Assembly: GCA_002698995.1 (NCBI GenBank)
Contig: PAAX01000001.1
Location: 1,422-65,421, forward strand
From: Ignavibacteriota bacterium
GTDB lineage: Bacteria > Bacteroidota > Ignavibacteria > Ignavibacteriales > Melioribacteraceae
Reading direction: 5' to 3'
DNA: 64,000 bases
Each line of letters opens with the position of its first letter. Within the stretch, counting starts at the first letter, position 1. This document shows positions 1 through 64,000 of this stretch, in pieces. A model generated the notes under the pieces. That model saw only the letters and a list, made by a program, of their open reading frames with translations. It ran no database searches and was not told the DNA's origin. The position numbers were made by a program, and so were the translations under genes.

Positions 1-1
1 T

Positions 2-169
2 ACAATTACTACTTTCAGAGGGAATGTCTCAAAAATAAATAAAAAGCTCAGAGAAGTATTGAATAATGAAATTGTATTTAATGAATACAGAGTCGTTTCA
101 GAGGGTAAAAGAGGGGCTAAATTTTATGGGATAAAAGCAAATCCAACTAAAATCAAGATTATAAAATAA
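2..169 (+). CDS. 3' end of an ORF truncated by the window edge, product unknown
   Basis: Frame 2 is open from the first base to TAA at 167-169 (...FNEYRVVSEGKRGAKFYGIKANPTKIKIIK*). No start is visible and no motif is recognised. Confidence 0.3.
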   Translation, partial: TITTFRGNVSKINKKLREVLNNEIVFNEYRVVSEGKRGAKFYGIKANPTKIKIIK

Positions 170-189
170 ATTGCCGCAACATTGCCAAA
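167..189 (+). promoter_or_regulatory. 23-nt conserved motif TAAATTGCCGCAACATTGCCAAA upstream of hsdR (copy 1 of 2)
   Basis: 21/23 identical to 8700-8722. Both copies begin with the stop codon of the preceding ORF. Both lie exactly 23 nt upstream of a second shared block, TTAATTTT(AC/GT)ATTA (212-225 and 8745-8758). The motif contains the direct half-sites ATTGCC N5 ATTGCC. Confidence 0.35.
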
Positions 190-230
190 TTAATTCTTTA
201 AGAATTATTACTTAATTTTACATTACAATT

Positions 231-2495
231 ATGAAAAATTCATCAGAACAAGATGCACGTATTCGAATTGATGATCAGCTTAAAAAAGCTGGTTGGGATA
301 TAACTAATATTAGAGCGGATGTTCCTCTTAGATTAGATTCACACATTAATGAGCCTACTGTTGAGTATAATGTCAATAGTAAACTTGGTAGAGTAGATTA
401 TGTACTTTATGCTGATAATGGTAGACCATTAGCAGTAATCGAAGCAAAAAGGTCTGCACTTCAACCTTATAGTGCAAAACAGCAAGCATTACCTTATGCT
501 AAAAATATTGGGGCGCCTTTCATATTTTTAACAAATGGTGAGTTGATATATTTTTGGGATTATCAGAATGATGATGCAAGAACTGTTAATTCATTTTATT
601 CCCAGAGAGACCTTCAAAGACTCCTTCATTTGAGGGAAAGTAAATTACCTCTTGCTACTGTTGAGATACCTAATACATATATAAGAAACGGTGAATTAAG
701 AACTGTGCGTGAATACCAGCAAGATGCAATGAAGGCAATGGATCATGCATTTGAATTAGGTAAGAAAAGATTTTTAATAGAACTGCCCACAGGTACAGGG
801 AAAACTGATTTAATTAGTTTGTACCTCAAAAGACTAATAGAAGCTAATAGAGCTGAAAAAATTCTATTTCTTGTGGATAGAGAACAATTAGCAAAGCAAG
901 CATTGGAAGCATTAAATGATATAATGAGTAATCAATATGGAAGCTATTGGTTAAAACCTGGAACTATTAGGGAAGAAAAACAAATAACGGTCTGCTTGCT
1001 GCAAACAATGATATCGAGATATGATGAATTCAGTAGCGGTTATTTTGATGTTGTTATAGCTGATGAATGTCATCGTTCAATTTATGGTTCTTGGCAAACT
1101 GCTTTAACACATTTCGATGCTTTTCATATTGGGCTTACCGCAACTCCCGCAATGTATATTGAGAGAAATACATTTCAATTTTATCACTGTAAGAATGAAT
1201 CACCAGATTTTACTTTGCCTATTAAAACGGCTTTTAAAAAAGAATTTCTAGTTCCATATAAATTTGCTGAAAGAATTACTGTTTTAATGTCCGAAGGTGC
1301 TGATAAAGAAGACGAGCATTATGATCCTGCTCAGTTTGAGAAAAAATGGACAAATGAGAAGTCCAATAGATTAATGATGGAGGAGTTTGACAGATTAGCT
1401 CATGAAAATTACAAAGATTTGGCGTCTGGATTAGATGAAGGCCCTGGTAAAACCATTGTATTTGCAATAACTAAGAATCACGCTGCAAGGTTAGCTCAAT
1501 ATCTTAATGAATTGCACCCTGATACAAAGGGTAAATATGCTGAGGTAATTACCAGTGATATTTCAAATGCGGATGAGTTAATTAGACAATTTAAACGAGA
1601 GTCTTATCCAAAAGTTGCAGTGAGTGTAGGTATGCTGGATACTGGATTTGATTGTCGAGAAGTAATAAATCTTGTAATGTGCAGAAGAGTGCGTTCACCA
1701 ATTCTTTATCAACAGATGAGAGGCAGAGGAACAAGAACTTGTCCGAGGATTGATAAGAAAAAATTCATGATCTATGACTTTTTCGAGAATCATAAATATT
1801 TTAATGATAGTGATACCGATATTTTTTCAGGAGTAGGTGGAGGCTCTTATAAAGTATCCAAACCTCAGAAGCCTAAGACGCCAAGAGAACTCATTGAACT
1901 AGGTCTAGAAGATGAATGGCTTTATAGTGTTAATTATGTTGAAGTTGGTCCACAAGGAGAACGAATAGATAAAAAACAATACATTACTAATTGGGAGAAA
2001 ACAATCAGTGATTCTGAAGATGATCCAATTATTAGCAAAATAAAAATGCAGGCTAAGGCGGATGATTCCGAAAAAGATAAGTATGCTCTCTCTAATAATG
2101 AAGAAAATCTATTAACCTCTAGACTTAATAATCCAGACTATTATTTTAATGAGAACAATTTAAGACAAGCATATCGTGAACCAAGTGGAAATATAATTGA
2201 TTTTATCAAATATGCATTAGGTTTATCGAAACAAAAGTCTAAGAACGAAATTATTACTGAAAATTTTAATGCTTGGTTAGTAACAAAATCATTAACGCCT
2301 GAGCAAGCACAGTATTTAGCAATTTTGAAAAACAGAGGAATAGTAAATGGTAAGGTTGAAATAGATGATCTATTCAAACCTCCACTTTCAATACTAAATG
2401 CTGCTGGATTAGGAATTGAACTATTTGGTGAAGATGGCTTGAAAACGGTAATTAATGATATGAATGCTATTTTATTTAATGTCAACGCAGGATAA
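231..2495 (+). CDS. hsdR: Type I restriction enzyme R subunit (HsdR)
   Basis: N-terminal PD-(D/E)xK core (RVDYVLY...LAVIEAKR). SF2 helicase motif I ELPTGTGKT, motif II IADECHRS and motif VI QQMRGRGTR. C-terminal EcoEI-R-C-like tail. A 3-nt gap separates it from hsdM. Confidence 0.9.
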   Translation: MKNSSEQDARIRIDDQLKKAGWDITNIRADVPLRLDSHINEPTVEYNVNSKLGRVDYVLYADNGRPLAVIEAKRSALQPYSAKQQALPYAKNIGAPFIFLTNGELIYFWDYQNDDARTVNSFYSQRDLQRLLHLRESKLPLATVEIPNTYIRNGELRTVREYQQDAMKAMDHAFELGKKRFLIELPTGTGKTDLISLYLKRLIEANRAEKILFLVDREQLAKQALEALNDIMSNQYGSYWLKPGTIREEKQITVCLLQTMISRYDEFSSGYFDVVIADECHRSIYGSWQTALTHFDAFHIGLTATPAMYIERNTFQFYHCKNESPDFTLPIKTAFKKEFLVPYKFAERITVLMSEGADKEDEHYDPAQFEKKWTNEKSNRLMMEEFDRLAHENYKDLASGLDEGPGKTIVFAITKNHAARLAQYLNELHPDTKGKYAEVITSDISNADELIRQFKRESYPKVAVSVGMLDTGFDCREVINLVMCRRVRSPILYQQMRGRGTRTCPRIDKKKFMIYDFFENHKYFNDSDTDIFSGVGGGSYKVSKPQKPKTPRELIELGLEDEWLYSVNYVEVGPQGERIDKKQYITNWEKTISDSEDDPIISKIKMQAKADDSEKDKYALSNNEENLLTSRLNNPDYYFNENNLRQAYREPSGNIIDFIKYALGLSKQKSKNEIITENFNAWLVTKSLTPEQAQYLAILKNRGIVNGKVEIDDLFKPPLSILNAAGLGIELFGEDGLKTVINDMNAILFNVNAG

Positions 2496-2498
2496 TCA

Positions 2499-4238
2499 AT
2501 GAACCAAGATTTAAGAAGAAAATTAGACAGAATTACAAATATTCTATTTGCAGGTGGAGTAAATAATCCCATCACATATATTGAACAAATATCATATTTC
2601 ATTTACCTTAAACTTTTAGATGAGAGAGAAAATGAAATAGCCTTGAAGGGAAGGTTAGGTGGCAAAAATATTACTTCACTTTACCCTGGACAAGCTGAAA
2701 AATATAAATGGTCTAGTTGGAGACATTTTTCTGGTGAAAAGCTATTAAAAGTTGTTCGTGATGATGTCTTTCCATACATGGCAAATGTAAATAGTGATAA
2801 TACTCATATAGCAATTTACTTTAGAGATGCTGTACTTCAAGTTCATGATCCTAATATTCTTAAGCAAGTAATTGATGAAATAGATACAATTAATTTTTCT
2901 AGACTTGGCTCGGATGTTAAGGGAGATATTTATGAATATATGTTGACTTATCTTAATACAATGGAAGGTTCATTGTTGGGGCAATTCAGAACACCAAGAC
3001 AGATAAGAAAAATGATGGTTGAAATGGTTGATCCAGATATTGGTGATACAATTTATGATCCAGCTTGTGGAACTGGTGGGTTTCTTATAGATGCCTTGGA
3101 ACATATTATGGCAAAGTATTCAGAATCAAAAGAAGAAGTTCCAATTTATGGTGAAGAATGGTTAATAAACAAATACCTCGATAGATTATCAGATGATGAG
3201 CAGCTTCAATTTGAGGATGAGGAGTTTTCTTTTGACAATAATCTGAAGTTAAGAACAAAGTTATTAAATGAATTAAAAGAAGAGAACAAAAACCTACAAA
3301 CTTACCTAAAAGGAAATGGCGATCTTATCCCAAATTGGGAAATTCTTGAGCAATCGATTTATGGAGTTGATGTAAGCAGACAAATAATGAGAATTGCTAC
3401 GATGAATATGGTTCTTCATGGAATAATGAAAGCAAATATTAAGAGAGGTAATACACTAAGTGAAATGGGGGGTTTGACTGATGATGATCTCTATAGAAAA
3501 TACAAAGTGATATTATCTAATCCTCCTTTTGCTGGAGTATTACCAAAAGAATCTATAAGAGAAAACTTACCTACCAATACAAAAAAGAGTGAATTGTTAT
3601 TCCTTGCTGTAATGATGGATCAATTAGCTGAAGGCGGGACTTGTGCGGTTATTGTTCCCGAGGGTCTATTATTTGGTTCTACAAATGCTCATTTGGAGCT
3701 TAGAAAGAAACTTGTTGAACAGTTTAATCTTTTGGCTGTAGTTAGCTTGCCTGCAGGTGTTTTTAAGCCTTACGCAGGTGTTAAGACTTCAATTCTGGTA
3801 TTTAAAAGACCTTACAAAGATTCTTTATTTTCCGATAAGGTAGCTACAGAAAAAGTCTGGTTTTATGAGATTAAAAATGATGGATATGATCCCGATAAAA
3901 TAACTGGTGGAGGAAGACCAGAGACAGCGGAAGCAAACGATATACCTAGATTTATGAGAGAGTGGAAAAATTTCAAGAATAGTAATTTCAAAGAATTTCC
4001 TGGAATTGAGGGGGAAACAAGACTACCACATAATTCTAGGGAACCAAAATGTTGGTGGACTAATATTGGTGAAATATTAGATAAAAATTATAATATATCC
4101 GCCTCAAATTATAAGCCATCTATTGAAACATTAAATAGTGAAATTGAACCATCAGAAATAATCAACAACATACTTATTATTGAAAAAAATATTGTTAACA
4201 AATTAGAATCTTTAAGTAACAATTTGCGAAATGACTAA
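2499..4238 (+). CDS. hsdM: Type I R-M N6-adenine DNA methyltransferase subunit (HsdM)
   Basis: Motif I DPACGTGGF and motif IV LSNPPFAG. The N-terminal region is HsdM_N-like. Overlaps hsdS by 8 nt. Confidence 0.9.
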   Translation: MNQDLRRKLDRITNILFAGGVNNPITYIEQISYFIYLKLLDERENEIALKGRLGGKNITSLYPGQAEKYKWSSWRHFSGEKLLKVVRDDVFPYMANVNSDNTHIAIYFRDAVLQVHDPNILKQVIDEIDTINFSRLGSDVKGDIYEYMLTYLNTMEGSLLGQFRTPRQIRKMMVEMVDPDIGDTIYDPACGTGGFLIDALEHIMAKYSESKEEVPIYGEEWLINKYLDRLSDDEQLQFEDEEFSFDNNLKLRTKLLNELKEENKNLQTYLKGNGDLIPNWEILEQSIYGVDVSRQIMRIATMNMVLHGIMKANIKRGNTLSEMGGLTDDDLYRKYKVILSNPPFAGVLPKESIRENLPTNTKKSELLFLAVMMDQLAEGGTCAVIVPEGLLFGSTNAHLELRKKLVEQFNLLAVVSLPAGVFKPYAGVKTSILVFKRPYKDSLFSDKVATEKVWFYEIKNDGYDPDKITGGGRPETAEANDIPRFMREWKNFKNSNFKEFPGIEGETRLPHNSREPKCWWTNIGEILDKNYNISASNYKPSIETLNSEIEPSEIINNILIIEKNIVNKLESLSNNLRND

Positions 4239-5328
4239 AGTTAATATTAAATTTGAACTTGCTATAAGTGATGAGACCGGTGGAAATAAGAAGGTCAAAA
4301 AAAATGAATACTTAGTTGACGGAAGATATCCAATTATTGATCAAGGGAAAGAAATTATATCTGGTTATACAAATGATGAAAACAATCTTTTCAAATTTAA
4401 TCAACCCTTAATTTTGTTTGGAGATCATACACGAATATTCAAATACATTGATTTTCCTTTTTGTCTTGGAGCTGATGGTGTAAAAGTATTACTTCCACAT
4501 AAAAGTTTTGATGCAAAGTATTTGTATTATTTTTTTAATACTCTCAACATTGATAGCAAAGGTTATAGTCGACATTTTAAGTTCATAAAGAAATTTGAAA
4601 TACCCTTAATTGCCAAATCAGAACAAAAAAGAATAGTTGAAATATTAGATCAAGCTGATGAAATAAGACAATTACGTAAACAAGCTGATGATAAATCAAA
4701 TGAAATAATCTCTTCACTTTTTTATAAAATGTTTGGTGATTTAGAAAAAGATACACTACTGCATGAAGTAATGGAACTTAAATATGGGAAGGGATTACCT
4801 AAATCAAAAAGAAGAAAGGGCAATATTCCTGTTTATGGTTCAAATGGAGTTGTGGACTACCATGATAAACATTTTATGAAAAACGATACAATAATTGTAG
4901 GAAGAAAAGGCAGTGCAGGGGAAGTTCAACTTGTCCGAGGAGCAAGTTGGCCTATTGATACAACATTTTATACTGAAATAATAAAAAATGATGTAGAATT
5001 AGAATATTTATTCTTCGCATTGAAGCAACTTGATTTGAGAAAGTTTGCAATTATTACAGGGGTTCCTGGAATAAATAGGGACACTATACTTAATCAAAAA
5101 ATTGCTATACCTGATCCAAAGTTACAAAGTAGATTTAGTCGGATTTATAATCAAATATCAGATTTAAATGAAAAACAACAATGCTCAAGTAACAGCATTG
5201 ATTCTCTTTATACTAATCTTTTATCTAAAGCTTTTGATGGTAGTCTTACAGAAAGATGGCGTGAAGGTAGAATGAAAGAATTGTTACAAGAGATGGAAGA
5301 GCAAAAGAAATATTTAGGAATTAATTAA
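4231..5328 (+). CDS. hsdS: Type I R-M specificity subunit (HsdS)
   Basis: Two target-recognition halves are separated by the conserved helical spacer EQKRIVEILDQADEIRQLRKQADDKSNEI. A second spacer lies at the C-terminus (LQSRFSRIYNQISDL...LLSKAF). Position follows hsdM. Confidence 0.85.
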   Translation: MTKVNIKFELAISDETGGNKKVKKNEYLVDGRYPIIDQGKEIISGYTNDENNLFKFNQPLILFGDHTRIFKYIDFPFCLGADGVKVLLPHKSFDAKYLYYFFNTLNIDSKGYSRHFKFIKKFEIPLIAKSEQKRIVEILDQADEIRQLRKQADDKSNEIISSLFYKMFGDLEKDTLLHEVMELKYGKGLPKSKRRKGNIPVYGSNGVVDYHDKHFMKNDTIIVGRKGSAGEVQLVRGASWPIDTTFYTEIIKNDVELEYLFFALKQLDLRKFAIITGVPGINRDTILNQKIAIPDPKLQSRFSRIYNQISDLNEKQQCSSNSIDSLYTNLLSKAFDGSLTERWREGRMKELLQEMEEQKKYLGIN

Positions 5329-5338
5329 GGCAATCAAA

Positions 5339-7777
5339 ATGAAATTGCATGAAGCAATTCAGCAAGTACTTTTAGAAGAAAATAGAGAGCTAAACTCTTC
5401 TCAAATTGCTCACAAAGTTAATCAGAAGAAACTCTATACAAGAGGTGATGGCCAACCTGTTCCTTCAAGTCAGATAAGTGCTAGAGTGCGGAAATATCCC
5501 GCACTATTTAATTATAATGGTTCTATTATTGGATTAAAACAATGGCTCGTCAAAAAAGAACATAGTGTAAATAAAATGAAATTGCATGAAGCTATTCAAC
5601 ATATATTATTAGACAAAAATAGAGAATTAAGTGCATTCCAAATTTCTAAGATAGTTAATGAAAAAGGACTTTATCAGAGAAAGGATGGGCAACAAGTTCC
5701 ATCAAAACAGGTTCTTGCAAGAGTAAGGAATTATCCACTTTTATTTTATAGCGATAATAATAGGATCGGTCTTAATGCATGGAGATTAAAATTTGCTAAC
5801 AAAGAAAGTTTACTATATAAAGAAATACTTTATATACTAGAACAAAATAGTGAAGCAATGGATCCAAAAGTCATTGCGGATACAATAGTTAAGAGAGAAA
5901 TATATTTTAAGGATGACAAAACCAGAGTAAATGCTGAAGATGTATTATTTGAAATAAGGAAAAATGAAAATACATTTCAAATTATTAACGGCTTGGTTCA
6001 ACTTTCAAACTGGGACTTTGATGAGGATTATATCAAGGAGGCGGTTTATGATATTATGGTTAAAGAGGAAATAAGTACTAAGGATGAATTAGATTTTAGT
6101 AATTCACTGAAGAACTTTAGAGTCGGCAACTTCAAACCATATAATCATTCTCAATCATTAAAATTAAAGCCAATAACTTTGCTCTTTGGACCTAATAGTT
6201 CTGGGAAATCAAGTTTAATACATTCTATTTTATATTTACAAAATGCATTTGATCAAAAAGATTTAGATCCTCATTATATGAAAATTAGCGGTGACTCAGT
6301 TGATTTGGGCGGTTTTAGGCAACTTATACACAGGAATGATATACAAAGACGATTAGAATATGAAATTGAAATTGACAAATCTCAGCTTAACACAGAATTG
6401 CAAAAAACTTTAATGGAAATTAATTCAATTAAGCTAAAGATTGAAATAGGCCAACCACTTAAAGAAAAATTCAAAAGACAAATTATCAAAGCTCATGAAG
6501 ATGGACAATTCTTTTATGAAAACTCACCAACAGGGGAATTTGAATCTGTTGGTAAACCTCGAGTTCAAAAGTATGATATAGTGCTCGATGAAGAAACAAT
6601 GTTAAGCTTTGGTTATAGAGGAAATGATTTGTTTAAAATTGATCAATTCAATTATTCTAATAAAATAATATCGAAAATTATTCAAGCAATAATTTTAAGC
6701 AATACTACGACTAGTGAAATAGATGATGATGATTATAATAAAGTGCAGGATTCTATAGATAATATATTGAGCGAGTTTTACGTTTTAACGACTGATATAA
6801 TACCCAGCAGAATTAGAACTATCTCTAAAACGACAATGGATAAGATCATTGCCATTAATAAAGAAAATAGAGAATTGGAATTTGCAAATACTATTAGAAT
6901 GTTTTTACCAGTGGCTTTAAATGAAATTTTAGAGGGTCTTTATGATGTTGCGAAATTGTCTTTATCCACTTTGGTTTATCTAGGACCTATTCGATCTTAT
7001 CCACCTCGTCATCTATCATTTGAAGCAATTAATAATTCTAATTACCAATCTGGTGGTGCTCTTGCTTGGGATAAATTAAGAGACAATGAAGAAGTCAGAA
7101 AAAAGATTAATGCTTGGTTAAGAAATACTGGCAAATTAAAATCAAGGTACCAAATTGAAGTAAGAAAATATGTTGATCCAAAAAGCAATGAGTTTAATTC
7201 TGTTTTAGAAGATATAGAATCAGAACAGAATTTTGAATTAGAAAAATTAGGAAATTGGAATGGTCTTCCAATTGACAAGATTATAGATAGTATGAAGAGT
7301 GACGCAGTTGAGGGAATTAAGGAACTTGTACTTGTAGATTCTGATGGAACCGTAGTAAGTCATAGAGATGTTGGCTTTGGAATAAGTCAGGTCATTCCAG
7401 TTCTAGTATACACTTTAGCCAATAAAAATAAAATAGTTATGATAGAACAACCGGAAATTCACTTGCATCCAGCGCTTCAGGCAGAGCTTGGTGATGTAAT
7501 GATTGAAAGTGCTTTAGGAGAAAACAAAAATACACTTATTCTTGAAAATCATAGTGAGCACATGATTCTACGAATACTAAGGAGAATTAGGGAAACATCA
7601 AGCGGAGAACTACCAGAGGGTAAAATTCCAATTAAACCAGAAGACGTATCAGTTATCTACATTCAAAACACTAGGGAAGGTGCAGTATTAAACAATATAC
7701 CTATTACTGAAGACGGTGATTTTTCGAAGCGATGGCCAGATGGGTTTTTCCCCGAAAGAGCAGAGGAACTAAACTAA
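5339..7777 (+). CDS. ABC-type (AAA_15/AAA_21-like) ATPase with three N-terminal HARE-HTH-like winged-helix modules and a DUF3696-like C-terminus
   Basis: wHTH modules span aa 1-69, 80-148 and ~156-225, each ending GL..W or QLSNW. Walker A LLFGPNSSGKSS. Walker B/D-loop IVMIEQPEIHLHPALQ. C-terminal HSEHMILRILRRIRE...WPDGFFPE. It starts 10 nt after the hsdS stop. Confidence 0.8.
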   Translation: MKLHEAIQQVLLEENRELNSSQIAHKVNQKKLYTRGDGQPVPSSQISARVRKYPALFNYNGSIIGLKQWLVKKEHSVNKMKLHEAIQHILLDKNRELSAFQISKIVNEKGLYQRKDGQQVPSKQVLARVRNYPLLFYSDNNRIGLNAWRLKFANKESLLYKEILYILEQNSEAMDPKVIADTIVKREIYFKDDKTRVNAEDVLFEIRKNENTFQIINGLVQLSNWDFDEDYIKEAVYDIMVKEEISTKDELDFSNSLKNFRVGNFKPYNHSQSLKLKPITLLFGPNSSGKSSLIHSILYLQNAFDQKDLDPHYMKISGDSVDLGGFRQLIHRNDIQRRLEYEIEIDKSQLNTELQKTLMEINSIKLKIEIGQPLKEKFKRQIIKAHEDGQFFYENSPTGEFESVGKPRVQKYDIVLDEETMLSFGYRGNDLFKIDQFNYSNKIISKIIQAIILSNTTTSEIDDDDYNKVQDSIDNILSEFYVLTTDIIPSRIRTISKTTMDKIIAINKENRELEFANTIRMFLPVALNEILEGLYDVAKLSLSTLVYLGPIRSYPPRHLSFEAINNSNYQSGGALAWDKLRDNEEVRKKINAWLRNTGKLKSRYQIEVRKYVDPKSNEFNSVLEDIESEQNFELEKLGNWNGLPIDKIIDSMKSDAVEGIKELVLVDSDGTVVSHRDVGFGISQVIPVLVYTLANKNKIVMIEQPEIHLHPALQAELGDVMIESALGENKNTLILENHSEHMILRILRRIRETSSGELPEGKIPIKPEDVSVIYIQNTREGAVLNNIPITEDGDFSKRWPDGFFPERAEELN

Positions 7778-7778
7778 A

Positions 7779-8702
7779 ATGATAAAAGAATATGCTCTTG
7801 ATCCGCAAGTAATGGCTAGTTGGGATAACTTTAGATTCTTTAGTTCGCAATTTGGCTGTCAATACGGACGGATGATATCAAAATTTCCGAGTGGATGGAA
7901 AAGAATAGTATTTGAATTATGTCAAAATAATCATGGTATAAGTGAAATTCAGTTAAAGAAAATTGAAGTAAATCTTTATCAACGAGAATTTGACCGTAAA
8001 TTTGTAAAAAATTCTAGGGATTATGTTAATAGTTTAGGATGGATTGAGAATGCATTACGTTCTAACCAGAATAAACCTTTTCATGCAATTATAAGCTCTG
8101 AAGTGAGAGAGAGTGTACAATTGGTAGACGATATAGACGATTCTAATGAAAAATGGAAAGTGGATATAGGTTTACCCGTACCAAGAACTGCTAATCATTT
8201 TGTAAAAGTTTTCACCCCATTTTTTCTCTTAGCAAATGATATAATTTTTGTTGAACCACATTTTGATCCACATACATCTAAATGGTATCGAGCTTTTCGA
8301 ATCTACTTCAGGAAGTTATTTGAAAATGGAAAACGATATCGAAAAATAGAATTACACACTTCGGCTAAAATGACTCCAAAAATATTTGCTGATGAATTTA
8401 TTATCAAGTTTGAGCAGTTTTTCACCGAAAATTACGGAATTCATGTTTATTTATGGGAACGAATCGATAATAACGAAAATTTTCATCCTCGATATTTGCT
8501 GACAGAAGTTGGAGGTCTGAGAATTGATTATGGTTTTGATGACATAAGTGAAGATGAAACTACTGATATTTCTTTACTGAGTGATATAGTCTATGAAAAA
8601 AGAAAAAGTAACATTGAAGAATCCTCTACTGTATTTAATTTAGTTGCAAAGATTCTGTTTTCGAAAAAAAATACTAGGTTGACATACTCTATACTTCAGT
8701 AA
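7779..8702 (+). CDS. Hypothetical protein, translationally coupled partner of the ABC ATPase
   Basis: The ATG lies 1 nt after the ATPase TAA stop (7775-7777). The ORF is 307 aa with no motif I can assign. Coding potential is judged from length, coupling and composition. Confidence 0.75.
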   Translation: MIKEYALDPQVMASWDNFRFFSSQFGCQYGRMISKFPSGWKRIVFELCQNNHGISEIQLKKIEVNLYQREFDRKFVKNSRDYVNSLGWIENALRSNQNKPFHAIISSEVRESVQLVDDIDDSNEKWKVDIGLPVPRTANHFVKVFTPFFLLANDIIFVEPHFDPHTSKWYRAFRIYFRKLFENGKRYRKIELHTSAKMTPKIFADEFIIKFEQFFTENYGIHVYLWERIDNNENFHPRYLLTEVGGLRIDYGFDDISEDETTDISLLSDIVYEKRKSNIEESSTVFNLVAKILFSKKNTRLTYSILQ

Positions 8703-8722
8703 ATTGCCACAACATTGCTAAA
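8700..8722 (+). promoter_or_regulatory. 23-nt conserved motif TAAATTGCCACAACATTGCTAAA (copy 2 of 2)
   Basis: See 167-189. It sits in the 75-nt gap upstream of the HARE-HTH/GIY-YIG-like gene. Confidence 0.35.
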
Positions 8723-8777
8723 ACTTTATATCCTCTATTTGTATTTAATTTTGTATTAGAAATTAAAAAGAGGATAT

Positions 8778-9614
8778 ATGACACTCCACGAAGAAATAAA
8801 GAACATACTTTTAGAAAATGGTAAGCCACTAACCACTTCTCAAATTGCTGACTTTGTAAATGATCGAAAAATATACTTAAAAAGAGATAATTCAAAAGTA
8901 TCCTCATTTCAGATTCATGGACGAACTAAAAATTATTCCAATATATTCTTAAGGAATAAAACTATAGTTGGACTTAGAAATCGTGACGAAGCTTTGATGA
9001 ATTCAGATGAGTTTAATTCCGAAGAACCAAACTATCAAGCAAATAATCCAATTATTAATTTCATGTTTAATCAGGGCCATACCGAATTTAATGATCTTAT
9101 AAATGTAGATAAAATAAAGTTTCTGATTGATAATGGGTTTATAAATTTGGGCAAAATAAAACATTTATTGATAGAAGGGCTTCCGCAAATTTCAGAACTT
9201 CAATCAAGTGGGCTTTATGCTATTACAGCTTATGAAAATTATAAACCGAGCTATTATAACCATCAAGAAGCAATTGAAAATGGGAATGTAGTATCGCCAT
9301 GGGAAGCTTCGAGATTAATAAATAAATGGGTAGATGGGGCAGAGATCCTCTATTATGGACTTGCTGGAGCGAAATCAAGTCGACCATTAAAAGTAAGGTT
9401 GAATGATTTACTTAAACATGCATTTGGTGATATAACTGAAAGAGGTCCACATAAAGGGGGAGAAATAATATGGCAATTAAAGAATTGGCAAGATTTTGAA
9501 TTATGGGCACTCCCAACTGGAGCACCACCAGAACCCAGAGATAAAGAATATTTGCTGCTCAAGAAATTTTACGAGACTACAGGGAAACTGCCATTTGCTA
9601 ATAGACAATTTTAA
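8778..9614 (+). CDS. HARE-HTH-like winged helix fused to a GIY-YIG-like nuclease domain
   Basis: N-terminus MTLHEEIKNILLENGKPLTTSQIADFV...IVGLRN parallels the modules in the 5339 ORF. The C-terminus has SGLYAIT ... ILYYGLAG ... RLNDLL ... PHKGG ... DKEYLLL ... LPFANRQ, matching the GIY / YIG / R / H / E / N order of GIY-YIG nucleases with a long insert between GIY and YIG. Confidence 0.6.
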   Translation: MTLHEEIKNILLENGKPLTTSQIADFVNDRKIYLKRDNSKVSSFQIHGRTKNYSNIFLRNKTIVGLRNRDEALMNSDEFNSEEPNYQANNPIINFMFNQGHTEFNDLINVDKIKFLIDNGFINLGKIKHLLIEGLPQISELQSSGLYAITAYENYKPSYYNHQEAIENGNVVSPWEASRLINKWVDGAEILYYGLAGAKSSRPLKVRLNDLLKHAFGDITERGPHKGGEIIWQLKNWQDFELWALPTGAPPEPRDKEYLLLKKFYETTGKLPFANRQF

Positions 9615-9629
9615 TAAAGAGGTAATAAA

Positions 9630-10994
9630 ATGAGAAGTAATTACACTGAAGTAATCGAATGTCCTAAGTGTGGAGAACAAATTAAATTGACTGAGGCCTT
9701 GATAGGTCATATTGAATCAGATCTTAAAAAAACCTTATCAGAAGAAAATAATCAAAAAATTGAACAAGCAAAGAAAGAAGCCGCTAAAAAGGCATTAGAA
9801 GAACGTGAAAATGAATTTGTAGATTTGAGAAATCAACTTGCAGAAAAGCAAACAAAAATCGATAAGCTTAATTCCAAAGAACTCGAATTGAATAAGAAAG
9901 CAAGAGAGTTAGAAGAAAAAGAAAATTCCATTACCAATGAATTGGAAAAACGCCTTAACAGTGAGAGGACTAAATTAATAGCACAAGGACGTGAACAAGC
10001 TACAAAGAATGTAACGCTTGAAGTTCAAGACCTAAAAGAGCAACTTAATGAGGCAACTAAAAGGGTCGAAAATTTGACGAAAAAAGAACTTGATCTTCGT
10101 AAGGAAAAGCGAGAGTTAGAAAATGCTAGGAAGGAATTGGAATTGGAAAAACAGCGAGAAATAGATTCAATGCGAGAAGAGATTTATAAACAAGCAAAGA
10201 ATGAGTCTGATGTAGATTACAAATTAAAAATTAGGGAGCGAGATGAGCAGTTAAAGCAGATGAATAAAAAGATTGAAGAACTTCAAAGAAAAGCTGAACA
10301 AGGATCTCAGCAATTGCAGGGTGAAGCACAAGAATTAGAACTAGAAGATTTTTTGAAATATAATTTCCCTTTAGATGATATAGAACCCATTGCCAAAGGT
10401 CAAAAAGGTGCTGATATAATACAAAAAGTTAAAAATGAATTCGGGGCTGAATGTGGTATAATATTATGGGAATCAAAAAGAACAAAGGATTTTGGAAATA
10501 AATGGATAGCTAAATTAAAAGAAGACCAGAGAGAAACCAAAGCAAATATTGCAGTAATTATTACGGAAGTACTTCCAGAAAATATAAATAATTTTGGAGT
10601 GATTGATGGAGTATGGGTAGGGAGTTTTCAATCAACTCTTGGTATTGCCACAGCGCTGCGTGAAAATCTTATCCAAATATTTAACCTACGTCAATCAGAA
10701 GTTGGAAAGAATCAAAAGATGGACGCTCTTTATGGATATTTAACGAGTCATGAATTTGCACAAAGAATTGAATCAATTATTGAAGCATTTGATGCTTTGG
10801 AGGGACAAATTAAAACCGAAAGAAAAGCATTTGAGAAACAATGGAATGAAAGGGCTAAACTGCTCTCTCAAGTAATGAAAAATACTGTTGGTCTTCATGG
10901 CGATCTAAAAGGGATAATAGGCAAAACCTTACCTGAAATAGAGGGATTATCCTTAGAGGACAAGTCATCTTTCTCTGAGCTAAATTTAATTTAA
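9630..10994 (+). CDS. DUF2130-family protein (zinc-ribbon N-terminus, long coiled coil, restriction-endonuclease-like C-terminal domain)
   Basis: CPKCGEQ at the N-terminus, then about 230 aa of E/K-rich coiled coil. C-terminus reads GADIIQKV...GIILWESKRTKDFGNKWIAKLKEDQ, a D...ExK-type core typical of DUF2130. An SD-like AGAGG lies upstream. Confidence 0.7.
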   Translation: MRSNYTEVIECPKCGEQIKLTEALIGHIESDLKKTLSEENNQKIEQAKKEAAKKALEERENEFVDLRNQLAEKQTKIDKLNSKELELNKKARELEEKENSITNELEKRLNSERTKLIAQGREQATKNVTLEVQDLKEQLNEATKRVENLTKKELDLRKEKRELENARKELELEKQREIDSMREEIYKQAKNESDVDYKLKIRERDEQLKQMNKKIEELQRKAEQGSQQLQGEAQELELEDFLKYNFPLDDIEPIAKGQKGADIIQKVKNEFGAECGIILWESKRTKDFGNKWIAKLKEDQRETKANIAVIITEVLPENINNFGVIDGVWVGSFQSTLGIATALRENLIQIFNLRQSEVGKNQKMDALYGYLTSHEFAQRIESIIEAFDALEGQIKTERKAFEKQWNERAKLLSQVMKNTVGLHGDLKGIIGKTLPEIEGLSLEDKSSFSELNLI

Positions 10995-11120
10995 CTTGAT
11001 TATACATTAAATCAGACACAATAAAATAGGATTAATTTCAAAATGAGTGAACATTGAATGTAGTTGATTATCATATTTTTTTGAATCATTTAGAATTAAA
11101 AATATACCTAACTAATTTTT

Positions 11121-11143
11121 GGCAGCAAACTTAATTTGCTGCC
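11121..11143 (+). other. Perfect 9-bp stem hairpin GGCAGCAAA-cttaa-TTTGCTGCC
   Basis: Read directly from the sequence. Only a weak T-tract follows, so a terminator role is uncertain. Confidence 0.3.
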
Positions 11144-11346
11144 TATTTATAGTAAGATAGAAAATTTAATAAGAACGTAAGATTCAGAAATTCTGTTTTT
11201 GAGAATAATATTATTAATGAACAAATCGAATTCGATGTTTAAGTTAAAGTGTCACTCTTTTGTCACTGGTTTTAATAAAATGCTCGATTTTGGCGTGAAT
11301 TCGCAATAATTATAGATTATGAGCAGACTCCCTGACTCTCCGCGAG

Positions 11347-11382
11347 AGCCTGTTTAATTAAGTTTAAGCAGGCTTTTTTATT
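11347..11382 (+). terminator. Rho-independent terminator-like hairpin plus T-tract with no adjacent ORF
   Basis: AGCCTGTTTAA-ttaagt-TTAAGCAGGCT (one G-U position) followed by TTTTTTATT. It lies about 350 nt after the DUF2130 stop and about 200 nt before the next gene. Confidence 0.5.
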
Positions 11383-11576
11383 ATCTCCAATAGAGATCAT
11401 AATACTCAGTACCTTAATAAGTTAATTGGAAGTCTTCTTTTTTGATTTTTTTTAATTAACGGCATCGAATTAAATATTTAATTAAAAGTTCAAATTCCTC
11501 TCTTTATTAATTGTTAGAATTATTCTCTTGCAAACATTTAAGTGGTTTATTAACTTTGAAATAAAAAGTACTTTGT

Positions 11577-12194
11577 ATGAGAAAAGAAAAAAATTACATT
11601 CAAGATATTGCTGAAATTCGCTCTATGATGGAACGATCTTCCAAATTCCTTTCGCTATCCGGATGGGCTGGTGCAATGGCTGGTATTTATGCTTTAATCG
11701 GATTTTATATTGTTAATTCCATTCTGGATTTTAATCCCACTTTAATTTTGTACGATACAATAGATTCATTTCCCATTATTAATTATGTCTTTATTACGGC
11801 GATTTTAGTTTTAGTGCTTGCAGTTGCAACTGCAGTTTATCTTTCTTACAAAAGAGCAGTAAAAATAGGCGAGAGTATCTGGAATTCTACTTCTAAAAGA
11901 CTACTTGCCGATATGGGAATACCGTTAGCAGTTGGCGGAATTCTGATTTTAATTTTCATTTCAAAGAATCTTATCGGTTTAATTATTCCTTTTACGTTAC
12001 TCTTTTATGGTTTGGCTTTATACAACACAAGCAAGTTTACTTATAATGAAGTAAAGTACTTGGGAATTATTCAGATGTTACTGGGATTAATTGCTCTATT
12101 ATTTATTGAGTATAGTATTTATTTTTGGGCACTTGGATTTGGAATGGTTCATATTATTTATGGAGTTTATCTTCACTATAGATATGAAAGGTGA
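11577..12194 (+). CDS. Integral membrane protein, function unknown
   Basis: Several hydrophobic helices. 4-nt overlap with the downstream regulator gene. Confidence 0.7.
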   Translation: MRKEKNYIQDIAEIRSMMERSSKFLSLSGWAGAMAGIYALIGFYIVNSILDFNPTLILYDTIDSFPIINYVFITAILVLVLAVATAVYLSYKRAVKIGESIWNSTSKRLLADMGIPLAVGGILILIFISKNLIGLIIPFTLLFYGLALYNTSKFTYNEVKYLGIIQMLLGLIALLFIEYSIYFWALGFGMVHIIYGVYLHYRYER

Positions 12195-12490
12195 AAATGC
12201 TGATTGATGAATTACATAAGGCATTTGAAAGTCGTGTTAGACTTGGGATTATGTCAGTTTTAGCAGTAAACGATAAGCTCGATTTTAATTCACTGAAGCA
12301 ATATCTCAATGTAACTGACGGTAATCTTGCAAGCCATATTAAAGCTTTGGAAAAATTAAAGTTTATCGGTGTAGAGAAATCTTTTATTGACAGGAAACCA
12401 AACACAAAATATTACATTACCAAAGAAGGGAAGAAAGCTTTTAATCATCATCTTAAAGCGTTAGAGAATTTAATAAAAGCACAGAAGTAA
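12191..12490 (+). CDS. Small winged-helix transcriptional regulator
   Basis: RVRLGIMSVLAVNDKLDFNSLKQYLNVTDGNLASHIKALEKLKFI is a typical wHTH recognition segment. Confidence 0.7.
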   Translation: MKMLIDELHKAFESRVRLGIMSVLAVNDKLDFNSLKQYLNVTDGNLASHIKALEKLKFIGVEKSFIDRKPNTKYYITKEGKKAFNHHLKALENLIKAQK

Positions 12491-12552
12491 CAAAATTTTT
12501 TATCAATCAACTTTGTAATTCAAAGTTCTTTTATGAAAATGGAGAGGAAAAA

Positions 12553-13137
12553 ATGACAGTAAAAAATGATTTATTAAAAGCGGCATATATACCGGCAATT
12601 GCTTCAACACTTTTCTTAATTATTCCTTTAACTGGAATGTTGCTGAACACAGGAGTTAACTGGGGATTTTTTGATTTTATTTTTGCCTGGGTGCTTATTT
12701 TCGGTTCGGGATTCACTTACAAATTTATTACTTCAAAAATTAGTAATACAAAATATAAAGCTGCTTTGGGAATTGCTGTTTTTACATCTCTGTTTATTGT
12801 ATGGTCTAATCTTGCAGTTGGTATTATTGGTTCGGAAGATAATCCGGTTAACTTAATTTATTTTGTTATGTTATTTGCAGTTATAATTGGTGGAGTTGCC
12901 GTCAAATTTCAGCCAAAGGGATTGTCGATTTTAATGCTTGCTGCTGCAGCTGCTCATGGTCTTATTCCTTTTGCCGCAGTTCTTTTAATTGGAACAGAAA
13001 ATATAGAACGATTCACTCGTGAGATGAATGCACTGATTGTAATACATTTATTCATAATTATGTTATGGACAATTTCCGGTTTATTATTCAGATACTCTGC
13101 CCAAGATAAATTAAAGAATGAAGAAATAAGTAAATGA
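12553..13137 (+). CDS. Integral membrane protein, function unknown
   Basis: Five to six predicted TM helices. Confidence 0.65.
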   Translation: MTVKNDLLKAAYIPAIASTLFLIIPLTGMLLNTGVNWGFFDFIFAWVLIFGSGFTYKFITSKISNTKYKAALGIAVFTSLFIVWSNLAVGIIGSEDNPVNLIYFVMLFAVIIGGVAVKFQPKGLSILMLAAAAAHGLIPFAAVLLIGTENIERFTREMNALIVIHLFIIMLWTISGLLFRYSAQDKLKNEEISK

Positions 13138-13220
13138 AATTTACCGTACTTGGATGTTTTTTGAAAAAAATCGGAAATGAATGAGTTCAACAAAAAATTA
13201 AAATAGAATTCATTTTTTTC

Positions 13221-15896
13221 TTAAAAGATTACTCTAAATTTTGAGCCGAAACCTTTTTTGCTTTCAACTTCTATATGTGCATTGTTCATTTCGCAATAGT
13301 TTTTAACAAGAGCTAATCCTAGTCCGTTACCTTCAAATTTTCTGGAATAACCTTGATACTCTTGTCTGAACGGCTCAAATATTAATGATTTATTTTCTTC
13401 ATTAATTCCTATGCCGGTATCGGCAACTTCTGCAATTAATTTTTCTTTATTGAAGTAAGTTATCACTTCAATTTGTCCTTTATTAGTATACTTAATTGCG
13501 TTATCAATAAGGTTGGCAAAAATTTGTCTTATTGTATATTCATCAACTGTAATTACAGAGGAATCATTACAAAGATTTGATTTTAGTGTTAAACCTTTTG
13601 TTTTTGCGGTTAATGAAAACTCGGCAATCAATTTTTTAAGAACTTCATTAATATCAACTTCTTGAGGATTATAATCATAACTGCCGGCTTGAACATCCGA
13701 CATATCAAGGATTAGATCAATTGTTCTAATCAATCTGTTTCCGGCATTAGAAATAATATCAAAACTTTCTTTTAGATCTTCATCAATATCATTACTTATT
13801 TCATCTTTTAATAAACTTGTAAAACTAAGCATTGCATTAATAGGAGTTCTAATTTCATGTGACATCTGCGCAAGGAACTCAGATTTAAGTCGGTTCGATT
13901 TTTCTGCTTCTTCTTTTGCTTTTTTTAATTCTTCTTCATGAATTTTCTTTTCTGTAATATCTCGTATTACTACTAGTACAGTATCTTCTGAATTTTTGAT
14001 TATTCTTGCATTGAAATATTTTGTTCCGGCTGGGACTTCAAGGTAATAATCAAATTGAGTAAGTCTATCATTTCTAATTGTAGAATTAATTGCATCCATA
14101 TATCTACTTACTAAATCAGCTTCTAAAAATTGATTTATATTATTGCCGATTAAAGTAGATTTTGGATTTACCAGCAGTTCATCTTTAGGTGTGTGAATGT
14201 CAACATAATTTCCGTCTTTATCCAGTACAAAGAGAATATCCGGAATTGTATCAATAAGTGATTTCAATCTTTTTTCATTCTTCTCGATTATTTCTCTATT
14301 TAAAATTTCGGAAGTAATATCTTCTTTGTAACCATATGCTTCGTATAAATTTTCATTTATTTGTTTGCATAAACCTCTTGATCTTATAAATTTTATTTTA
14401 TTAGAATTAGTTATAATTCTGTACTCAACATCAATATTATGAAATCGATTTTTTACACTCTCCTTAATTTCACTATATAACTTTTCTTTGTCATCAGGAT
14501 GAACATAATCAATATAATTTGCAAAGCTGTTTCCTATTTTAGATTGAGGTCCAACTTCAAGCAAATCATTTATAATAGGGGAGAAGTAATTTGAAAGAAT
14601 ATTAGCATCTTTGTCAAAAGTTGTTTTCCAAATGTTAATCGGTATTGATGAAACAACTCTTTCATATTCTTCAAGTATTTGTTCTTTTGCATTTTCTGCA
14701 TTTTTTCGTTCATCAATATTTTGAATAATTCCAATTACTTTGGTCGGAATTCCGTTCTCATCTCTTTGCGATATTTTTCCGGTATCGTGGTACCAAAAAT
14801 ATTCATCTTGTGAATTTTTTATTCTGAACTCAACATTGTATGAATCTGCTGAACCATTTAAATAATTTTGAAGTGCGGTACTTGTTTTTTTTCTGTCATC
14901 GGGATGCATAATCTCAAATACTGAATTATAACTGCTTGGTGCATTTTTACCAGAATAACCGAGTGTTATATTTCTGTTTGCATCGGAATGAATTTCTCCG
15001 CTTTTTATGTCCCATTCCCACCACGAAAGTTTTGCAGTATCCATAGCGAGATTAAGTTTTTCAACAATTGATAAGAGCTTTGCTTCCGAATCTCGAATCT
15101 GCTCTTCATTATTCTTACTCTCAGTTATATCTTCCTTAATTCCCAGAAAATGAGTTATAATATTGTTGAAATCCTTGATAGGAGTAATTGTTAAATATTC
15201 CCAAAAGTATTCACCATTTTTCTTTCTGTTGCAGATTTCACCTTCCCAGCTTCTCCCCGAAAGTATTGTTTCCCACATTTCTTTATAAAAGTTTTTATCA
15301 TGATTCCCGGACTGAATAAAATTAAGTTTTTTATTCTTAACTTCTTGAAAAGAGTAACCGGTTAGTTCCTCAAATTTTGTATTAACGTAAATGAGTCTCC
15401 CTTCAATATCGGTTACAACAACTGTTGCCGGAGAACTTTCAATTCCTTTGGTTAAAATTTCTAAGCGTCTGTCTGTATTAATCTTGTCGGTTATATCAGT
15501 AATAAAACCATTCAGAAAAATTGCATTTCCTAATTCGTCATATTCAATTAAGGTAAAATCATCAACCCATTTAGGTTGTTTATCTTTAGTTATTATTCGG
15601 TATGGTTTATGCCGGTAAGATTCATTTTTAAGATTAATATTCGCTAAGATTTCATTCTGAACTCTATTAATATCATCGGGATGAACAATTACATCATAAA
15701 GTTTTTTCTTAGTATAAAATTCGTCTACTGAATAGCCGTAAAGATCAATGCAGTTTTCGGTTGCATATTTAACATCCCAGTTCTCGGAAACCTTCCATCT
15801 AAAAAATACAATATGACTTTTAGAAAATACTTTTGGAAGAACTGTTGAAATGTCGAATTGCTCTTTAACTTCTCCTTTTTCTTTCTCCATACTCAA
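13221..15896 (-). CDS. Multi-PAS sensor histidine kinase
   Basis: H-box SHEIRTPINA, N-box NLIDNAIKYT, G-boxes DTGIGI and GNGLGLA. Repeated PAS/PAC segments upstream. Confidence 0.9.
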   Translation of the reverse strand: MSMEKEKGEVKEQFDISTVLPKVFSKSHIVFFRWKVSENWDVKYATENCIDLYGYSVDEFYTKKKLYDVIVHPDDINRVQNEILANINLKNESYRHKPYRIITKDKQPKWVDDFTLIEYDELGNAIFLNGFITDITDKINTDRRLEILTKGIESSPATVVVTDIEGRLIYVNTKFEELTGYSFQEVKNKKLNFIQSGNHDKNFYKEMWETILSGRSWEGEICNRKKNGEYFWEYLTITPIKDFNNIITHFLGIKEDITESKNNEEQIRDSEAKLLSIVEKLNLAMDTAKLSWWEWDIKSGEIHSDANRNITLGYSGKNAPSSYNSVFEIMHPDDRKKTSTALQNYLNGSADSYNVEFRIKNSQDEYFWYHDTGKISQRDENGIPTKVIGIIQNIDERKNAENAKEQILEEYERVVSSIPINIWKTTFDKDANILSNYFSPIINDLLEVGPQSKIGNSFANYIDYVHPDDKEKLYSEIKESVKNRFHNIDVEYRIITNSNKIKFIRSRGLCKQINENLYEAYGYKEDITSEILNREIIEKNEKRLKSLIDTIPDILFVLDKDGNYVDIHTPKDELLVNPKSTLIGNNINQFLEADLVSRYMDAINSTIRNDRLTQFDYYLEVPAGTKYFNARIIKNSEDTVLVVIRDITEKKIHEEELKKAKEEAEKSNRLKSEFLAQMSHEIRTPINAMLSFTSLLKDEISNDIDEDLKESFDIISNAGNRLIRTIDLILDMSDVQAGSYDYNPQEVDINEVLKKLIAEFSLTAKTKGLTLKSNLCNDSSVITVDEYTIRQIFANLIDNAIKYTNKGQIEVITYFNKEKLIAEVADTGIGINEENKSLIFEPFRQEYQGYSRKFEGNGLGLALVKNYCEMNNAHIEVESKKGFGSKFRVIF

Positions 15897-16058
15897 TTTT
15901 CCGAATTCAAATAGCGTTATAACTTTATTATCGGTAATTATATGAAATAATTGAGGGTAAAGTTGAAATTAAATGGACTGTAAATACTGATATTATTTGA
16001 AATAATGATTAGAAAAAGTAGAGATTCCGTTGTAATTACGGAATCTCTATTAATAATT

Positions 16059-19000
16059 TTATTTTCTGATAGGATCTTTAGGTGGTTCGGGAAGCTTATA
16101 GTTATATTCTTTTATTTCTTGAATTATGACCTCTATTGCTTTTTCAAGCTGAGCATCTTTCCCTTCGTATTCTTCTGCGGGATCGTTATCAACATAAATA
16201 TCCGGTTCTACTCCAATTCCTTCAATTATCCAATTTTTACCTTCCGTATCATAAGGACCAAATTCCGGAGTGTTCAAATAACCACCGTCAACAAATGGAG
16301 TTGATCCTGCAATACCAATTACTCCTCCCCAGCTTCTTTTACCTATTAATTTGCCGAGTTTATGTTTTTTGAATCTGTATGGAAAAAGATCACCATCGGA
16401 AGCAGAAAATTCATCAAGCAGAGTAACTTTGGGACCCAAATGCATTTCACTTGGATTTGTGCGTGGAGGATTATTTCTAAATACACTAACCATTGCAAGT
16501 TCTCTTCTTAATCTTTCAATAAGCATCGGCGATACATTGCCTCCGCCGTTTCCTCTAACGTCAATTATTAATCCCTCTTTATTTAGCTGTGGATAAAAAT
16601 GTTTAACAAATTCATTTAATCCTTCAACTCCCATATTAGGTACATGGATATATCCAACTTTACCATTTGATGCTTCATTCACTTTTTTAATGTTTCCCTG
16701 CACCCAGTTATAGTAATACAGAGATGATTCATCAGATATTGGAATAACGGTTACTTTTCTTGAACCTTTTTCTGAAGGAGATGAATTAACTTCAAGAACT
16801 ACCTGCTTATTTGCTTTATCAATTAATGCTTCATAAAAATTATTTAATTCTTTGGTGGAAATTCCGTTTACTGAAATTATATAGTCCCCTTCATTAACAT
16901 TTACACCCAATTCAGTTAAAGGTGATCTCAACTCATCATCCCAGTTTGCTCCTTCAAGAATATTTTTTATTTGATAGTATTTTGAATCTTTATCGCGTAC
17001 AATATCAGCTCCGAGTAATCCTAATTTAATTTTATCTATCTGCGGATAATCTCCTCCGCCTACGTAAGCATGACCAATATTTAATTCGCCAATCATTTCA
17101 CCAATTACATAAGTTAAATCAATTCTGTGATTTACATACTTCAATAATGGCTCATACCTTTTCTTCATTTCTTTCCAATCAACACCATGCATATTTTCAA
17201 CATAGAAGAAATCCCGCATTTGTCTCCAAGCCTGATCGAATATCTGAGCCCATTCTTCTGTTCTTGTCAGATTCATTTTTAGATCATTCAAATTAAGTGA
17301 ACTGCTCAAATCCAGTTTTCCTTTAGGCAGATCAGTTATATAATAATTGCCGTTTGTGTTTACTAAAATTTTCTTTTCATCTGCAGAGATTTCGTATCCG
17401 TTAATATCACCAAGTTCTGTTTCTTTCTGCTTTTTAAGATCGTAAACCATAAACTTAGTTTTACTATCGTCACTTCCTCTGCGGAGGTAATAGATATTAT
17501 TTTCTAAAGCTTTCAGACTGAAATAATTGGAAGATTTAACCGGGAGTTTAATTATTCTATCAAGTATTCCATCAAAATCAACTTTTACTGATTTGTTTTC
17601 ATCATTAATTTCTTTTTTCTCATCAGTTGATTTACCATCTGTTTCTTCTTTTATTTTTACTTCGTCGTTTGTTGGTTCAAAAGGATTTTTCACTTCCTTA
17701 TTCAAAGCAATAAGATAAATTCCATCCATATCTGTATAAGCATGATTCCACTCTGTCCAACTGTAGGTAGGACTAAAATTTCTAGCTGAAATAAATACAA
17801 CAAAATTTCCATCTGAAGAAAAAACGGGAGATGATGATGAATTCCATCCATCAGAAATAGGAGTAACTTTTTTATTCTCCAACGAATAGAGATAAATTTT
17901 ACTCATAGAATTTTCTTCCGGTTTAGAGAAAGTAATCCATTTACTGTCCGGAGACCAATCTGCAGTAAGAGTTCTTCCTCTATCGGATTTAAATACTAAT
18001 ACTTCATCTTTGGATTCAACATCAACATATTTAATGTTAAGTTCTCTATCAGTCCATAAAATCTTTTTACTGTCCGGCGACCATGCAATTCCATATTTAT
18101 AAGCACCTTTGCTGTTTGTAAGCTGAATTTCATTTTCGCTTCCGTCTTGTGCTGTAATATAAATTTCGTCTTCACCGGTTTTATCAGAAATATAGGCAAT
18201 ATACTTTCCATCAGGTGACCATTTTGAATTTCTTTCATGAACTCCTGAACTGTTGGTAAGATTTCTCGTAATTCCTTTTTCAGAAGGAACTGTAAAAACA
18301 TCTCCTCTTGCACCAAAAAGTGCTCTATTTCCATCCGGAGAAATTTCATAATTTGAAATATCATTCTTAACGGAAATAAGTTCAGATCTGTTGTTTAAAA
18401 AGTCTTCGTTAATAGTTATTGTAATTTTATTATAGCTGTTTGAAGATGCATCAAACACATAAATATAGCCGGCATTTTCAAAAACAATCAGGTTACTATT
18501 TATTGAAGGAAACTTTATATCAAAATCAGTGAAGTTAGTATGCTGAACGGTTTCCTTAGTATTCAAATCATATGAAAAAAGATTCATTCTTTTATTTTCA
18601 TCTCTATCGGAAAGAAAATAAATCTTATCATTGAACCACATTGGAATTATATCTTGAGCTTCATTATTAGTAATGTTTATTGTTTCCTTTGTTTTGAAAT
18701 CATAAACCCAAATATCATCAGCCATTCCGCCGCGGTATTTTTTCCAAGTTCTAAATTCTCTGAAAACTCTATTGTATGCCAGCTTGGAATCATCACTAGA
18801 GTAACTAGCAAATCCACCTCTTGGTAAAGGAAGCTCTGCTTCAATTTCCGAATTGAGATTTGCGAGATATAGCTTTCCTTTAAAACTATTAAATTCTGCT
18901 TTGCGTGATCTGAATAGAATGTTTTTGTTATCGTTTGTCCATCCAATCACTAAATTATTTGGACCCATTCTATCTGAGACATCGTCTCTGCTTAATGTTG

Positions 19001-19307
19001 CAGTATAGGTTAATCTTTTTGGTTCGCCGCCGGAATTAGGAATAACATAAACTTCAGAATTTCCGTCATACTGACCTGTAAAAGCTATCATGCTTCCATC
19101 CGGAGAAAATCTGGGAAAAATTTCCAAACCTTTGTGAGTAGTTAATTTTCTAGCTGTTCCGCCGTTGATAGAAACTGTGTATAAATCCCCCGCATAAGTA
19201 AAAACAATTTGATTACCGTTTGTGGTGGGAAATCTCAATAATCTTCCTTCATCAGCATTTATAATTATTGCTGAAAATAGAAAGAGTACAATCAATATTT
19301 TTTTCAT
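16059..19307 (-). CDS. Tricorn-like protease (beta-propellers, PDZ and S41 peptidase domain)
   Basis: N-terminal signal peptide. TolB/WD40-like repeats (SPDG...). C-terminal S41 core GNGGGNVS ... FSASDGDLF. 1082 aa. Confidence 0.85.
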   Translation of the reverse strand: MKKILIVLFLFSAIIINADEGRLLRFPTTNGNQIVFTYAGDLYTVSINGGTARKLTTHKGLEIFPRFSPDGSMIAFTGQYDGNSEVYVIPNSGGEPKRLTYTATLSRDDVSDRMGPNNLVIGWTNDNKNILFRSRKAEFNSFKGKLYLANLNSEIEAELPLPRGGFASYSSDDSKLAYNRVFREFRTWKKYRGGMADDIWVYDFKTKETINITNNEAQDIIPMWFNDKIYFLSDRDENKRMNLFSYDLNTKETVQHTNFTDFDIKFPSINSNLIVFENAGYIYVFDASSNSYNKITITINEDFLNNRSELISVKNDISNYEISPDGNRALFGARGDVFTVPSEKGITRNLTNSSGVHERNSKWSPDGKYIAYISDKTGEDEIYITAQDGSENEIQLTNSKGAYKYGIAWSPDSKKILWTDRELNIKYVDVESKDEVLVFKSDRGRTLTADWSPDSKWITFSKPEENSMSKIYLYSLENKKVTPISDGWNSSSSPVFSSDGNFVVFISARNFSPTYSWTEWNHAYTDMDGIYLIALNKEVKNPFEPTNDEVKIKEETDGKSTDEKKEINDENKSVKVDFDGILDRIIKLPVKSSNYFSLKALENNIYYLRRGSDDSKTKFMVYDLKKQKETELGDINGYEISADEKKILVNTNGNYYITDLPKGKLDLSSSLNLNDLKMNLTRTEEWAQIFDQAWRQMRDFFYVENMHGVDWKEMKKRYEPLLKYVNHRIDLTYVIGEMIGELNIGHAYVGGGDYPQIDKIKLGLLGADIVRDKDSKYYQIKNILEGANWDDELRSPLTELGVNVNEGDYIISVNGISTKELNNFYEALIDKANKQVVLEVNSSPSEKGSRKVTVIPISDESSLYYYNWVQGNIKKVNEASNGKVGYIHVPNMGVEGLNEFVKHFYPQLNKEGLIIDVRGNGGGNVSPMLIERLRRELAMVSVFRNNPPRTNPSEMHLGPKVTLLDEFSASDGDLFPYRFKKHKLGKLIGKRSWGGVIGIAGSTPFVDGGYLNTPEFGPYDTEGKNWIIEGIGVEPDIYVDNDPAEEYEGKDAQLEKAIEVIIQEIKEYNYKLPEPPKDPIRK

Positions 19308-19400
19308 TAAACCCCCTTTATGAAATGATATAAAACAAGATTTGAAGTATTATTTGGATTTTATTATAATTGCCCTTCAAATAATATAGAAAGATACTAA

Positions 19401-19598
19401 ATGATGAATAAAATTGATGAAAAAAAGAATATTGAAAGATGTAACTGGTGCGGACATTCATTAAAGATTGTTTGGGTTCATGGTCATGGACAATGTTTAA
19501 CTTGCGGAATAAATGTGGACGAATGCTGCAGAGGTGAAAACAACTGTAATTTTCAGAATACTAACAGAGTAAAAAAGAATTTTATAATTGTTTCATAA
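19401..19598 (+). CDS. Small Cys-rich (zinc-ribbon-like) protein
   Basis: CNWCGH...CLTCG...CC pattern. Coding status is uncertain. Confidence 0.35.
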   Translation: MMNKIDEKKNIERCNWCGHSLKIVWVHGHGQCLTCGINVDECCRGENNCNFQNTNRVKKNFIIVS

Positions 19599-19775
19599 AG
19601 CGAAAAATCTCGTTCTGATACATTTACTATTTTAAGATGAAATACCGGATTTTATTTTAGTTCTTAAAATTGTTGAAATTCCTTCCAAATTCACAATCTA
19701 ACTAACAAATACTGTAAACTAATTCCAATAATAATCTTGGCACATCAATTGTTTATTACCTCAAGGAGGAATAAT

Positions 19776-20285
19776 ATGGAATTAGTACCTATAATAAAGA
19801 CATTACTGTTATACGGATCAATCTTTTTTACCGCTGTTATAGTTATTTCTTTTGTACTTTCAAAACTTAAGAACAATAACAAGAGCGAATTAAAGGAATA
19901 TGATCTCGTTCCTAATTATATTAATAAACCTACTGCTGTTAAACAGAATGTAAAAGTAATAAGACGTTCTGAAATAATAGATGATAGAAGAAAAACTGTT
20001 GTAAGAGAAAAACCAACTTACATAAAACCGATTGATGTTAATAGAAAGAGAAAAGATGAAAAAAGGAAATTAGAAAATCCTTCAATTTATTATTTAGATA
20101 GTAAAAAGAATAGCACTAGAACAACAAGAGTAAATGAATTAAGAAATGGTCCTACAATAGAAGAATTAAAATCTGAAACAAATGCGAGAAGATTTACGGT
20201 TTTAAATGAAAATATAGAAAGTAATAATCCTCACACAAGTTATTTGGAAAATAGATTTACAAGATCATTTTCTTATGGTAGATAG
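19776..20285 (+). CDS. Hypothetical membrane-anchored basic protein
   Basis: I prefer the ATG at 19776, preceded by AAGGAGGAATAAT, over the TTG at 19737. One N-terminal TM helix and a K/R-rich tail. Confidence 0.6.
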   Translation: MELVPIIKTLLLYGSIFFTAVIVISFVLSKLKNNNKSELKEYDLVPNYINKPTAVKQNVKVIRRSEIIDDRRKTVVREKPTYIKPIDVNRKRKDEKRKLENPSIYYLDSKKNSTRTTRVNELRNGPTIEELKSETNARRFTVLNENIESNNPHTSYLENRFTRSFSYGR

Positions 20286-20363
20286 AAATTAAAATAAAGG
20301 AGTTTGATTTTTTTGTAAAAAATAAGTATCTACAGAAGTAAATAATCACTAAACTTCTAAAAG

Positions 20364-20849
20364 ATGCTTGAAAAGAATAAATTAACAATTGCCGAAGAAT
20401 ATTTAGAGACAGCGTTTCAATTACAAATGAACGGAAAAATTGATGAGGCAATTGAAAATTACAAACTTTCCATTGAGTTTTTTCCAACCGCACAAGCATA
20501 TACATTTTTAGGATGGGCTTTAAGTAAAAAAGGAAAAATAGAAGATGCTATTATTAATTGTAAAATAGCAATTGAAATTGATCCCGATTTTGGAAATCCT
20601 TATAATGATATTGGTTCCTATTTAGTATCATTGGGCAGAGATGATGAAGCAATAGACTGGTTTAATAAAGCTATTGATGCTAAAAATTATATACCAAGAC
20701 ATTTTCCTTACTACAACTTGGGCAAAGTTTTTGAAAAAAGAGGGAAATGGTTTGAAGCAATTAGCTTTTACAATAAAGCAATTGAACTTGAACCAAACTA
20801 CAAACCGGCAAGCGATGCAGTATCACAACTAACAGCATTAATGAACTAA
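20364..20849 (+). CDS. TPR repeat protein
   Basis: Repeated A..Y..AI...P....A......G pattern (at least four TPR units). Confidence 0.8.
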   Translation: MLEKNKLTIAEEYLETAFQLQMNGKIDEAIENYKLSIEFFPTAQAYTFLGWALSKKGKIEDAIINCKIAIEIDPDFGNPYNDIGSYLVSLGRDDEAIDWFNKAIDAKNYIPRHFPYYNLGKVFEKRGKWFEAISFYNKAIELEPNYKPASDAVSQLTALMN

Positions 20850-20872
20850 CTAATTAACAACTGGAGGGTCTT

Positions 20873-22339
20873 ATGAGGAATACTCTTTACATCTTTCTTA
20901 CTCTTGTTTTATCAACAGCACTTTTTGCACAGGCAACATTAAATCACGATACTGGTTCAATTAAAGTTACCGTTTTTAATAACGGTTATATTGGGCATAA
21001 TGATTTAGGCAGCGGTGCCGGATTTGTATATGATGGTAATGTTGATGCTTTATTTACCGGTGGATTAATGATTGGTCATCCTGCTGCCGGTGTTAATGGA
21101 ATGGTTGGCAGTTTTACAAGCGGTAGTGCAACTGTTATTAATGATATGGTTTCTACTGACGGGATGAATGGTTTTTACAGCGATTCATTCTTCAATCAAG
21201 TTGCTGATGCTTCTTATCAAGATCAAAATTCTGCTTCTCCTCTTGGGTTAAATGTATTACAGGTTTCTTATTCTAATACTGGTGATGAATACATGTTTGT
21301 TAGACTTGTAGTAAGAAACAATGCCGGATTTACTTTGCAGGATGTTTATGTTGGTATGTTTGCCGATTGGGATGTTGGTCTTAACAATTATGATAAAAAC
21401 AGAGGTGGTATTGATAAAGCGAGAAATTTAACATATCAATATGAAAACGGTGGTGCCGCCGATGTAAATTATTATGGTATTGTTGCATTAAACGGATTAG
21501 CTGGAGCAAAAGTTACAACTGCTTCTCCTTTTGATGAAGGAGATATTCGTTTAGTTCTTTATGATTGGATCAGTGCAGTTGATGAAACTCCTATTTCAGC
21601 TGACGGTGATTACAGAACTTATATGGGAAGCGGTCCTTATACATTGCTTGACGGTCAAGCTGTGGAAGTTGGATTTGCTTTTGTTGCAGGAAAAGATTTG
21701 GATGATTTAAAAGCCAATGCAGAAGATGCAGCAGATGAATGGTTAGCCGGTAATGTTCCTGTTGAATTAACTTCATTCAATGCTATGATGACAGGAAGTA
21801 ATGTTAATCTGCAATGGGCAACTGCAACAGAAACCAATAATCAAGGTTTTGAAATTCAGAGAAAAATTGTAAAAGATGGAAATGAAAGTGACTGGAATTT
21901 AGTTGCATTCAAACAAGGATTTGGAACTACAACAGAACCTCAGCAATATTCTTATCAAGATGATATATCAAAATTAAATGCCGATAAAATTTACTACAGA
22001 TTAAAACAGATTGATTTTGACGGCAGATATGAATTTACCGATGAAGTTTTTGTTGAGAATAATATACCACAAGTTTTTGGTTTAGAACAAAATTATCCTA
22101 ATCCTTTTAACCCGGCTACAAAAATCACATTTAATTTACCTGAACAAGATTTCGTTACTTTGAAAGTATATAACATGATTGGTGAAGAAGTTGCTGAATT
22201 AGTTAACGAAATGAAAGAAGCCGGAACTTATCAAGTTGATTTTAATGCAATAAATCTAACTAGCGGAACTTATTTATATGTTCTTAAAGGAGTTAATAAC
22301 AATTCAGTTGATGTTAAAAAGATGATTTTAGTAAAGTAA
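20873..22339 (+). CDS. Secreted protein with a T9SS C-terminal sorting domain
   Basis: Signal peptide at the N-terminus. C-terminus LEQNYPNPFNPATKITFNLPE...VKVYNMIGEEVAELV...GTYLYVLK. Confidence 0.8.
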   Translation: MRNTLYIFLTLVLSTALFAQATLNHDTGSIKVTVFNNGYIGHNDLGSGAGFVYDGNVDALFTGGLMIGHPAAGVNGMVGSFTSGSATVINDMVSTDGMNGFYSDSFFNQVADASYQDQNSASPLGLNVLQVSYSNTGDEYMFVRLVVRNNAGFTLQDVYVGMFADWDVGLNNYDKNRGGIDKARNLTYQYENGGAADVNYYGIVALNGLAGAKVTTASPFDEGDIRLVLYDWISAVDETPISADGDYRTYMGSGPYTLLDGQAVEVGFAFVAGKDLDDLKANAEDAADEWLAGNVPVELTSFNAMMTGSNVNLQWATATETNNQGFEIQRKIVKDGNESDWNLVAFKQGFGTTTEPQQYSYQDDISKLNADKIYYRLKQIDFDGRYEFTDEVFVENNIPQVFGLEQNYPNPFNPATKITFNLPEQDFVTLKVYNMIGEEVAELVNEMKEAGTYQVDFNAINLTSGTYLYVLKGVNNNSVDVKKMILVK

Positions 22340-22365
22340 TTATTCTGAACTAACATTAAAAATTT

Positions 22366-22402
22366 AAAGGGAGCTTTTGCATTAAATAGCTCCCTTTTTT
22401 TA
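22366..22402 (+). terminator. Rho-independent terminator
   Basis: AAAGGGAGC-ttttgcattaaata-GCTCCCTTT followed by a T-run, 27 nt after the stop codon. Confidence 0.7.
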
Positions 22403-22405
22403 TAA

Positions 22406-22741
22406 TTATTCTACTGATTCAAATTTCCTTCCGACAAAGAAAGAGAGTATAAAACCCAGTCCTGTAAAGCCAAAGATAAACATTGGAATCCAAAATTCTC
22501 CGTAACCGTAATCTTCCAATCCGATTCCAAATCCTAAACCTAATCCAAATAAAACCAGCACTATTCCGGTCTTTAGCCAAAGAACAGGATTTCGTTTCTT
22601 TTTCAGAAATTCAGCCATCTCTTGAAATGAAATTCCTTTTTCAAACATTAATTGTCTTTCTCTAAATCGGAGATACAAATAAGTTACAACTATTACTCCA
22701 ATTACTAAAAAACCTATTATGGGTATTAACATTGGTGACAT
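22406..22741 (-). CDS. Small membrane protein
   Basis: Three to four TM helices. Divergent from the ECF sigma operon. Confidence 0.6.
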   Translation of the reverse strand: MSPMLIPIIGFLVIGVIVVTYLYLRFRERQLMFEKGISFQEMAEFLKKKRNPVLWLKTGIVLVLFGLGLGFGIGLEDYGYGEFWIPMFIFGFTGLGFILSFFVGRKFESVE

Positions 22742-22938
22742 TTTATTTTCTCCTTTTAACTGTTCTAAATTTTTCCAAGATTAACTTGTAATTCGTTTTC
22801 TATTGGTTAAGACTATGGCAGTTGACAAAAAGGTTACAAACAAGAATGATTTTTATAAAAAAACTTTTTAGAAATAAACAAATAACTTTAGAAGAAAAAA
22901 TGTAACCTTTAATCCAATCACTTAGTCATAATAAACAA

Positions 22939-23502
22939 ATGAAAAACTTAAGCGATAACCAAATAATAGAATCTATATTAAAAGGGAATCATTCAGATTA
23001 TGCTCTTTTAATTGACAGATATAAAGACAGGGCATTTTCTCTATTAAAAAGAATACTGAAAGATGAGATGGATGCAGAAGAGGCTTTGCAGGATTCGTTT
23101 TTAAAAGCTTTTAATTCGCTTAAAGATTTTCGTATGGAAGCAAAATTTTCTACTTGGTTTTATAAAATAGTTTATAATACTGCTTTAACAGTAATTACCA
23201 GGAAGAAAAGACAAATAGAGAAGCAAATGCTTTCTATTGATGAAGATTTTGAATTGAAAGATGATAACCAAGCATATTCAACTTCTAATGATGCAAAAGA
23301 GTTTGTTCTTAAAATGATTGATAAACTTCCCCCTAGAAATGCTTTGGTTGTTATATTATTTTATATCGATAATTTATCATTGGATGAAATAAGCAAAGTT
23401 TTGGATATTTCTATTGTCAATACTAAAGTTATGCTGCACAGATCAAGAAATGCTTTGCGTGATGTTTTAATTAAACATAATTATCATGAGGAAATTTTAT
23501 GA
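22939..23502 (+). CDS. ECF-type RNA polymerase sigma factor
   Basis: Region 2 (DAEEALQDSFLKAF...WFYKIVYN) and region 4 (LSLDEISKVLDISIVNTKVMLHRSR). Confidence 0.9.
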   Translation: MKNLSDNQIIESILKGNHSDYALLIDRYKDRAFSLLKRILKDEMDAEEALQDSFLKAFNSLKDFRMEAKFSTWFYKIVYNTALTVITRKKRQIEKQMLSIDEDFELKDDNQAYSTSNDAKEFVLKMIDKLPPRNALVVILFYIDNLSLDEISKVLDISIVNTKVMLHRSRNALRDVLIKHNYHEEIL

Positions 23503-24038
23503 GTAAGTTAAACGATGATTTGTTAAACGATGATTTGTTGAACGATTATGTTGATAATAATTTGTCATCTTCAAAAGTTAACGAGATTAATAAAATAATA
23601 AATGAAGATGAAACCGAATTATCAAGATTAAGAGCACATAAGTTTGTTCATCAAACACTCAAAGAGATTCCTGTTGATGAAGCACCTAAAAATATTTCGC
23701 AGTTAGTAATGTCAAAAATTACTGAAGCAATTTCTTTTGATTCTCAAGCTTCAAATTTCTTTAAGTTTGTGATCGGATTTTTTGTAATAATTATTTCTGC
23801 AGTATTTATTTATTCATTTCAAGTACAGACCGATACGGAAGGATCTACTTCATTCCAGTTTTTCGAAAAATTTTTCCACGGATTATCAACTATGCTTCCG
23901 AATTTCCCAAATATCTTTTCAAACTCAAGTATTACAATTATTGGAAGTGCATTAATTATAATTCTATTTATTGCCTCATTCTATATGGTGGAATCACATT
24001 TTCATTTTAAGAAAAAATTAGATCACTTCTCCAAGTGA
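23499..24038 (+). CDS. Putative anti-sigma factor / membrane protein
   Basis: 4-nt overlap with the sigma gene. TM helices in the C-terminal half. Confidence 0.6.
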   Translation: MSKLNDDLLNDDLLNDYVDNNLSSSKVNEINKIINEDETELSRLRAHKFVHQTLKEIPVDEAPKNISQLVMSKITEAISFDSQASNFFKFVIGFFVIIISAVFIYSFQVQTDTEGSTSFQFFEKFFHGLSTMLPNFPNIFSNSSITIIGSALIIILFIASFYMVESHFHFKKKLDHFSK

Positions 24039-24127
24039 AATGATTTAATTTATTAAACAGAATTACTCTTCAAAATTGCCTTTCATACTCTGCTTATCTA
24101 TTTTTCAGATAAAAGAAAAAGAGAACT

Positions 24128-25036
24128 ATGAATTTCAAATCTGGTTACGTTGCAATTTTGGGTCTGCCAAATGCCGGTAAATCTACTTTGATGAATGCTG
24201 TTATCGGTGAAAAATTATCTATCATTACTAGTAAGCCGCAAACTACAAGAAAGAGAATCACCGGGATTTATTCCGACGAAAAAGCTCAAATTATTTTTCT
24301 TGATACTCCCGGAATTTTAGAGCCTAACTATCTCCTTCAAGAAAAGATGATGGAATTTGTAGATAGTTCAATTAAAGATGCGGATTTAATTCTTCTTCTC
24401 CTTGATATTTCTTATGATAAAAAGGGGAATAAGCTTTTTTCTAATAAGACTGTTGATGCAATTTTAGGAAACAAACGAAAAAAGAAAGTTCTGATTATTA
24501 ATAAGATTGATCTTTCTAATCAAGATGAATTGAAAAATATAATTGAGCATTTTGAAAAATTAAAAATGTTTGAAAGTATTATTCCTATTTCAGCCGCCAA
24601 AAATTTTAATGTAGAAACCTTAAAAGAAAAAATAATTGAGCTTCTTCCTGAAGGACCAAAGTATTACCCTGAGGATCAACTCTCTGATGAAAATGAAAGA
24701 TTTTTTGTGACAGAAATAATTAGGGAAAAGATTTTTGAGATATTCAAAGATGAAGTACCATACAGCACCGAAGTAATAATTGATGAATTCAAAGAAAGAG
24801 ATGGAAGAAAAGATTTTATTTCGGCTTCAATTATTGTTGAAAGAGATTCTCAAAAGCCTATTATTATTGGGCATAAAGGGGAATCAATAAAAAAGATCGG
24901 GCAGTTATCGCGCGAATCAATAGAAGCATTTTTAGGAAGAGAAGTCTATTTGGAACTTCATGTAAAAGTAAAAGCAAAATGGCGTTCAAATATTACTCAG
25001 CTTAAAAATTTTGGATATCATACCGGAAATGAATAA
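24128..25036 (+). CDS. era: GTPase Era
   Basis: G1 GLPNAGKST, G3 DTPG, G4 NKID and a C-terminal KH domain. Confidence 0.95.
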   Translation: MNFKSGYVAILGLPNAGKSTLMNAVIGEKLSIITSKPQTTRKRITGIYSDEKAQIIFLDTPGILEPNYLLQEKMMEFVDSSIKDADLILLLLDISYDKKGNKLFSNKTVDAILGNKRKKKVLIINKIDLSNQDELKNIIEHFEKLKMFESIIPISAAKNFNVETLKEKIIELLPEGPKYYPEDQLSDENERFFVTEIIREKIFEIFKDEVPYSTEVIIDEFKERDGRKDFISASIIVERDSQKPIIIGHKGESIKKIGQLSRESIEAFLGREVYLELHVKVKAKWRSNITQLKNFGYHTGNE

Positions 25037-25979
25037 TTCCTCAATTAATGCATTCAGAAAAAGATTTAAAGGAGAAATTGCACTTTTAATTATTACGGTA
25101 ATTTGGGGAGCAACTTTCCCAATTATTAAAGAATCATTAAATGATTCAACTCCTTTCATTTTTGTTGCTGTTAGATTTTCAATCGCATCAATTTTAATAC
25201 TTCCTTTTTTCCTGCCAAAAGTAAAACTGCTAAACAAGGAAACTCTGAAAGCCGGATTGGTATTGGGAGTATTAATGTTTGGGGGATTTGTTACTCAAAC
25301 AATTGGACTTAATCACACAACTGCAACTAAATCCGGATTTATAACCGGCTCTGTTGTTGTAATGATTCCTTTTCTTCAATTTTATATGGAAAAGAAAATC
25401 CCAACCAAAGGAGCAATTTTTGGTACAATATTAGTCTTTATCGGATTGCTTTTCCTTTCAAGCGGAGGAAATGACTTAATCAGTTTTATTACTGATTTGG
25501 GAGGAAGTTTTAACTTCGGCGATTTTATGACGTTAGTCTGCGCAATTATTTTTGCGCACTATGTAGTTTATATTGATATTTATACAAATAAATATGAGTT
25601 TATTTTTCTCTTTTCTCTGCAGATTTTCACTACAGCAATACTTGGTATTTTATCCGCTTCGTTTATTGGAATTTCAGATTTAGGTGAAATTAGATTTGTA
25701 CTTACCGAGAGTTTAATTTTCGGTCTTCTTTATACCGGCATTCTTGCAACTGTGGTAAATATTGGTATCCAGACTAAATTTCAAAAGCTAATTACTCCAA
25801 CTAAAGCCGGAATTATTTATTCTTTCGAACCGATATTCGCTGCAGTTTTTGCATTCTTTTTATTGAATGAGAAAATAAGTAATTTTGGTTTCATCGGAAT
25901 GGGTTTGATTTTCTTTGGATTAATTTCTTCAGAAATTTACGATACATTGTTTAATAAAAATGGAAAAGAAAATAGTTAG
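25011..25979 (+). CDS. EamA/DMT family transporter
   Basis: Ten hydrophobic helices in a duplicated EamA pattern. Confidence 0.8.
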   Translation: MDIIPEMNNSSINAFRKRFKGEIALLIITVIWGATFPIIKESLNDSTPFIFVAVRFSIASILILPFFLPKVKLLNKETLKAGLVLGVLMFGGFVTQTIGLNHTTATKSGFITGSVVVMIPFLQFYMEKKIPTKGAIFGTILVFIGLLFLSSGGNDLISFITDLGGSFNFGDFMTLVCAIIFAHYVVYIDIYTNKYEFIFLFSLQIFTTAILGILSASFIGISDLGEIRFVLTESLIFGLLYTGILATVVNIGIQTKFQKLITPTKAGIIYSFEPIFAAVFAFFLLNEKISNFGFIGMGLIFFGLISSEIYDTLFNKNGKENS

Positions 25980-26244
25980 AGCAGAAATTTTAGTCTCTGG
26001 TTTAGTGCAGGGTGTTGGATTTAGATATTTTGTTTATCAGCATGCAAAAAATCTGGGATTAAAAGGATACACTAAAAATTTATATTCCGGAGAAGTTTAT
26101 ACTATTGCAGAGGGAAGTAAAGAGTATTTAGAAGAACTTGTTAATAAATTGAAAATTGGTCCGATGCATGCACATGTTAAAGATTATTCAGTTAAATGGA
26201 CCGAAAATAAAAATGAATTTTCAGATTTTGAGATAAGAAGATAA
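25960..26244 (+). CDS. acyP: Acylphosphatase
   Basis: VSGLVQGVGFRYFV signature, 94 aa. Confidence 0.85.
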   Translation: MEKKIVRAEILVSGLVQGVGFRYFVYQHAKNLGLKGYTKNLYSGEVYTIAEGSKEYLEELVNKLKIGPMHAHVKDYSVKWTENKNEFSDFEIRR

Positions 26245-26729
26245 TGCAGAATATTAGAATCGGTTTTGGCTATGACGTTCATCAGTTAAGTAAAGATAGA
26301 AAACTATTTTTAGGAGGAATTGAAATTCCTTCAGAACTTGGACTGCTTGGTCATTCGGATGCAGATGTGCTTCTTCATGCAGTTTGCGATGCACTTTTAG
26401 GAGCTTTAGCATTGGGAGATATAGGTAAACATTTCCCTAATAATGATCCGAAGTTTAAAGATATTGACAGTAAAATATTACTTAAGGAATCTTATAAACT
26501 GGTAAAAGAAAAAGGATTTACTTTAGGAAATCTTGATGCATCATTAGTTTTGGAAAAACCGAAAATTCTTCCCCATTTAGAGAAAATTAAGTTAAGTATC
26601 TCTTCAATTTTAGAATGCAGTACTGATCAAGTTTCGATCAAAGCTACAACTTCCGAAAAGCTTGGTTTTGTTGGGAGAGAAGAAGGTGCGGAAGCTTATG
26701 CGACAGTGTTGCTTTTCAAAATAGATTAA
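26244..26729 (+). CDS. ispF: 2-C-methyl-D-erythritol 2,4-cyclodiphosphate synthase
   Basis: IGFGYDVHQL ... GHSDADVLLHAVCDALLGA. Confidence 0.95.
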   Translation: MQNIRIGFGYDVHQLSKDRKLFLGGIEIPSELGLLGHSDADVLLHAVCDALLGALALGDIGKHFPNNDPKFKDIDSKILLKESYKLVKEKGFTLGNLDASLVLEKPKILPHLEKIKLSISSILECSTDQVSIKATTSEKLGFVGREEGAEAYATVLLFKID

Positions 26730-26750
26730 TCATTTCAAAGAGCTTTTTAA

Positions 26751-28394
26751 TTGTTCAAAAAATTCAAAATACCCTTAACACCTGAAGAAAGAATTAAGAG
26801 AAGAAATCATTTACTTCTAGGATTGTTATCCGGTGTACTCCTCGGTATTTCATTTCCCCCAATTCCCTTATGGATATTGACCTTTGCTGCACTTGTGCCG
26901 TACTTCTTTGTTTTAGAAGAAAAAGAAGGATTAGCTGAAATAAATAGATTTACTTATTTCACCATGTTCTTTTTTAATTTGAATACACTGTACTGGGTGG
27001 GCAGCTGGACTAAAGATGCTGATCCATTCCTTATGATTTCAGGAACTGTTTTGATGTTCTTTAATCCTCTCTTGTTCTTAATCCCTTCTACATTTTATTA
27101 TTTTGCTAGAAAATCATTCGGTAAAACTACAGCGCTAATCGGATTTCCTTTGTTCTGGGTGAGTTATGAGTTTCTTTACAGTATAACAGATTTTAGATTT
27201 CCTTGGCTGATTCTGGGAAATAGTCAGTCTAAAAATTTATTATTCATTCAAATTGCCGATATTATTGGGGCAAACGGATTATCGCTGTTGATAATTATTA
27301 TAAATATTCTACTCTATCTTATTGTAAAAGAATATATTGAGAGCAAAAGATTATCAAGCAGTAAATCTGCAATATTAGTGTTATTGATTTCTCTTCCCTT
27401 AATTTATGGGAATTTCAGATTGAATAATTATGAGATTACTGGAAGCAGATTAAAAGTGGGTGTTGTACAGCCTAATTTAAATCCATGGAAAAAGTGGGAA
27501 GCCGGTAATTTATCTGAGCAATTGGATTTATACTTAAATCTTTCTAAAGAAACAATTAAAGATAGTGCGCAAATTATAATCTGGCCTGAAAGTGCACTTC
27601 CGGTTTATCTTCTTTCTTCCAATTATCCTAATGAAGTAAATACTATTCATAAATTTGTTGATGCAAACAATATAATTTTAATAACAGGAATGCCTCATAT
27701 AAATTTCTTCAAAGAGGATGAAGCCCCCAAAAATGCAAAGAGAACAAATACTGGGAAATATTTATATACTTCTTATAATTCGGTTTTGATGTTTAAACCC
27801 AATTCCAGAAAAATAGATTATTACGGAAAAATAAAACTAGTCCCATTTGGTGAAAAGGTTCCGCTTGTTGAACACATTCCTTTTTTAGGGGATTTACTTA
27901 GATGGAATGTCGGTATCTCAAGCTGGAATGTTGGGAATGATACGGTTGTATTTAACACTAATTTAGAAAGCATTGCACAAGAAATTAAGCCGGCTGGAGT
28001 TATCTGCATCGAATCAATTTATCCCGATTTTGTAGCTCAGTTTGTTGATAAAGGGGCAAACCTTTTAACTGTTGTTACTAATGACAGCTGGTACGGAAAT
28101 TCGAGCGGACCTTATCAGCATAAGGAAATATCTGTCCTTCGTGCAGTTGAAAATAGAAGATTTTTAGTCCGCTCTGCAAATGGGGGAATATCCTGCATAA
28201 TTGATCCTTTCGGAAATACTACTATTGAAACCGAAATGTTTACAAAGGATTCATTTGTTGGAGAAGTTAATTTAATTGAAGAAAAAACTTTTTATACAAG
28301 AAATCCATTAATTGTCCCTTACCTCTCTTTAGCTTTTTCAATATGGGTTTTGGCCTTTTACTGGGTTAGAAAATTTACCGGTGGAGTTAAATAA
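26751..28394 (+). CDS. lnt: Apolipoprotein N-acyltransferase
   Basis: N-terminal polytopic membrane part followed by a CN-hydrolase domain (IIWPESALP, VICIESIYPDF). TTG start as given in the ORF track. Confidence 0.85.
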   Translation: MFKKFKIPLTPEERIKRRNHLLLGLLSGVLLGISFPPIPLWILTFAALVPYFFVLEEKEGLAEINRFTYFTMFFFNLNTLYWVGSWTKDADPFLMISGTVLMFFNPLLFLIPSTFYYFARKSFGKTTALIGFPLFWVSYEFLYSITDFRFPWLILGNSQSKNLLFIQIADIIGANGLSLLIIIINILLYLIVKEYIESKRLSSSKSAILVLLISLPLIYGNFRLNNYEITGSRLKVGVVQPNLNPWKKWEAGNLSEQLDLYLNLSKETIKDSAQIIIWPESALPVYLLSSNYPNEVNTIHKFVDANNIILITGMPHINFFKEDEAPKNAKRTNTGKYLYTSYNSVLMFKPNSRKIDYYGKIKLVPFGEKVPLVEHIPFLGDLLRWNVGISSWNVGNDTVVFNTNLESIAQEIKPAGVICIESIYPDFVAQFVDKGANLLTVVTNDSWYGNSSGPYQHKEISVLRAVENRRFLVRSANGGISCIIDPFGNTTIETEMFTKDSFVGEVNLIEEKTFYTRNPLIVPYLSLAFSIWVLAFYWVRKFTGGVK

Positions 28395-28397
28395 AAC

Positions 28398-29429
28398 ATG
28401 AACAATTTTATTGATTTAAGAAGTGATACTGTAACTAAACCATCTGAAGAGATGAGAAAAGCAATGTACAATGCTGAGGTTGGAGATGATGTTTATAAAG
28501 AAGATCCTACTGTTGCTAGACTTGAAAAATTATCTGCTGAAATTTTAGGAAAAGAAGCAGCTTTGTTTGTTCCAAGCGGAGTGATGGGAAATCAGATTTG
28601 TTTGAATATACTTACTAATCCTGGTGATGAAGTGCTATGCGAAAGAGATGCTCATATTTTCCAATATGAATCGGGCTCACCTGCTGCATTAAGTGGAATT
28701 CAAGTTTCTACAATAGAAGGAGAAAACGGAATTCTTTCTCCACAGCAGATTGAGGAAAATATCAGACCTGTAGAAGCATACTACATGGCTCGCACTAAAG
28801 TAGTTGAGATTGAAAATACTCACAACAGAGCAGGCGGAGTAATACAGCCAATAGAAAATATTGAAGCAATTAAGAATGTTTGTGATAAGCACAATTTATT
28901 TTTTCATTTAGATGGTGCTAGATTATGGAATGCTTCGGTCGAATCTGGAATAGCCTTAAAAGATTACACAAAATATTTCATTTCGGCGTCATGCTGTTTA
29001 TCAAAAGGATTGGGAGCTCCTGTTGGTTCGGTAATAGTTGGAGAGAAAGAATTTATAAATCAAGCTTTCAGAATTAGAAAGGCTTGGGGAGGCGGAATGA
29101 GACAAGTTGGAATTTTAGCTGCCGCCGGAATTTATGCAATTGAAAATAATCTTGCCAAATTAAAAGATGATCATCAAAAAGCAAAAATTCTTGCTCAAGG
29201 TATTTCTAAAACCGGCGCCTTTTCAATCAATTTAGAATTAGTTCAGACAAACATAGTAGCATTCAAACCGCTTTATCATAAATCGACTGAAATAATTAAA
29301 AGGGCTAAAGAAAAGGGATTATTAATTTCAGATGGTAAACCGGGATTTTTAAGAGCAGTAACTCATCTTGATGTTACTTTTGAAGAAATTGAAAAAGCTG
29401 TTGAAATTATTAATCAAGTTGTAGATTAA
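28398..29429 (+). CDS. ltaE: Low-specificity L-threonine aldolase
   Basis: DLRSDTVTKPS N-terminus and a PLP-lysine region CLSKGLGAPVGS. Confidence 0.85.
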   Translation: MNNFIDLRSDTVTKPSEEMRKAMYNAEVGDDVYKEDPTVARLEKLSAEILGKEAALFVPSGVMGNQICLNILTNPGDEVLCERDAHIFQYESGSPAALSGIQVSTIEGENGILSPQQIEENIRPVEAYYMARTKVVEIENTHNRAGGVIQPIENIEAIKNVCDKHNLFFHLDGARLWNASVESGIALKDYTKYFISASCCLSKGLGAPVGSVIVGEKEFINQAFRIRKAWGGGMRQVGILAAAGIYAIENNLAKLKDDHQKAKILAQGISKTGAFSINLELVQTNIVAFKPLYHKSTEIIKRAKEKGLLISDGKPGFLRAVTHLDVTFEEIEKAVEIINQVVD

Positions 29430-29438
29430 GGAGATTAC

Positions 29439-29882
29439 ATGGAAGGATTTAATCATTCATTAAACCAAGTTGTTGAATTCCATGAAGTTGATATGCTCGG
29501 TGTATGTAATAATGCTGTTTATTTTAACTATTTTGAAAATGCCAGAATAAAATATGTTAAAGATCTAAAGAAAAAATATAATTTAAAAGAATTGCTTGAA
29601 GGGAATTCTTTTTTTATTATGGTTCATAATAATTGTGATTATTTACAATCAGCTCATTTAGATGATGAACTAATTATTTTTACAAAGATTGATTTTGTAA
29701 AAAACACAAGTTTTGGATTTAAGCATTTGGTATATAAAAAAATAACTGACAAGATTATTGCTAAAGGTGGAGGTGTTGTCGTTCATATTGATAAATCAAC
29801 TCAGACTCCAATTCCTTTACCACAAGAATTCTATGATGCAGTTCAAAATTTTGAAACTGATGTTCTGATTAAAAAAAAGTAA
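29439..29882 (+). CDS. 4HBT/YbgC-like acyl-CoA thioesterase
   Basis: Hotdog-fold size and an N-terminal V.F.E.D..G...N..Y pattern. Confidence 0.7.
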   Translation: MEGFNHSLNQVVEFHEVDMLGVCNNAVYFNYFENARIKYVKDLKKKYNLKELLEGNSFFIMVHNNCDYLQSAHLDDELIIFTKIDFVKNTSFGFKHLVYKKITDKIIAKGGGVVVHIDKSTQTPIPLPQEFYDAVQNFETDVLIKKK

Positions 29883-29909
29883 ATCATTAACAAATAAAAG
29901 TAAATCAAA

Positions 29910-30593
29910 ATGGCTATAGTTTTCGATATTGAAACTGTAGGGTTCGACTTTGATTCTTTAACCGATTCTCAAAAAGAATATTTATTAAGATATGCTGAAA
30001 AAGAAACGGATCCTAATAAACGTCAGGAAATGACAGATGAAGCAATCCGCTATTTAAGTCTTTATCCTTTTACTGCTAAAATAGCAGCAATTGCAATGCT
30101 TAATACCGATACGGAAAATTCTCTGGTCCTTTATGATGGCATTGATGAAGACTGGGAAGTTGAAGAAAAGAAAATAAAGTATTCAGCTTGTAATGAAACC
30201 GAAATGATTTCAAAATTTTGGGAATTTGTCTCTAAGACTGATAAAGTTGTCACTTTTAACGGAAGACAATTCGACATTCCATTTTTAATGCTTCGTTCGG
30301 CAGTATTAAGAATAAAGCCGACAGTAAATTTTATTGGCAACAGATATAATACAACCCAGCATATTGATTTGCTGGAAAAGTTTACTTTTTATGGATTGGT
30401 TAGAAAATTCAATCTAGATTTTTACTGTCATGCTTTTGGAATCGAATCCCCCAAAAGTAAAGGTGTAACCGGAATGGAAGTTAAAGAACTTTACAAAGCC
30501 GGAAGAATAAAGGATGTTGCAGTGTACTGCGGTGAAGATGTTAAAGCAACTTATAAGTTGTATGAAATCTGGAAAAATTATTTGGATGTATGA
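29910..30593 (+). CDS. PolB-exonuclease-like 3'-5' exonuclease (RNase H fold)
   Basis: ExoI FDIET, ExoII FNGRQFDIPFL and ExoIII YCGEDVKATYKLY. Confidence 0.75.
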   Translation: MAIVFDIETVGFDFDSLTDSQKEYLLRYAEKETDPNKRQEMTDEAIRYLSLYPFTAKIAAIAMLNTDTENSLVLYDGIDEDWEVEEKKIKYSACNETEMISKFWEFVSKTDKVVTFNGRQFDIPFLMLRSAVLRIKPTVNFIGNRYNTTQHIDLLEKFTFYGLVRKFNLDFYCHAFGIESPKSKGVTGMEVKELYKAGRIKDVAVYCGEDVKATYKLYEIWKNYLDV

Positions 30594-30630
30594 GTGATAA
30601 CTCAAATAAAGAATAGTTTACTAGAAGAAG

Positions 30631-31317
30631 TTATCCGTTAGATACGTTTTTATGTTTTTGTTTTTGAGGAGTTGAATACTTTTTTACGAAATTTGAAGTA
30701 CTATTCAATTTATCATTTTTTATGAATCCTTCCTTAATTAACAGTTCAACAACAAATTTTAACATATCTTCGGAAATGTTTAATTCTTCTCTTACATTAT
30801 TTAATTCTTCGGTTTGTTTGTCAATTTCAATAAGAAGTTTTGTTATTTTATCGGGATTTAACTCTTGATAAACCTGTTTGTTTTCAATCGGTAAATCTTC
30901 TTTTTCAACCTTACTTTTTACTTCTTTATTGATTTCCCTTCCAACCGGTTCTCCTGTTTTAATAATATGATCAACTTCGGAATCAATCACCATCAAAAGT
31001 TTTTCGTATTGTAAGGTCTCTTTTTTTACTAATTCTTTTAAAATTTCATTACTGGGCATTCTTTTATCATTAGGAAAAGGAGATTGAGATTGTATTGCAT
31101 TCTGCAGAAACTGTGTGAGTTCGGGACAACCATCGGGCAGATTTACTCTTTCATCGGCATACATTCTTAATGGAACAGCTTTATGAGAAGAAAAACAGTC
31201 AATTATTCTCTCAACATCTTTCCTTAATTTTTTTAGATAAGCTAATCTTTCTGCCGGCGTTTGTAGCACATCTAAAAAAAATTTGATTTTATAATAATTG
31301 TATGAACCGAACTGCAT
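30631..31317 (-). CDS. Hypothetical protein
   Basis: 228-aa ORF with no recognised motif. Confidence 0.55.
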   Translation of the reverse strand: MQFGSYNYYKIKFFLDVLQTPAERLAYLKKLRKDVERIIDCFSSHKAVPLRMYADERVNLPDGCPELTQFLQNAIQSQSPFPNDKRMPSNEILKELVKKETLQYEKLLMVIDSEVDHIIKTGEPVGREINKEVKSKVEKEDLPIENKQVYQELNPDKITKLLIEIDKQTEELNNVREELNISEDMLKFVVELLIKEGFIKNDKLNSTSNFVKKYSTPQKQKHKNVSNG

Positions 31318-31535
31318 ATTCCCTTCGAAATAATTACAAGTAATTTTTACTTATTACATTCAACTTCGCTTCTTAATAACTCTAAATAACTCTTAAATAA
31401 AGCATAATTTGGAATCTGTTGAGATATAAGGTTCAATAAATGTGCCTTAATTTTTCAATAAAAATTGCTCTTATGCTTTTTCAAAATTCTCTAACTTTAT
31501 GAAAAATGTTATATTGTATTTCTAATTAAAATTGG

Positions 31536-33770
31536 ATGGAAATGTTAGAGCCGGAAGTTAATTTAGATTTAGCAAAAGAACATGGATTTACTGAAGAAGA
31601 GTATAACTGGGTTTGTGAAAGATTAGGGAGAATCCCAACTTTTACCGAATTAGGAATATACAGTGTAATGTGGAGTGAACATTGCAGTTATAAAAATTCA
31701 ATAGCCCTTCTTAAAACTCTTCCGAGAGAGGGTGGAAAATTGTTAGTCGGTGCCGGTGAAGAAAACGCCGGATTAGTTGATATTGGTGATGGACTTGCAG
31801 TAGCATTTAAAATTGAAAGTCATAATCATCCTTCTGCAGTTGAACCTTATCAAGGGGCTGCAACAGGAGTAGGCGGAATATTAAGAGATATTTTTACGAT
31901 GGGTGCTCGTCCAATTGCTGCATTAAATTCACTCCGTTTTGGTAATCTTGATGATGCAAGAACAAGATATTTATTTGAAGGAGTAGTTAAAGGAATTGCT
32001 GATTATGGAAATTGTTTTGGTGTTCCTACCGTTGGCGGTGAAGTTTATTTTGATGAATCATATAAAGGAAATCCTTTAGTTAATGCAATGGCAATTGGTA
32101 TTGTTAAAGTTGATCAAACTGCATCTGCAACAGCAAAAGGTAATGGTAACCCGGTTTTAATTGTCGGTTCTTCTACCGGAAGAGACGGAATTCACGGTGC
32201 TACCTTTGCTTCTGAAGAGATAAGTGAAAAATCTGAAGCTAAAAGACCATCGGTTCAAGTTGGTGATCCTTTTACTGAAAAATTACTGCTTGAAGCTACT
32301 CTTGAAATAATAAAGAATGACTGGATAATAGGTATTCAAGATATGGGAGCTGCCGGAATTTCCTGCTCTACTTCAGAAATGAGTGCAAAGGGAAAATCCG
32401 GTATGGATATAGATTTAGATAAAGTACCTTTGCGCGAAGAAGGAATGTCTGCTTACGAAATTATGCTTTCTGAAAGTCAAGAAAGAATGCTGGTGGTAGC
32501 AAAAAAAGGATACGAAGATAAAGTAATTGAAACATTTGAAAAATGGGATTTAAATTGTGCTGTTATTGGTACTGTAAATGATTCGGGTATACTTAAAATT
32601 CATCAAAATGGTGTAATGAAAGCAGAGTTAAAAGCGTGGGATTTAGTCCTCGGCGGCGGAGCTCCGGTTTATTATAGAGAGACTAAAAAACCGGATTATA
32701 TTGAAAAGAAACACTCATTCGATTTTAATTCTTTATCTGAATCAAAAAATTTAACTGAAGTATTTGAAAAAGTTGTTTCTTCTCCAAACATTGCATCAAA
32801 AAAATGGGTTTATAATCAATATGATTCAATGGTTAGAACAAACACAATTGTAGGTCCCGGTTCTGATGCTGCAGTGATTTATATTAAAGATACTAATAAA
32901 GCTTTAGCTGCAAAAACCGATTGCAACGGAAGATATGTTTATTTAAATCCAAAAGAGGGGACAAAAATTGCGGTTGCTGAATCTGCTAGAAACGTAGTTT
33001 GTTCCGGTGGTACTCCTTTAGCAATTACTAACTGCTTGAATTTTGGAAATCCATATAAACCAGAGAACTATTGGATGTTTAAGCAGGCAATAGAAGGAAT
33101 GGGAGAAGCATGCAGATATTTTAACACTCCTGTTACTGGCGGAAATGTAAGCTTTTACAATGAAAGTCCAGAAACTTCTGTATATCCAACTCCTACTATT
33201 GGTATGGTTGGATTGATTGAATCATTAGATCATATTACAACGGCAGATTTTAAGGAGGAAGGGGATTTAATATATCTTCTTGGAATTGATAATGAAGAAT
33301 TAGGCGGAAGTGAATATCTCAAAGTTATTTATAATTTGGTTGAAGGAAATTCACCTGCATTAGATTTACAAAAAGAAAAAGATTTACAAACAACATTATT
33401 AAGTTTAATAAAGAAGGGATTGATAAGATCGGCGCATGATATTTCGGAAGGGGGATTAATAACATCATTAGCAGAAAGCTGTATAATTAATTACGAGAAA
33501 CCTTTAGGTGCCGAAGTTCTTATTCCAATAAATAATCGTATTGATTTTTCACTTTTTTCAGAATCTCAATCGAGAGTAATAATTTCAATTTCACCAAAAG
33601 TTAAAGATGCTTTTGAAAAGGAAATTTCTAAATCATTTACACCTTATAAATTTATTGGAAAAGTTGGAGGGGAAAAACTTATTGTAAATCAAGAAATATC
33701 AATAAGTATAAATAGACTAAAAGAACTTTACTATCAATCAATTCCGTCAAGGATGAATGTCACAGTTTAA
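31536..33770 (+). CDS. purL: Phosphoribosylformylglycinamidine synthase subunit PurL
   Basis: [33 protein letters not shown], duplicated AIR-synthase-like domains. Confidence 0.95.
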
Positions 33771-34686
33771 GTTTCTGAAAATAGTTGGTAAATATTTTAC
33801 AACAGCTAGATACAGAAGAGTAATTAATTTTTTTGATCATTACTTTAGAAAGTTGTTTAAAAGAATTGATGAAAACCATATGTATCTTGCTGCCGGGGGA
33901 ATAGCATATTCTATACTTCTAAGTGCAATTCCTTTTGTACTGCTTGTTTTTTCTATCCTTGGAAATATTATAAATCCCGAAACAATAGAAATTCAGTTAA
34001 AAACTCTTATTGATACTGTAATTCCATATCCTCAATATTCAGATTATACCATGCAGTTTATTATGTCTAGAATTACCGAAGTTATTCAATACAAAACAAT
34101 TACTGCTTATCTTGGTGCGTTTGGTTTACTCTTTACCTCAACTTGGCTTTTCAGCAGTATGAGAACTACCTTAAATGGAATTTTTAAAGTAACAGAAAAC
34201 AAAAATGCATTTATTGCTCTGCTTAGAGATTTTGGAATGGTAGTTCTTCTAATAATTCTTCTGGCATTTTCAACCTTCATTTTACCGGTTCTTAATGTAT
34301 TAACAAATGCTGCTGAGTATTCAAATCTTTTTAAGGCTTTTCAACTAAACGAATTAATCGATATTTTATTTTCGATTGGTTCTATTGTTATACTTTATAT
34401 TCTTTTTTTTCTATTTTATTACTTAATACCATACGAAAATTTAGGAAAAAGAGTGCCGGCTGTAGCTGCATTTTGGGCAACTTTATTATGGGAATTAGCT
34501 AAAACCGGATTTGGTTATTACGTTTCAAATTTTTTAAGCAGCGGCAAATTATACGGTGCATTTATATTGATTGTAGTAATTATCTTTTGGATTTTTTATT
34601 CATCAATTTTATTTGTTTTGGGAGCTGAAATAGGTCAGCTCTATAGAGAAAGACAACAGGAAAAAAAAGCTAATAATGATACGTGA
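33757..34686 (+). CDS. YihY/BrkB family membrane protein
   Basis: [16 protein letters not shown] motif and six TM helices. Confidence 0.8.
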
Positions 34687-35140
34687 AAAATTCTTAATCC
34701 AATTATCTAAAGAACATCACGATTTTTTAATTTTAGCACAACTTTTAAAAAAGGATGTACCCGATTATAAAGGTCTGCCCAATAATCTAAATGATAAAAT
34801 TCTTTATGCAAAAGATAAATTCAATTCGAAAATCAAATCCCATTTTTTTACCGAACAGAAAATTTTTGACTACCTAAAAGATGTAGATCATATTTATACC
34901 GAGTTATGCAGCGAATATGAAAATGATCACAAAATAATTGAGAGAATGCTGTTAAACTTAAATCCGAATTTTAGTGACATAGAAAACCTGAATGAAGTCG
35001 GAATAAAGATATATGATCATACTAGAAAAGAAGAAAGACTTTTATTTCAGCAATTACAAAGTACATTAACCGAAACTCAGAAAAAAGAAATAGAAAAAAT
35101 TATAGATAATTCTAAAATTGAAGAAGAGAAGGATTCATGA
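34676..35140 (+). CDS. Hypothetical protein, possibly hemerythrin-like helical
   Basis: LSKEHHDFL-type helix. Overlaps both neighbouring genes. Confidence 0.5.
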   Translation: MIREKFLIQLSKEHHDFLILAQLLKKDVPDYKGLPNNLNDKILYAKDKFNSKIKSHFFTEQKIFDYLKDVDHIYTELCSEYENDHKIIERMLLNLNPNFSDIENLNEVGIKIYDHTRKEERLLFQQLQSTLTETQKKEIEKIIDNSKIEEEKDS

Positions 35141-36498
35141 ATATAAAGTTTCTTCCCTTAGGCGGAGCAGACGAAATTGGAGCCAGTTGTTATTATCTAA
35201 ATATTGAAGGAACTGGTATTTTACTTGACTGCGGAATTCATCCTCGTAAAATTGGTTATGCCTCTTTACCAAATTTAGATATTCTTAAAAATTTACCGGT
35301 TGATTTTTGTATAGTAACTCATGCGCATCAAGATCACATCGGAGCACTTCCAATCTTAATTAAGCAGTATCCTCATGTTAGAATTTATGCAACCAAACAG
35401 ACTGTTGAAATTGCCGAGTATACACTTCACAATGCAGTAAAAATTTTACGCGAAAGTTTGGGAGATACTCCCGAACTTCTATACACACATGAGGAAGTCG
35501 ATCTTCTTGTAAGATCAATGATAGATTACAGGTATAATGAAACTTTTGAAATTATTGGTCTGCGTCATAATTCTAATGAAACTATTAAAGTGAGATTTTA
35601 TGATGCGGGACATATTCTAGGTTCTGCTTCTGTACTTTTAGAGCACGAAGGGAAAAGAATTTTCTATACCGGCGATATAAATTTTAATCCGCAAAGTTTA
35701 ATGCAGACTGCACTTCCTCCTTCAAAACCTGTTGATATTCTAATTACCGAATCTACATACGGTGCAAAAACTACAGAAGATTTTAACGATTGGGATAAGG
35801 AAAGCGATAGATTTATCAATTACCTTAATTCAATTATAAATAAAGGAGGATCTGTATTAGTCCCGGTTTTTGCTCTTGGAAAAACTCAAGAATTATTATC
35901 AACACTTCATAAAAAATTAGTTAAACGAAAATTGACTGATACAACATTTTACACAGGCGGTTTGGGCACAAAAATAAATAAGTTATATGATAAGAATAGA
36001 TTCCTTGTAAATTACAGCGATCCCGAATTTGAACTCAGTAATATAGAACAAACAGATGCATACCAGATAAATGATTTACAAACTTATGTAAAAAATCCCG
36101 GTATTGTTTTGGTTAGCAGCGGAATGCTTCTTAGGAATACATTCTCATACAGTTTATTATTGTATTGGTTAAATCAATCCAAATTTGGTATTGCTTTTGT
36201 TGGTTATCTTGATCCAGAATCTCCGGGATATAAAGTTTTAAATGCCGGTACTGGAAACAAAGTAGAACTTTCCGAAAGTATGGAAGTCAAATGTTCTATA
36301 GAAAAATTTAGTTTTACAGCACATGCAAGAGGTGATCAATTAATTAGTTTGGCAGAACATCTTAAACCATCAAGAATAATTTTAGTGCACGGAACTGATG
36401 AAGCAAAAGATACATTAGGCTTTAAACTGTTGCAAAAATTTCCTAATATTAAATTGAATTCGGCAGCAAAATTAAATCAAATAGAGATAAAACTATGA
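35137..36498 (+). CDS. MBL-fold beta-CASP family hydrolase (RNase-like)
   Basis: HAHQDHIGALP (HxHxDH), later DAGHILGSA, ESTYG and a C-terminal VHG. Confidence 0.85.
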   Translation: MNIKFLPLGGADEIGASCYYLNIEGTGILLDCGIHPRKIGYASLPNLDILKNLPVDFCIVTHAHQDHIGALPILIKQYPHVRIYATKQTVEIAEYTLHNAVKILRESLGDTPELLYTHEEVDLLVRSMIDYRYNETFEIIGLRHNSNETIKVRFYDAGHILGSASVLLEHEGKRIFYTGDINFNPQSLMQTALPPSKPVDILITESTYGAKTTEDFNDWDKESDRFINYLNSIINKGGSVLVPVFALGKTQELLSTLHKKLVKRKLTDTTFYTGGLGTKINKLYDKNRFLVNYSDPEFELSNIEQTDAYQINDLQTYVKNPGIVLVSSGMLLRNTFSYSLLLYWLNQSKFGIAFVGYLDPESPGYKVLNAGTGNKVELSESMEVKCSIEKFSFTAHARGDQLISLAEHLKPSRIILVHGTDEAKDTLGFKLLQKFPNIKLNSAAKLNQIEIKL

Positions 36499-37070
36499 AC
36501 AGTGAATTAGGTTATGTAGAAAAATATGCCGGCTTTTGGAAAAGATTTGTGGCTTACATTATTGATGAAATAATTCTTGGATTAATAAGAACAATATTTA
36601 TTGTGCCGGTTGTAATTTTTACCTCATTTAGTCTTGCACCTTTTTTTGAAGAGAGATACGATCAAAATTTTGTTTTATCAAATTTTCCGGAAGATTTAAA
36701 CGGATCGGAGATTGCAGTTGGATTTATGGTATTTGCAGTAGCTGTTTCAATTATATTGATTGCTCTTATTTCCGGCTGGCTTTATTATGCAATCATGGAG
36801 TCATCACAAAAACAAGCTACTTTTGGTAAAATTGTTTTATCCATTAAGGTAACTGATGTTGAAGGGAACAGAATTTCATTTGGAAGAGCCTCGGCAAGAT
36901 ATTTTGCAAAAATTCTTTCTTCTATCTTTTTTTATATCGGTTATATTATGGCGGCTTTTACTGAGAAAAAACAAGCACTTCATGATATCCTTTCACAATG
37001 CCTTGTTATAAATAACAATGCAGAAATTTTTAGTAAACTTGATGATCAAAGCAATACAGCTTCATATTAA
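36495..37070 (+). CDS. RDD family membrane protein
   Basis: FWKRFVAYIIDEII ... ALHDILSQCLVI. Confidence 0.8.
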   Translation: MNSELGYVEKYAGFWKRFVAYIIDEIILGLIRTIFIVPVVIFTSFSLAPFFEERYDQNFVLSNFPEDLNGSEIAVGFMVFAVAVSIILIALISGWLYYAIMESSQKQATFGKIVLSIKVTDVEGNRISFGRASARYFAKILSSIFFYIGYIMAAFTEKKQALHDILSQCLVINNNAEIFSKLDDQSNTASY

Positions 37071-37130
37071 GTTTGCACTCTTTTTATTCGATAATTTGTC
37101 TTAAAGTTTTTTGAGGAATTTTTTTATTTA

Positions 37131-40100
37131 ATGTTAGATGATTATAAAAATATAAATGGTGATCCCGATCTTTTGATTCGTTTATTAGAAAAAAAAGTAA
37201 ATGATCTTATTCATGAAAATGTTTTGCTGCGGAATGAAAATAAGAATCTAAAGATTACTCTCAATTCGGGAAAAGTATTTTGGTGGGAGTATAATTTAAT
37301 TACCGGTGAAGTAAACATAAATCCGAATTTAATTCAAAACCTCGGATACACATCTGATGAAATTAATGAATTTGATGATCAATTAAAATTTCTTGTTTAC
37401 CCTGAAGATTATTCGAAGCTGATTAAAGCAATTGAAAAACTGATTGCCGGCAATGATAATTATATTTCAATAGATTATAGAATAAAAGATAAGAATGAAA
37501 AAACTGTATGGATCTCAGATACAATTTCAGTTTTTGAAAGAGATGATGAAGGAACTCCAATAAAGCTTCTCGCAATTTCTATTAATAACGATGAGAAGAA
37601 AAGATTTGAAATTGCATTGCATAAAATGCTAAACAACTCATTGTTCGGATTCGTAATCTTTAAGGACGAAAAAATTGTATTTGTTAATGAAAACGCAAGT
37701 AAACTTATCGGTTTTTCAAAAGAAGAAATTCTCTCATTTACAAAAGATGATATTGCAAGAATTATTTATCCCGATGACATTGAACTGTTTATTAAGCAGT
37801 ATAGAGAATATGAAACTTATAATCCGTCAATACATAAATTTATTTTCAGAATTGTTAATAAATCGGGTAAAATAATTTGGCTTAATGCCAATTTTTCTAA
37901 TCTAATTTTTAACGGGAATGAAACTCTTCAGTTAACCTTTATTGATATTACCGATTTAATAAGAACGGAAGAAGAAAAACTACAAATCTCAGAAGATTTT
38001 ATAAAAACTATTCAAGAACTTAACATTCACATTTTCCGCTTCAAAAAAGTTAATGATGAGTTTATAAATACTTTCAGTGCCGGTAAACTTGCAAGTGAAT
38101 TAGATATTTCCAAGTCATCTCACAGCAGAGATGAAAGAAATATTCTTACTGTTTTTGGAAAAGAACATTATGAAATATTTCACGAAAATTTTGAAAAAGC
38201 ATTTGATGGGAATGAAACAGTTTTCAGTTTTTCAAAAAATAAAAAATGGTACACTGTTAATCTTGTTCCTTATCAATTGGATAGCAAAGGAAATACTATT
38301 GAAATACTTGGTAAAATAAATGATATAACTTCACGGTATGAAACTGAGCAGAAAATTAGAAAGACAAACGAAAGATTGGAAATAGCACATTCTGCCGGGA
38401 ACATTGCATGGTGGGAGCTTGATTATGAAACTCAGACGGTTGAATGCGATAAAAATTATGCTACAATATTAGGATTTGATGAAAGCGAATTCCCAATTTC
38501 ATTTGAAGAGAGATTAAAATTAATTCACCCCAATCATCTTCCCGATGTAGAAGAAAAAGTTCAAGAACATATAAAAAGAAAAACCGATTTTTATGAAATT
38601 ACCTATTTGGCAAAAACCAAAGCCGGAAACTACAAATGGGTTTATGACCGGGGAAAAATTATAAGCAGAAATGAGTTTGATGAACCATCCAAAATGATTG
38701 GTGTATTTATGGATGTTTCACAACTGAAAGAAGCAGAAGCTAAATATAAATTGGAAGCTGAAAAGGGAAATGCAATTTTAAAAGCAATTCCCGATTCTAT
38801 GTTTATCTTTGATAAAGAATACAGATATGTAGATTACTATGTTAAAAATCCGGATTTATTATTTGCACCTCCGGAAGAATTTCTTGGTAAAAGAGTTGAT
38901 GAGGTGCTCCCTCCAATAAATAATGAAAATATTCTTGATCAGCATTTCCAATTAGTTACCGAGCATCCCGGAAAAGTAAATACTTTTGAATACTCGGTAA
39001 TTAAAGAAAAAGAACCTCGTTATTTTGAATCGAGAGTTGTATTTACCGGAAGTTTTTATCTTGTAATGGATAGAGAAATAACGAACGAAAAACGTCATCA
39101 CTTAAAAGTAAATGAAATTGCAAAACGATTTAGACTTGCAACCAAAACAGCACAAATGGGAATTTGGGATTGGGATATTTCCAAAGATAAGCTGCTTTGG
39201 GATTCCGGTATGTATAAAATTTATGAAACTGAAAAACACAATTCAATTATCAACTTTGATTTTTGGAGAGTTCGTATTTTTCCCGAAGATAGAATTTTAG
39301 TTGAAAAAGCAATTGAAGATGCGCTTAAATTTGACAAAGAATTTAATCCCGAATACAGAATTGTAACCGGCAGCGGAAAAACTAAATATATAAAAGCATT
39401 TGGACAGGTTTTCAAGGATTCAAATAATAATCCAATTAGAATGATCGGTTTGAATATGGATATTACCGAAAGAAAACTGATGGAAATAGAACTTGAAAAA
39501 GCTAAAGAAAAAGCAGAACAATCCGATAAGTTGAAATCGGAATTCCTTGCGCAGATGTCTCATGAAATAAGAACTCCGGTTAACAGCCTTCTTTCATTTG
39601 CAAGCTTAATTAGAGAAGAAATGAAAGAAATTATTACCGAGGATGTTGAAGAAAGTTTTAAGGTAATGTCCAATGCCGGAAGACGCATTATAAGAACAAT
39701 TGATTTAATTCTTAATATGAGTGAAGTTCAGACCAAATCTTATGAAGCGGTTTACGAGAAAATTGACTTGTATGAAGAAATAATTACAGAACAAAATCAT
39801 GAATTTAAATTTATTGCCAGAGAAAAAGGATTAAATTTCTCGGTTAACAATAATGCTGATAATACTATTGTTATTGGGGATAAATATACAGTCGGTCAAA
39901 TTTTTAACAATCTAATTGATAATGCAATAAAATATACCAGAGAGGGATTTGTAAATGTTAATTTCTACAATAAGAATAAAAATCTTTGTGTAGAAATTGA
40001 GGATTCCGGAATTGGTATTTCAGAAGAGTATAAGAAAAATATTTTTATTCCGTTTACCCAGGAAGATTCCGGTTATACTAGAAAATATGAAGGGAATGGT

Positions 40101-40223
40101 TTAGGATTAGCATTAATAAAAGAATATTGCAGAATAAATAATGCCGAAATCACTTTTTCCAGCGAAAAGGGAAATGGAACAACTTTTACAATTATTTTCA
40201 AAAATTATGAAACCAATAAATAA
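37131..40223 (+). CDS. Multi-PAS sensor histidine kinase
   Basis: H-box SHEIRTPVNS, N-box NLIDNAIKYT, G-boxes DSGIGI and GNGLGLA. Confidence 0.9.
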   Translation: MLDDYKNINGDPDLLIRLLEKKVNDLIHENVLLRNENKNLKITLNSGKVFWWEYNLITGEVNINPNLIQNLGYTSDEINEFDDQLKFLVYPEDYSKLIKAIEKLIAGNDNYISIDYRIKDKNEKTVWISDTISVFERDDEGTPIKLLAISINNDEKKRFEIALHKMLNNSLFGFVIFKDEKIVFVNENASKLIGFSKEEILSFTKDDIARIIYPDDIELFIKQYREYETYNPSIHKFIFRIVNKSGKIIWLNANFSNLIFNGNETLQLTFIDITDLIRTEEEKLQISEDFIKTIQELNIHIFRFKKVNDEFINTFSAGKLASELDISKSSHSRDERNILTVFGKEHYEIFHENFEKAFDGNETVFSFSKNKKWYTVNLVPYQLDSKGNTIEILGKINDITSRYETEQKIRKTNERLEIAHSAGNIAWWELDYETQTVECDKNYATILGFDESEFPISFEERLKLIHPNHLPDVEEKVQEHIKRKTDFYEITYLAKTKAGNYKWVYDRGKIISRNEFDEPSKMIGVFMDVSQLKEAEAKYKLEAEKGNAILKAIPDSMFIFDKEYRYVDYYVKNPDLLFAPPEEFLGKRVDEVLPPINNENILDQHFQLVTEHPGKVNTFEYSVIKEKEPRYFESRVVFTGSFYLVMDREITNEKRHHLKVNEIAKRFRLATKTAQMGIWDWDISKDKLLWDSGMYKIYETEKHNSIINFDFWRVRIFPEDRILVEKAIEDALKFDKEFNPEYRIVTGSGKTKYIKAFGQVFKDSNNNPIRMIGLNMDITERKLMEIELEKAKEKAEQSDKLKSEFLAQMSHEIRTPVNSLLSFASLIREEMKEIITEDVEESFKVMSNAGRRIIRTIDLILNMSEVQTKSYEAVYEKIDLYEEIITEQNHEFKFIAREKGLNFSVNNNADNTIVIGDKYTVGQIFNNLIDNAIKYTREGFVNVNFYNKNKNLCVEIEDSGIGISEEYKKNIFIPFTQEDSGYTRKYEGNGLGLALIKEYCRINNAEITFSSEKGNGTTFTIIFKNYETNK

Positions 40224-40281
40224 AAATTGGATTTATAATTAACTCAACTGTTATTTTTGTGCGATTTAATTTGGAACTGAA

Positions 40282-41172
40282 TTGTTTAAAAAAATAAAAA
40301 GTGATGCAAATCTTTACTCGATATTAGTATTAATTTTTTTATCAATAATTTGGGGAAGTTCATTTATACTAATTAAAAAAGGGTTAATTGCATTTTCTCC
40401 CATTCAGGTAGGGGCAATTAGAGTCTTTTTTGCTTCAATAATTCTTCTTCCTTTTGCTGTAAAAAATTATAAAAAGTATTTTAGTAAATACAAATATTTA
40501 TTTCTGATTTTTGCAGTACTCTCTAATCTCTCTCCCGCAATTTTATTTGCTTTAGCTGAATCTGAAATCTCCAGTTCATTAGCGGGAATATTAAATGCTT
40601 TAACCCCAATATTTACATTTATTGTTGGTGCTCTATTTTTTGGAACTGAGAAAAGAATAAATCAAATATTCGGATTAATTCTAGGAATTTTTGGTTCGGT
40701 TCTTTTAATAGTTGTAGGAAGTTCCGGTGAAATTGGTGAAATTAATTACTTTTCACTTTTTGTAGTTCTTGCAACTTTATTTTACGGAATTAGTGCCAAC
40801 ATTGTAAAAAGATTTTTTCAAGATGTCCATCCAATAGCATTGACTTCATTAGCATTTATGACTCTTATCCCGATTTCTATTATTATTCTAATTACAACAG
40901 ATACTCTTTCGGTGCTTCAGAATAATGAATCTGCTTACGAATCATTATTCTTTCTTTTTATACTTGGAGTTGTTGGAACTGCATTTGCTCTAATTTTATT
41001 CAATAAAGTAATTCAAACAACCTCTGCAGTTTTTGCATCAACAGTAACATATTTAATTCCAATTGTAGCTGTAATGTGGGGAGTAATTGATAATGAACCG
41101 ATTTTTCTTATTCATATAATTGGAATGATTGTTATTATAGTAGGCATCTACTTTGTTAATTATAAAAAGTAA
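40282..41172 (+). CDS. EamA/DMT family transporter
   Basis: Ten TM helices. TTG start as in the ORF track. Confidence 0.8.
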   Translation: MFKKIKSDANLYSILVLIFLSIIWGSSFILIKKGLIAFSPIQVGAIRVFFASIILLPFAVKNYKKYFSKYKYLFLIFAVLSNLSPAILFALAESEISSSLAGILNALTPIFTFIVGALFFGTEKRINQIFGLILGIFGSVLLIVVGSSGEIGEINYFSLFVVLATLFYGISANIVKRFFQDVHPIALTSLAFMTLIPISIIILITTDTLSVLQNNESAYESLFFLFILGVVGTAFALILFNKVIQTTSAVFASTVTYLIPIVAVMWGVIDNEPIFLIHIIGMIVIIVGIYFVNYKK

Positions 41173-41236
41173 TTTACTGCAAAAATATTTTTAGCTGTCT
41201 CTCTTGTTCTGTTAAAAGAACCTATTTATTATTATT

Positions 41237-43756
41237 TTGAAACATCAATTTGTTGAACAGATGGAGAATTATATGAAATTAGCTTCAGCTCCAAGAAAAA
41301 CCCCGCTTAAAACAGAACAATTAAAATGGACTTGCGACCCTGAACTTTTCGAATTAGAAACAACCGAAAAAGCAAAACCGATTGAAGGAATTATTGGACA
41401 AGAAAGAGCTTTGAAGGCTCTAAAGTTAGGAGTTGAACTTAAGAGTCAAGGTTATAATATATTTATAACCGGTCTTTCAGGAACGGGTAAATTTACAACA
41501 GTTAAAAAAATGCTCGAAGCTATTAGTCCGAGCTGTCCTAAACTTTTTGATTACGCTTATGTTAACAACTTTGATGATAGAGACAGACCTATACTTTTAA
41601 CATTTCCTTCAGGAAAAGCGATATTATTTCAAAAAGATTTACAGCAGACAATTCAATATCTGCAGGATAATATTCCTCAAGTTTTAGAAAACGAACCGTT
41701 TACATCTCAAAAAGGAAAATTAATTAAACAGTTCCAGCAGAAGCACAAAGAGCTATTCGGTGGATTTGAAGAAGAATTAAAAAAAGAAAAACTAACTCTT
41801 GGGGAATTAAAGATTGGTGATACTCCTCGTCCCGAAATATTTGCAGTTATAAATAATGAACCCGTTCTGATACATAACCTAAATGAATATATAAATAATA
41901 AAGTTATTACCGAAGAGCAAGCTGAAAGCATTCGAGAAAAGTATAATCAGTACCAGCAGAAACTTCAAACTGTTCTTAAAACCGGCTGGGAAATAAATAA
42001 AGATTTTTCAAAAGAATTAGAAAGCCTTGAAAAGGAAAGTGTATCGCAGCTAATTAATGTTGCTCTTAATGATATTAAGAAAAAATACAAAGTAAAAAAT
42101 ATTAAGGAATATTTAGATCTTGTAGAAGAAAATATTCTAAAGGACTTAGCCATTTTCAAAGGTGTTAAACCTGCACAGCAGCAGACAGAAAACGGCGATA
42201 TAATTGATTATCTAAAAGATTATGAAGTAAATATCATTCTCGATAATTCTAAAGTTAAAGAATGTCCTGTTATTATTGAAACTTCCCCTACTCATACAAA
42301 TCTTTTTGGAAATATTGAAAAGTTTAATGACGGCTACGGCGGATGGTATGCAGATTATTCTAAAATTAAAGCCGGTTCTTTATTAAGAGCTAATGGCGGT
42401 TATCTTGTTATAAATGCAATCGATGCTTTTTCAGAACCGGGTGTTTGGAAAAGTTTAAAGAGAGTTTTGTTATATGGATTTTTGGAAATACAGGATATTG
42501 CAAGTGTATTCCAAGTAACTACAAGTGTACTTAAACCAGAACCAATACCAATAAATACGAAAATTATTTTCATTGGTAATAATTATATCTATTCATATCT
42601 CTCTCAAGCCGAAGATGATTTTAATAAAATCTTTAAAGTGAAAGCTGAGTTTGATTATGAAATGAACAGAAGCGAAAGAACAATTAGCGAATATGTTCAA
42701 TTCATTAAGAAACTTGTTCAATCTGAAGACCTATTGGATTTTGATAAAAGTGGAATTGCAAAAATAACTGAACATGGTGCCAGATATGCCGGTGATCAAA
42801 ATAAATTAACAACACGTTTTTCTTATTTAGCCGATCTTATTCGTGAATCGGTTTTCTGGGCAAAGGATAACGGCGATAAACTTGTTAATGCGTATCATGT
42901 AAATCAAGCTTACCATTCAATGGTTGATAGACAGGGACTTTATGAATCAAAAATGAAAGAGATGATTGATGAGGGAACAATATTAATTGATACTAAAGGG
43001 AAAAGGGTTGGACAGATAAATGGTTTGGCAGTTTACGGAAACGGAAATTTCTCATTTGGCAAACCCTCAAGAATTACTGCAACAACGAGTCTGGGTAACG
43101 GCAATATAATAAACGTTGAACGTGAAGCAGGCTTAAGCGGAAATACTCATAACAAAGGGATTTTAATTATTACAGGATATTTTAGAGAAACCTTTGGAAA
43201 GAAAATTCCTTTATCTTTTACCGCCAGTATTGTTTTTGAACAAGGTTATGGAACCATAGATGGAGATAGTGCTTCTATTACCGAAATATGTGCTTTGCTT
43301 TCTTCTCTTTCATGCGTTCCTATTAAGCAGAATTATGCAATTACAGGTTCGGTAAACCAAAAGGGGGATATTCAACCGATTGGCGGAGTGAACGAAAAAG
43401 TTGAAGGTTTTTATGAAGTCTGCAAGTTAAAAGGATTTACTAAAGATCAGGGAGTTATTATTCCTAAACAGAATATTAAGGATTTAATGCTGAAGGATGA
43501 AGTTATAGAATCAGTGAAGAAAAAGGAATTTAGAATTTATGCAGTAGAAAAAGTTTCGGAAGCAATTGAAATATTAACAGGTATTAAAGCTGGTGAACCT
43601 AATGAACATGGACATTATCCGGTAAATACCCTGTTTGGAACTGTAGAAAAAACCTTAAAGGAAATGCGTCAAGCTATGAAAGGACAGCAGGCGCCAAGCA
43701 ACGCTCAGCCTGCGCAGACAAAAACTCAAACAAAAAAAACTAAAAAGAAGAAATAA
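41237..43756 (+). CDS. Lon-like ATP-dependent protease (LonB/COG1067-like)
   Basis: Walker A GLSGTGKF. C-terminal Lon protease domain with DGDSASITE (Ser) and GGVNEKVEGF (Lys). The start is uncertain (TTG 41237 or ATG 41261/41273). Confidence 0.85.
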   Translation: MKHQFVEQMENYMKLASAPRKTPLKTEQLKWTCDPELFELETTEKAKPIEGIIGQERALKALKLGVELKSQGYNIFITGLSGTGKFTTVKKMLEAISPSCPKLFDYAYVNNFDDRDRPILLTFPSGKAILFQKDLQQTIQYLQDNIPQVLENEPFTSQKGKLIKQFQQKHKELFGGFEEELKKEKLTLGELKIGDTPRPEIFAVINNEPVLIHNLNEYINNKVITEEQAESIREKYNQYQQKLQTVLKTGWEINKDFSKELESLEKESVSQLINVALNDIKKKYKVKNIKEYLDLVEENILKDLAIFKGVKPAQQQTENGDIIDYLKDYEVNIILDNSKVKECPVIIETSPTHTNLFGNIEKFNDGYGGWYADYSKIKAGSLLRANGGYLVINAIDAFSEPGVWKSLKRVLLYGFLEIQDIASVFQVTTSVLKPEPIPINTKIIFIGNNYIYSYLSQAEDDFNKIFKVKAEFDYEMNRSERTISEYVQFIKKLVQSEDLLDFDKSGIAKITEHGARYAGDQNKLTTRFSYLADLIRESVFWAKDNGDKLVNAYHVNQAYHSMVDRQGLYESKMKEMIDEGTILIDTKGKRVGQINGLAVYGNGNFSFGKPSRITATTSLGNGNIINVEREAGLSGNTHNKGILIITGYFRETFGKKIPLSFTASIVFEQGYGTIDGDSASITEICALLSSLSCVPIKQNYAITGSVNQKGDIQPIGGVNEKVEGFYEVCKLKGFTKDQGVIIPKQNIKDLMLKDEVIESVKKKEFRIYAVEKVSEAIEILTGIKAGEPNEHGHYPVNTLFGTVEKTLKEMRQAMKGQQAPSNAQPAQTKTQTKKTKKKK

Positions 43757-45184
43757 ATGAGAAATTTTGTTAAAGCAAAAATATTAGCAACATTAGGACC
43801 AGCAACAGATTCAGCAAATTTTATAAAAGATCTGGTAAAAGCCGGGGTTGATGGAATTAGACTTAATTTTTCACACGGCAGCTTTAAGTATTTCGAAGAA
43901 GTATTCACTAATATAAATCAAGCTTGTGTTGATTTAGCCGCTCCTATTCCTATTCTTATTGATTTACAAGGACCTAAAATCCGTGCAGGTGAAATTGAGA
44001 GCGGTGCTGCAATTCTTAAAGAAGGTAAAACAATAGTTATAACCACAAAAGATGTTATTGGTAATTCGGAAGTAATTTCAACCACATATAAAGAATTAGT
44101 TAAAGATGCTAAAGTTGGAAATAAAATTTTACTTGATGATGGATTAATCCAATTAGAAATAATTTCTAAAAAGAAAGATCAGTTGGTTTGTAAAATTATT
44201 GAAGGGGGAATTCTTAGATCAAAAAAGGGAATGAATCTGCCAGGAATGAATTTATCAACTCCTTCTATCACTGAAAAAGATTTAGAAAATCTGGAATTTG
44301 CATTGAAGCACCGTGTAGATTTTATAGCACTTTCTTTTGTTAGAAAAGCTGAGGATATAAAACAATTAAAAGAATGGCTGAAAGCAAAAGGATATAATAA
44401 ACCGGTAATTGCAAAAATAGAAAAGCCTGAAGCAGTAAATAATTTTGATTCTATACTAGAGCAGGCAGATGGAATAATGGTTGCAAGAGGGGACTTAGGT
44501 GTTGAGATGGAACCATATGAAGTCCCAATAATTCAGAAAAAGATTATTAGTAAGTGTAATGCAGTTGGAAAGTTTGTTATCACTGCAACACAAATGCTGG
44601 AATCGATGATTAACAATCCTATGCCTACAAGAGCCGAAGCATCTGATGTGGCAAATGCAGTGCTTGACGGAACCGACGTTGTAATGTTGAGCGGTGAAAC
44701 TTCGATTGGCAATTATCCAATTGATACTGTTGAAATGATGAACAGCATTTTAGACAGGACCGAAAACTCGAGTCATTATACCAGATCAATTAAAAGGGAA
44801 ATTCCTATAGATGTTGTTTCAAATATTTTTGACGCTGCAGGAAGATCAGTTTCTGAAATGGCTGAACAAATAAATGCAAAAGCAATAGTAGCATTTACAC
44901 ATCATGGTAGAAAAGCAAGAGTAATTTCAAAGTATCGCCCAACGGTGCCAATAGTTGCAGTATCAGATAGTTTTGAAACATTGAATAATCTTAATCTCTA
45001 TTGGGGAGTAATTCCCATATTTTTAGAAAATTTTGAAAAAGATGAAGAGAAATCAATAAAGCATGCTAAAGATTATCTTCTGAAAAATGGAATTGTAAAA
45101 AAGAAAGATATTTTGTTATTTACTTCCGGAGCACCTTTAAAAGAAAAAGGAAGAAAGCATTGGATGTATTTTGAAGAAGCATAA
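43757..45184 (+). CDS. pyk: Pyruvate kinase
   Basis: KILATLGPA, RLNFSHG, MVARGDLGVE and the MLSGETS signature. Confidence 0.95.
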   Translation: MRNFVKAKILATLGPATDSANFIKDLVKAGVDGIRLNFSHGSFKYFEEVFTNINQACVDLAAPIPILIDLQGPKIRAGEIESGAAILKEGKTIVITTKDVIGNSEVISTTYKELVKDAKVGNKILLDDGLIQLEIISKKKDQLVCKIIEGGILRSKKGMNLPGMNLSTPSITEKDLENLEFALKHRVDFIALSFVRKAEDIKQLKEWLKAKGYNKPVIAKIEKPEAVNNFDSILEQADGIMVARGDLGVEMEPYEVPIIQKKIISKCNAVGKFVITATQMLESMINNPMPTRAEASDVANAVLDGTDVVMLSGETSIGNYPIDTVEMMNSILDRTENSSHYTRSIKREIPIDVVSNIFDAAGRSVSEMAEQINAKAIVAFTHHGRKARVISKYRPTVPIVAVSDSFETLNNLNLYWGVIPIFLENFEKDEEKSIKHAKDYLLKNGIVKKKDILLFTSGAPLKEKGRKHWMYFEEA

Positions 45185-45189
45185 TAATT

Positions 45190-46212
45190 ATGATTTCTCA
45201 AAATTATAAATTAGCTGATTGGTGGGAGACAAAAGATAACGGTAAAATTCTATGTACACTTTGTCCCCGCTACTGCACAATTGGAGAAGGGCAGAAAGGT
45301 TTCTGTTTTATCCGAGAAAATATTGACGGTAAATTATATTCAACCGGATACGGAAGACCAATCGGATTTGCAATTGATCCAATTGAAAAAAAACCTCTTA
45401 ATCATTTTTATCCCGGAAGTCAGATATTAAGCTTTGGAACTGCAGGATGTAATTTGGGCTGCAAGTTTTGTCAGAATTGGCATATTTCTAAAGCTAAAAT
45501 TGATGAAACAAATGCACTTTATGCTTCTCCTGAGGATGTGATAAATTTAGCTAAAAACCACAATGTCCCTTCAATTGCTTTTACATATAATGATCCGACT
45601 ATATTTGGCGAGTATGTAATTGATATATCAAAAATTGCAAAAGAAGAAAAAATTAATTCCGTAATGGTAACGGCTGGATATATCGATAAAAAAGCCAGGA
45701 AAGATGTTTATAAATATATTGATGCTGCAAATGTTGATTTAAAAGCTTTTACCGAACAGTTCTATCATAAAATTACATTCTCTCATCTAAATGATGTTTT
45801 AGATACTTTATTTTGGTTAAAACATGAGACCGACATTTGGTTTGAAATTACTACATTATTAATCCCGGATGAAAATGATAGTGATGATGAAATTAAAAAA
45901 ATGTGCGATTGGATTTTAGCAAATTTAGGAGATACGGTTCCGCTCCATTTTACTGCGTTTCATCCCGATTTTAAGATGCGGGATAAATCCAGAACCCCGG
46001 AAGCTACATTAATTAGAGCAAGAAACATCGCACTAAAGACCGGATTAAAATATTGCTACTTAGGAAATATTCATAACAAAGAAGGTCAATCTACTTACTG
46101 TCCTAATTGTAAAGAAAAATTAATTGAAAGAAACTGGCATTCGATTACATCTTCACATATGAATAAATCGAAATGCAGTAATTGCGGTTTTGAAATAGAT
46201 GGGAGGTTTTAA
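45190..46212 (+). CDS. amrS: AmmeMemoRadiSam system radical SAM enzyme
   Basis: CNLGCKFCQNW cluster, N-terminal C..C..C cluster and a C-terminal CPNC...CSNCG zinc ribbon. Confidence 0.85.
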   Translation: MISQNYKLADWWETKDNGKILCTLCPRYCTIGEGQKGFCFIRENIDGKLYSTGYGRPIGFAIDPIEKKPLNHFYPGSQILSFGTAGCNLGCKFCQNWHISKAKIDETNALYASPEDVINLAKNHNVPSIAFTYNDPTIFGEYVIDISKIAKEEKINSVMVTAGYIDKKARKDVYKYIDAANVDLKAFTEQFYHKITFSHLNDVLDTLFWLKHETDIWFEITTLLIPDENDSDDEIKKMCDWILANLGDTVPLHFTAFHPDFKMRDKSRTPEATLIRARNIALKTGLKYCYLGNIHNKEGQSTYCPNCKEKLIERNWHSITSSHMNKSKCSNCGFEIDGRF

Positions 46213-46244
46213 TTAACCAACGGATTAATCCGTTGGTTAATTAA
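46209..46244. terminator. 36-nt perfect palindrome between convergent genes (bidirectional terminator candidate)
   Basis: TTAATTAACCAACGGATTAATCCGTTGGTTAATTAA, overlapping the amrS stop codon. Confidence 0.55.
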
Positions 46245-46291
46245 ATAAAATTAGGCTGCCTTAAAATTCATATTTTCAGATAGCCCTTAAT

Positions 46292-47701
46292 CTATCTTGT
46301 AATTCCAAATAACGATGTTTTTGTTTTACCGTTTGCACCATCAGAAATTGCTTCAATTGTAATTAATTGTTCATTTTCTGTTTTAGAAGTATCAGTAGCT
46401 GTAAAATAGAAAATAGTCCAAGTCTTACTTTGTGTATCGGGAATGGAAACATCAATATCCCCATCTAATTTAAGAGTATTTTCTTCTAAAATGCTAATTT
46501 TTAAAGATTGATTTTCTGACATTGGGTTTCCATTAATATCCATTAAAGTAACTAAAAATTCTTGGGAACCTAAATTTGGAATATCAAAATTATTTGGAGA
46601 TAATGTAATGATTGGTTCAAAACTTTGTATTTTTGCTGTTGAGGCTATAATTATATTTTGATTCTCATCAACTGTTCTTGCTTCAACACTAAAATAACCT
46701 TTACCATATTCAGGAAGATTAGGAGTTGGACCTGTAAGTAAAGTTACAGTCACTGTTCCTAATTTATCAGTTTGACCTGATCCTTCAATAATTCCGCTCG
46801 AAGTCGAAAAATAAACTGAGGTCTGCGGTCTTACTGGATTGCTGTATTTATCACCAACATAAGCAGTAAATTCAATTGGGAAACCTACGACTGAGTATGC
46901 TGGATAATTAACTTTTTCCGAAACAACATAGAAATTATCTGAATATGGCAAACCGCCGTGAATTGCAATTGCAACCGGTTGTGATCTAATCAAACTATTA
47001 TCGGAAGTAAATTCTGCAACAATCTGAATTACACCTGCAATTGTACCGCTTGTAACAAATAATTCTACTTGACCAAATTCATCAGTTAATGCTGAAGCAA
47101 CGGAAAGAAACTCACCGCCGTTTGGTCCCGCACCAATCTTAAATGAAACAGCTACTTGATTTTCGATATTTATAGGAATACCGGTTGAATCCTGAACTTC
47201 AAATAAAAGTCTTGCAGTTTCCGGCGATCCGCTCTCTTTAACTCCAATGCTTGGAACGCTTTGATTTTTTAAGTATATAGAAGCCGGTTTGCCCGGAGTT
47301 GGGATAACGGCTGCAGAAGTATCCTGCATAAGTTTTATATCATCAACGGTTAATGTGCTGTTAGCCAAAATTGCATAAGCTGTAGTTGTATCTTTTAAGT
47401 ATCCGTTTTTTGAGGTAATCAATTTAAGTTCGGTATCACCGGTTAGAGCAATTTGTAATGAGAACTCTCCGGAACTGTTTGTTGATGCGCCTTTTTCAGT
47501 TTCATTAAAAATTAAGCGTACAACTGCATTAGAAAGAACTCCATTTGTGATTAAATCATAAACTTTACCTTTTACCGTGAAATTAGTTTCAGTTGTAGGA
47601 TCAGTTGGAGTTGAACCATCATCTTTTTTTAATTCACAACTGGTTACTAAGATTAAAGTAACGATGATAAATAAAAATGACAGAAAAGTTTTTATTTTCA
47701 T
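46292..47701 (-). CDS. Lipoprotein with carboxypeptidase-regulatory-like and Ig-like repeats
   Basis: I prefer the ATG at 47701, which gives MKIKTFLSFLFIIVTLILVTSC (lipobox). The rest is beta-rich repeats. Confidence 0.7.
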   Translation of the reverse strand: MKIKTFLSFLFIIVTLILVTSCELKKDDGSTPTDPTTETNFTVKGKVYDLITNGVLSNAVVRLIFNETEKGASTNSSGEFSLQIALTGDTELKLITSKNGYLKDTTTAYAILANSTLTVDDIKLMQDTSAAVIPTPGKPASIYLKNQSVPSIGVKESGSPETARLLFEVQDSTGIPINIENQVAVSFKIGAGPNGGEFLSVASALTDEFGQVELFVTSGTIAGVIQIVAEFTSDNSLIRSQPVAIAIHGGLPYSDNFYVVSEKVNYPAYSVVGFPIEFTAYVGDKYSNPVRPQTSVYFSTSSGIIEGSGQTDKLGTVTVTLLTGPTPNLPEYGKGYFSVEARTVDENQNIIIASTAKIQSFEPIITLSPNNFDIPNLGSQEFLVTLMDINGNPMSENQSLKISILEENTLKLDGDIDVSIPDTQSKTWTIFYFTATDTSKTENEQLITIEAISDGANGKTKTSLFGITR

Positions 47702-47883
47702 TTTATTCTCTTTTATTAAAATGATTATGCTTTCTATTATCGAGAAAAATTTAGTTTCTATTAGTCGTAAAGTCAATTATAATTTTTAACTGTATGCTTA
47801 AGATCAATTGAGGAAGGATAAAATTTTTAATAAGCAATGAATGAAACATGATTATTCATTCACTGCCTATTAAAATTAAAGAA

Positions 47884-50052
47884 TTACTTAATCATGCTGA
47901 GTGCAATCCTTCCTTTTTCTTTATCAGCCGAAATTATTGTTACATCAATTATATCACCAACATTAAGCACTTCAATCGGGTGTTTGATATATTTATCGGC
48001 TATTTGGGAAATGTGAAGAAGTCCATCCTGCTTAACACCAATATCTACAAAGGCACCAAAATCAACAACATTTCTTACGGTTCCTTTTAATCTCATTCCT
48101 TCTTCCAAATCTTCAATTTTCAGAACATCACTTCTTAAAATTGGTTTAGGCATTTCTTCACGCGGATCGCGTCCCGGTTTCTTTAAATTCTCTAAAATAT
48201 CCTGAAGAGTTGGAATTCCCGTTTCTATCTCCTCGGCAATCTTCTCAAGATTTTTAGACTTTACAAATAATTCTATCAAAGAACCTTTTTTTGAAATCTC
48301 TTTTGAATCAACTTTCGCAATATTCAAAAGTTTTTCTACTGCATTGTATGACTCGGGGTGAATAAAAGTATTGTCCAAAGGATTTTCTCCGTTTGGAATT
48401 TTCAAAAATCCAACTGACTGCTCAAATACTTTTTCTCCAATCCCTTTTACCTGTAATAATTGCTTCCTATCGGTAAATTTTCCTTTTTCATTTCTATATT
48501 CTACAATATTATTCGCAATATTTTTAGATAGTCCTGATACATAAGTCAATAATGATGCCGAAGCTGTATTCAAATCAACACCAACATAATTAACGCAGCT
48601 TACCACAACATCATCCAGCTTTTTTCCTAACAATTTTTGATCTACATCATGCTGATACAAACCGACTCCAATTGATTTTGGATCAATTTTTACGAGCTCG
48701 GCTAAAGGATCGAGAACTCTTCTTGCAATGGAAATATTTCCTCTTTGTGCTGCTTCTAATTCAGGAAACTCCAGTTTTGCAACTGTTGAAGCAGAATAAA
48801 CTGAGGCTCCGGCTTCATTTGTAATTAAGTAATTACATTTAAGATTATTCTCTTTTATTAATTCGGCAATCATTAATTCCGTTTCTCTGCTTGCTGTGCC
48901 GTTTCCAATAGAAATCAATTCTACATTATATTTCTTAACATAAGCAGCAACCGTTCTTTTAGCGTCGCTCATTTTATTCTGCGGAGGATGAGGATAAATT
49001 GTATTTCCTTCTAAATATTTCCCTGTACTGTCAATTACTGCAACTTTACAGCCTGAAACAAATCCCGGATCAATTCCCATAATAATTTTATCTGCAATTG
49101 GGGGCTGAAGTAAAAGCTGTCTTAGGTTTGAGGCAAAAATTTCAACTGCATGTAAATCTGCATTTTCGGTTAACTGATTTCTAACTTCTCTTTCTATTGA
49201 AGGATAAAGTAATCGAGTAAATGAATCATCAACTACTTCTCTTAATAATTCTTCAAATACGGTTTCATCATAAGTAAGATATTTGTCATAAATTTCAGAA
49301 AGAATTTGAGGTTTATCAAAACTTAGTACAACTTTAAGAAATTTATCTCTTTCTCCTCTGTTTAAAGCAAGAATTTGATACTGCTTGATTTTCTTAATTT
49401 CCATTTTGAAATCATGATAGATTTCATAAACATCTTTTTTATTCTTAGGTAAGTCTTCTGATTTTGTATTTGCTTTTGTTGAGACTATAGTCGATTCTTC
49501 AATTAAAAATTCTCTTACCAACTGTCTTATATCAGCATCTTCCGAAATTCTTTCGGCAATAATATCTTTTGCCCCTTGCTTGGCATCAAATATTGTCTTA
49601 ACCCCTTTTTCTTCATTAATGTATTTTGATAACTCATCATCAAAATTTCCTTTGAATTTTGGATTCTGTAATATAAAATCGGCAAGAGGTTCCAAACCTT
49701 TAGCAATCGCAATTGTAGCGCGTGTTTTTCTTTTTGGTTTATAAGGAAGATATAAATCTTCAACTTCCTGAAGTTTTTCTGCCGCAGTAATTTTTGCTTT
49801 TAATTCGTCTGTAAGTTTACCCTGTTCTTCAATACTTTTTAGAACTGTAGCTTTTCTATCCTCAAGCAGAGTAAGGTAGTTCAATCTTTCTTCAATATTT
49901 CTTAATTGATCTTCATCCAAACCATCCGTTTTCTCTTTTCTATAACGTGCAATAAAAGGAATTGTTGCTCCTTCATCAAAAAGATTTATTACAGCTTTTA
50001 CCTGGTTTACAGTTATGTTTAATTCTTTAGAAACGACTAAAGGAATATTCAT
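47884..50052 (-). CDS. tex: Transcription accessory protein Tex (S1 domain)
   Basis: N-terminal IARYRKE, a YqgF-like centre, HhH motifs and a C-terminal S1 domain (GTVRNVVDFGAFVDIG). Confidence 0.95.
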   Translation of the reverse strand: MNIPLVVSKELNITVNQVKAVINLFDEGATIPFIARYRKEKTDGLDEDQLRNIEERLNYLTLLEDRKATVLKSIEEQGKLTDELKAKITAAEKLQEVEDLYLPYKPKRKTRATIAIAKGLEPLADFILQNPKFKGNFDDELSKYINEEKGVKTIFDAKQGAKDIIAERISEDADIRQLVREFLIEESTIVSTKANTKSEDLPKNKKDVYEIYHDFKMEIKKIKQYQILALNRGERDKFLKVVLSFDKPQILSEIYDKYLTYDETVFEELLREVVDDSFTRLLYPSIEREVRNQLTENADLHAVEIFASNLRQLLLQPPIADKIIMGIDPGFVSGCKVAVIDSTGKYLEGNTIYPHPPQNKMSDAKRTVAAYVKKYNVELISIGNGTASRETELMIAELIKENNLKCNYLITNEAGASVYSASTVAKLEFPELEAAQRGNISIARRVLDPLAELVKIDPKSIGVGLYQHDVDQKLLGKKLDDVVVSCVNYVGVDLNTASASLLTYVSGLSKNIANNIVEYRNEKGKFTDRKQLLQVKGIGEKVFEQSVGFLKIPNGENPLDNTFIHPESYNAVEKLLNIAKVDSKEISKKGSLIELFVKSKNLEKIAEEIETGIPTLQDILENLKKPGRDPREEMPKPILRSDVLKIEDLEEGMRLKGTVRNVVDFGAFVDIGVKQDGLLHISQIADKYIKHPIEVLNVGDIIDVTIISADKEKGRIALSMIK

Positions 50053-50170
50053 TCAAACTCCCGAAATTGTGAAGGGACAAATCAAATGCAAATAAAAAAA
50101 AGTATCAACTTGATTTTTTAAAAAGAAAAATCATCAAGAAGAATTAACCACTTAAGAATTAACCGAATTT

Positions 50171-50593
50171 TTATTTATACTTATTTTTCAAAATCTGGAT
50201 TGCCCGTTTTATCATTTTTTCTAATACTTTGATATTAATATCTTCCAACTTTTTGATATATAGGCAACCCACGCTTTTTTTATACTTTCCTAAATCCGTA
50301 AGAAGATCTTCAAGACCGTCAAAATTACACATAAGATAAATGCTTAAATTCTGCTTACGTGGAGAAAATCCACATAAAAACCAATCTCCTTCGCGCCCGC
50401 TTTCATACTTATAATGATAATTTCCGAAACCAATTATAGAATTACCCCACATTTTGGGTTCTTCTTTTGTAATTTTCTTCATCAATTCAAGAAGCAAAAA
50501 TGAATCATTTCTTTTCTGTTCATTTTCAACCGAGTTAAGAAATTTATCTACGTTTCCTTTATTTTCTTTAGTTTTTAATTCTGCTTTTGCCAT
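50171..50593 (-). CDS. DUF1801 (YdhG-like) protein
   Basis: Size plus the MWGNSIIGFGNYHYKYESGREGDW motif. Confidence 0.7.
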   Translation of the reverse strand: MAKAELKTKENKGNVDKFLNSVENEQKRNDSFLLLELMKKITKEEPKMWGNSIIGFGNYHYKYESGREGDWFLCGFSPRKQNLSIYLMCNFDGLEDLLTDLGKYKKSVGCLYIKKLEDINIKVLEKMIKRAIQILKNKYK

Positions 50594-50641
50594 GCTGTTC
50601 CTTTTTTTTAATTTAGGAAATCAATAATAATTAGAAGGAAT

Positions 50642-50995
50642 ATGATGAAAATTAAAATTTACCACAAACCGACTTGTTCAACAAGTAGAAAAGCTTTGAA
50701 AATGCTTGAAGAAAATAATTCCGATTTTGAAATAGTGAAATATTATGAAGAACGGTTCACAAAAAATAAGCTTAAAACTCTATTAAAAAAAATGAATTTA
50801 GAGCCTTCCGATTTATTAAGAAAAAAAGAAAAAGCTTATAAGGATTTGGATTTTAAGAATCAGAACTATACTAAAGATCAGATTATAGAATTTATGGTAG
50901 AAAATCCAGATTTGATTGAAAGACCAATCATAGAAATAGGGGAAAAAGCAGTATTAGGCAGACCTTTAGAAAACGTAGCAAACTTTATAAAGTAA
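50642..50995 (+). CDS. ArsC/Spx family protein
   Basis: IYHKPTCSTSRKA N-terminus and ERPII near the C-terminus. Confidence 0.85.
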   Translation: MMKIKIYHKPTCSTSRKALKMLEENNSDFEIVKYYEERFTKNKLKTLLKKMNLEPSDLLRKKEKAYKDLDFKNQNYTKDQIIEFMVENPDLIERPIIEIGEKAVLGRPLENVANFIK

Positions 50996-51070
50996 AAAGC
51001 TAAACTAATTCGGAAAATAATCGATAATTGATTTGGTAAAGGATTACACTATAATCTTCATGGACGAAGA

Positions 51071-52921
51071 ATGGCAAATGCAGATCCACATATTCTTGTA
51101 AGAGAATTTGATGAAGAATATCTTCAGCGCGAACTGCTGAATTCGAAGTTCAGAAATTTTGCTAAAGAAAAGTTTCTGAATTTAATTCAGTTTGATGTTG
51201 ATTATATTGATTTTCTTCGGAGAATTTCGATCCAAGAAGCATTTAAACTTCCAATTGAGTTAAATGATTATCAAATAAGAATTGATACGGCTCCATTATT
51301 TTGGCTTTCCGACGCCAATATTTTGGAAAAAGCCGAAGAACTTTTTTTGAATAAAAACAAACGTGTATCAATTGTAAGTGATTATAGTGAAATCAAAAAA
51401 TTCTATTCAAAATGGATCACTCAAAAATCTGAAAAAGAAAAACAGTTTTTTGCCCTTTCCACAATTAATCTAATTGAACGAAACTCTAATGATCTTAATT
51501 TTTTGAAGCATATACTTGCGGCGGTTGTATTTTCATTTGATAAAAGAATTTATGCACCGGATAAGTCAATTGAATTATTAACCAAGAGTGAAGAGAAAAT
51601 TGAAAAATCAAAACTTACCGATGAACTGAAAAATGAATTTTCTTATTTGACAAATCTCTATAAGGGATTTGTAAATTTAAGATCTGAGAGAATAGAAGAA
51701 GCAGCACAAAATTTTGATTTTGCACAGACATTTAAGAACAACGGCGTTTCGGCTAAACTTTATAAGGCAATTACTGAAAATAGATTTAGCAATTATGAAA
51801 ATGCAGTTCAACTGATAAGTGAAATTATTGATTACGATAAAAACAGATTAAACTTTGCGATTGAAAATAATCATCTGCCATTATATAAATACTTTTTAGA
51901 ATCTGCCGCCATCTATAATGTATTTACCGAGTATGAATTTTCATCACTTTATTATGAACTTGAGAATCTTTTTACAGCAGCATTCTTTGGAGAAGATAAA
52001 AAGATTCTTGAACTCAACTTGATGCTGGATAGGTTAAGTGAATTAAAAATTAATGATTACCTCAATGATCAGATTAATAAGAAACGACTCTTCTTGGGAG
52101 AATTCATTAAAAATTACGGTGAGAATAAAAATATTTTAATCACAGATTCATCCTTAAAATTAATAGAGAAATTTGAATCAATAATTGAAGATGTCAAAGA
52201 ATCAATTACTAAAAAGTTTTATGAAGGTGTAGCAGAAGAAATTCGAGTCTTCGATTATACAATGCAGGAAAATCTAAGATCGATTGAATATCTTAAAAAG
52301 GAAAAGGAAGAAGTTAAATCGAAAGTTGGAACCAGGTATAATTTGGCAATTAAAAATCTGGAAGAAAATTATACCGAGACTTTAAAAATACTTGAATATA
52401 AAGTAGAAGGAATTGATTCCAACAAAAATTTAGATCCCTCAAATGCATTTAATAATGCAATGATTTACAATCTGATTATCTCCATGTTAGTATTTATTTT
52501 CGGTGGATTTGCAGGTGCTTTTATTGATAACGGCGGAAGCATGGACGGATTTGCAGCTTTCTTTAGTCAAACTATGCTTTCAGGTTTAAAGTGGGGCGGA
52601 ATTGCTTTTGTTCTTGGCTCAATGATTTCAATCTTTTCTACTGTTTCTGCAGTTTGGGAAAGAGCAAATGAAAAGCAGAGAATTTTAAGACAGATAGCTT
52701 ACTTGAAAAATCAAAAGGAAAGAGAAGTAGATGCATTAAGAAAAGAATCCGATCAGAAAATAGCTTCTTTAATGGAAACTTATGAAGAAAGAATGGAAGA
52801 TTATTTAGAAGCCAATAAATCACTTCAGGAAGATAAAACTAAAAAGTATCAAGAATATAAATTAGAAGCCGATCAGAAAATTGAAAAACTTCATAATAAA
52901 TTAAACGAGATTTTACACTAA
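51071..52921 (+). CDS. Hypothetical protein with two or three TM helices and coiled-coil flanks
   Basis: 616-aa ORF. Hydrophobic stretch at about aa 455-530. No catalytic motif recognised. Confidence 0.6.
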   Translation: MANADPHILVREFDEEYLQRELLNSKFRNFAKEKFLNLIQFDVDYIDFLRRISIQEAFKLPIELNDYQIRIDTAPLFWLSDANILEKAEELFLNKNKRVSIVSDYSEIKKFYSKWITQKSEKEKQFFALSTINLIERNSNDLNFLKHILAAVVFSFDKRIYAPDKSIELLTKSEEKIEKSKLTDELKNEFSYLTNLYKGFVNLRSERIEEAAQNFDFAQTFKNNGVSAKLYKAITENRFSNYENAVQLISEIIDYDKNRLNFAIENNHLPLYKYFLESAAIYNVFTEYEFSSLYYELENLFTAAFFGEDKKILELNLMLDRLSELKINDYLNDQINKKRLFLGEFIKNYGENKNILITDSSLKLIEKFESIIEDVKESITKKFYEGVAEEIRVFDYTMQENLRSIEYLKKEKEEVKSKVGTRYNLAIKNLEENYTETLKILEYKVEGIDSNKNLDPSNAFNNAMIYNLIISMLVFIFGGFAGAFIDNGGSMDGFAAFFSQTMLSGLKWGGIAFVLGSMISIFSTVSAVWERANEKQRILRQIAYLKNQKEREVDALRKESDQKIASLMETYEERMEDYLEANKSLQEDKTKKYQEYKLEADQKIEKLHNKLNEILH

Positions 52922-52934
52922 TAATATTTTTCCT

Positions 52935-53347
52935 ATGTCATTCCAGCCAAAGTGTCTGCCATGCCGCAGGCAATCCGGAATCTCAAAAACAGTATTTCAA
53001 GCAATCTAACTCAAAAAAGCTACGAGGTTTTGTCCAATGGACTCCCTTCTGGAAAAAACTTCGGAGGTTTGCAGTAATATGTAGGGGACAAAATCCGCCT
53101 CGGCGGATCGTCCCCCACAACTGATTAATACTAATTCGATGTAAAATATTGTAGGGACAACTCATGAGTTGTCCCTACTTAAATTCCAGCACACTTATAT
53201 TCTAATTTGTCCATGATTACTGTTAAATCAATAATTTCAAAAACCTCAGAAGTTTGTATGTCAACCATCAGCTCTGATAAAATTAAAAAGTGAGCATAAT
53301 ACCTAAAATCATAATCGTAGAGTCGTTGCGTGCAACGACTTTCCTAC
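52935..53347. repeat. Cluster of heterogeneous short palindromic (REP-like) modules
   Basis: GTCATTCC...GGAATC module carrying a nested insert (52937-52985). Nested hairpin GTAGGGGAC/ATCCGCC-tc-GGCGGAT/GTCCCCCAC (53081-53118). Perfect 28-nt palindrome GTAGGGACAACTCATGAGTTGTCCCTAC (53151-53178). Degenerate GTAGAGTCGTTGC-g-TGCAACGACT (53317-53347). Confidence 0.85.
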
Positions 53348-53419
53348 TCCATAATTAATGGAATTTTTTCTATTAATAATTTTAGCTAGTTTTATATTAA
53401 TTGATTTACGAGACTAGCT

Positions 53420-53863
53420 ATGACATTTCGCAAATATCTTATCTTAATACTTTTATTTACCATTTTATTTTCTTGTACAGATGAAAAAGGGGACAAAAAT
53501 ATTGTCGGTCCATGTATTCATGAATATAAAGAAGCGGTTTTTCACGTTACGTCTGTAAGAGATACAGTTAATGATTCTTTTATAAATTTTGTGAAAATAA
53601 AAAATCTCAAAATTGATGGAGTTGTTCAAAACAACTTTTGGATTACCGGAAATTCTTATTCAATAGCTGTAAGTGATTCTGTTATTTATTGCAATGTCCC
53701 ATTTGGATTTGGATATATGAACGGAACTTATGAATTCACATTAGAAGCTCCGGGTTATGCACCCAAAAATTTTGTAATTACAGATGTTGAATATTCAATC
53801 AACGAAGGGGGCTGTCCATCATACAGTAACGGCGGTAAAAGAGTTCAGTTAGTAATTAATTGA
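53420..53863 (+). CDS. Small lipoprotein, function unknown
   Basis: Signal peptide with lipobox LFSC. 147 aa. Confidence 0.6.
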   Translation: MTFRKYLILILLFTILFSCTDEKGDKNIVGPCIHEYKEAVFHVTSVRDTVNDSFINFVKIKNLKIDGVVQNNFWITGNSYSIAVSDSVIYCNVPFGFGYMNGTYEFTLEAPGYAPKNFVITDVEYSINEGGCPSYSNGGKRVQLVIN

Positions 53864-54137
53864 AATTTTAGTCGAACTTCTAAAATGAAGAAGTTAATCT
53901 TAGCTTGTCTAAAGGTATTTAGTTTTAACCATTAGCTAAAGTACACACACATTTCTAAAAAGAAATATAATTCCATCTTCAATATTATTAAACCAATCTT
54001 TAGAAATTCCTTTCATTATTCACCATTTTCAAGTAAATTTGAATCGTTGAAACAAACTTTAAAAGAATTTAGAGCTGTTATGTTCGATGTGCTCTAAAAT
54101 AAAACCTCAATAAACTACAAACTAATAAGGAGGCGCC

Positions 54138-54617
54138 ATGCCTGAAGATAATCGTATTGCTATCCAAATACCGGAAGCAGATGTTACCGAAATTAATGCC
54201 GCAATTGAAACACTTAAAACAAAATTGCAGCCTTATCTTATTGCTCTAACCCCTGAAGATAGAAAGATGCTCCCCAAAATGAGTGATAAAACAATTCCTT
54301 TTGTTGATAAAGCTTTAGATTATGCTCAAAATTCTCCTCAATTTGCACCGCAGTATATGAATGTACCTGAAATGAAAATTGATCTTGATGCATTAAATAC
54401 ATTAACCGAATTTTATCGTCCTTTAGAGCAGATTATTTCAGGATTTGATGATACTATGATGCTTAGCGGAAGTGAAGCTTATATTGCCGCTCTTTCGTAT
54501 TATAATTCAGTTAAAATGGCTGCTAAAATGAATGTTCCTGCAGCAAAACCTATTTATGATGATCTTAAAGAAAGATTTAATAGAAAATCCAAAACCGCAG
54601 TTTCACCGGATTCATAA
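54138..54617 (+). CDS. Hypothetical protein
   Basis: SD-like AAGGAGG 7 nt upstream of the ATG. 159 aa, helical, no motif recognised. Confidence 0.65.
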   Translation: MPEDNRIAIQIPEADVTEINAAIETLKTKLQPYLIALTPEDRKMLPKMSDKTIPFVDKALDYAQNSPQFAPQYMNVPEMKIDLDALNTLTEFYRPLEQIISGFDDTMMLSGSEAYIAALSYYNSVKMAAKMNVPAAKPIYDDLKERFNRKSKTAVSPDS

Positions 54618-54660
54618 TTAAGTGATTTATTTCTGTTACATCTAAACTTCTTTTAGTTTA

Positions 54661-55035
54661 AAAACCTCCGAGGTTTATTCCCGAAGGGAGTCCTTTGGAC
54701 AAAACCTCGGAGGTTTGCAGATTGTAGGGACAACTCATGAGTTGTCCCTACAGTAATAGCAGTACAATCAATTTTGGAAATCAATAATTGAAAAAACTAT
54801 TCAAAGGCTGTCACGGTCGCACCGTGACAGAGCAAGGAACAGTTCTAAAGTGAAATACCGATTCCGTCATGGTACGACCATGACGGCCATGGAAATGACT
54901 CATGTCATTCCGGCCGAAGTGCCGGAATCTTAAATGATAATATTGAATAGATTTCCAATAACGTAGGGACAACTCATGAGTTGTCCCTACAGTAATAGCA
55001 GTTCAATCAATTTTGGAAATCATTTAATGAAAAAA
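54661..55035. repeat. Cluster of palindromic modules including a ~75-bp internal direct repeat
   Basis: AAACCTCNGAGGTTT at 54662-54676 and 54702-54716. The 28-nt palindrome at 54724-54751 and 54963-54990, each followed by the same AGTAATAGCAGTnCAATCAATTTTGGAAATCA tail. CTGTCACGGT-cgc-ACCGTGACAG at 54808-54830. CCGTCATGGT-acg-ACCATGACGG at 54864-54886. ATTCCGGC-cgaagt-GCCGGAAT at 54907-54928. Confidence 0.9.
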
Positions 55036-55134
55036 CTACTATTGATTATTTTCTTGTGTTAATACTTGTTTAATTCAGAGAAAATAAAACCCAACGAATT
55101 ATCTCAATAATCAACAGTGCATTATAACCCCATC

Positions 55135-55344
55135 ATAAAGAATCTAATTTTATTCAAAAAGAATCAAAAGCGATTAAAAAAGAGTCGGCATTGATATAAA
55201 AAGAATCAAAGCTGAGTAAAAAAGAGTCAATGTTGATATAAAAAGAATCAAAATTGATTATAAATGAGACAAATTTGGGACAAAAAGAATCAAGCTTGAT
55301 TAAAAAAGAATCAACGTTGACTAAAAAAGAATCTAAATTGATTC
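55135..55344. repeat. Tandem array of 21-bp units, consensus AAAAAGAATCAAnnnTTGATTA (9 in-phase units plus one degenerate leading unit)
   Basis: Units start at 55156, 55177, 55198, 55219, 55240, 55261 (degenerate), 55282, 55303 and 55324. Each has an internal dyad, for example AATCAAGCTTGATT, TCAACGTTGA and GAATCtaaatTGATTC. Stop codons occur in all three plus-strand frames. Confidence 0.9.
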
Positions 55345-55436
55345 TTTTAAGTGGGAGGGGGTACTTCCGAAGTGGGGTGGGGTACTTCTTTAAAGCAGAT
55401 TTTAGACTTTTAGAAACTAGACATAAGATTCTGTAT

Positions 55437-55768
55437 AAAACCTCGGAGGTTTGCAGTACAATATATAGGGGACGAATCCGCCGCAGCGGATCGTCCCCTA
55501 CAACTGATAATATTGAATAGATATTAAATGTTGTAGGGACAAGTCGCGACTTGTCCCTACTTTATTTACATTAAAAGGCTGTCACGGTTGCACCGTGATA
55601 GAGCAAGTATCAGTTCTCATGTGAAATAAAGATTCCGTCATGGTACGACCATGACGGCAATGGAATGGAAATAATTATCAATATTGTAGAGCCGTTGCAT
55701 GCAACGGCTCTACAGCATCTGAAAACCTCCGAGGTTTAGAAAACCTCGGAGGTTTGCTTGAAGCAAGC
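55437..55768. repeat. Cluster of palindromic modules upstream of the type IIG gene
   Basis: AAACCTCGGAGGTTT at 55438-55452. TAGGGGACGAATCCGC-cgca-GCGGATCGTCCCCTA at 55466-55500. GTAGGGACAAGTCGCGACTTGTCCCTAC at 55533-55560. CTGTCACGGT-tgc-ACCGTGATAG at 55579-55601. CCGTCATGGT-acg-ACCATGACGG at 55635-55657. GTAGAGCCGTTGCATGCAACGGCTCTAC at 55686-55713. AAACCTCnGAGGTTT at 55723-55737 and 55741-55755. Confidence 0.9.
55574..55757 (+). repeat. Left copy of the ~180-bp direct repeat flanking the type IIG/DUF559 cassette
   Basis: Aligns with 60301-60479 at roughly 90% identity by eye (about 14 mismatches plus one 5-nt indel). Confidence 0.85.
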
Positions 55769-55887
55769 TTGAATCTCAAAAGTAAATAATAAAGGAATCT
55801 AACATTGCAAACAACATTTTTACTTTTAACTCAATTCTATTATTTTAGTCTTCAATAATTGCTACTAATTGAACGACGGATACCTTA

Positions 55888-58800
55888 GTGATTCTTAAAA
55901 AACTTACACCAAAAGCTGCATTAAACAAAGCTTATCAAAAAATAAAACCTCTCCGAAACGAATTTGAAAATTTCAAAACAGAACTCAACATTTTTATTAA
56001 TTCAATTAATGTTGATGAATCGGAAGAATACAATAAAAAGCTTATTGCTAATTTTTTTGAGAAAACATTTTATTCGGAAAATAATGTTAATACTAAGGGG
56101 AGAACCGATTTAGCTATATATCTTGGTAAATCTGCTAAAGATAAAGTTGGGGTTATTACCGAAGTTAAACATCCTAATAATTCAAGCGAAATGGTTAAAC
56201 AGAATAACCTAAATACAAAAGCGATGCATGAGGTTATCCGTTATTATCTTAATGAAAGAATTGATGAAAAAAATGACGAATTAAAATCTATTGTAATTAC
56301 CAACCTTTATGAATGGTTTATTTTTGATGCTCAAACTTTTGAGAGAATTTTCTTTAAGGATACTGAGCTTAAAAAAGATTACTTAAGCTGGAAAAACAAT
56401 AAAAAAGTAAGCAGCAATACAGATCATTTTTATAATGAAATTGCAAAACCTTTTCTGGAAAAATTAAAGACTGAAATTGAGTTTGTGCATTTTAATCTGA
56501 GTGATTATGATTTTAAGGAGGAGAAGAAACTTATACCTCTCTTTAAAATTTTTTCTAAACCGCATTTAATTAAAGAAACATTTGCCAACGACAGCAACAC
56601 ATTAAACAAACCTTTTTATCAAGAACTGCTTCATATAATTGGATTGGAAGAAGTAAAAGAGGGGAGTAAAAAGATTATCCGCCGTAAAGATGAAACGCAG
56701 CGTTATTCCGGTTCCCTTCTCGAAAATACAATCACAATTCTTAAATCAAAAGATTCCGATCTTTACTTTAACGATAAGGAAAAATACGGCACAACAAGGG
56801 ATGAACAGCTTTTTAATATTGCTCTTGAACTAAACATAACATGGATTAACAGAATTCTATTTCTAAAACTGCTTGAGGCTCAATTAGTAAATTATAATAA
56901 AGGGGATAAATCACATAAGTTCTTAGATTCTTCCCTCATTAAAGATTTTGATATTCTGAGAGAATTATTTCATGAAGTATTGGCAGTTAAAGAAGATGAA
57001 AGAAGTAAGGATATTCTTCCTCAGTTTAATAATGTCCCTTATCTAAACAGTTCACTTTTTGATATAAGCACGCTTGAACGAAAAACAATTGATATAAGCG
57101 GATTAAAAGACCGTTACAAAATTCCCTATTACAGCGGAACCGTTCTAAAAGGGAGTGATTCAAAAAGATTAAATGGTGAGATTTCCACTCTTAAATATCT
57201 TCTCGATTTTTTGGATGCTTACGATTTTTCAACCGAAAGTACCGGTGATGATATTCAAGAAGAAAATAAATCACTTATTAATGCTTCTGTTTTAGGAAGA
57301 ATATTCGAAAAAATTAATGGTTACAAAGAAGGCTCTATTTTTACTCCCGGATTTATTACAATGTATATGAGCCGCGAAACTATACGCCGTGCGGTTGTTC
57401 AAAAGTTTAATGATCATTTAAAAACCTCTTACAAAGACTTTAACGATCTTAAAAAAGAAATTGATATTGATGCCGAAGGGAGAAAAAAAGCAAACCATAT
57501 AATAAACTCATTAAAAATATGCGATCCGGCTGTGGGCTCAGGGCATTTTCTGGTTTCTGCTCTTAATGAAATTATTGCGGTAAAATCCGAATTGAAAGTT
57601 TTAAGCTACCGCGATGGAAGCAGAATACAGCAGTATAAGGTTGAGATTGAGAACGATGAGCTTATTGTTACCAACGTTGAAACCGATGAAATTTTTGATT
57701 ATCACCTTAGCGATAAAGGGAATATTATAGACGAACTTCAAAAAGTGCAGGAAGCTCTTTTTCATGAAAAGGAAACCATAATTGAAAACTGCTTATTTGG
57801 TGTTGATATAAATCCTAACTCGGTTAATATATGCAGACTAAGGCTTTGGATTGAGCTTCTTAAAAATGCTTACTATGACCTCACCCCCAGCCCCTCTCCT
57901 AAATTAGGAGAGGGGAGGGTGAGGTCCTTACAGACTTTGCCCAATATTGATATTAATATTAAACAGGGTAATTCTTTAATAAGCAGATTTGCTCTTGATG
58001 TTGATCTTAAAAAGGCTCTTAAAACTTTTAGATATACTATTGATGATTATAAAAATTTTGTTGCGGGTTATCGTAATGCTAAAACTAAAGAGGAGAAGAG
58101 AAACTTTGCCAGGTTTATTGAGGATATTAAAAAGAATTTTAGAACAGAAATTAATGCTAATGATCCCAGACGTAAAAAGCTTAATGATCTAAGCTACGAG
58201 CTCCATACTAAATTTGAATCCGATAGACTTATTGAAGTTGAACTTTCCGAAGCAGATAAAAAGAAAACGGCTAAGGAAAAAGAAAAACTTGTTAAACAAA
58301 TTGATAAGTTATCGGATGAACTTAAATCCGAAGAGACAGGAGAAATTTATAGAAATGCTTTTGAATGGCGTTTCGAATTTCCGGAAGTGCTTGACGATGA
58401 TGGGAATTTTATCGGCTTCGATGTTGTGATTGGAAATCCGCCGTATATAAGATTTCAAGAAATCAATGATATAAATAAAATCCTATCAAACTATTTTCGT
58501 GAGCAATATATGGTTGCAAATAAAGGAAATTATGATATTTATGTTATTTTTATTGAAAAAAGCATGCAACTAATTCGATCAAATGGGTTTGTAGATTTTA
58601 TAGTTCCTAATAAATTCATGAATGCAAATTATGGTGAAAGTTTAAGAAATATGATTACTTCAAGTCAATCACTTTCAAGAATTGTAGATTTTGGAGAGCT
58701 TCAAGTATTTGATGAAGCTACAATTTACACATGTTTACTAAGACTCAGTAAGAATTGTAGAACATTTAATTATCTGAGAATCGCAAGTATTAAAGATTTA

Positions 58801-59730
58801 AGGCATAGTTTACCTCTTAAATATGAAAAAAGAGAGACAATAAAACTTATTAATAAAGAGTGGAATATTAATAAATTAGAATTAGATGCCCTTTTTATTA
58901 AAATGCAAAATGGTACCATTCCACTTAAAGAGATTACTAAAATTTTTGTTGGAATACAGACAAGTGCTGATCCAGTTTATATTGTAAGGTCAAATAAAGG
59001 AAAGTTCTATTCGAAGTCTCTGAATAATTATTGTCAACTAAATAATGAAATTTTAAGACCAGTATTAAAGGGTAGTGATATTAAAAGATTCTTTTTTAAT
59101 GAAACTACTCAATTTGTCATTATGCCTTATATAGTTGAAAATAATGAAGTAAGCTTAATGCAAGAAAAAGATTTTAATAAAAATTATACAGCCACATTCG
59201 AATATTTAGGACAGAATAAGAGTAAACTTCTGAAAAGAGCAGAAGTTGATATCAATTGTTGGTGGCATTATCCATTTCCTAAAAATATTAAAGAGATGTT
59301 TCAACCAAAAATTATTACTGGAGTTTTAGCAAATAAAGCATCTTTTAATTTTGATTCTGATGGAAAATACACTTTTGTTGGTGGCGGTAATGCTGGTGGT
59401 TATGGGTTAATTTTAATAGATACTTCTTTTAGTTACAAATATCTTGTAGGTTTATTGAATTCTCAGCTTATAGATTTATTCATAAAATCTGGTTCAACAA
59501 AGTTTAGAGGCGGGTATTATTCATATGCAAAAAGGTTTATTGAAAACACTCCGATTAAAAAACCAACCCAAAAACAAGAATCCCAAATCACCGGAATAGT
59601 AGAAAAAATAATAGAGAAGAAGAAAGAGAATCCGGAAGCAGATACAAAGGCAGAAGAGAAGGAAATAGATAGATTGGTTTATGAGTTGTATGGGTTAACG
59701 GAGGAGGAGATAAAGATTGTGGAAGGGTGA
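55888..59730 (+). CDS. Type IIG (Eco57I/MmeI-like) bifunctional restriction endonuclease / N6-adenine methyltransferase
   Basis: N-terminal PD-ExK (GRTDLAIY...VITEVKHP). Motif I CDPAVGSGHFLV and motif IV VIGNPPYI. TaqI-C-like specificity region (IFVGIQTSADPVY, LVGLLNSQLIDLF). Typical tail LVYELYGLTEEEIKIVEG. GTG start taken from the ORF track, so the start is uncertain. Confidence 0.88.
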   Translation: MILKKLTPKAALNKAYQKIKPLRNEFENFKTELNIFINSINVDESEEYNKKLIANFFEKTFYSENNVNTKGRTDLAIYLGKSAKDKVGVITEVKHPNNSSEMVKQNNLNTKAMHEVIRYYLNERIDEKNDELKSIVITNLYEWFIFDAQTFERIFFKDTELKKDYLSWKNNKKVSSNTDHFYNEIAKPFLEKLKTEIEFVHFNLSDYDFKEEKKLIPLFKIFSKPHLIKETFANDSNTLNKPFYQELLHIIGLEEVKEGSKKIIRRKDETQRYSGSLLENTITILKSKDSDLYFNDKEKYGTTRDEQLFNIALELNITWINRILFLKLLEAQLVNYNKGDKSHKFLDSSLIKDFDILRELFHEVLAVKEDERSKDILPQFNNVPYLNSSLFDISTLERKTIDISGLKDRYKIPYYSGTVLKGSDSKRLNGEISTLKYLLDFLDAYDFSTESTGDDIQEENKSLINASVLGRIFEKINGYKEGSIFTPGFITMYMSRETIRRAVVQKFNDHLKTSYKDFNDLKKEIDIDAEGRKKANHIINSLKICDPAVGSGHFLVSALNEIIAVKSELKVLSYRDGSRIQQYKVEIENDELIVTNVETDEIFDYHLSDKGNIIDELQKVQEALFHEKETIIENCLFGVDINPNSVNICRLRLWIELLKNAYYDLTPSPSPKLGEGRVRSLQTLPNIDINIKQGNSLISRFALDVDLKKALKTFRYTIDDYKNFVAGYRNAKTKEEKRNFARFIEDIKKNFRTEINANDPRRKKLNDLSYELHTKFESDRLIEVELSEADKKKTAKEKEKLVKQIDKLSDELKSEETGEIYRNAFEWRFEFPEVLDDDGNFIGFDVVIGNPPYIRFQEINDINKILSNYFREQYMVANKGNYDIYVIFIEKSMQLIRSNGFVDFIVPNKFMNANYGESLRNMITSSQSLSRIVDFGELQVFDEATIYTCLLRLSKNCRTFNYLRIASIKDLRHSLPLKYEKRETIKLINKEWNINKLELDALFIKMQNGTIPLKEITKIFVGIQTSADPVYIVRSNKGKFYSKSLNNYCQLNNEILRPVLKGSDIKRFFFNETTQFVIMPYIVENNEVSLMQEKDFNKNYTATFEYLGQNKSKLLKRAEVDINCWWHYPFPKNIKEMFQPKIITGVLANKASFNFDSDGKYTFVGGGNAGGYGLILIDTSFSYKYLVGLLNSQLIDLFIKSGSTKFRGGYYSYAKRFIENTPIKKPTQKQESQITGIVEKIIEKKKENPEADTKAEEKEIDRLVYELYGLTEEEIKIVEG
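57877..57926. mobile_element. 50-nt GC-rich palindromic mini-element inserted in frame in the type IIG gene
   Basis: GACCTCACCC-ccag-CCCCTCTCCTAA-a-TTAGGAGAGGGG-a-GGGTGAGGTC. About 62% G+C by my count. It encodes DLTPSPSPKLGEGRVRS. The same termini occur in the intergenic copy at 59729-59868. Confidence 0.75.
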
Positions 59731-59868
59731 CCTCTCCCTAAATCCCTCTCCTAAAATTAGGAGAGGGACTTTTAAAATTTGGATTGACTTTTGGGAATTT
59801 GATAGATTTTTTTATTGTAATCCATCTCCACCCCTCTCCGTGTAAGGAGAGGGGCCGGGGGTGAGGTC
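59729..59868. mobile_element. ~140-nt MITE-like element with terminal inverted repeats related to the in-gene mini-element
   Basis: Left end GACCTCTCCCTAAATCCCTCTCCTAA. The reverse complement of the right end is GACCTCACCCCCGGCCCCTCTCC. Internal hairpins at 59744-59767 and 59831-59854. Its first two bases are the GA of the type IIG TGA stop codon. Confidence 0.6.
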
Positions 59869-59915
59869 GAGAAGACGCAGAGTTAAAACAAACACTAAAA
59901 CAAACACAAACACCA

Positions 59916-60287
59916 ATGTCAAAACATTTCAACAGACCGGAGCAAAAACCGATACGGAGAAAATTACGTAGGGAACAAACCTACACAGAAAAAGTAGTCT
60001 GGATGCAAGTAAGAAACCGCCGTCTTATGGGAATAAAATTCAAAAGACAATACTCAGTAGATCAATACATAATAGATTTTTACGCCCCCGATATAAAAGT
60101 AGCATTAGAAATTGACGGTGACATTCATGAACTTCCGGAAGTAAAAGAAAATGATGAAATAAGACAAAAGCACATAGAACAATTTGGCATTCAGTTCATA
60201 AGATTAACAAACGAAGAAATATTAGGGAATCCGAACAAAGCCTTTACAAAACTTGAAAAGAAATTAAAAGAAATAATAAGTCAGTAG
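59916..60287 (+). CDS. DUF559 (Vsr-like) endonuclease domain protein
   Basis: TEKVVW..VRNRRL.G.KFKRQ...YIIDFY.P....ALEIDGD.H ... D..R...... G...IRL.N.E is the typical DUF559 pattern. Confidence 0.85.
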   Translation: MSKHFNRPEQKPIRRKLRREQTYTEKVVWMQVRNRRLMGIKFKRQYSVDQYIIDFYAPDIKVALEIDGDIHELPEVKENDEIRQKHIEQFGIQFIRLTNEEILGNPNKAFTKLEKKLKEIISQ

Positions 60288-60300
60288 AGAATTACTATTC

Positions 60301-60479
60301 AAAGGCTTTTACGGTGGCACCGAAATAGAGCAAGTATCAGTTCTCAAGTGAAGTAACGATTCCGTCATGGTACGACCATGACGGCAATAGAAATAATTAT
60401 CAATATCGTAGAGCCGTTGCATGCAACGGCTCTATAGCATTTAAAAACCTCCAAGGTTTAGAAAACCTCGGAGGTTTGC
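60301..60479 (+). repeat. Right copy of the ~180-bp direct repeat
   Basis: See 55574-55757. It contains CCGTCATGGT-acg-ACCATGACGG (60362-60384) and GTAGAGCCGTTGCATGCAACGGCTCTAT (60408-60435). Confidence 0.85.
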
Positions 60480-60484
60480 AGATT

Positions 60485-60787
60485 GTAGGGACAACTCATG
60501 AGTTGTCCCTACTCTAATGCAGCAATAATTTTAAAAACCTCATGGATTGTTTTAAACAGTCCGGGAATCTCAAAACAAATCTGTTTGGAGATACCGGTAT
60601 TCAGCAAGTCTGAAACCGGTATGACAGCAAGAATCTAATCTGTGTCATTTCAAAAGCTGTCACGGTCGCACCGTGACAGAACCAGTTTTAGCTTCCAAGT
60701 GAAGTAATGATTCCGTCATGGTACGCCCATGACTGCAATAGAAATGGATATTAAATGTTGTAGGGACAAGTCGCGACTTGTCCCTAC
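60485..60787. repeat. Further palindromic modules between convergent genes
   Basis: 28-nt palindrome GTAGGGACAACTCATGAGTTGTCCCTAC at 60485-60512. ATACCGGT...ACCGGTAT at 60591-60622. CTGTCACGGT-cgc-ACCGTGACAG at 60657-60679. A degenerate CCGTCATGG module at 60713-60735. GTAGGGACAAGTCGCGACTTGTCCCTAC at 60760-60787. Confidence 0.9.
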
Positions 60788-60832
60788 TTTATAAATTTTA
60801 ATTGGTATTATACTACAGACATAATAATTATG

Positions 60833-61564
60833 TTATTGAAAGTACCTTTTAATATCGAATAAAATCTTTTGAAAATGATCTTCTCTAATTGTTGAAACAG
60901 TAACTCTAAATTTATGGCTTCCATTTACTGTATCGATATAATTTACTCTTGGTTCCGTTAATACTGAAGCAAAGTGAGAAAGCATAATTCTCTTAATAAT
61001 AGATTCTCTAATTTTGCCAGGGGTATCTTCCGAATTAATAAAAATTTCTGAATCATAATTTTTGAATCTACTTTCTTTTGTAATAAGACTAATATTTTCA
61101 GAAATAAGTTTGGAATAGGGAATAATTGATATTTGTCCGGATTCATTCTCAACTCTTAAAGAGCGGGGACTAATTTTTTTAATTTTACCTTCTACAAAGG
61201 GGGAATAGATTTTCTGTCCTTCTTCAATAGAATTTTCAATTGTAAAAACGATACCGGCTAAAATATCTCTACCTGTAATCCAAAAGAAAATAATAATTAA
61301 GAAACTGCTGACACCAATAAAAACCGGATTAAGGTTAGTATCAACATTATAAAAAAGGTTTAAGCTCCAAAGCAGAAATAAAATCCATATAGAAGCTGCT
61401 GATGCGGTAAAAATTTTTACAGCAATTCTTCTTAATTTTTTTTCCTTACTAAAATATCTAAGCAGTTTACCGGTGTATTTAGTAAAAAGATAAATAGCAA
61501 TTCCAACCAAAGCTGTTTCGGCTAGAACTAAAACGTATGATAAAATATCAAATTCGTATTTCAT
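60833..61564 (-). CDS. Small MscS-like membrane protein (three to four TM helices plus an MscS beta-domain-like segment)
   Basis: The TM helices are followed by GQKIYSPFVEGKIKKISPRSLRVENESGQISIIPYSKLISENI, which resembles the MscS beta-barrel motif. 4-nt overlap with the upstream ATPase gene. Confidence 0.6.
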   Translation of the reverse strand: MKYEFDILSYVLVLAETALVGIAIYLFTKYTGKLLRYFSKEKKLRRIAVKIFTASAASIWILFLLWSLNLFYNVDTNLNPVFIGVSSFLIIIFFWITGRDILAGIVFTIENSIEEGQKIYSPFVEGKIKKISPRSLRVENESGQISIIPYSKLISENISLITKESRFKNYDSEIFINSEDTPGKIRESIIKRIMLSHFASVLTEPRVNYIDTVNGSHKFRVTVSTIREDHFQKILFDIKRYFQ

Positions 61565-63960
61565 ATTATTTCCGATTTTGAAAAGTAATTAATCAAATAA
61601 GGTTCAATAACTTTATTGATCTCATAAATGTTATTATCTCTGCTTTGTAATAAACCGGCATTAATCATTTTATTGAAATTGTTTTCTATTACTGAAATAT
61701 CTTCATTGATTATTCTGCAAGCCTTATTAATATCCATTCTTCTATGGAGGATAAATTGCAAAAGATAGAAAATCCAGTCTTCAGGCAATTTATTTAATTG
61801 AGAATTGCTCAATATTTTTGGATAGTCAATTTCCAGTTCATTACCTTCTATTTTTTTAATATTATTAAGCCAGCCAATTAAGGCATTGCCGACATTTCCT
61901 TCACTAAAATCAAAATAACTATTGAAAAGGTTTGCCAGCTTTAAATCACTTAATCTATCTTCTTCAATTCCATTCAATGTAAAATTAAGTCCGCTTGCTT
62001 GATGTCTGCTAAGTATAATATCTTTTAATTCCTCAGCATCAAAGGGGGTACAATAAACAGTTTTAGAAAAGAGATGATCGAGATCATAAAGCTTTTTAAT
62101 AAAATTATAAGCATGAATACTGCAGTTAACTATAAAAAATATTTGATTGCTGTACTTAGAAATAATTGCATCCAATTCCTTAATTATATCAAAACCATTT
62201 TCGTTTCTTTCCCACCAAAGTTCTAAATCATTAATAATAACAGCTTTGTTTAACGATCTTGAGAAATAACTATTTATATCATCATTAGTATGCAGAGCTT
62301 TCTTTATAATCTCCTTAAATTCAACAAGCCTGCAAGTTCCTCCTAATGGTGCATTCACATTAACAATATTATCAGGATCAAAAAATAAATCGGCTGCTCT
62401 TTTAGAAAGGGCTGATTTACCGGAATTTCGATTTCCAAGAATTAAAAGTGCACCTCCGTAATTTGACTTAAATCTATTATGTGCTTCTCTGCAAATTTCA
62501 AGTTCTTTTTTTCTTCCTATCCACAACTCAGAGTTTACTCTTGAACTGCCTCCAAATAGCTTTTTATAATAGTATGGAAGATTATCAACTATTTCTTTTT
62601 TGGGTTGAAGGCTTTCAGTAAACATGAGCAAGTTAGAAGGATTAAATTCATCTTTTTGTTTGGCATCAATTTTTTTTGCAAAAAGTATTCCTTCAGAGCG
62701 TTTATAAAAAAGTAGTACTAATATATTTTGGAAGTAATTGGATACTTTATTTCTTGCTCTGGAAAATTTATTTAATACTTTTCTGCTTTCAAGTTCCCTT
62801 GAATGAGAACTTAGTTCTGTAGAGGCTTTTAAAATTGAGTATGATGATAGGGAATTGAATGCTCTTTCAAATGCATTATTAATTCCAATAAAATAGTCGT
62901 TTTCAATATTTCTAATTTCTTCAATGGAAGCTGTAATTTTATCAGCCAATTGATTTAATACAAAAATGTAGTCATTTTGTTCATCATCTTCATTCATCAT
63001 TTCTTGGATATTGAAATTTGCTAAATTAACTACATCATGAATATCATCCAGCTTTTCTCCTATTAATTTTTGCGTTTTAAAAGTATTATGCTGGAAGGAA
63101 GCTAAAAATTCGGATTCAATATAATATTCGACTAATTTTCTTAATTGAATGAAAACAGTATCTCCCTCAACAAAATCAATTTTGGAAACAACCTGACTAA
63201 AATTATCACTTGGAATCTCAATTTCTTTTGGAAGCTTACTTATTTCTTTCTGAAGAGTCTCTGAAATTCTATTATAAATAGTAGAAAGATTAATTTCTTC
63301 AGGAATGTTAATAAGAAGTGATTTGGATATTTTTTGCTGCACTGAATCTCTAATAGCTGATTCTGCCAAATTTATTTGTGAAATGAATTTATCTTCAATT
63401 AAATCAAAGAGAATTTTCTTTGAATCATAAATTTCCTTTATTCCGGTTCCTTTCAACTTTTCAATTTCGAATTGGATAATTAAGGAATTGCTGAGAACTG
63501 TAATATTTTTATTAACTACGGTTGTATATGAAGCAATATTTTCATTTCTCAATCTTTCAGTTTTGGAAAGAGCAAATTCTTTCTTTAATAAATAATTAGC
63601 GTCAATGCTCTCAATATCATAAAGAGTCTTTTGTATATTAGTTCTATTCTTTTTGAGCAGATCAATTCTGGCATTATCAATACTAATCTTGAAGTTATTT
63701 ACTACTTCATCAATGCTTACAATAAACTTTTTCAATTCATTCTTTACTTTATCACTCTCTACTTTTGTTCTATTCATAATTACATAATTATCAATAAATG
63801 AAAGAATAGAGGCTTCAAAATTATTTATATCTGAAACAGTTTTGTAAGAATTTTTTTCAATCTCATTTAAGTATAAAAATAAATTGTTGGCTAAAGATTT
63901 TTTCATCATTACTTCAGTGTACTTTGAAAATTTTACATTGGTAGAAATTGGTTTTTTCAA
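61561..63960 (-). CDS. Large coiled-coil protein with a C-terminal P-loop (ORC/Cdc6- or STAND-like) ATPase
   Basis: Walker A LILGNRNSGKSALS. Walker B-like AVIINDLELWW. A long helical N-terminal half. The start lies close to the window edge. Confidence 0.65.
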   Translation of the reverse strand: MKKPISTNVKFSKYTEVMMKKSLANNLFLYLNEIEKNSYKTVSDINNFEASILSFIDNYVIMNRTKVESDKVKNELKKFIVSIDEVVNNFKISIDNARIDLLKKNRTNIQKTLYDIESIDANYLLKKEFALSKTERLRNENIASYTTVVNKNITVLSNSLIIQFEIEKLKGTGIKEIYDSKKILFDLIEDKFISQINLAESAIRDSVQQKISKSLLINIPEEINLSTIYNRISETLQKEISKLPKEIEIPSDNFSQVVSKIDFVEGDTVFIQLRKLVEYYIESEFLASFQHNTFKTQKLIGEKLDDIHDVVNLANFNIQEMMNEDDEQNDYIFVLNQLADKITASIEEIRNIENDYFIGINNAFERAFNSLSSYSILKASTELSSHSRELESRKVLNKFSRARNKVSNYFQNILVLLFYKRSEGILFAKKIDAKQKDEFNPSNLLMFTESLQPKKEIVDNLPYYYKKLFGGSSRVNSELWIGRKKELEICREAHNRFKSNYGGALLILGNRNSGKSALSKRAADLFFDPDNIVNVNAPLGGTCRLVEFKEIIKKALHTNDDINSYFSRSLNKAVIINDLELWWERNENGFDIIKELDAIISKYSNQIFFIVNCSIHAYNFIKKLYDLDHLFSKTVYCTPFDAEELKDIILSRHQASGLNFTLNGIEEDRLSDLKLANLFNSYFDFSEGNVGNALIGWLNNIKKIEGNELEIDYPKILSNSQLNKLPEDWIFYLLQFILHRRMDINKACRIINEDISVIENNFNKMINAGLLQSRDNNIYEINKVIEPYLINYFSKSEII

Positions 63961-64000
63961 CAGTTTATTTTTAAGATTTAGAAATGATTTATTAATCTTG

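Follow-up and report, generated by a model that had tools for sequence, protein, structure and literature searches.

Menshen, a system made up of NsnA, NsnB and NsnC, was reportedly introduced by Millman and co-workers in 2022. In pairs of an ABC ATPase and an effector, the ATPase is a scaffold that holds the effector until it is triggered. HARE-HTH fusions were reportedly described by Aravind and Iyer in 2012, who are said to have proposed that HARE-HTH reads modified DNA in R-M contexts. A domain analysis of Menshen covers the NsnB-DUF3696/NsnC pair and the PB-PLD1 'HDR' effector, and Menshen adjoins type I R-M, type III R-M or BREX in 27.9% of cases (Li et al. NAR 2025, PMC12065111). Defence superoperons headed by RtcR have also been described (Makarova et al. 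2014, PMC4012209; Bell et al. 2024, CoCoNuT, PMC11090510), as have the type IV restriction enzymes Ahi29725I and Apa233I, which combine a winged helix (wH) with GIY-YIG (PMC11037411).

The anti-phage locus analysed here consists of seven genes, all on the + strand, at positions 231–10994 of the window, i.e. the whole 64-kb stretch of DNA under study. According to the ORF list the intergenic distances from hsdR to g7 are 3, −8, 10, 1, 75 and 15 nt, exactly as given in a preliminary description of this DNA. The region is a type I R-M operon that is extended by an ATPase gene and g5 and is followed by a mobile two-nuclease cassette (g6-g7). We read it, with a probability of roughly 60%, as a composite defence locus with three layers and one local control element.

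The identities proposed earlier for the first three genes were confirmed by Pfam and PADLOC. The restriction subunit gene hsdR (231–2495, +) codes for an EcoAI/type IB-like protein with an N-terminal nuclease domain, an SF2 helicase and an EcoEI_R_C tail (Pfam: ResIII 1e-32, EcoEI_R_C 5e-20, HSDR_N 6e-11; PADLOC: REase_I 1.5e-80); its match to the NCBIfam EcoAI family, 8.5e-79, is under the family cut-off. The N6-adenine methyltransferase gene hsdM (2499–4238, +; Pfam N6_Mtase 4e-57 and HsdM_N 3e-12, PADLOC MTase_I 8e-142) overlaps by 8 nt with hsdS (4231–5328, +). The latter encodes a specificity subunit with two target-recognition domains, seen as two stretches of Pfam Methylase_S (PADLOC Specificity_I 4.5e-72).

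The fourth gene (5339–7777, +) encodes an NsnB-like ABC ATPase of 812 aa. It starts with three tandem HARE-HTH domains at 5339–5545, 5576–5782 and 5813–6016, which a profile built from the g6 family detects with 2e-31 (residues 1–69), 1e-27 (80–148) and 3e-12 (159–226). The ABC ATPase core (6107–7567) carries the Walker A motif GPNSSGKS, the Walker B motif IVMIEQPE and the signature GFG, and a C-terminal DUF3696 follows at 7631–7756 (Pfam 24.5 bits, cut-off 22). Pfam also reported AAA_15 and AAA_21 (1e-18) and HARE-HTH (6.5e-8). PADLOC matched the protein to NsnB (1.3e-43), PDC-M55A and HEC-03B and, more weakly, to AriA (4e-23), AbiLi, GajA and PtuA. The EQ of Walker B was found together with the GxG signature in 45 of 48 homologs, and both parallel the Walker B and signature deviations of NsnB (PMC12065111).

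The start of g5 (7779–8702, +; 307 aa), which codes for an NsnC-like effector, lies 1 nt past the ATPase stop. The AF2 model (pLDDT 83) folds into two domains, alpha/beta at the N-terminus and PLD/MIT_C-like at the C-terminus (about 8190–8699). The best Foldseek matches were the PLD superfamily, PLD3, MITD1 and TrmBL2, with a marginal fold match (E ~1e-3, TM ~0.3, single domain). Among 59 sequences H236 and R238 are invariant, forming an HxR motif instead of the classical HxK, and D159, E191 and H193 are nearly invariant. The family, which comprises 2,773 clusters at 50% identity, has no match or model in Pfam or PADLOC, and its profile aligned with the MIT_C region of a BrxL (E 7e-7). Since the MIT_C of MITD1, the nearest structural relative, binds membranes, a nuclease activity of g5 is not assured.

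The ATPase and g5 are a Menshen-type NsnB/NsnC-like pair without the NsnA sensor. As in Menshen, the ABC ATPase is of the OLD type, ends in DUF3696 and shows a GxG signature along with a non-canonical Walker B, and the next gene encodes two domains, of which the C-terminal one is similar to the PB-PLD1/MIT_C-like 'HDR' effector. In contrast to Menshen, no ParB-DUF262 NsnA is present in the window or the related loci sampled; DUF262 was found neither by Pfam among the seven genes nor among the neighbour families present in at least two related loci. Moreover, the pair belongs to the hsdRMS operon, the three sensor-type HARE-HTH domains are part of the ATPase and not of an NsnA, Walker B reads EQ and not EN, and g5 matches no PADLOC NsnC model. 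PARIS (AriA/AriB), Septu (PtuA/PtuB) and AbiL/RloA-RloB are likewise two-gene ATPase/nuclease modules, and RloA/RloB and PrrC share the location inside a type I hsd locus. Unlike in the PARIS/Septu/AbiL-type pairs, the effector fold is PLD/MIT_C-like instead of Toprim, HNH or anticodon nuclease, and DUF3696 is present. The Menshen-likeness of the pair had escaped the preliminary description, as had g5 as a fourth nuclease-type protein; where three nuclease-type activities had been claimed, the locus has four nuclease-type domains when the PLD/MIT_C-like domain is included.

In all 76 related loci g5 is situated directly downstream of the ATPase gene. Of 27 non-redundant loci for which 7 kb or more of upstream DNA was available, 20 have the pair directly 3′ of a same-strand hsdRMS, as do 9 of 13 loci with 3.5–7 kb; counted by subunit, hsdM is found upstream on the same strand in 20, hsdR in 18 and hsdS in 17 of the 27 loci. 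The linked loci span two HsdR families (64–72% and 33–36% identity) and several phyla, the layout recurs on a Methylocella plasmid, and the gaps between hsdS and the ATPase gene are mostly −7 to +59 nt. This synteny supports the integration of genes 1–5. Assortment independent of hsdRMS, the outcome held in the preliminary description to speak against a joint system, is not what genes 4 and 5 display, whereas g6-g7 do move separately. In the remaining 7 of the 27 loci the pair has no R-M genes at its side, frequently only an RtcR-like regulator.

The linkage could also mean that the ATPase and g5 monitor the type I R-M complex and read no DNA themselves. A phage inhibitor disabling HsdMS/HsdR, or a stalled translocation, would then cause the ATPase to free the PLD-like effector and the infection would be aborted; the HARE-HTH domains would be a lineage-specific extra. 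Precedents are PrrC for EcoprrI and PARIS AriAB for the anti-restriction protein Ocr: type I R-M loci harbour PrrC, RloC and RloA/RloB, and Ocr triggers PARIS. Such a guard role would agree with the fixed position of the pair at the hsdRMS 3′ end across HsdR families and phyla, with the AriA match and with the absence of NsnA. It would also agree with the fact that the majority of the family, ATPases of 507–650 aa, lack an N-terminal sensor domain; HARE-HTH can therefore not serve as sensor in such pairs generally. However, the pair does occur without any R-M system, its contact with the Hsd proteins would be hypothetical, and in the ATPase clade of this locus the fused HARE-HTH domains suggest that DNA is read directly. 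We regard guarding as possible but rather unlikely.

Just upstream of position 231 lies a CARF regulator gene that had been overlooked. Its 3′ end (2–169, +), cut by the window start, is an open frame up to the TAA at 167–169; the full-length regulator has 324 aa (locus L005, 1417–2391). It is a short RtcR-type CARF protein without the sigma-54 AAA+ domain (Pfam RtcR 6e-7, 29.5 bits, cut-off 23.1; Csm6 CARF 0.002). By eye only, its C-terminal region appears DNA-binding-like and OmpR-like; Pfam and a PDB sequence search detected no DNA-binding domain there. Homologs elsewhere have about 500 aa with CARF, Sigma54_activat and HTH_8, and 28 regulator-homologous ORFs lie beside the ATPase-g5 pair in related loci, where the pair usually stands behind such an RtcR-like gene. 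In 16 of 21 long-form loci the sigma-54 pattern TGGCA[CT]-N5-NTGC occurs 0–22 nt past the regulator stop, at a background of 0.034 per kb. In the window this promoter position holds a 22-nt element, AAATTGCCRCAACATTGCYAAA, in place of the sigma-54 promoter. The short regulator was seen in three loci (the window, L012 and L110); each time Sigma54_activat is lost and the 22-nt element comes next.

As in the RtcR superoperons, a CARF-bearing RtcR homolog stands at the 5′ end of a series of defence genes that run in one direction and comprise type I R-M, and the R-M genes come with coiled-coil PD-(D/E)XK proteins (DUF2130 in this locus, RmuC/ShdA in the superoperons). The locus differs from them in having no CoCoNuT/McrBC, in a regulator without sigma-54 AAA+ and HTH_8, and in a different conserved element at the place of the sigma-54 promoter that is reused before several cassettes.

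The element consists of two ATTGC half-sites 11 bp apart and has exactly two matches in the window (none in 100 shuffles). Copy 1 (AAATTGCCGCAACATTGCCAAA, 168–189, +) abuts the regulator TAA, about 1 nt from the stop, and ends 41 nt ahead of the hsdR ATG; we predict that it serves the hsdRMS-ATPase-g5 operon as promoter/operator. For the g6-g7 cassette the predicted promoter/operator and 5′ UTR consist of copy 2 (AAATTGCCACAACATTGCTAAA, 8701–8722, +) and the conserved leader behind it (whole stretch 8701–8777). The duplicated motif noticed earlier in the 75-nt gap is the half-site, present twice, and the entire element recurs as copy 1. In related loci the element was found at least 12 times, always co-oriented and 40–80 nt upstream of a start codon, preceding g6 in eight loci and a DuOB-DUF488 operon in two. 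In the g6 leader an inverted repeat, ATCCTCT...AGAGGAT, encloses the ribosome-binding site; across six loci the 80-nt leader keeps 87% identity, against about 55% for the g6 proteins, and just one compensatory pair supports the predicted hairpin. Because the same element stands before both units, co-regulation of g6-g7 with genes 1–5 is plausible, which favours the integrated multi-layer system of the preliminary description.

The product of g6 (8778–9614, +; 278 aa) joins a HARE-HTH (8778–8984) by a linker to a GIY-YIG-like domain (about 9129–9611). Residues 1–69 are the fourth HARE-HTH copy of the locus, in agreement with the number claimed before, and are 43% and 36% identical to ATPase copies 1 and 2. 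Within one locus the ATPase and g6 domains share 64–67% identity in L001 and L011 and 43% in the window; this close kinship would fit a shared ligand. Pfam detected HARE-HTH in 37 of 44 family members and GIY_YIG_2 weakly in six (0.047 or worse). For the AF2 model (pLDDT 89.5) the best PDB match by Foldseek was R.Eco29kI (E 0.16), and hhalign against the GIY_YIG_2 set gave P 7e-4 and a probability of 27%, with the GIY, YIG, Arg and Glu motifs aligned; the earlier GIY-YIG call thereby has weak-to-moderate support. Like Ahi29725I and Apa233I, g6 has an N-terminal DNA reader in front of a GIY-YIG-type nuclease domain. In g6, however, the reader is HARE-HTH and not a DpnI-type wH, the nuclease domain belongs to a divergent family with weak GIY-YIG scores, and a conserved leader and partner genes are present.

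The g7 protein (9630–10994, +; 454 aa) has an N-terminal zinc-ribbon-like CxxC, a long coiled coil and, as proposed before, a DUF2130 domain of the PD-(D/E)XK type (about 10221–10958; Pfam 9.8e-65); its PADLOC matches concern the coiled coil only. A listing of the PD-(D/E)XK superfamily includes DUF2130 as a domain of unknown function (PMC3424549). The preliminary description rightly placed a second unit after genes 1–5: g6-g7 is a separate, separately mobile cassette. Among close g6 relatives it lies 3′ of the ATPase pair in six of eight loci and 3′ of BREX in two (L106 and L108), always behind the 22-nt element. The adjacency of g6 and DUF2130 recurs in L108; in several cassette loci DUF2779 or other genes replace DUF2130, and the partners of g6 are a 150-aa protein, ARPP-1, DUF2130 or DUF2779. 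With the cassette found behind BREX as well, and the pair in some loci without R-M, each module is probably able to function by itself.

One might suppose that three autonomous systems have merely clustered by island accumulation, with no common function or regulation. The modules are indeed met in other company, the pair alone in L002 and L003 and g6 behind BREX; distant g6 homologs showed no link to R-M, and DUF2130 is exchangeable with DUF2779. But the same-strand adjacency of the pair to hsdRMS, with its short gaps, is far above island-level clustering, the identical element precedes both units and occurs nowhere else in the window, and the HARE-HTH copies in g6 and the ATPase are close relatives. 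Mere neighbourhood is improbable. We likewise doubt that the element is a sigma-54 promoter with a diverged −24 box, served by another enhancer-binding protein and not by the short CARF protein as activator: it shares 11 of 15 positions with the sigma-54 promoter of L087 (TGGCACGAACATTGC vs TTGCCGCAACATTGC) and is alike in position and spacing, but every one of the at least 12 copies examined has TG for the near-invariant −24 GG, and the linked regulator is without Sigma54_activat wherever it was seen. Very unlikely, finally, is that an 8.5-kb hsdRMS-ATPase-g5 module was inserted between the regulator gene and g6 and left the two copies behind as direct repeats, either att-like or recombination joints. 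Although both copies abut a TAA stop, bracket exactly genes 1–5 and coincide with module boundaries in many loci, and L012 and L110 have regulator, element and ATPase pair without hsdRMS, the constant orientation and distance to the next start codon, the operons preceded by an element without a second flanking copy, the location at the exact sigma-54 promoter place with the N5-TTGC spacing kept and the lack of an integrase or transposase within 1–11.5 kb (ORFs and Pfam) all speak against it.

In the composite locus that we prefer, HsdR, HsdM and HsdS are an ordinary type I R-M enzyme. At translational-coupling distances this operon is extended by a second layer, the Menshen-type transducer-effector pair, in which DUF3696 of the ATPase would presumably hold g5 by its N-terminal domain, and the PLD/MIT_C-like domain with its HxR motif would be the toxic or nucleolytic effector. 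In this lineage the three HARE-HTH domains may replace NsnA as sensor of foreign, probably modified, DNA. The third layer would be the separately promoted pair of the HARE-HTH/GIY-YIG-like nuclease and the coiled-coil DUF2130 protein, most likely a type IV-like, modification-reading nuclease module; a role as modification-dependent backup, as suggested earlier, would fit both the HARE-HTH fusions and the wH-GIY-YIG type IV enzymes (PMC11037411). Both units would be switched on together by the ligand-sensing, RtcR-derived CARF regulator, presumably by binding to the element; we propose this joint induction because the same element heads both units and copy 1 adjoins the regulator gene at the position of the sigma-54 promoter.

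The earlier statement that positions 231–8702 are free of terminator-like hairpins is nearly right: none there is convincing, but the terminator consensus scan gave two weak intragenic matches at 5179 and 5485 (+). The convincing hairpins are all situated 3′ of g7, where two terminator-like structures (11121–11143 and 11344–11377, +) close the locus.

The seven genes of the preliminary description, all on the + strand, were reproduced by ORF listing together with all of their spacings. A type I restriction-modification (R-M) operon consisting of hsdR (231–2495), hsdM (2499–4238), and hsdS (4231–5328) is followed by genes for an 812 aa ATPase (5339–7777), g5 (7779–8702, 307 aa), g6 (8778–9614, 278 aa), and g7 (9630–10994, 454 aa), with successive gaps of 3, −8, 10, 1, 75, and 15 nt. 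It had also been stated that there is no terminator-like hairpin between 231 and 8702. In a consensus scan none of the hairpins in this part was convincing, but two weak intragenic matches were found at 5179 and 5485; convincing hairpins are situated only downstream of g7 (11121–11143 and 11344–11377). The base composition does not distinguish the locus from its surroundings, and no known RNA family of Rfam was found within positions 1–12000, a single snoRNA match being at chance level.

The first three genes encode a type I R-M system in one operon: HsdR with an SF2 helicase motor and a nuclease domain (ResIII/helicase, HSDR_N, and an EcoEI_R_C tail according to Pfam, PADLOC, and NCBIfam), the N6-adenine methyltransferase HsdM, and HsdS with two TRDs. 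At default thresholds, these three databases gave no family match for g5 and g6.

Among the PADLOC models the ATPase best matches NsnB of the Menshen system (1.3e-43), followed by PDC-M55A, HEC-03B, and AriA. According to Pfam it comprises an N-terminal HARE-HTH domain, an AAA_15/AAA_21 core (AAA_15 1e-18), and a C-terminal DUF3696 (24.5 bits, cut-off 22). NsnB has been described as an OLD-type ABC ATPase with a noncanonical Walker B motif and a GxG signature, whose C-terminal DUF3696 is predicted to be the binding site for the inactive-PIN domain at the N-terminus of NsnC (PMC12065111). The ATPase has each of the features that mark NsnB, namely AAA_15, DUF3696, an altered Walker B motif, and GxG: its Walker A motif is GPNSSGKS, its Walker B motif IVMIEQPE, and its signature GFG. 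The EQ of Walker B is found in 45 of 48 distinct homologs, in which the GxG signature is usual as well. The published NsnB carries EN at this place, so that the match is analogous but not identical.

The AF2 model of g5 (mean pLDDT 83) has an alpha/beta N-terminal domain. The best PDB matches in Foldseek were Streptomyces PLD, mouse PLD3, MITD1, and TrmBL2, all of the PLD fold and with probabilities of 0.97–1.0; the fold match is marginal (E ~1e-3, TM ~0.3) and covers the C-terminal domain alone. Searching the PDB chain sequences with the g5 profile gave nothing useful. No variation was seen at H236 and R238 among 59 aligned family members, and very little at D159, E191, and H193. The family consensus LHxRYILTDxGG contains the motif HxR(x)4[D/E], that is, the PLD-type HxK(x)4D with the lysine replaced by arginine. 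When 1,256 ORFs were searched, the family profile aligned to the MIT_C region of a BrxL protein (related locus L106, residues 507–636, E 7e-7), pairing ilfvDPhF with IILVDPYI and lHnRYiLTd with QHDRYIQAD, so that both VDPxF and HxRY are matched. In Pfam and PADLOC no more than traces were seen, MIT_C being hit in 2 of 59 members (0.039) and BrxL likewise in 2 of 59. The PADLOC partner models of NsnB, HEC-03B, and PDC-M55A matched neither g5 nor its relatives. The C-terminal effectors of NsnC proteins vary. One of them, PB-PLD1, is a domain of the PLD fold that resembles MIT_C, has an acidic residue and an HDR motif, and is also present at the C-terminus of many BrxL proteins (PMC12065111). Compared with this published description, the C-terminal domain of g5 resembles an effector of the PB-PLD1/MIT_C-like type. 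Membrane binding is a property of MIT_C-type domains.

Because of the motifs and the PADLOC match of the ATPase and the fold, the conserved residues, and the BrxL MIT_C alignment of g5, we read the two proteins, from sequence and model comparison, as an NsnB/NsnC-like pair with a putative effector of the PB-PLD1/MIT_C type. NsnA, the Menshen sensor with ParB-DUF262 and ParBDB domains, was not found: Pfam detected no DUF262 in the seven genes or their flanks, none among the families that occur in at least two of 72 neighbour proteins from related loci, and none among the top 25 families of the remaining long ORFs in the window.

The idea that g5 is a rare protein, based on a word-index search that returned 7 clusters, was overturned by a metagenome scan and a full HMMER search. 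When E was limited to 1e-3 the exhaustive search gave 2,773 clusters (50% identity); a limit of 1e-30 left 917. Ten of the clusters were looked up, and each was called 'hypothetical protein' or had no name. The family has neither a name nor a Pfam or PADLOC model. Its members are apparently the effectors of Menshen-like pairs joined physically to type I R-M operons, so that a present-day defence finder would call the R-M system alone and overlook the add-on.

The gene context of the pair was determined, by tblastn with the window proteins, for the first matches and for 80 metagenome loci. The ATPase gene is located directly 5′ of g5 in all 76 loci with room for it. Among 27 nonredundant loci with at least 7 kb of upstream sequence, hsdM is present upstream on the same strand in 20, hsdR in 18, and hsdS in 17; with 3.5–7 kb upstream, hsdM or hsdS was found in 9 of 13 loci. 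Two HsdR families with 64–72% and 33–36% identity to the window HsdR are found beside the pair. The gaps between hsdS and the ATPase gene are mostly −7 to +59 nt and those between the ATPase gene and g5 mostly −4 to +3 nt. An isolate also has this arrangement: on a Methylocella tundrae plasmid a WYL regulator, hsdR, hsdM, hsdS, and, after a 9 nt gap, an 'AAA family ATPase' and a 'hypothetical protein' are followed by SIR2-DUF87. The pair occurs without R-M genes in 7/27 loci, for example in Geothermobacter. Whether the segment 5339–10994 travels with hsdRMS had been left to comparative genomics, and the answer differs for its two halves: the ATPase–g5 pair does so, with hsdM upstream in the 20 of 27 loci, but g6 and g7 are also found behind BREX.

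RmuC accounted for 4 of the 72 other neighbours of the pair in the Pfam scan. With these four RmuC-family genes and three for DUF2130 (L001, L063, and L091), the type I operon with ATPase and g5 seems to be accompanied repeatedly by a protein that has a coiled coil and a PD-(D/E)XK domain. In L001 a second, paralogous DUF3696 ATPase and a 294 aa partner are encoded directly upstream of hsdR (L001 1–2536), which places an ATPase pair on either side of one hsdRMS. The g5 profile does not pick up the 294 aa partner, in which HDRFIIID is found. A partner of this type (63% identity) stands in place of g5 in L110 (8133–9907), where an IS with a DDE transposase, inserted on the opposite strand, interrupts the ATPase gene (6154–9029).

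With a profile made from the N-termini of g6 relatives, HARE-HTH domains were located in the ATPase at residues 1–69 (2e-31), 80–148 (1e-27), and 159–226 (3e-12). Together with the one in g6 this bears out the count of four copies of one DNA-reader domain. The first ATPase copy is recognized by Pfam PF05066 with 33.3 bits (cut-off 25.9); the g6 copy scores 16.5 bits, below the Pfam cut-off, and 37 of 44 g6 family members match (best 2.8e-9). Copies 1 and 2 form a 237 nt tandem duplication still detectable in the DNA, and the direct repeat of 177 nt at 5336–5512 and 5573–5749 (71% identity, 237 nt period) is the trace of it. Only two copies are present in the ATPase orthologs of L001 and L011, and within each of these loci the HARE-HTH domains of the ATPase and g6 are 64–67% identical. 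In L012, from an Ignavibacteriales MAG, a free-standing HARE-HTH gene of 125 aa is located in front of the ATPase gene, suggesting a route to the fusion. HARE-HTH on the ATPase is restricted to close relatives of the window; since the ATPases of related loci mostly have 507–650 aa, most of them carry no extra N-terminal domain. The same type of HARE-HTH was also found fused to GIY_YIG_2 and to uracil-DNA-glycosylase-family domains (PF03167) in a set of proteins (P0109, P0110, P0111, and P0118), which is domain shuffling around one reader; in P0109 it is C-terminal, behind a g6-type nuclease domain.

About 100 full-length relatives of g6 were found in bacteria and archaea, along with forms consisting of the C-terminal domain only and one form with reversed domain order. 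The AF2 model (pLDDT 89.5) shows a C-terminal layout of beta1 (GxY), an insert, beta2 (YxG), a helix (R...H), beta3, a helix (E), and N, and the residues G145-x-Y147, Y192-x-G194, R207, E257, and N275 are invariant or nearly so. The top PDB match in Foldseek was the GIY-YIG enzyme R.Eco29kI, which is weak (E 0.16); with the whole model, winged-helix matches dominate in PDB and BFVD and GIY-YIG is again weak. Pfam GIY_YIG_2 matched 6/44 members, at 0.047 or worse. Aligning the family with five GIY_YIG_2 domains by hhalign paired the motifs one by one (P 7e-4) at a probability of only 27%, and the C-terminal profile found nothing useful among the PDB chain sequences. GIY-YIG-like serves here as a provisional name, short of an established assignment. 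g7 is a DUF2130 protein (PF09903, 9.8e-65). DUF2130 is listed in the PD-(D/E)XK superfamily, with no known function (PMC3424549); the putative motifs GADII and WESK, corresponding to D...ExK, were seen by eye in the g7 translation, and a comparison of g7 with the PDB chain sequences gave nothing useful.

Eight loci with close g6 relatives, the window included, have upstream context. An ATPase and partner pair precedes g6 in six of them (window, L001, L011, L103, L105, and L110) and BREX in two (L106 and L108), and for this reason g6–g7 is regarded as a mobile cassette preferring the 3′ end of modification-based defence operons. Downstream of g6 the related loci encode a 150 aa protein, ARPP-1, and then DUF2130, DUF2779, or an ADP-ribosylglycohydrolase; L108 shares with the window a DUF2130 gene directly behind g6. 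Of 34 loci from the wider g5 family, one has g6 downstream and three have DUF2130. A GTDB scan with the g6 profile gave 10 loci, mostly on short contigs, none of which had hsd, ATPase, or DUF2130 neighbours. The BREX genes of L108 are fragmented and the g6 ortholog of L001 has a frameshifted C-terminus (239 aa), which, like the IS-split ATPase gene of L110, are signs of frequent decay of the modules.

Locus L005 contains the window sequence and 2.2 kb further to the left. From this it became clear that the open frame at 2–169 is the end of a 324 aa regulator gene. The N-terminus of the regulator is an RtcR CARF-type domain (29.5 bits, above cut-off; a weak Csm6 CARF match was also obtained). 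Apart from it, Pfam found neither the Sigma54_activat AAA+ domain nor the HTH_8 of RtcR-type activators. No DNA-binding domain was detected in the C-terminus by Pfam or a PDB sequence search; by eye only, the motifs LSPIEFSYYRYF, TFRGNVSKINKKL, and GKRGAKFYGI would make it OmpR/PhoB-like. An iterated profile found 28 homologous regulator ORFs adjoining ATPase–g5 pairs. Most have about 500 aa with Sigma54_activat, AAA_lid_14, and HTH_8, and are therefore full RtcR-like enhancer-binding proteins. Upstream of the window start, the first 11 nt of the regulator gene are shared with a 70 aa ORF (L005 1215–1427) that has no family match.

In 16 of 21 loci with the long form the pattern TGGCA[CT]-N5-NTGC starts 0–22 nt past the regulator stop codon (background 0.034 per kb). 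The next gene is hsdR, or that of the ATPase where there is no R-M system. RtcR homologs tied to R-M and heading defence 'superoperons' have been reported previously (PMC4012209, PMC11090510). At the position of this sigma-54 promoter the window has the 22 nt element AAATTGCCGCAACATTGCCAAA (168–189, + strand). It consists of two ATTGC half-sites 11 bp apart and keeps the N5-TTGC spacing, with TG for the −24 GG. It does not match the sigma-54 consensus (GG at −24 and GC at −12, TGGCAC-N5-TTGC), as TTGCCR-CAACA-TTGC retains the spacing and the −12 box and has GG changed to TG in every copy. The second copy (8701–8722, + strand) lies directly past the g5 stop codon in the 75 nt gap; there are exactly two copies in 64 kb and none in shuffled sequences. 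The short regulator was found in the window, L012, and L110, in all three with the element next to it; in L012 the element precedes the free-standing HARE-HTH gene. It also precedes g6 in L001, L011, L103, L105, L106, L108, and L110, and is invariably co-oriented with the next gene at 40–80 nt from the start codon. The possibility that the copies are insertion scars flanking an inserted module was set aside, since the element was also found in front of many unrelated operons, in the same orientation as these, and in the place of the sigma-54 promoter. We infer that it is a dedicated promoter/operator common to both units, which the short CARF regulator probably serves. The 22 nt element is also situated ahead of DuOB-DUF488-DUF488 operons (L105 11910, L108 7935), suggesting a small regulon of defence cassettes in the lineage of the window, where the element and closely related HARE-HTH domains tie g6–g7 to the upstream operon. 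In six loci with about 55% identity among the g6 proteins, the 80 nt leader of g6 is 87% identical. A predicted hairpin would enclose the ribosome-binding site; as there is one compensatory pair only and several pairs are broken, a leader RNA structure is not established.

Gene content, synteny, motif conservation, and placement are direct observations, and a mode of action can be proposed by analogy. By comparison with Menshen, PARIS, and Septu, an oligomer of the ATPase would hold g5 via DUF3696 and release or activate it on a trigger. The HARE-HTH domains might read foreign, perhaps modified, DNA that has escaped the type I enzyme, as in work on HARE-HTH and wH-nucleases (PMC11037411), and the CARF regulator, like RtcR, could sense a ligand derived from infection or damage and induce both units. 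The main rival explanation is that ATPase and g5 guard the R-M complex in the manner of PrrC or PARIS; the hard-wiring of the pair to hsdRMS and the lack of any sensor domain in most members of the ATPase family speak for it.

We also considered a further reading, to which we assign a probability of roughly one in five. Here the type I enzyme itself would replace NsnA as the sensor, so that HsdRMS, the NsnB-like ATPase, and the PLD-like g5 would form one five-protein machine converting failed or inhibited restriction into effector release. Such a machine would be widely distributed among phyla, its usual inducer being an RtcR-like CARF activator that acts via a sigma-54 promoter. In the lineage of the window the switch would have been rebuilt, the CARF regulator losing its AAA+ motor and the sigma-54 promoter mutating into an operator with two half-sites. 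This operator would head interchangeable cassettes (R-M/Menshen-like, HARE-HTH nuclease, and DuOB-DUF488) as a small ligand-controlled defence regulon, and the common element may double as a recombination joint for cassette shuffling.

The building blocks are known, namely type I R-M, Menshen NsnB/NsnC, RtcR-type regulation of defence operons, reader–nuclease fusions, and PD-(D/E)XK coiled-coil proteins. As far as the literature was searched, an NsnB/NsnC-like pair lacking NsnA that regularly extends type I operons at the 3′ end, under the control of RtcR and sigma-54, is undescribed, as are the unnamed g5 family, the triple HARE-HTH fusion, and the short regulator with a replacement element common to several cassettes. 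A pair without the supposed Menshen sensor offers a natural test of NsnB/NsnC-type triggers; candidates are the DNA readers carried by the ATPase, the R-M complex itself, and induction at the level of transcription. In many of the loci the whole R-M operon is preceded by the gene of an RtcR-like activator and by a sigma-54 promoter, and one may ask how a restriction enzyme under inducible control spares a host that is unmethylated. The short regulator and the 22 nt element of the window lineage are a compact case, open to testing, of regulatory rewiring common to several defence cassettes.

Elsewhere in the window a BREX system was suspected at 31–46 kb, which on checking turned out not to be BREX. 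Two multi-PAS histidine kinases (13224–15896, − strand, and 37131–40220, + strand) with about 32% mutual identity flank housekeeping genes and appear to be unrelated to the defence locus. The single chain of 1,280 aa encoded at 55888–59727 (+ strand) resembles a type IIG restriction-modification fusion: DUF7149 and DUF7814 are combined in it with a methylase of the Eco57I type and the specificity domain TaqI_C. It would therefore be a second R-M system within the same window.

Follow-up and report, generated by a model that had tools for sequence, protein, structure and literature searches.

The locus described here lies in a 64,000-nucleotide stretch of an Ignavibacteriota bacterium genome (GCA_002698995.1, PAAX01000001.1:1422-65421), referred to below as the window. 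On its plus strand, a type I restriction-modification (R-M) operon runs into a gene pair encoding an 812-amino acid (aa) ABC ATPase and a 307-aa protein, and two further genes and a terminator-like hairpin follow (Table 1).

The gene pair and its operon

Table 1. Coordinates of genes, domains, and motifs at the locus, numbered from the first nucleotide of the window.
Feature	Position	Strand	Basis
Type I R-M operon, context of the module (hsdR 231-2495, hsdM 2499-4238, hsdS 4231-5328)	231-5328	+	Pfam, PADLOC
Gene for 812-aa NsnB-like ABC ATPase with three N-terminal HARE-HTH modules (ATG start)	5339-7777	+	ORF listing, PADLOC, Pfam
HARE-HTH module 1, aa 1-78	5339-5572	+	Pfam HARE-HTH
HARE-HTH module 2, aa 79-157	5573-5809	+	BLASTP against module 1
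HARE-HTH module 3, aa 158-240, diverged	5810-6058	+	Third Pfam stretch
ABC ATPase core, aa 257-764	6107-7630	+	Conservation across 32 family members
DUF3696 C-terminal tail, aa 765-812, invariant motif WPxGFFxERxxEL	7631-7774	+	Pfam, conservation
Gene for 307-aa partner, putative effector (ATG start)	7779-8702	+	ORF listing, AF2, Foldseek
Variant HKD-like motif H236-P-R238-YLLT-E243-V-G245-G246-LRIDY-G252-F-D254, with E159 and H193 a candidate active site	8484-8540	+	Invariant or nearly invariant columns in alignments A1 and A2
Gene for 278-aa HARE-HTH protein, possible GIY-YIG nuclease	8778-9614	+	Module comparison, motifs, hhalign
Gene for DUF2130 protein with N-terminal coiled coil, last gene of the operon	9630-10994	+	Pfam DUF2130, 1e-64
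Terminator-like hairpin, 9-bp stem and T-rich tail, likely operon end	11121-11143	+	Hairpin scan

The three R-M genes are recognized both by Pfam (ResIII/EcoEI_R_C/HSDR_N, N6_Mtase/HsdM_N, and Methylase_S) and by PADLOC (REase_I, 1.5e-80; MTase_I, 8e-142; Specificity_I, 4.5e-72). The end of hsdS at 5328 is separated by 10 nt from the ATG of the ATPase gene, and a single base lies between the TAA of the latter (7775-7777) and the ATG of the partner gene at 7779; the two open reading frames and both spacings are as an earlier note on this DNA had claimed. That note also took five genes to be co-transcribed. Judging from the sequence, the number is probably seven (231-10994), and the only good terminator-like hairpin lies at 11121-11143. 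The DUF2130 gene at the end of this series is seen again near the pair in two related loci (L002 and L027). Matches to sigma-70 promoters were at chance level (56 found vs 58.6 expected) and were not used, and neither a compositional island nor a tRNA was found. Elsewhere in the window, two ORFs at 31536-34686 (744 and 309 aa) were considered as a second ATPase-partner pair and rejected; they encode PurL and a membrane protein, and the similarity in size is coincidental.

Architecture of the ATPase and its partner

The 812-aa protein belongs to the NsnB type of ABC ATPases and ends in a DUF3696 tail. Its best PADLOC matches are NsnB (1.3e-43), PDC-M55A (4.8e-42), and HEC-03B (1.1e-41), the last being the ATPase model of HEC-03 in PADLOC-DB naming; AriA (4e-23, i.e., about 20 orders of magnitude weaker than NsnB), AbiLi (2e-12), and GajA and PtuA (~1e-7 to 1e-8) follow. 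Pfam assigns AAA_15, AAA_21, HARE-HTH, and DUF3696, and the earlier description of the tail as DUF3696-like is borne out by a score above the gathering cut-off (24.5 vs 22 bits, aa 765-806). The core carries Walker A GPNSSGKS (aa 284-291; 6188-6211), a GxG signature DVGFGISQ (aa 677-684), Walker B MIEQPE (aa 701-706), and an H-loop ENHSEH (aa 736-741), and the GxG signature, the E-Q Walker B, and the tail are kept as DVGxGxSQ, IEQPE, and WPxGFFxER in 32 family members. All of the motifs quoted earlier are present in the translation, i.e., GPNSSGKSS (aa 284-292), IVMIEQPEIHLHPALQ (aa 699-714), and HSEHMILRILRRIRE...WPDGFFPE (aa 738-806). The three winged-helix modules that had been noticed at the N terminus correspond to three stretches of Pfam HARE-HTH (PF05066) within aa 1-254 (E 6.6e-10, 39.7 bits vs a cut-off of 25.9). 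Modules 1 and 2 share 58% protein identity (BLASTP, E 3e-29) and 66% DNA identity, and because of the latter value module 2 is not a recent duplication; module 3 matches module 1 with E 3e-6 and the HARE-HTH of ORF 8778-9614 with E 3e-8.

The partner was said to show no TOPRIM, HNH, or P-loop signature, and indeed none was found: searches of the 307-aa sequence with Pfam, PADLOC, and NCBIfam gave no match even at E 10, and none of the Pfam and PADLOC models matches any of 41 family members (the partner and 40 relatives). A word-indexed homology search had suggested a tiny family of seven clusters, a view overturned by an exhaustive HMM search that returned 2,773 representatives, i.e., clusters at 50% identity. 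The family spans many phyla, occurs also on plasmids, and goes by the RefSeq name "hypothetical protein"; no homologue was found in the phage genome database.

The AF2 model of the partner (pLDDT 83) has two domains, an N-terminal one (aa 1-~110; 7779-8108) and a C-terminal one (aa ~135-307; 8181-8699). Foldseek places the protein in the PLD superfamily with a probability of 0.99-1.0 at a modest E of ~1e-3, the matches including MIT_C of MITD1 (TM 0.53-0.57 to the C-domain) and the nuclease PLD3. Sequence-profile searches against the PDB returned no PLD match, and the two profile matches that did appear, methylthioribose kinase and succinate-semialdehyde dehydrogenase, were dismissed as chance. 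In the family alignments, H236, R238, and G252 are invariant, and D/E159, H193, T242, and G245-G246 are near-invariant. The C-domain is thus shown, at the level of the predicted model, to have a PLD/MIT_C-like fold with a conserved H-x-R-x4-E-x-G-G motif. Like MITD1 MIT_C and the single-HKD PLD enzymes (Nuc, PLD3), it combines this fold with one H-x-basic-x4-acidic motif per chain; unlike the single-HKD enzymes, it has HxR(x)4E-x-GG rather than HxK(x)4D(x)6GSxN. Please note that MIT_C itself is known to bind membranes, not to act as a nuclease, in contrast to the catalytic role considered here for the partner.

The N-domain is modeled with pLDDT 85 as a small alpha/beta domain of beta-alpha-beta-alpha, Rossmann-like topology, and E4 is its only conserved acidic residue. 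Foldseek with the isolated domain gave nothing significant (best E 0.6); the PIN domains 1o4w (TM 0.44) and PINA 5yww/5f4h are among its best-TM matches, none of them significant. The canonical PIN D-E-D-D acidic set is not among the conserved columns of the partner, and Pfam gave no PIN match. From the model, the N-domain seems only weakly PIN-like.

Conservation and genomic context of the pair

The ATPase gene lies directly upstream of the partner gene in 80 of 83 related loci, a sample biased to close relatives (~17 of the 80 loci are from Nitrotoga), and in 79 of these 80 the gap is only -4 to +8 nt, including overlapping stop and start codons. The distance matrices of the two proteins are strongly correlated (r 0.89, Mantel p <= 0.001), and in the hsdM-bearing subset r was 0.96 between ATPase and partner vs 0.82 (ATPase-hsdM) and 0.72 in the comparisons against hsdM. 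The 307-aa protein is thus an obligate, co-evolving, and translationally coupled partner of the ATPase.

The pair is widespread and usually located 3' of hsd genes, which were found upstream in 43 of the 60 loci with at least 4 kb of upstream DNA; in 22 of the 60 the end of an hsd gene is no more than 100 nt away from where the ATPase begins. A Vibrio plasmid carries the pair embedded with hsdS on one side and a helicase gene on the other. Most copies are chromosomal and stand beside other defense genes, neighbors in related loci including OLD-like and GmrSD-like genes, and some are on plasmids. The conservation of the pair in a defense context, as proposed earlier, is therefore borne out by gene neighborhood. 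About 28% of the loci with enough flank, e.g., L001 and L003, have no recognizable hsd gene nearby, and the pair can therefore stand alone.

HARE-HTH modules occur on about a dozen of the best 120 of 461 ATPase homologue clusters, and most relatives are ATPases of 520-600 aa that lack them. By this sequence comparison the array is a rare, lineage-specific addition and is not defining for the system; the earlier emphasis on it was right as to its being unusual in the clade and wrong if it is taken as the hallmark of the module.

Relation to known defense systems and possible modes of action

The closest described counterpart is Menshen (NsnA-NsnB-NsnC; Millman et al. 2022; analyzed in PMC12065111). 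There, NsnB is an ABC ATPase with a C-terminal DUF3696 helix, GxG for SGG, and a Walker B that lacks the D-E dyad; NsnA, a ParB-DUF262 plus ParBDB protein, is encoded directly upstream of NsnB; NsnC joins an N-terminal inactive-PIN-like domain to a C-terminal effector domain of several classes, among them PB-PLD1, which is MIT_C-like with a D/E after beta2 and HDR before beta5; and the DUF3696 tail is predicted to clamp NsnC (PMC12065111). The ATPase at our locus matches the NsnB model and shares the tail, the GxG signature, and the non-D-E Walker B, and the next gene downstream encodes a two-domain protein of ~300 aa whose C-domain is predicted to be PLD/MIT_C-like as in PB-PLD1. Partner residues D/E159 and H236-x-R238 parallel the PB-PLD1 site, a comparison made with the published description of that class only. 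Several points set the pair apart from Menshen. The NsnC model of PADLOC does not match the partner, the DNA-binding modules have been added to the ATPase and not to NsnA, and type I R-M operons are the habitual setting of the module. Furthermore, our locus lacks NsnA, as do 79 of 80 related loci; no protein of the seven in the operon matches DUF262/NsnA in Pfam or PADLOC, and hsdS instead occupies the position upstream of the ATPase. When 84 loci were scanned for DGxQR, a DUF262 gene next to the ATPase gene turned up in one (L036) only, 9 nt upstream of the ATPase and in the NsnA position, which gives a Menshen-like three-gene arrangement; its DUF262-only product, without DUF1524, matches PDC-M55C (2e-19) and NsnA (3e-8). 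Similar DGxQR matches in L032 and L062 were rejected, being second ABC ATPases, as was the DUF262 protein of L018, whose GmrSD/HEC-06-like gene lies within the R-M operon and does not adjoin the ATPase.

HEC-03, a validated system, consists of two genes, one for an ABC ATPase and one for a VapC-like PIN protein, and both are required (Payne et al., bioRxiv 10.1101/2024.01.29.577857). Our pair is similarly made of an ABC ATPase (1.1e-41 to the HEC-03 model) and a downstream effector embedded in another defense system, and it differs in that the effector has a predicted PLD-like C-domain, an N-domain at best inactive PIN-like, and no HMM match, and in that HEC-03 is found in Hma systems while the present pair is in type I R-M operons. 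PDC-M55 is an untested PADLOC candidate, PDCs being defined by embedding in BREX, DISARM, or type I R-M; both our ATPase and the DUF262 protein of L036 match its models, but at our locus only the A model is matched, no PDC-M55C-like gene lies in the window, and the partner matches no PDC-M55 model. With PARIS, Septu, Gabija, and AbiL/RloAB the pair shares a general logic, i.e., an OLD-type or AAA_15 ABC ATPase oligomer that controls a bound nuclease, whereas the partner in those systems is a TOPRIM, HNH, helicase, or RloB protein. The partner matches neither AriB/TOPRIM (the DUF4435 partner type of PARIS) nor PtuB HNH, the UvrD-like helicase GajB, or RloB/AbiLii. To our knowledge, DUF3696 tails, PLD-like effectors, and HARE-HTH are all missing from these systems.

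We therefore read the pair, with a probability of roughly 0.7, as an NsnA-less, Menshen-related anti-phage module from the clade of HEC-03 and PDC-M55 that rides on a type I R-M operon. To judge from its sequences, it is not a wholly new system; the ATPase belongs to a known clade, and the effector is unannotated. The earlier proposal of a new or strongly divergent system thus holds for the partner, which lies outside the described family models, and not for the ATPase, with 1e-41 to 1e-43 on the NsnB, PDC-M55A, and HEC-03 models; PADLOC accordingly assigns one gene of the two to described systems. A system far from everything known is not supported, in view of the HEC-03-type ATPase match and of the predicted two-domain build of the partner, which parallels the one reported for NsnC.

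By analogy with the modeled NsnB4-NsnC2 complex and the solved PARIS and Septu complexes, the effector would be kept inactive by ATPase oligomers whose DUF3696 tails clamp its N-terminal adaptor domain between them, and a phage cue would change the ATP-bound state of the ATPase so that the effector is released or switched on. Since it has a single HKD-like motif, the effector may have to dimerize before a working phosphodiesterase site exists; cleavage of nucleic acid at such a site would then stop the phage or the infected cell. In the present lineage, the three HARE-HTH modules probably tether the ATPase to DNA or read DNA, possibly its modification state, and would replace the DUF262 sensor NsnA.

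Read as an NsnA-less relative, the pair extends Menshen beyond the DUF262-seeded census and shows that an NsnB-NsnC core lacking NsnA can function or, at the least, be maintained; it also offers a compact two-gene model for the control of effectors by DUF3696 ATPases. Because the partner family has no Pfam, PADLOC, or NCBIfam model, defense finders would see a lone ATPase at such loci.

An unlikely alternative differs from the Menshen-related reading in the trigger only: the pair may guard the type I R-M enzyme in a PrrC- or PARIS-like manner, being latent with the intact complex and firing once an Ocr- or Stp-like anti-restriction protein of a phage inactivates or imitates it, with HARE-HTH only co-localizing the pair with the DNA-bound enzyme. 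The tight and frequent hsd linkage, the embedding between hsdS and a helicase gene in Vibrio, and the tracking of hsdM distances by those of the ATPase fit this, and known systems built on an ABC ATPase are set off by anti-restriction proteins (Payne et al., bioRxiv 10.1101/2024.01.29.577857, discussion). However, the well-flanked loci with no recognizable hsd gene nearby speak against it, and since many unrelated defense genes are embedded in type I R-M operons (same source), hsd adjacency may reflect no more than a shared genomic location.

That the system is categorically new, with triple HARE-HTH sensing of modified or foreign DNA as its core principle and a mechanism unrelated to Menshen, PARIS, or Septu, is very improbable. 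The unmodeled partner, the absence of NsnA, and the rarity of HARE-HTH arrays on ATPases of the family would suit such a system, but it is largely refuted by the strong ATPase matches with their shared motifs and by the relatives without HARE-HTH, which are the common form of the pair; the NsnC-like effector architecture and the full three-gene arrangement in L036 point the same way. We give equally little credence to an addiction (toxin-antitoxin-like) or selfish stabilization cassette of the R-M island or plasmid, with no anti-phage role and the ATPase as antitoxin of a PLD-like toxin. Tight coupling with overlapping stop and start codons, presence on plasmids, and a free effector that is presumably toxic would be expected of such a cassette, but an ABC ATPase of 550-800 aa is an atypical antitoxin, the closest relatives, HEC-03 and Menshen, are shown to be phage-protective, and the pair is mostly chromosomal.

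A bolder reading, which we consider doubtful, is that through its triple HARE-HTH the ATPase directly reads the modification that the type I methyltransferase of the operon leaves on DNA, or else hypermodified DNA of phages. The R-M "self" mark would then control a PLD-like effector of abortive infection, with no NsnA involved, and a related reader would direct a second, GIY-YIG-like nuclease next door. The ligand specificity of HARE-HTH is in the literature a proposal only. If true, several effectors would answer to a single epigenetic signal through the same interchangeable reader domain; the HARE-HTH variants are, in addition, a natural experiment on sensor-domain swaps between subunits and on prokaryotic HARE-HTH ligands.

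A reader module related to those of the ATPase is also carried by the GIY-YIG-like protein downstream. The product of ORF 8778-9614 has an N-terminal HARE-HTH, the fourth in the operon, that is 43% identical to module 1 of the ATPase, and its family of ~115 clusters shows a conserved C-domain pattern GIY...YIG...R...E...N. The hhalign alignment to HARE-HTH plus GIY_YIG_2 proteins spans the GIY and YIG motifs, with a score driven by HARE-HTH. This product probably serves as a second effector, possibly a GIY-YIG nuclease, that has the reader module in common with the ATPase, and a homologue of it also lies 3' of the pair in L002.

The ATPase-partner pair as a conserved unit

Both ORFs are as the earlier note had them (Table), and the ORF listing and the sequence bear out the tight spacing: hsdS ends at 5328, 10 nt before the ATPase ATG, and the ATPase TAA (7775-7777) is followed by one base and then the partner ATG. 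Pfam and PADLOC place hsdR, hsdM, and hsdS 5' of the pair, and every motif quoted in that note is found in the ATPase translation. A co-transcribed operon of five genes had been proposed; the unit is probably larger, since a gene with a fourth HARE-HTH follows the partner and the sole convincing hairpin comes after the DUF2130 gene, so that the transcription unit probably comprises seven genes.

Table. Features of the window discussed in the text
Feature	Position	Strand	Remarks
ABC ATPase	5339-7777	+	812 aa
Partner (putative effector)	7779-8702	+	307 aa
Protein with N-terminal HARE-HTH (fourth in operon) and conserved C-domain	8778-9614	+	278 aa; 43% identity to ATPase repeat 1
DUF2130 protein, long N-terminal coiled coil	9630-10994	+	Last gene of operon; E 1e-64
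Terminator-like hairpin	11121-11143		3' of DUF2130 gene; only convincing one
PurL (FGAM synthase) and membrane protein	31536-34686	+	ORFs of 744 and 309 aa
Type IIG-like enzyme	55888-59730	+	1,280 aa; DUF7149, DUF7814, Eco57I methylase, TaqI_C

Neighbour conservation had been set beforehand as a check, and we examined 83 pair loci from many phyla (3 via partner-homologue look-ups, 80 via a genome scan), retrieved with patterns from close relatives and including ~17 from Nitrotoga. An ATPase homologue lies directly 5' on the same strand in 80 of the 83, the remaining three being truncated contigs, and the gap between the two genes is -4 to +8 nt in 79 of these 80. The ATPase and partner distance matrices are correlated (r 0.89, Mantel p ≤ 0.001); in the hsdM-bearing subset the two correlate at r 0.96 with each other and at 0.82 and 0.72, respectively, with the neighbouring hsdM, i.e., the ATPase and the partner are coupled and evolve as a unit.

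The setting of the pair is one of restriction-modification (R-M) and defence: hsd genes lie 5' in 43 of the 60 loci for which 4 kb or more of upstream DNA is available, and in 22 of the 60 no more than 100 nt separate the end of an hsd gene from the start of the ATPase gene. Other than hsd, no neighbour is conserved across the loci. The pair is plasmid-borne in Deinococcus, Methylocella, and Vibrio (in the last embedded with hsdS on one side and a helicase gene on the other) and occurs on two IMG/VR contigs; none was found in deposited phage genomes. At single loci from other genomes, a DUF262 protein resembling GmrSD/HEC-06, whose gene is inserted between hsdM and hsdS, stands beside the pair together with an OLD-like ATPase (L018, 1217-6330), and a second ABC ATPase lies directly 5' of it (L032, 4514-6256; L062). 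L002 and L027, too, have a DUF2130 gene close to the pair. The metagenomic contig L002 further carries, at 1-2536 and directly 5' of hsdR, a second DUF3696 ATPase (>587 aa) and a 294-aa unknown protein, and its R-M operon has an ATPase-partner pair on either side.

Assignment of the ATPase and its partner

Pfam detects AAA_15, AAA_21, HARE-HTH, and DUF3696 in the ATPase, the last, already recognised in the earlier note, above its gathering score. In a 32-member alignment of the family, Walker A GxNSxGKS and the H-loop ETHSEH are conserved, the signature reads DVGxGxSQ (GxG in place of SGG), Walker B is hhIEQPE without the usual D-E dyad (aa 701-706 in the window protein), and the C-terminal tail WPxGFFxERxxEL is invariant. 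ABC ATPases normally have D-E in Walker B, and the E-to-Q change, which is hydrolysis-deficient, is used experimentally for trapping ATP-bound dimers. The IEQPE of this family resembles that state; given this Walker B, the switch may be ATP binding rather than turnover. Three traits of the family, namely GxG in the signature, the changed Walker B, and a DUF3696 tail, are listed for NsnB in the study of Menshen (PMC12065111). It had been suggested that the pair may be a new system or a strongly divergent variant; this is partly supported: the partner is unannotated, but the ATPase is not an orphan, as PADLOC matches it to NsnB (1.3e-43), PDC-M55A (4.8e-42), and the HEC-03 ATPase model (1.1e-41), with far weaker matches to AriA (4e-23) and to AbiLi, GajA, and PtuA (1e-7 to 1e-12). 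On sequence grounds, we assign the ATPase to the NsnB/PDC-M55A/HEC-03 family.

Even with an E cut-off of 10, no model of Pfam, PADLOC, or NCBIfam matches the partner. Its family is large: a first, word-indexed homology search gave 7 clusters only, and an exhaustive HMM search of 1.84 billion representatives gave 2,773 at E ≤ 1e-3 and 917 at E ≤ 1e-30, nearly all ~300 aa and matched full-length. It is also unannotated, with no Pfam match and no relevant PADLOC match among 41 diverse members, and RefSeq labels members "hypothetical protein". The AlphaFold2 model (pLDDT 83) has two domains. The modelled C-domain is PLD-like in fold, matching the phospholipase D superfamily in Foldseek with a probability of 0.99-1.0, at E-values of only ~1e-3 (among the matches Streptomyces PLD, nuclease PLD3, and MITD1 MIT_C, the last with TM 0.53-0.57). 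The conserved residues (D/E159, H193, H236-x-R238, T242, E243, G245-G246, G252) include H-x-R-x4-E-x-G-G, a variant of the HKD motif, and resemble the "D/E after beta2 plus HDR before beta5" site of the MIT_C-like PB-PLD1 of Menshen NsnC (PMC12065111). Modelled alone, the N-domain is a small beta-alpha-beta-alpha fold (pLDDT 85) suggested to be PIN-like, as PIN domains (1o4w, PINA helicase) are among its best superpositions, none of them significant in Foldseek.

Comparison with Menshen, HEC-03, and PDC-M55

Menshen consists of three genes: NsnA, a DUF262 sensor that can carry additional DNA-binding domains at its N-terminus; the ATPase NsnB; and NsnC, with an inactive-PIN N-domain, which the DUF3696 tails of NsnB are predicted to clamp, and a variable effector C-domain (PMC12065111). 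In HEC-03, a validated system, two genes encode an ABC ATPase and a PIN protein, and both are needed (bioRxiv 10.1101/2024.01.29.577857). Neither Pfam nor PADLOC found NsnA in the window, and a motif scan of all loci found a DUF262 gene adjoining the pair in one only (L036). Its product has GmrSD_N, lacks the DUF1524 nuclease domain, and matches PDC-M55C (2e-19) and NsnA (3e-8) in PADLOC, indicating that the partner family is able to occupy the NsnC slot of a three-gene locus; the usual form of its system is the two-gene module. The Menshen census was seeded on NsnA (PMC12065111), so NsnA-less pairs fall outside it. Because the defining NsnA is absent, we do not place the pair in Menshen proper; it is best filed as an NsnA-less module related to Menshen, HEC-03, and PDC-M55.

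Taking the model of NsnB4-NsnC2 and the solved structures of PARIS and Septu as a guide (PMC12065111), we infer that the effector would be sequestered by ATPase oligomers through their DUF3696 tails, and that a phage cue, possibly DNA or else an anti-restriction protein of the kind that triggers PrrC and PARIS, would change the nucleotide state of the ATPase and release or activate the effector, with nucleic acid or lipid as candidate substrates. The single HKD-like motif per chain suggests an active site built by effector dimerisation, and the E-Q Walker B suggests that ATP hydrolysis may be slow or regulated.

HARE-HTH modules and neighbouring genes

The three N-terminal modules are seen by Pfam as three HARE-HTH stretches in aa 1-254. 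Repeats 1 and 2 share 58% identity (E 3e-29) and repeat 3 is diverged; DNA identity of the first two is only 66%, so their duplication is not recent. The earlier note had stressed these DNA-reader modules as absent from the known systems; they are not a defining feature of this one: of 461 clusters of ATPase homologues, the best 120 include only about a dozen that extend over this region, mostly with two modules (one, P0162, has three), and a few carry PF04760 in its place. Most relatives are 520-600 aa long without an N-terminal extension. Some betaproteobacterial ATPases (L026, L028, L037, L051, L081) have a different one of ~135-155 aa with no Pfam match, perhaps a further sensor domain exchanged onto the common scaffold. 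The ATPase of this locus is thus a rare HARE-HTH-decorated version, and the array is a lineage-specific, sensor-like add-on rather than part of the system's core, comparable to the domains that some NsnA proteins carry at the N-terminus (PMC12065111). In L005, a separate HARE-HTH gene (125 aa) lies 5' of the ATPase gene. Binding of 6mA has been reported for the HARE-HTH domain of ASXL1, and cytosine modifications have also been proposed as ligands.

The C-domain of the downstream HARE-HTH protein has no Pfam match and shows a GIY...YIG...R...E...N pattern (CG-x-YAI, YYGLAG, R207, GPHKGGE, PFANR). The family has ~115 clusters, including C-domain-only forms of ~180 aa. A possible role is that of a GIY-YIG-like nuclease guided by a reader module of the kind found on the ATPase; please note that the hhalign support for this likeness is driven by the HARE-HTH part.

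Elsewhere in the window, two ORFs of sizes like those of the pair proved to be purL and a membrane protein gene instead, and the type IIG-like enzyme represents a second, separate R-M system. Beyond ~11 kb the window otherwise holds ordinary cellular genes, and GC is flat at ~31%.

What the first reader, a model, noticed from the sequence alone, without database searches (positions are those of the whole stretch)
8778..10994. HARE-HTH/GIY-YIG-like nuclease paired with a DUF2130 coiled-coil nuclease-like protein
Seen in the sequence: the 278-aa ORF starts with the same wHTH module as the ATPase. It ends with motifs in GIY-YIG order: SGLYAIT, ILYYGLAG, an Arg in RLNDLL, PHKGG, the Glu in DKEYLLL and LPFANRQ. 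The gap between the GIY and YIG motifs is unusually long, about 45 aa. It is followed 15 nt later by a 454-aa protein with a CxxC N-terminus, about 230 aa of coiled coil and a D...ESK core (DUF2130 pattern). Established knowledge: HARE-HTH domains have been proposed as readers of modified DNA and occur fused to restriction nucleases. DUF2130 has no assigned function. Inference: the pair could be a modification-dependent (type IV-like) restriction module or an abortive-infection effector pair.
Basis: partly seen in the sequence, partly recalled or inferred. Interest (0 to 1): 0.6.

Follow-up and report, generated by a model that had tools for sequence, protein, structure and literature searches.

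The report
Reader-tagged GIY-YIG nuclease beside DUF2130
The 278-aa gene encodes a DNA-reader domain tethered to a divergent, uncatalogued GIY-YIG-type nuclease that sits as its own cassette in an anti-phage gene island, and the DUF2130 nuclease after it is a separate restriction-linked cassette, not a fixed partner.

Summary
Both ORFs, every quoted motif, the 45-residue GIY-to-YIG spacing, the 15-nt gap and the CxxC / D...ESK pattern of the second protein all check out.

The GIY-YIG inference holds:
- The C-terminal domain models at pLDDT 95.
- Its only credible structural matches are GIY-YIG enzymes (R.Eco29kI, R.Hpy188I, phage intron endonucleases).
- The catalytic set Y147, Y192, R207, E257 and N275 is conserved.
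- A 162-aa family member passes Pfam's GIY_YIG_2 threshold.

The domain belongs to a family of about 1,900 clusters that has no Pfam model. The N-terminus is a HARE-HTH, 43% identical to the modules of the neighbouring ATPase. ORF2 is a clear DUF2130 with an invariant PD-(D/E)xK core.

The pair idea does not hold. DUF2130 lies next to a relative of the 278-aa protein in only one other locus, and three genes away in a second. It is absent from 54 metagenome loci, 10 genome loci and 29 DUF2130 loci. Close relatives are instead followed by a 150-aa + ARPP-1 pair. The closest DUF2130 relatives sit at the ends of type I R-M or BREX clusters, an R-M link this scan has noted before on other DNA.

A conserved 16-nt box marks the start of these cassettes.

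Verdict: a new variant of a known kind, of moderate interest.

The parts
8701..8718 (+). Conserved box AAATTGCC-A-CAAC-ATTGC (direct repeat ATTGCC with 11-bp period), 60-77 nt upstream of the ORF1 start codon. The second copy is at 168-185, before hsdR.
   Evidence: There are only two exact copies in the window (0.04 expected) and in the whole 4.23-Mb genome. The same box lies upstream of ORF1-like, DuOB and DUF2130 cassettes in other organisms.
8732..8773 (+). Leader/promoter region. The inverted repeat CCTCT...AGAGG brackets a Bacteroidota-type -7-like element, TAATTTTG (8746-8753). AGAGG lies 4 nt before the ATG.
   Evidence: Sequence. The alignment of 7 ORF1-like leaders keeps the arms. 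The 78-nt leader averages 78% nt identity, against 61% for the nuclease-domain CDS. Promoter function is inferred.
8778..8987 (+). ORF1 residues 1-70: HARE-HTH winged-helix DNA-reader domain.
   Evidence: Pfam HARE-HTH E 0.011, below cut-off. PF05066 is present on more than 30 homologues. 43% identity to ATPase module 1, which passes Pfam at 33.3 bits. The AF2 helix/strand pattern has pLDDT 95-97.
8988..9098 (+). ORF1 residues 71-107: variable linker, probably disordered.
   Evidence: pLDDT is below 50 for residues 82-102. There is no conservation in alignment A1.
9099..9614 (+). ORF1 residues 108-278: divergent GIY-YIG nuclease domain. Proposed roles: Y147 (GIY), Y192 (YIG), R207, H214/H225, E257, N275. 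A family-specific PHKGGExxWQ motif is also present.
   Evidence: AF2 pLDDT 95.4, pTM 0.91, order beta-beta-alpha-beta-alpha. Foldseek top hits are R.Eco29kI, R.Hpy188I and the GrxS16 N-domain, plus viral GIY-YIG and intron endonucleases. Family member P0332 passes Pfam GIY_YIG_2.
9228..9344 (+). Insert of about 39 residues (res 151-189) between the GIY and YIG strands. It is modelled as two short helices and carries conserved N170, P174 and K183-W184-V185.
   Evidence: Secondary structure (H55-61 and H70-76 of the domain model). Conservation.
9630..10994 (+). ORF2: DUF2130 protein with CxxC (9660-9671), a coiled coil (about 9687-10349) and a PD-(D/E)xK core (D262, E281, K283). The Pfam DUF2130 match spans 10221-10958.
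   Evidence: Pfam 9.8e-65. Invariant C11, C14, D262, E281 and K283. DUF2130 is listed in the PD-(D/E)XK superfamily census (PMC3424549).
11121..11143 (+). First terminator-like hairpin after ORF2, which probably ends the ORF1-ORF2 transcription unit.
   Evidence: No terminator-like site lies on the + strand between 8778 and 10994.

Best explanation
ORF1 is a single-chain, two-domain endonuclease. An N-terminal HARE-HTH DNA-reader is joined by a flexible linker to a divergent GIY-YIG catalytic domain. That domain has an insert of about 40 residues in the GIY-YIG hairpin and an intact Tyr/Tyr/Arg/Glu/Asn active site.

ORF1 is a self-contained cassette with its own conserved leader: a 16-nt box, a -7-like element and an inverted repeat. 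In related organisms the cassette is docked behind different defence systems (type I R-M + Menshen-like ATPase pair, BREX, MADS).

The most likely mechanism is as follows. The HARE-HTH selects the DNA to be cut, plausibly phage DNA carrying modified bases, as in type IV restriction. The GIY-YIG domain then nicks or cuts nearby. This would complement the type I R-M system, which attacks unmodified DNA.

DUF2130 is co-transcribed with ORF1 here but is an independent accessory nuclease cassette (coiled coil plus PD-(D/E)xK). Its close relatives habitually sit at the 3' end of R-M or BREX clusters. It is not an obligate partner of ORF1.

Shown here: the fold, residue conservation, domain architecture, neighbourhoods and the cis-element. 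Inferred: nuclease activity, a defence role, modification dependence and co-transcription.
For: GIY-YIG assignment:
- Model pLDDT 95.4.
- The seven best PDB matches are all GIY-YIG folds, at probability 0.41-0.80, then a drop to 0.04 or less.
- BFVD top hits have probability 0.99, and the named hits at probability 0.2 or above are GIY-YIG or intron endonucleases.
- hhalign aligns GIY, YIG and Arg with GIY_YIG_2 proteins (P 1.4e-4).
- P0332, a 162-aa member (E 1e-32 to the family profile), scores 25.3 bits on GIY_YIG_2 (cut-off 22.4) and E 0.004 on PF01541.
- The catalytic set is invariant or nearly so.

Reader module swapping: the same HARE-HTH subtype is fused to GIY_YIG_2, UDG and HNH domains. 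Other family members carry GntR, MerR or TrmB HTHs.

Self-sufficiency: the gene stands alone among metabolic genes in Trinickia, Gemmatimonadota and Chloroflexota and next to RhuM only.

Defence context of close relatives: type I R-M + ATPase, BREX, MADS, Mrr.

Independence of DUF2130:
- Not found near ORF1 relatives or near other DUF2130 genes.
- Its closest relatives follow type I R-M or BREX clusters without any ORF1-like gene.
- In L065 the DUF2130 gene has its own box.
- L065 and L023 are 98.9% identical from about 200 nt inside DUF2130 onward, yet differ completely upstream.

wH-GIY-YIG fusions are proven type IV enzymes (PMC11037411).
Against: - No activity data exist for this family or for any bacterial HARE-HTH.
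- Foldseek E-values are weak (0.006-0.25) and TM-scores only 0.3-0.5.
- ORF1 itself matches no Pfam, NCBIfam or PADLOC nuclease model.
- Most members of the wider family are about 165-aa proteins with no DNA-binding domain.
- In the close clade the gene is usually followed, with 1-nt spacing, by a 150-aa + ARPP-1 pair. It often lies near ARG and DUF488 genes, so it may belong to that system rather than act alone.
- ORF1 and DUF2130 are separated by only 15 nt here and 10 nt in L023, so a functional link in this sub-lineage is not excluded.
Confidence: 0.55

Rival explanations
1. ORF1-like proteins are the nuclease arm, or the DNA-sensing arm, of the ARG-centred ADP-ribose-processing conflict systems (ARG, rhodanese-phosphatase/DUF488, DuOB, ARPP, REase-ARP). 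The window would then hold a reduced remnant in which only the nuclease survives next to DUF2130.
For: In the clade at least 50% identical to ORF1, ARPP-1, ARG, DUF488/DuOB or REase-ARP genes lie within a few genes in L011, L014, L015, L023, L025, L031, L074 and L077. The 150-aa gene follows ORF1-like with a 1-nt gap or an overlap. PMC9503650 describes these systems as having variable nuclease effectors.
Against: The window has no ARG, DUF488, DuOB, ARPP-1, REase-ARP or 150-aa homologue. More distant ORF1 relatives occur without any of them. The paper does not list a GIY-YIG component. The box in front of DuOB cassettes shows that these are separately started units.
Confidence: 0.2
2. ORF1 and DUF2130 form a dedicated two-nuclease system. 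The HARE-HTH/GIY-YIG protein would recognise and nick DNA, and the coiled-coil PD-(D/E)xK protein would complete the break or act as an abortive-infection effector.
For: The two genes are on the same strand with a 15-nt gap and no terminator between them. The same order with a 10-nt gap occurs in L023, and both genes are in one cluster in L025. These relatives are only 52-57% identical, so the arrangement is not a trivially recent copy.
Against: DUF2130 is absent from 0 of 54 metagenome loci (35 of them with at least 1 kb downstream), 0 of 10 genome loci and 0 of 29 DUF2130 loci in the phylum. The closest DUF2130 relatives lack ORF1. The N-terminal 70 residues of DUF2130 are no more alike in ORF1-linked copies. 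A recombination breakpoint lies inside DUF2130.
Confidence: 0.12
3. ORF1-like genes are selfish or domesticated homing-type GIY-YIG endonucleases. Their target is the conserved 16-nt box at cassette boundaries, and cutting there drives cassette exchange within defence islands.
For: GIY-YIG is a classic homing-endonuclease fold. The box occurs only at cassette starts, including cassettes without ORF1 (hsdR in the window, DuOB, and DUF2130 in L065). The islands are mosaic.
Against: The box is intact immediately upstream of every ORF1-like gene, so there is no self-immunity by site disruption. The one mapped breakpoint (L065/L023) is inside DUF2130, not at a box. There are no relatives in 50,697 phage records. 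The box sits at the distance from a -7-like element that is expected of an operator.
Confidence: 0.07

Closest known systems
wH-GIY-YIG type IV restriction endonucleases Ahi29725I / Apa233I (PMC11037411)
   Same: These are single-chain enzymes with an N-terminal winged-helix reader and a C-terminal GIY-YIG nuclease, and they need no cognate methyltransferase.
   Different: Their reader is a DpnI-type wH that senses 6mA. Here the nuclease domain is a separate, unmodelled GIY-YIG clade with a 45-residue GIY-YIG spacing. No sequence match to those enzymes was tested.
GIY-YIG restriction enzymes R.Eco29kI (3MX4/3NIC) and R.Hpy188I (3OR3/3OQG)
   Same: They are the best structural matches. Both are GIY-YIG cores elaborated with extra elements, and from memory both also have a GIY-YIG spacing longer than the canonical one (not measured here).
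   Different: Sequence identity is only 12-17% and TM-score 0.3-0.4. They are type II enzymes with cognate methyltransferases and no separate reader domain.
HARE-HTH + GIY_YIG_2 (PF20815) fusion proteins (e.g. P0107, P0108)
   Same: The N-terminal HARE-HTH is nearly the same (58-59% identity over about 70 residues) and is fused to a GIY-YIG-class nuclease.
   Different: Their nuclease domain passes PF20815 at 1e-34. ORF1's does not, and aligns with it only over the GIY...YIG...Arg segment (P 1.4e-4).
DUF2130 (PF09903, COG4487), an accessory gene of R-M operons, and coiled-coil RmuC-type nucleases such as Shield ShdA
   Same: ORF2 is a full member of DUF2130. It combines a coiled coil with a PD-(D/E)xK core and sits at the 3' end of a restriction cluster.
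   Different: DUF2130 itself has no tested function. The relation to RmuC/ShdA was not detected by Pfam or PADLOC here and remains only a lead from earlier notes.
E. coli K-12 immigration control region (hsdRMS with mrr and mcrBC)
   Same: Both are islands that combine type I R-M with nucleases lacking a methyltransferase.
   Different: The components are unrelated, and the analogy rests on my own knowledge of that locus.

Membership tests
GIY-YIG nuclease superfamily | Core fold: a three-stranded sheet with flanking helices, in the order beta1-beta2-alpha1-beta3-alpha2 | tested here: met
   In the AF2 domain model (pLDDT 95.4) the order is E38-43, E83-89, H97-108, E134-139, H145-161. The only credible Foldseek matches are GIY-YIG proteins, although E-values are weak (0.006-0.25).
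GIY-YIG nuclease superfamily | Tyr of the GIY strand and Tyr of the YIG strand | tested here: met
   Y147 is at least 90% conserved and Y192 is invariant, and both lie in predicted strands 1 and 2.
GIY-YIG nuclease superfamily | Conserved Arg on helix 1, a metal-binding Glu on helix 2 and a C-terminal Asn | tested here: met
   R207 and N275 are invariant and E257 is at least 90% conserved. The spatial clustering of these residues was not checked, because no coordinates were accessible.
GIY-YIG nuclease superfamily | Canonical spacing of 10-11 residues between GIY and YIG | tested here: not met
   The spacing is 45 residues, with a two-helix insert. From memory, the restriction-enzyme members also depart from the canonical spacing; this was not measured here.
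GIY-YIG nuclease superfamily | A match to a curated family model | tested here: inconclusive
   ORF1 itself gives no hit. Family member P0332 scores 25.3 bits on PF20815 (cut-off 22.4) and E 0.004 on PF01541. 3 of 40 members hit PF20815.
GIY-YIG nuclease superfamily | Metal-dependent phosphodiester cleavage | not testable with these tools
   This needs purified protein.
HARE-HTH (PF05066) | A match to the family model and a winged-helix fold | tested here: inconclusive
   ORF1 scores 16.5 bits against a cut-off of 25.9. However, more than 30 homologues carry PF05066. ORF1 is 43% identical to the ATPase module that scores 33.3 bits. The whole-protein model matches wH domains.
DUF2130 (PF09903) / PD-(D/E)xK clan | Family model match and a D...(D/E)xK core | tested here: met
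   218.8 bits. D262, E281 and K283 are invariant in 38 sequences. The family is listed as PD-(D/E)XK in PMC3424549.
Type IV (modification-dependent) restriction enzyme | Nuclease plus DNA-reader in one chain, with no cognate methyltransferase required | tested here: met
   The architecture is shown. Relatives occur solitary, with no methyltransferase nearby.
Type IV (modification-dependent) restriction enzyme | Cleavage depends on a base modification | not testable with these tools
Dedicated ORF1 + DUF2130 two-gene system | Adjacency conserved across lineages | tested here: not met
   Adjacent only in the window and L023, and three genes apart in L025. Absent in 0 of 54, 0 of 10 and 0 of 29 surveyed loci.
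ARG-centred ADP-ribose conflict system (PMC9503650) | Presence of ARG together with a phosphatase (DUF488) or ARPP | tested here: not met
   tblastn found no homologue in the window. These genes are present beside ORF1 relatives elsewhere.

The most novel reading that the evidence does not exclude
The 16-nt box ATTGCC-R-CAAC-ATTGCC, found in this genome only in front of hsdR and ORF1 and in other organisms in front of ORF1-like, DuOB and DUF2130 cassettes, is a dedicated cassette-boundary element of defence islands. It would be either the common operator of a shared island regulator or the site at which the HARE-HTH/GIY-YIG nuclease itself binds or cuts to drive cassette shuffling. On that reading, ORF1 is part of the machinery that builds and controls the island, not just another restriction enzyme.
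Probability: 0.08. Interest if true: 0.8.

Novelty: new variant of a known kind. Interest (0 to 1): 0.4.

Why it matters
Reader-nuclease fusions are the standard design of type IV restriction enzymes. No HARE-HTH fusion has been tested, although the domain has been predicted for over a decade to read modified DNA.

This gene is a compact, well-modelled candidate at 278 aa. It also exposes a GIY-YIG clade of about 1,900 clusters that current family libraries and defence catalogues miss, so genome annotations currently call these genes 'hypothetical'.

Showing that DUF2130 is not ORF1's partner prevents a false two-gene 'system' from entering catalogues. It also adds to the evidence that DUF2130 is a general accessory of restriction and BREX clusters.

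The shared box offers a handle on how such islands are regulated or assembled.

Tried and rejected
- Direct family searches of ORF1 (Pfam, NCBIfam, PHROGs, PADLOC, PDB by sequence and by profile) gave nothing for the C-domain.
- The whole-protein model gave the same GIY-YIG top hits as the domain model, but diluted by the wHTH, so the domain was refolded alone.
- hhalign against five GIY_YIG_2 domains gave only moderate support (probability 53% local, 17% global).
- tblastn found no window homologues of the 150-aa, ARPP-1, DUF2779, DUF2188, REase-ARP, DuOB, DUF488 or ARG proteins.
- I tested whether the DUF2130 N-terminus co-varies with ORF1 linkage. It does not.
- I tested whether cassette gain or loss between L065 and L023 breaks at the box. 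The breakpoint is inside DUF2130 instead.
- I tested whether the CARF gene upstream of hsdR travels with the box. It does not occur in the other loci held.
- The phage collection gave no relatives, which argues against a phage homing endonuclease.
- Literature searches for DUF488, ARPP-1 and the rhodanese-phosphatase paper mostly failed. One search was swamped by unrelated terms and the DOI is not held.
Full report
**Setting.** Window 231-10994 is one same-strand gene array:
- hsdR (231-2495), hsdM (2499-4238) and hsdS (4231-5328).
- An 812-aa protein (5339-7777) with three HARE-HTH modules and an ABC-type ATPase (AAA_15, AAA_21, DUF3696). Its best PADLOC hits are NsnB, PDC-M55A and HEC-03B at about 1e-42.
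- A 307-aa protein with no family (7779-8702).
- ORF1 (8778-9614).
- ORF2 (9630-10994).

Downstream genes are ordinary: a membrane protein, an HTH, a PAS histidine kinase and a tricorn-like protease. The island therefore ends at ORF2, and a terminator-like hairpin follows at 11121-11143.

**Observation.**
- In 51 homologues of ORF1, G145, Y192, G194, R207, H225, G227, G228, W232, Q233, P272, F273 and N275 are invariant. Y147, H214, E229, R254 and E257 are at least 90% conserved.
- In 38 DUF2130 homologues, C11, C14, D262, E281 and K283 are invariant.

**Is the C-domain GIY-YIG?** Direct searches found nothing. Four independent lines then agreed.
1. Structure prediction. AlphaFold2 on the domain alone (residues 108-278, 60-sequence alignment) gave pLDDT 95.4 and pTM 0.91. 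The order of elements is strand (GLYAIT), a two-helix insert, strand (ILYYGLA), helix carrying R207, strand, helix carrying E257.
2. Fold search. Against the PDB, the seven best matches were R.Eco29kI chains, R.Hpy188I and the GIY-YIG-fold N-domain of a plant glutaredoxin, at probability 0.41-0.80. Everything below had probability 0.04 or less. Against viral models, the two best hits had probability 0.99, and the named hits at probability 0.2 or above were 'GIY-YIG domain-containing' or 'intron-associated endonuclease'. E-values (0.006-0.25) and TM-scores (0.3-0.5) are weak, as expected for a small core with a large insert.
3. Profile comparison. hhalign aligned GIY, YIG and the Arg with HARE-HTH/GIY_YIG_2 proteins (P 1.4e-4).
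4. Transitive sequence evidence. An HMM of stand-alone domain proteins found 1,898 clusters (at 50% identity) with E of 1e-3 or better. One of them, the 162-aa protein P0332 (E 1e-32), passes Pfam's GIY_YIG_2 gathering score (25.3 against 22.4 bits). It also hits the classical GIY-YIG model at E 0.004.

I conclude with about 90% confidence that ORF1 carries a GIY-YIG-superfamily domain with an intact catalytic set. It belongs to a clade that has no Pfam model.

**The N-terminal domain.** On its own it falls below the HARE-HTH threshold. It is nevertheless 43% identical to module 1 of the ATPase, which passes, and many homologues carry PF05066. The same HARE-HTH subtype is fused elsewhere to GIY_YIG_2, UDG and HNH domains. 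Other members of the nuclease family carry GntR, MerR or TrmB HTHs, or no extra domain at all.

**Neighbourhoods of ORF1 relatives.** Close relatives (51-57% identity) lie in defence islands:

| Locus | Gene order around the ORF1-like gene (P) |
|---|---|
| L011 | MADS genes - P - 150-aa - ARPP-1 - DUF2779 |
| L014 | ATPase + 301-aa (homologues of the window's pair) - P - 157-aa - DUF2779 - DuOB - DUF488 x2 - ARG |
| L015 | BREX - P - 150-aa - ARPP-1 - ARG |
| L023 | BREX - DuOB - DUF488 x2 - P - DUF2130 - DUF2188 - REase-ARP |
| L025 | hsdRMS - HARE-HTH ATPase - 311-aa - P - 150-aa - ARPP-1 - DUF2130 |
| L031-L034 | hsdRMS - ATPase - 322-aa - P (no HARE-HTH) - 150-aa - ARPP-1 |

- More distant relatives sit after an Mrr-like gene, before RhuM, inside helicase/methyltransferase clusters, or alone among metabolic genes.
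- The gene is sporadic among relatives of the host: 4 of 41 genomes.
- It is absent from 50,697 phage records.

**Is DUF2130 its partner?** DUF2130 was not found beside ORF1 relatives, or ORF1 relatives beside DUF2130, in any of three surveys:
- None of 10 genome loci.
- None of 54 metagenome loci, 35 of which have at least 1 kb downstream.
- None of 29 other DUF2130 loci from 401 genomes of the phylum.

DUF2130 is present in 67 of those 401 genomes and is nearly universal in some families (18 of 21 in one), which is unlike ORF1. The closest DUF2130 relatives sit right after BREX (L065) or after hsdMSR + YgjP-like (L066-L068). They are usually followed by a DUF2188 gene, with no ORF1-like gene present.

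L065 and L023 come from one metagenome. They are 98.9% identical from about 200 nt inside DUF2130 onward but unrelated upstream. The ORF1-DUF2130 junction is therefore a recombination product. The DUF2130 N-terminus shows no extra similarity among ORF1-linked copies.

The pairing is thus a local juxtaposition of two cassettes. A sub-lineage functional link is not excluded; I give it about 12%.

**The cis-element.**
- AAATTGCC-R-CAAC-ATTGC occurs twice in the window, at 168-185 before hsdR and at 8701-8718 before ORF1. Chance expectation is 0.04.
- It occurs nowhere else in the 4.23-Mb genome.
- In other organisms the same box sits 60-77 nt upstream of ORF1-like genes, of DuOB-DUF488 cassettes and of the ORF1-less DUF2130 gene of L065.
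- It is followed at a fixed distance by a TAnnTTTG element.
- In ORF1-like leaders only, the inverted repeat CCTCTTTC...GAAAGAGG brackets that element.
- The 78-nt leader is more conserved (78% nt identity) than the nuclease-domain coding sequence (61%).

I read this as a promoter with an upstream operator shared by cassettes. That reading is an inference, and the rival reading as a recombination or target site is kept as the novel case.

**Mechanism proposed.**
- ORF1 is transcribed from its own regulated promoter, with DUF2130 riding on the same transcript. This is inferred from the 15-nt gap and the absence of a terminator.
- The HARE-HTH docks on DNA. The literature only predicts that such domains read modified bases.
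- The tethered GIY-YIG domain cuts nearby, as the characterised wH-GIY-YIG type IV enzymes do.
- This would cover hypermodified phage DNA that escapes the adjacent type I system.
- DUF2130 probably acts as a separate DNA nuclease accessory to restriction clusters, and its trigger is unknown.

**Rivals.**
- ORF1 is an arm of the ARG/ARPP systems (0.2).
- ORF1 and DUF2130 are a true pair (0.12).
- ORF1 is a box-targeting, homing-like nuclease (0.07).

**Limits.** DUF2130 was not folded. No residue-level structural superposition was done. All function is inferred.

Noticed in passing
window 168-185 and 8701-8718; also L011 7924, L014 7924 and 11182, L023 7934 and 9924, L025 9924, L031 6924, L065 7915, L074 1129 and 5924: The 16-nt box ATTGCC-R-CAAC-ATTGCC marks the start of defence cassettes of different content (hsdR, ORF1-like, DuOB-DUF488, DUF2130) in several organisms. 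In the host genome it occurs only at these two places. It may be a shared operator or a cassette-boundary site.
   Followed up: partly
window 8732-8773 and the equivalent leaders in L011, L014, L015, L023, L025 and L031: ORF1-like leaders carry the inverted repeat CCTCTTTC...GAAAGAGG around a TAnnTTTG element. The leader is more conserved than the coding sequence (78% against 61% nt identity). It could be a palindromic operator over the promoter, or an RNA hairpin hiding the AGAGG before the start codon.
   Followed up: partly
own contig just before the window (L069 502-1500 = G000:C6:592-1590): A 332-aa protein with an RtcR-type CARF domain (PF06956, 29.5 bits) ends exactly at the box upstream of hsdR. 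It is a possible ligand-sensing regulator of the island, but it was not found in the other box-bearing loci held.
   Followed up: partly
window 5339-8702; L014 5203-7912; L025 6754-9923; L031 3701-6921: The ATPase plus roughly 310-aa pair (NsnB/HEC-03B-like) recurs directly upstream of ORF1-like genes in three other contexts. One partner (L031, 322 aa) has a weak PLD-like MIT_C hit (E 0.002). This agrees with the earlier Menshen-like reading.
   Followed up: partly
L011 8845-10214, L015 8950-10319, L025 10845-12231, L031 7557-8928: A conserved 150-aa protein with no Pfam match, followed by ARPP-1 (PF20208), comes directly after ORF1-like genes with a 1-nt gap or an overlap. PMC9503650 reports ARPP in two-gene units with a HIRAN domain. 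Whether the 150-aa protein is a HIRAN was not established.
   Followed up: no
L065 8208-12270 versus L023 11040-15100: Two contigs from one metagenome share a 98.9% identical DUF2130(3' part)-DUF2188-REase-ARP block behind entirely different upstream defence genes. The breakpoint lies about 200 nt inside the DUF2130 gene.
   Followed up: yes
L006 9077-10991, L008 640-2085, P0109: The nuclease domain also occurs with other architectures. In L006 and L008 it follows an unknown N-terminal domain of about 300 aa. In P0109, and apparently L006, the order is permuted so that the HARE-HTH follows the nuclease.
   Followed up: no
L046 130-1395: A DUF2779 gene lies next to a DUF2130 gene in another genome of the phylum. 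DUF2779 also replaces DUF2130 downstream of ORF1-like genes in L011 and L014.
   Followed up: no
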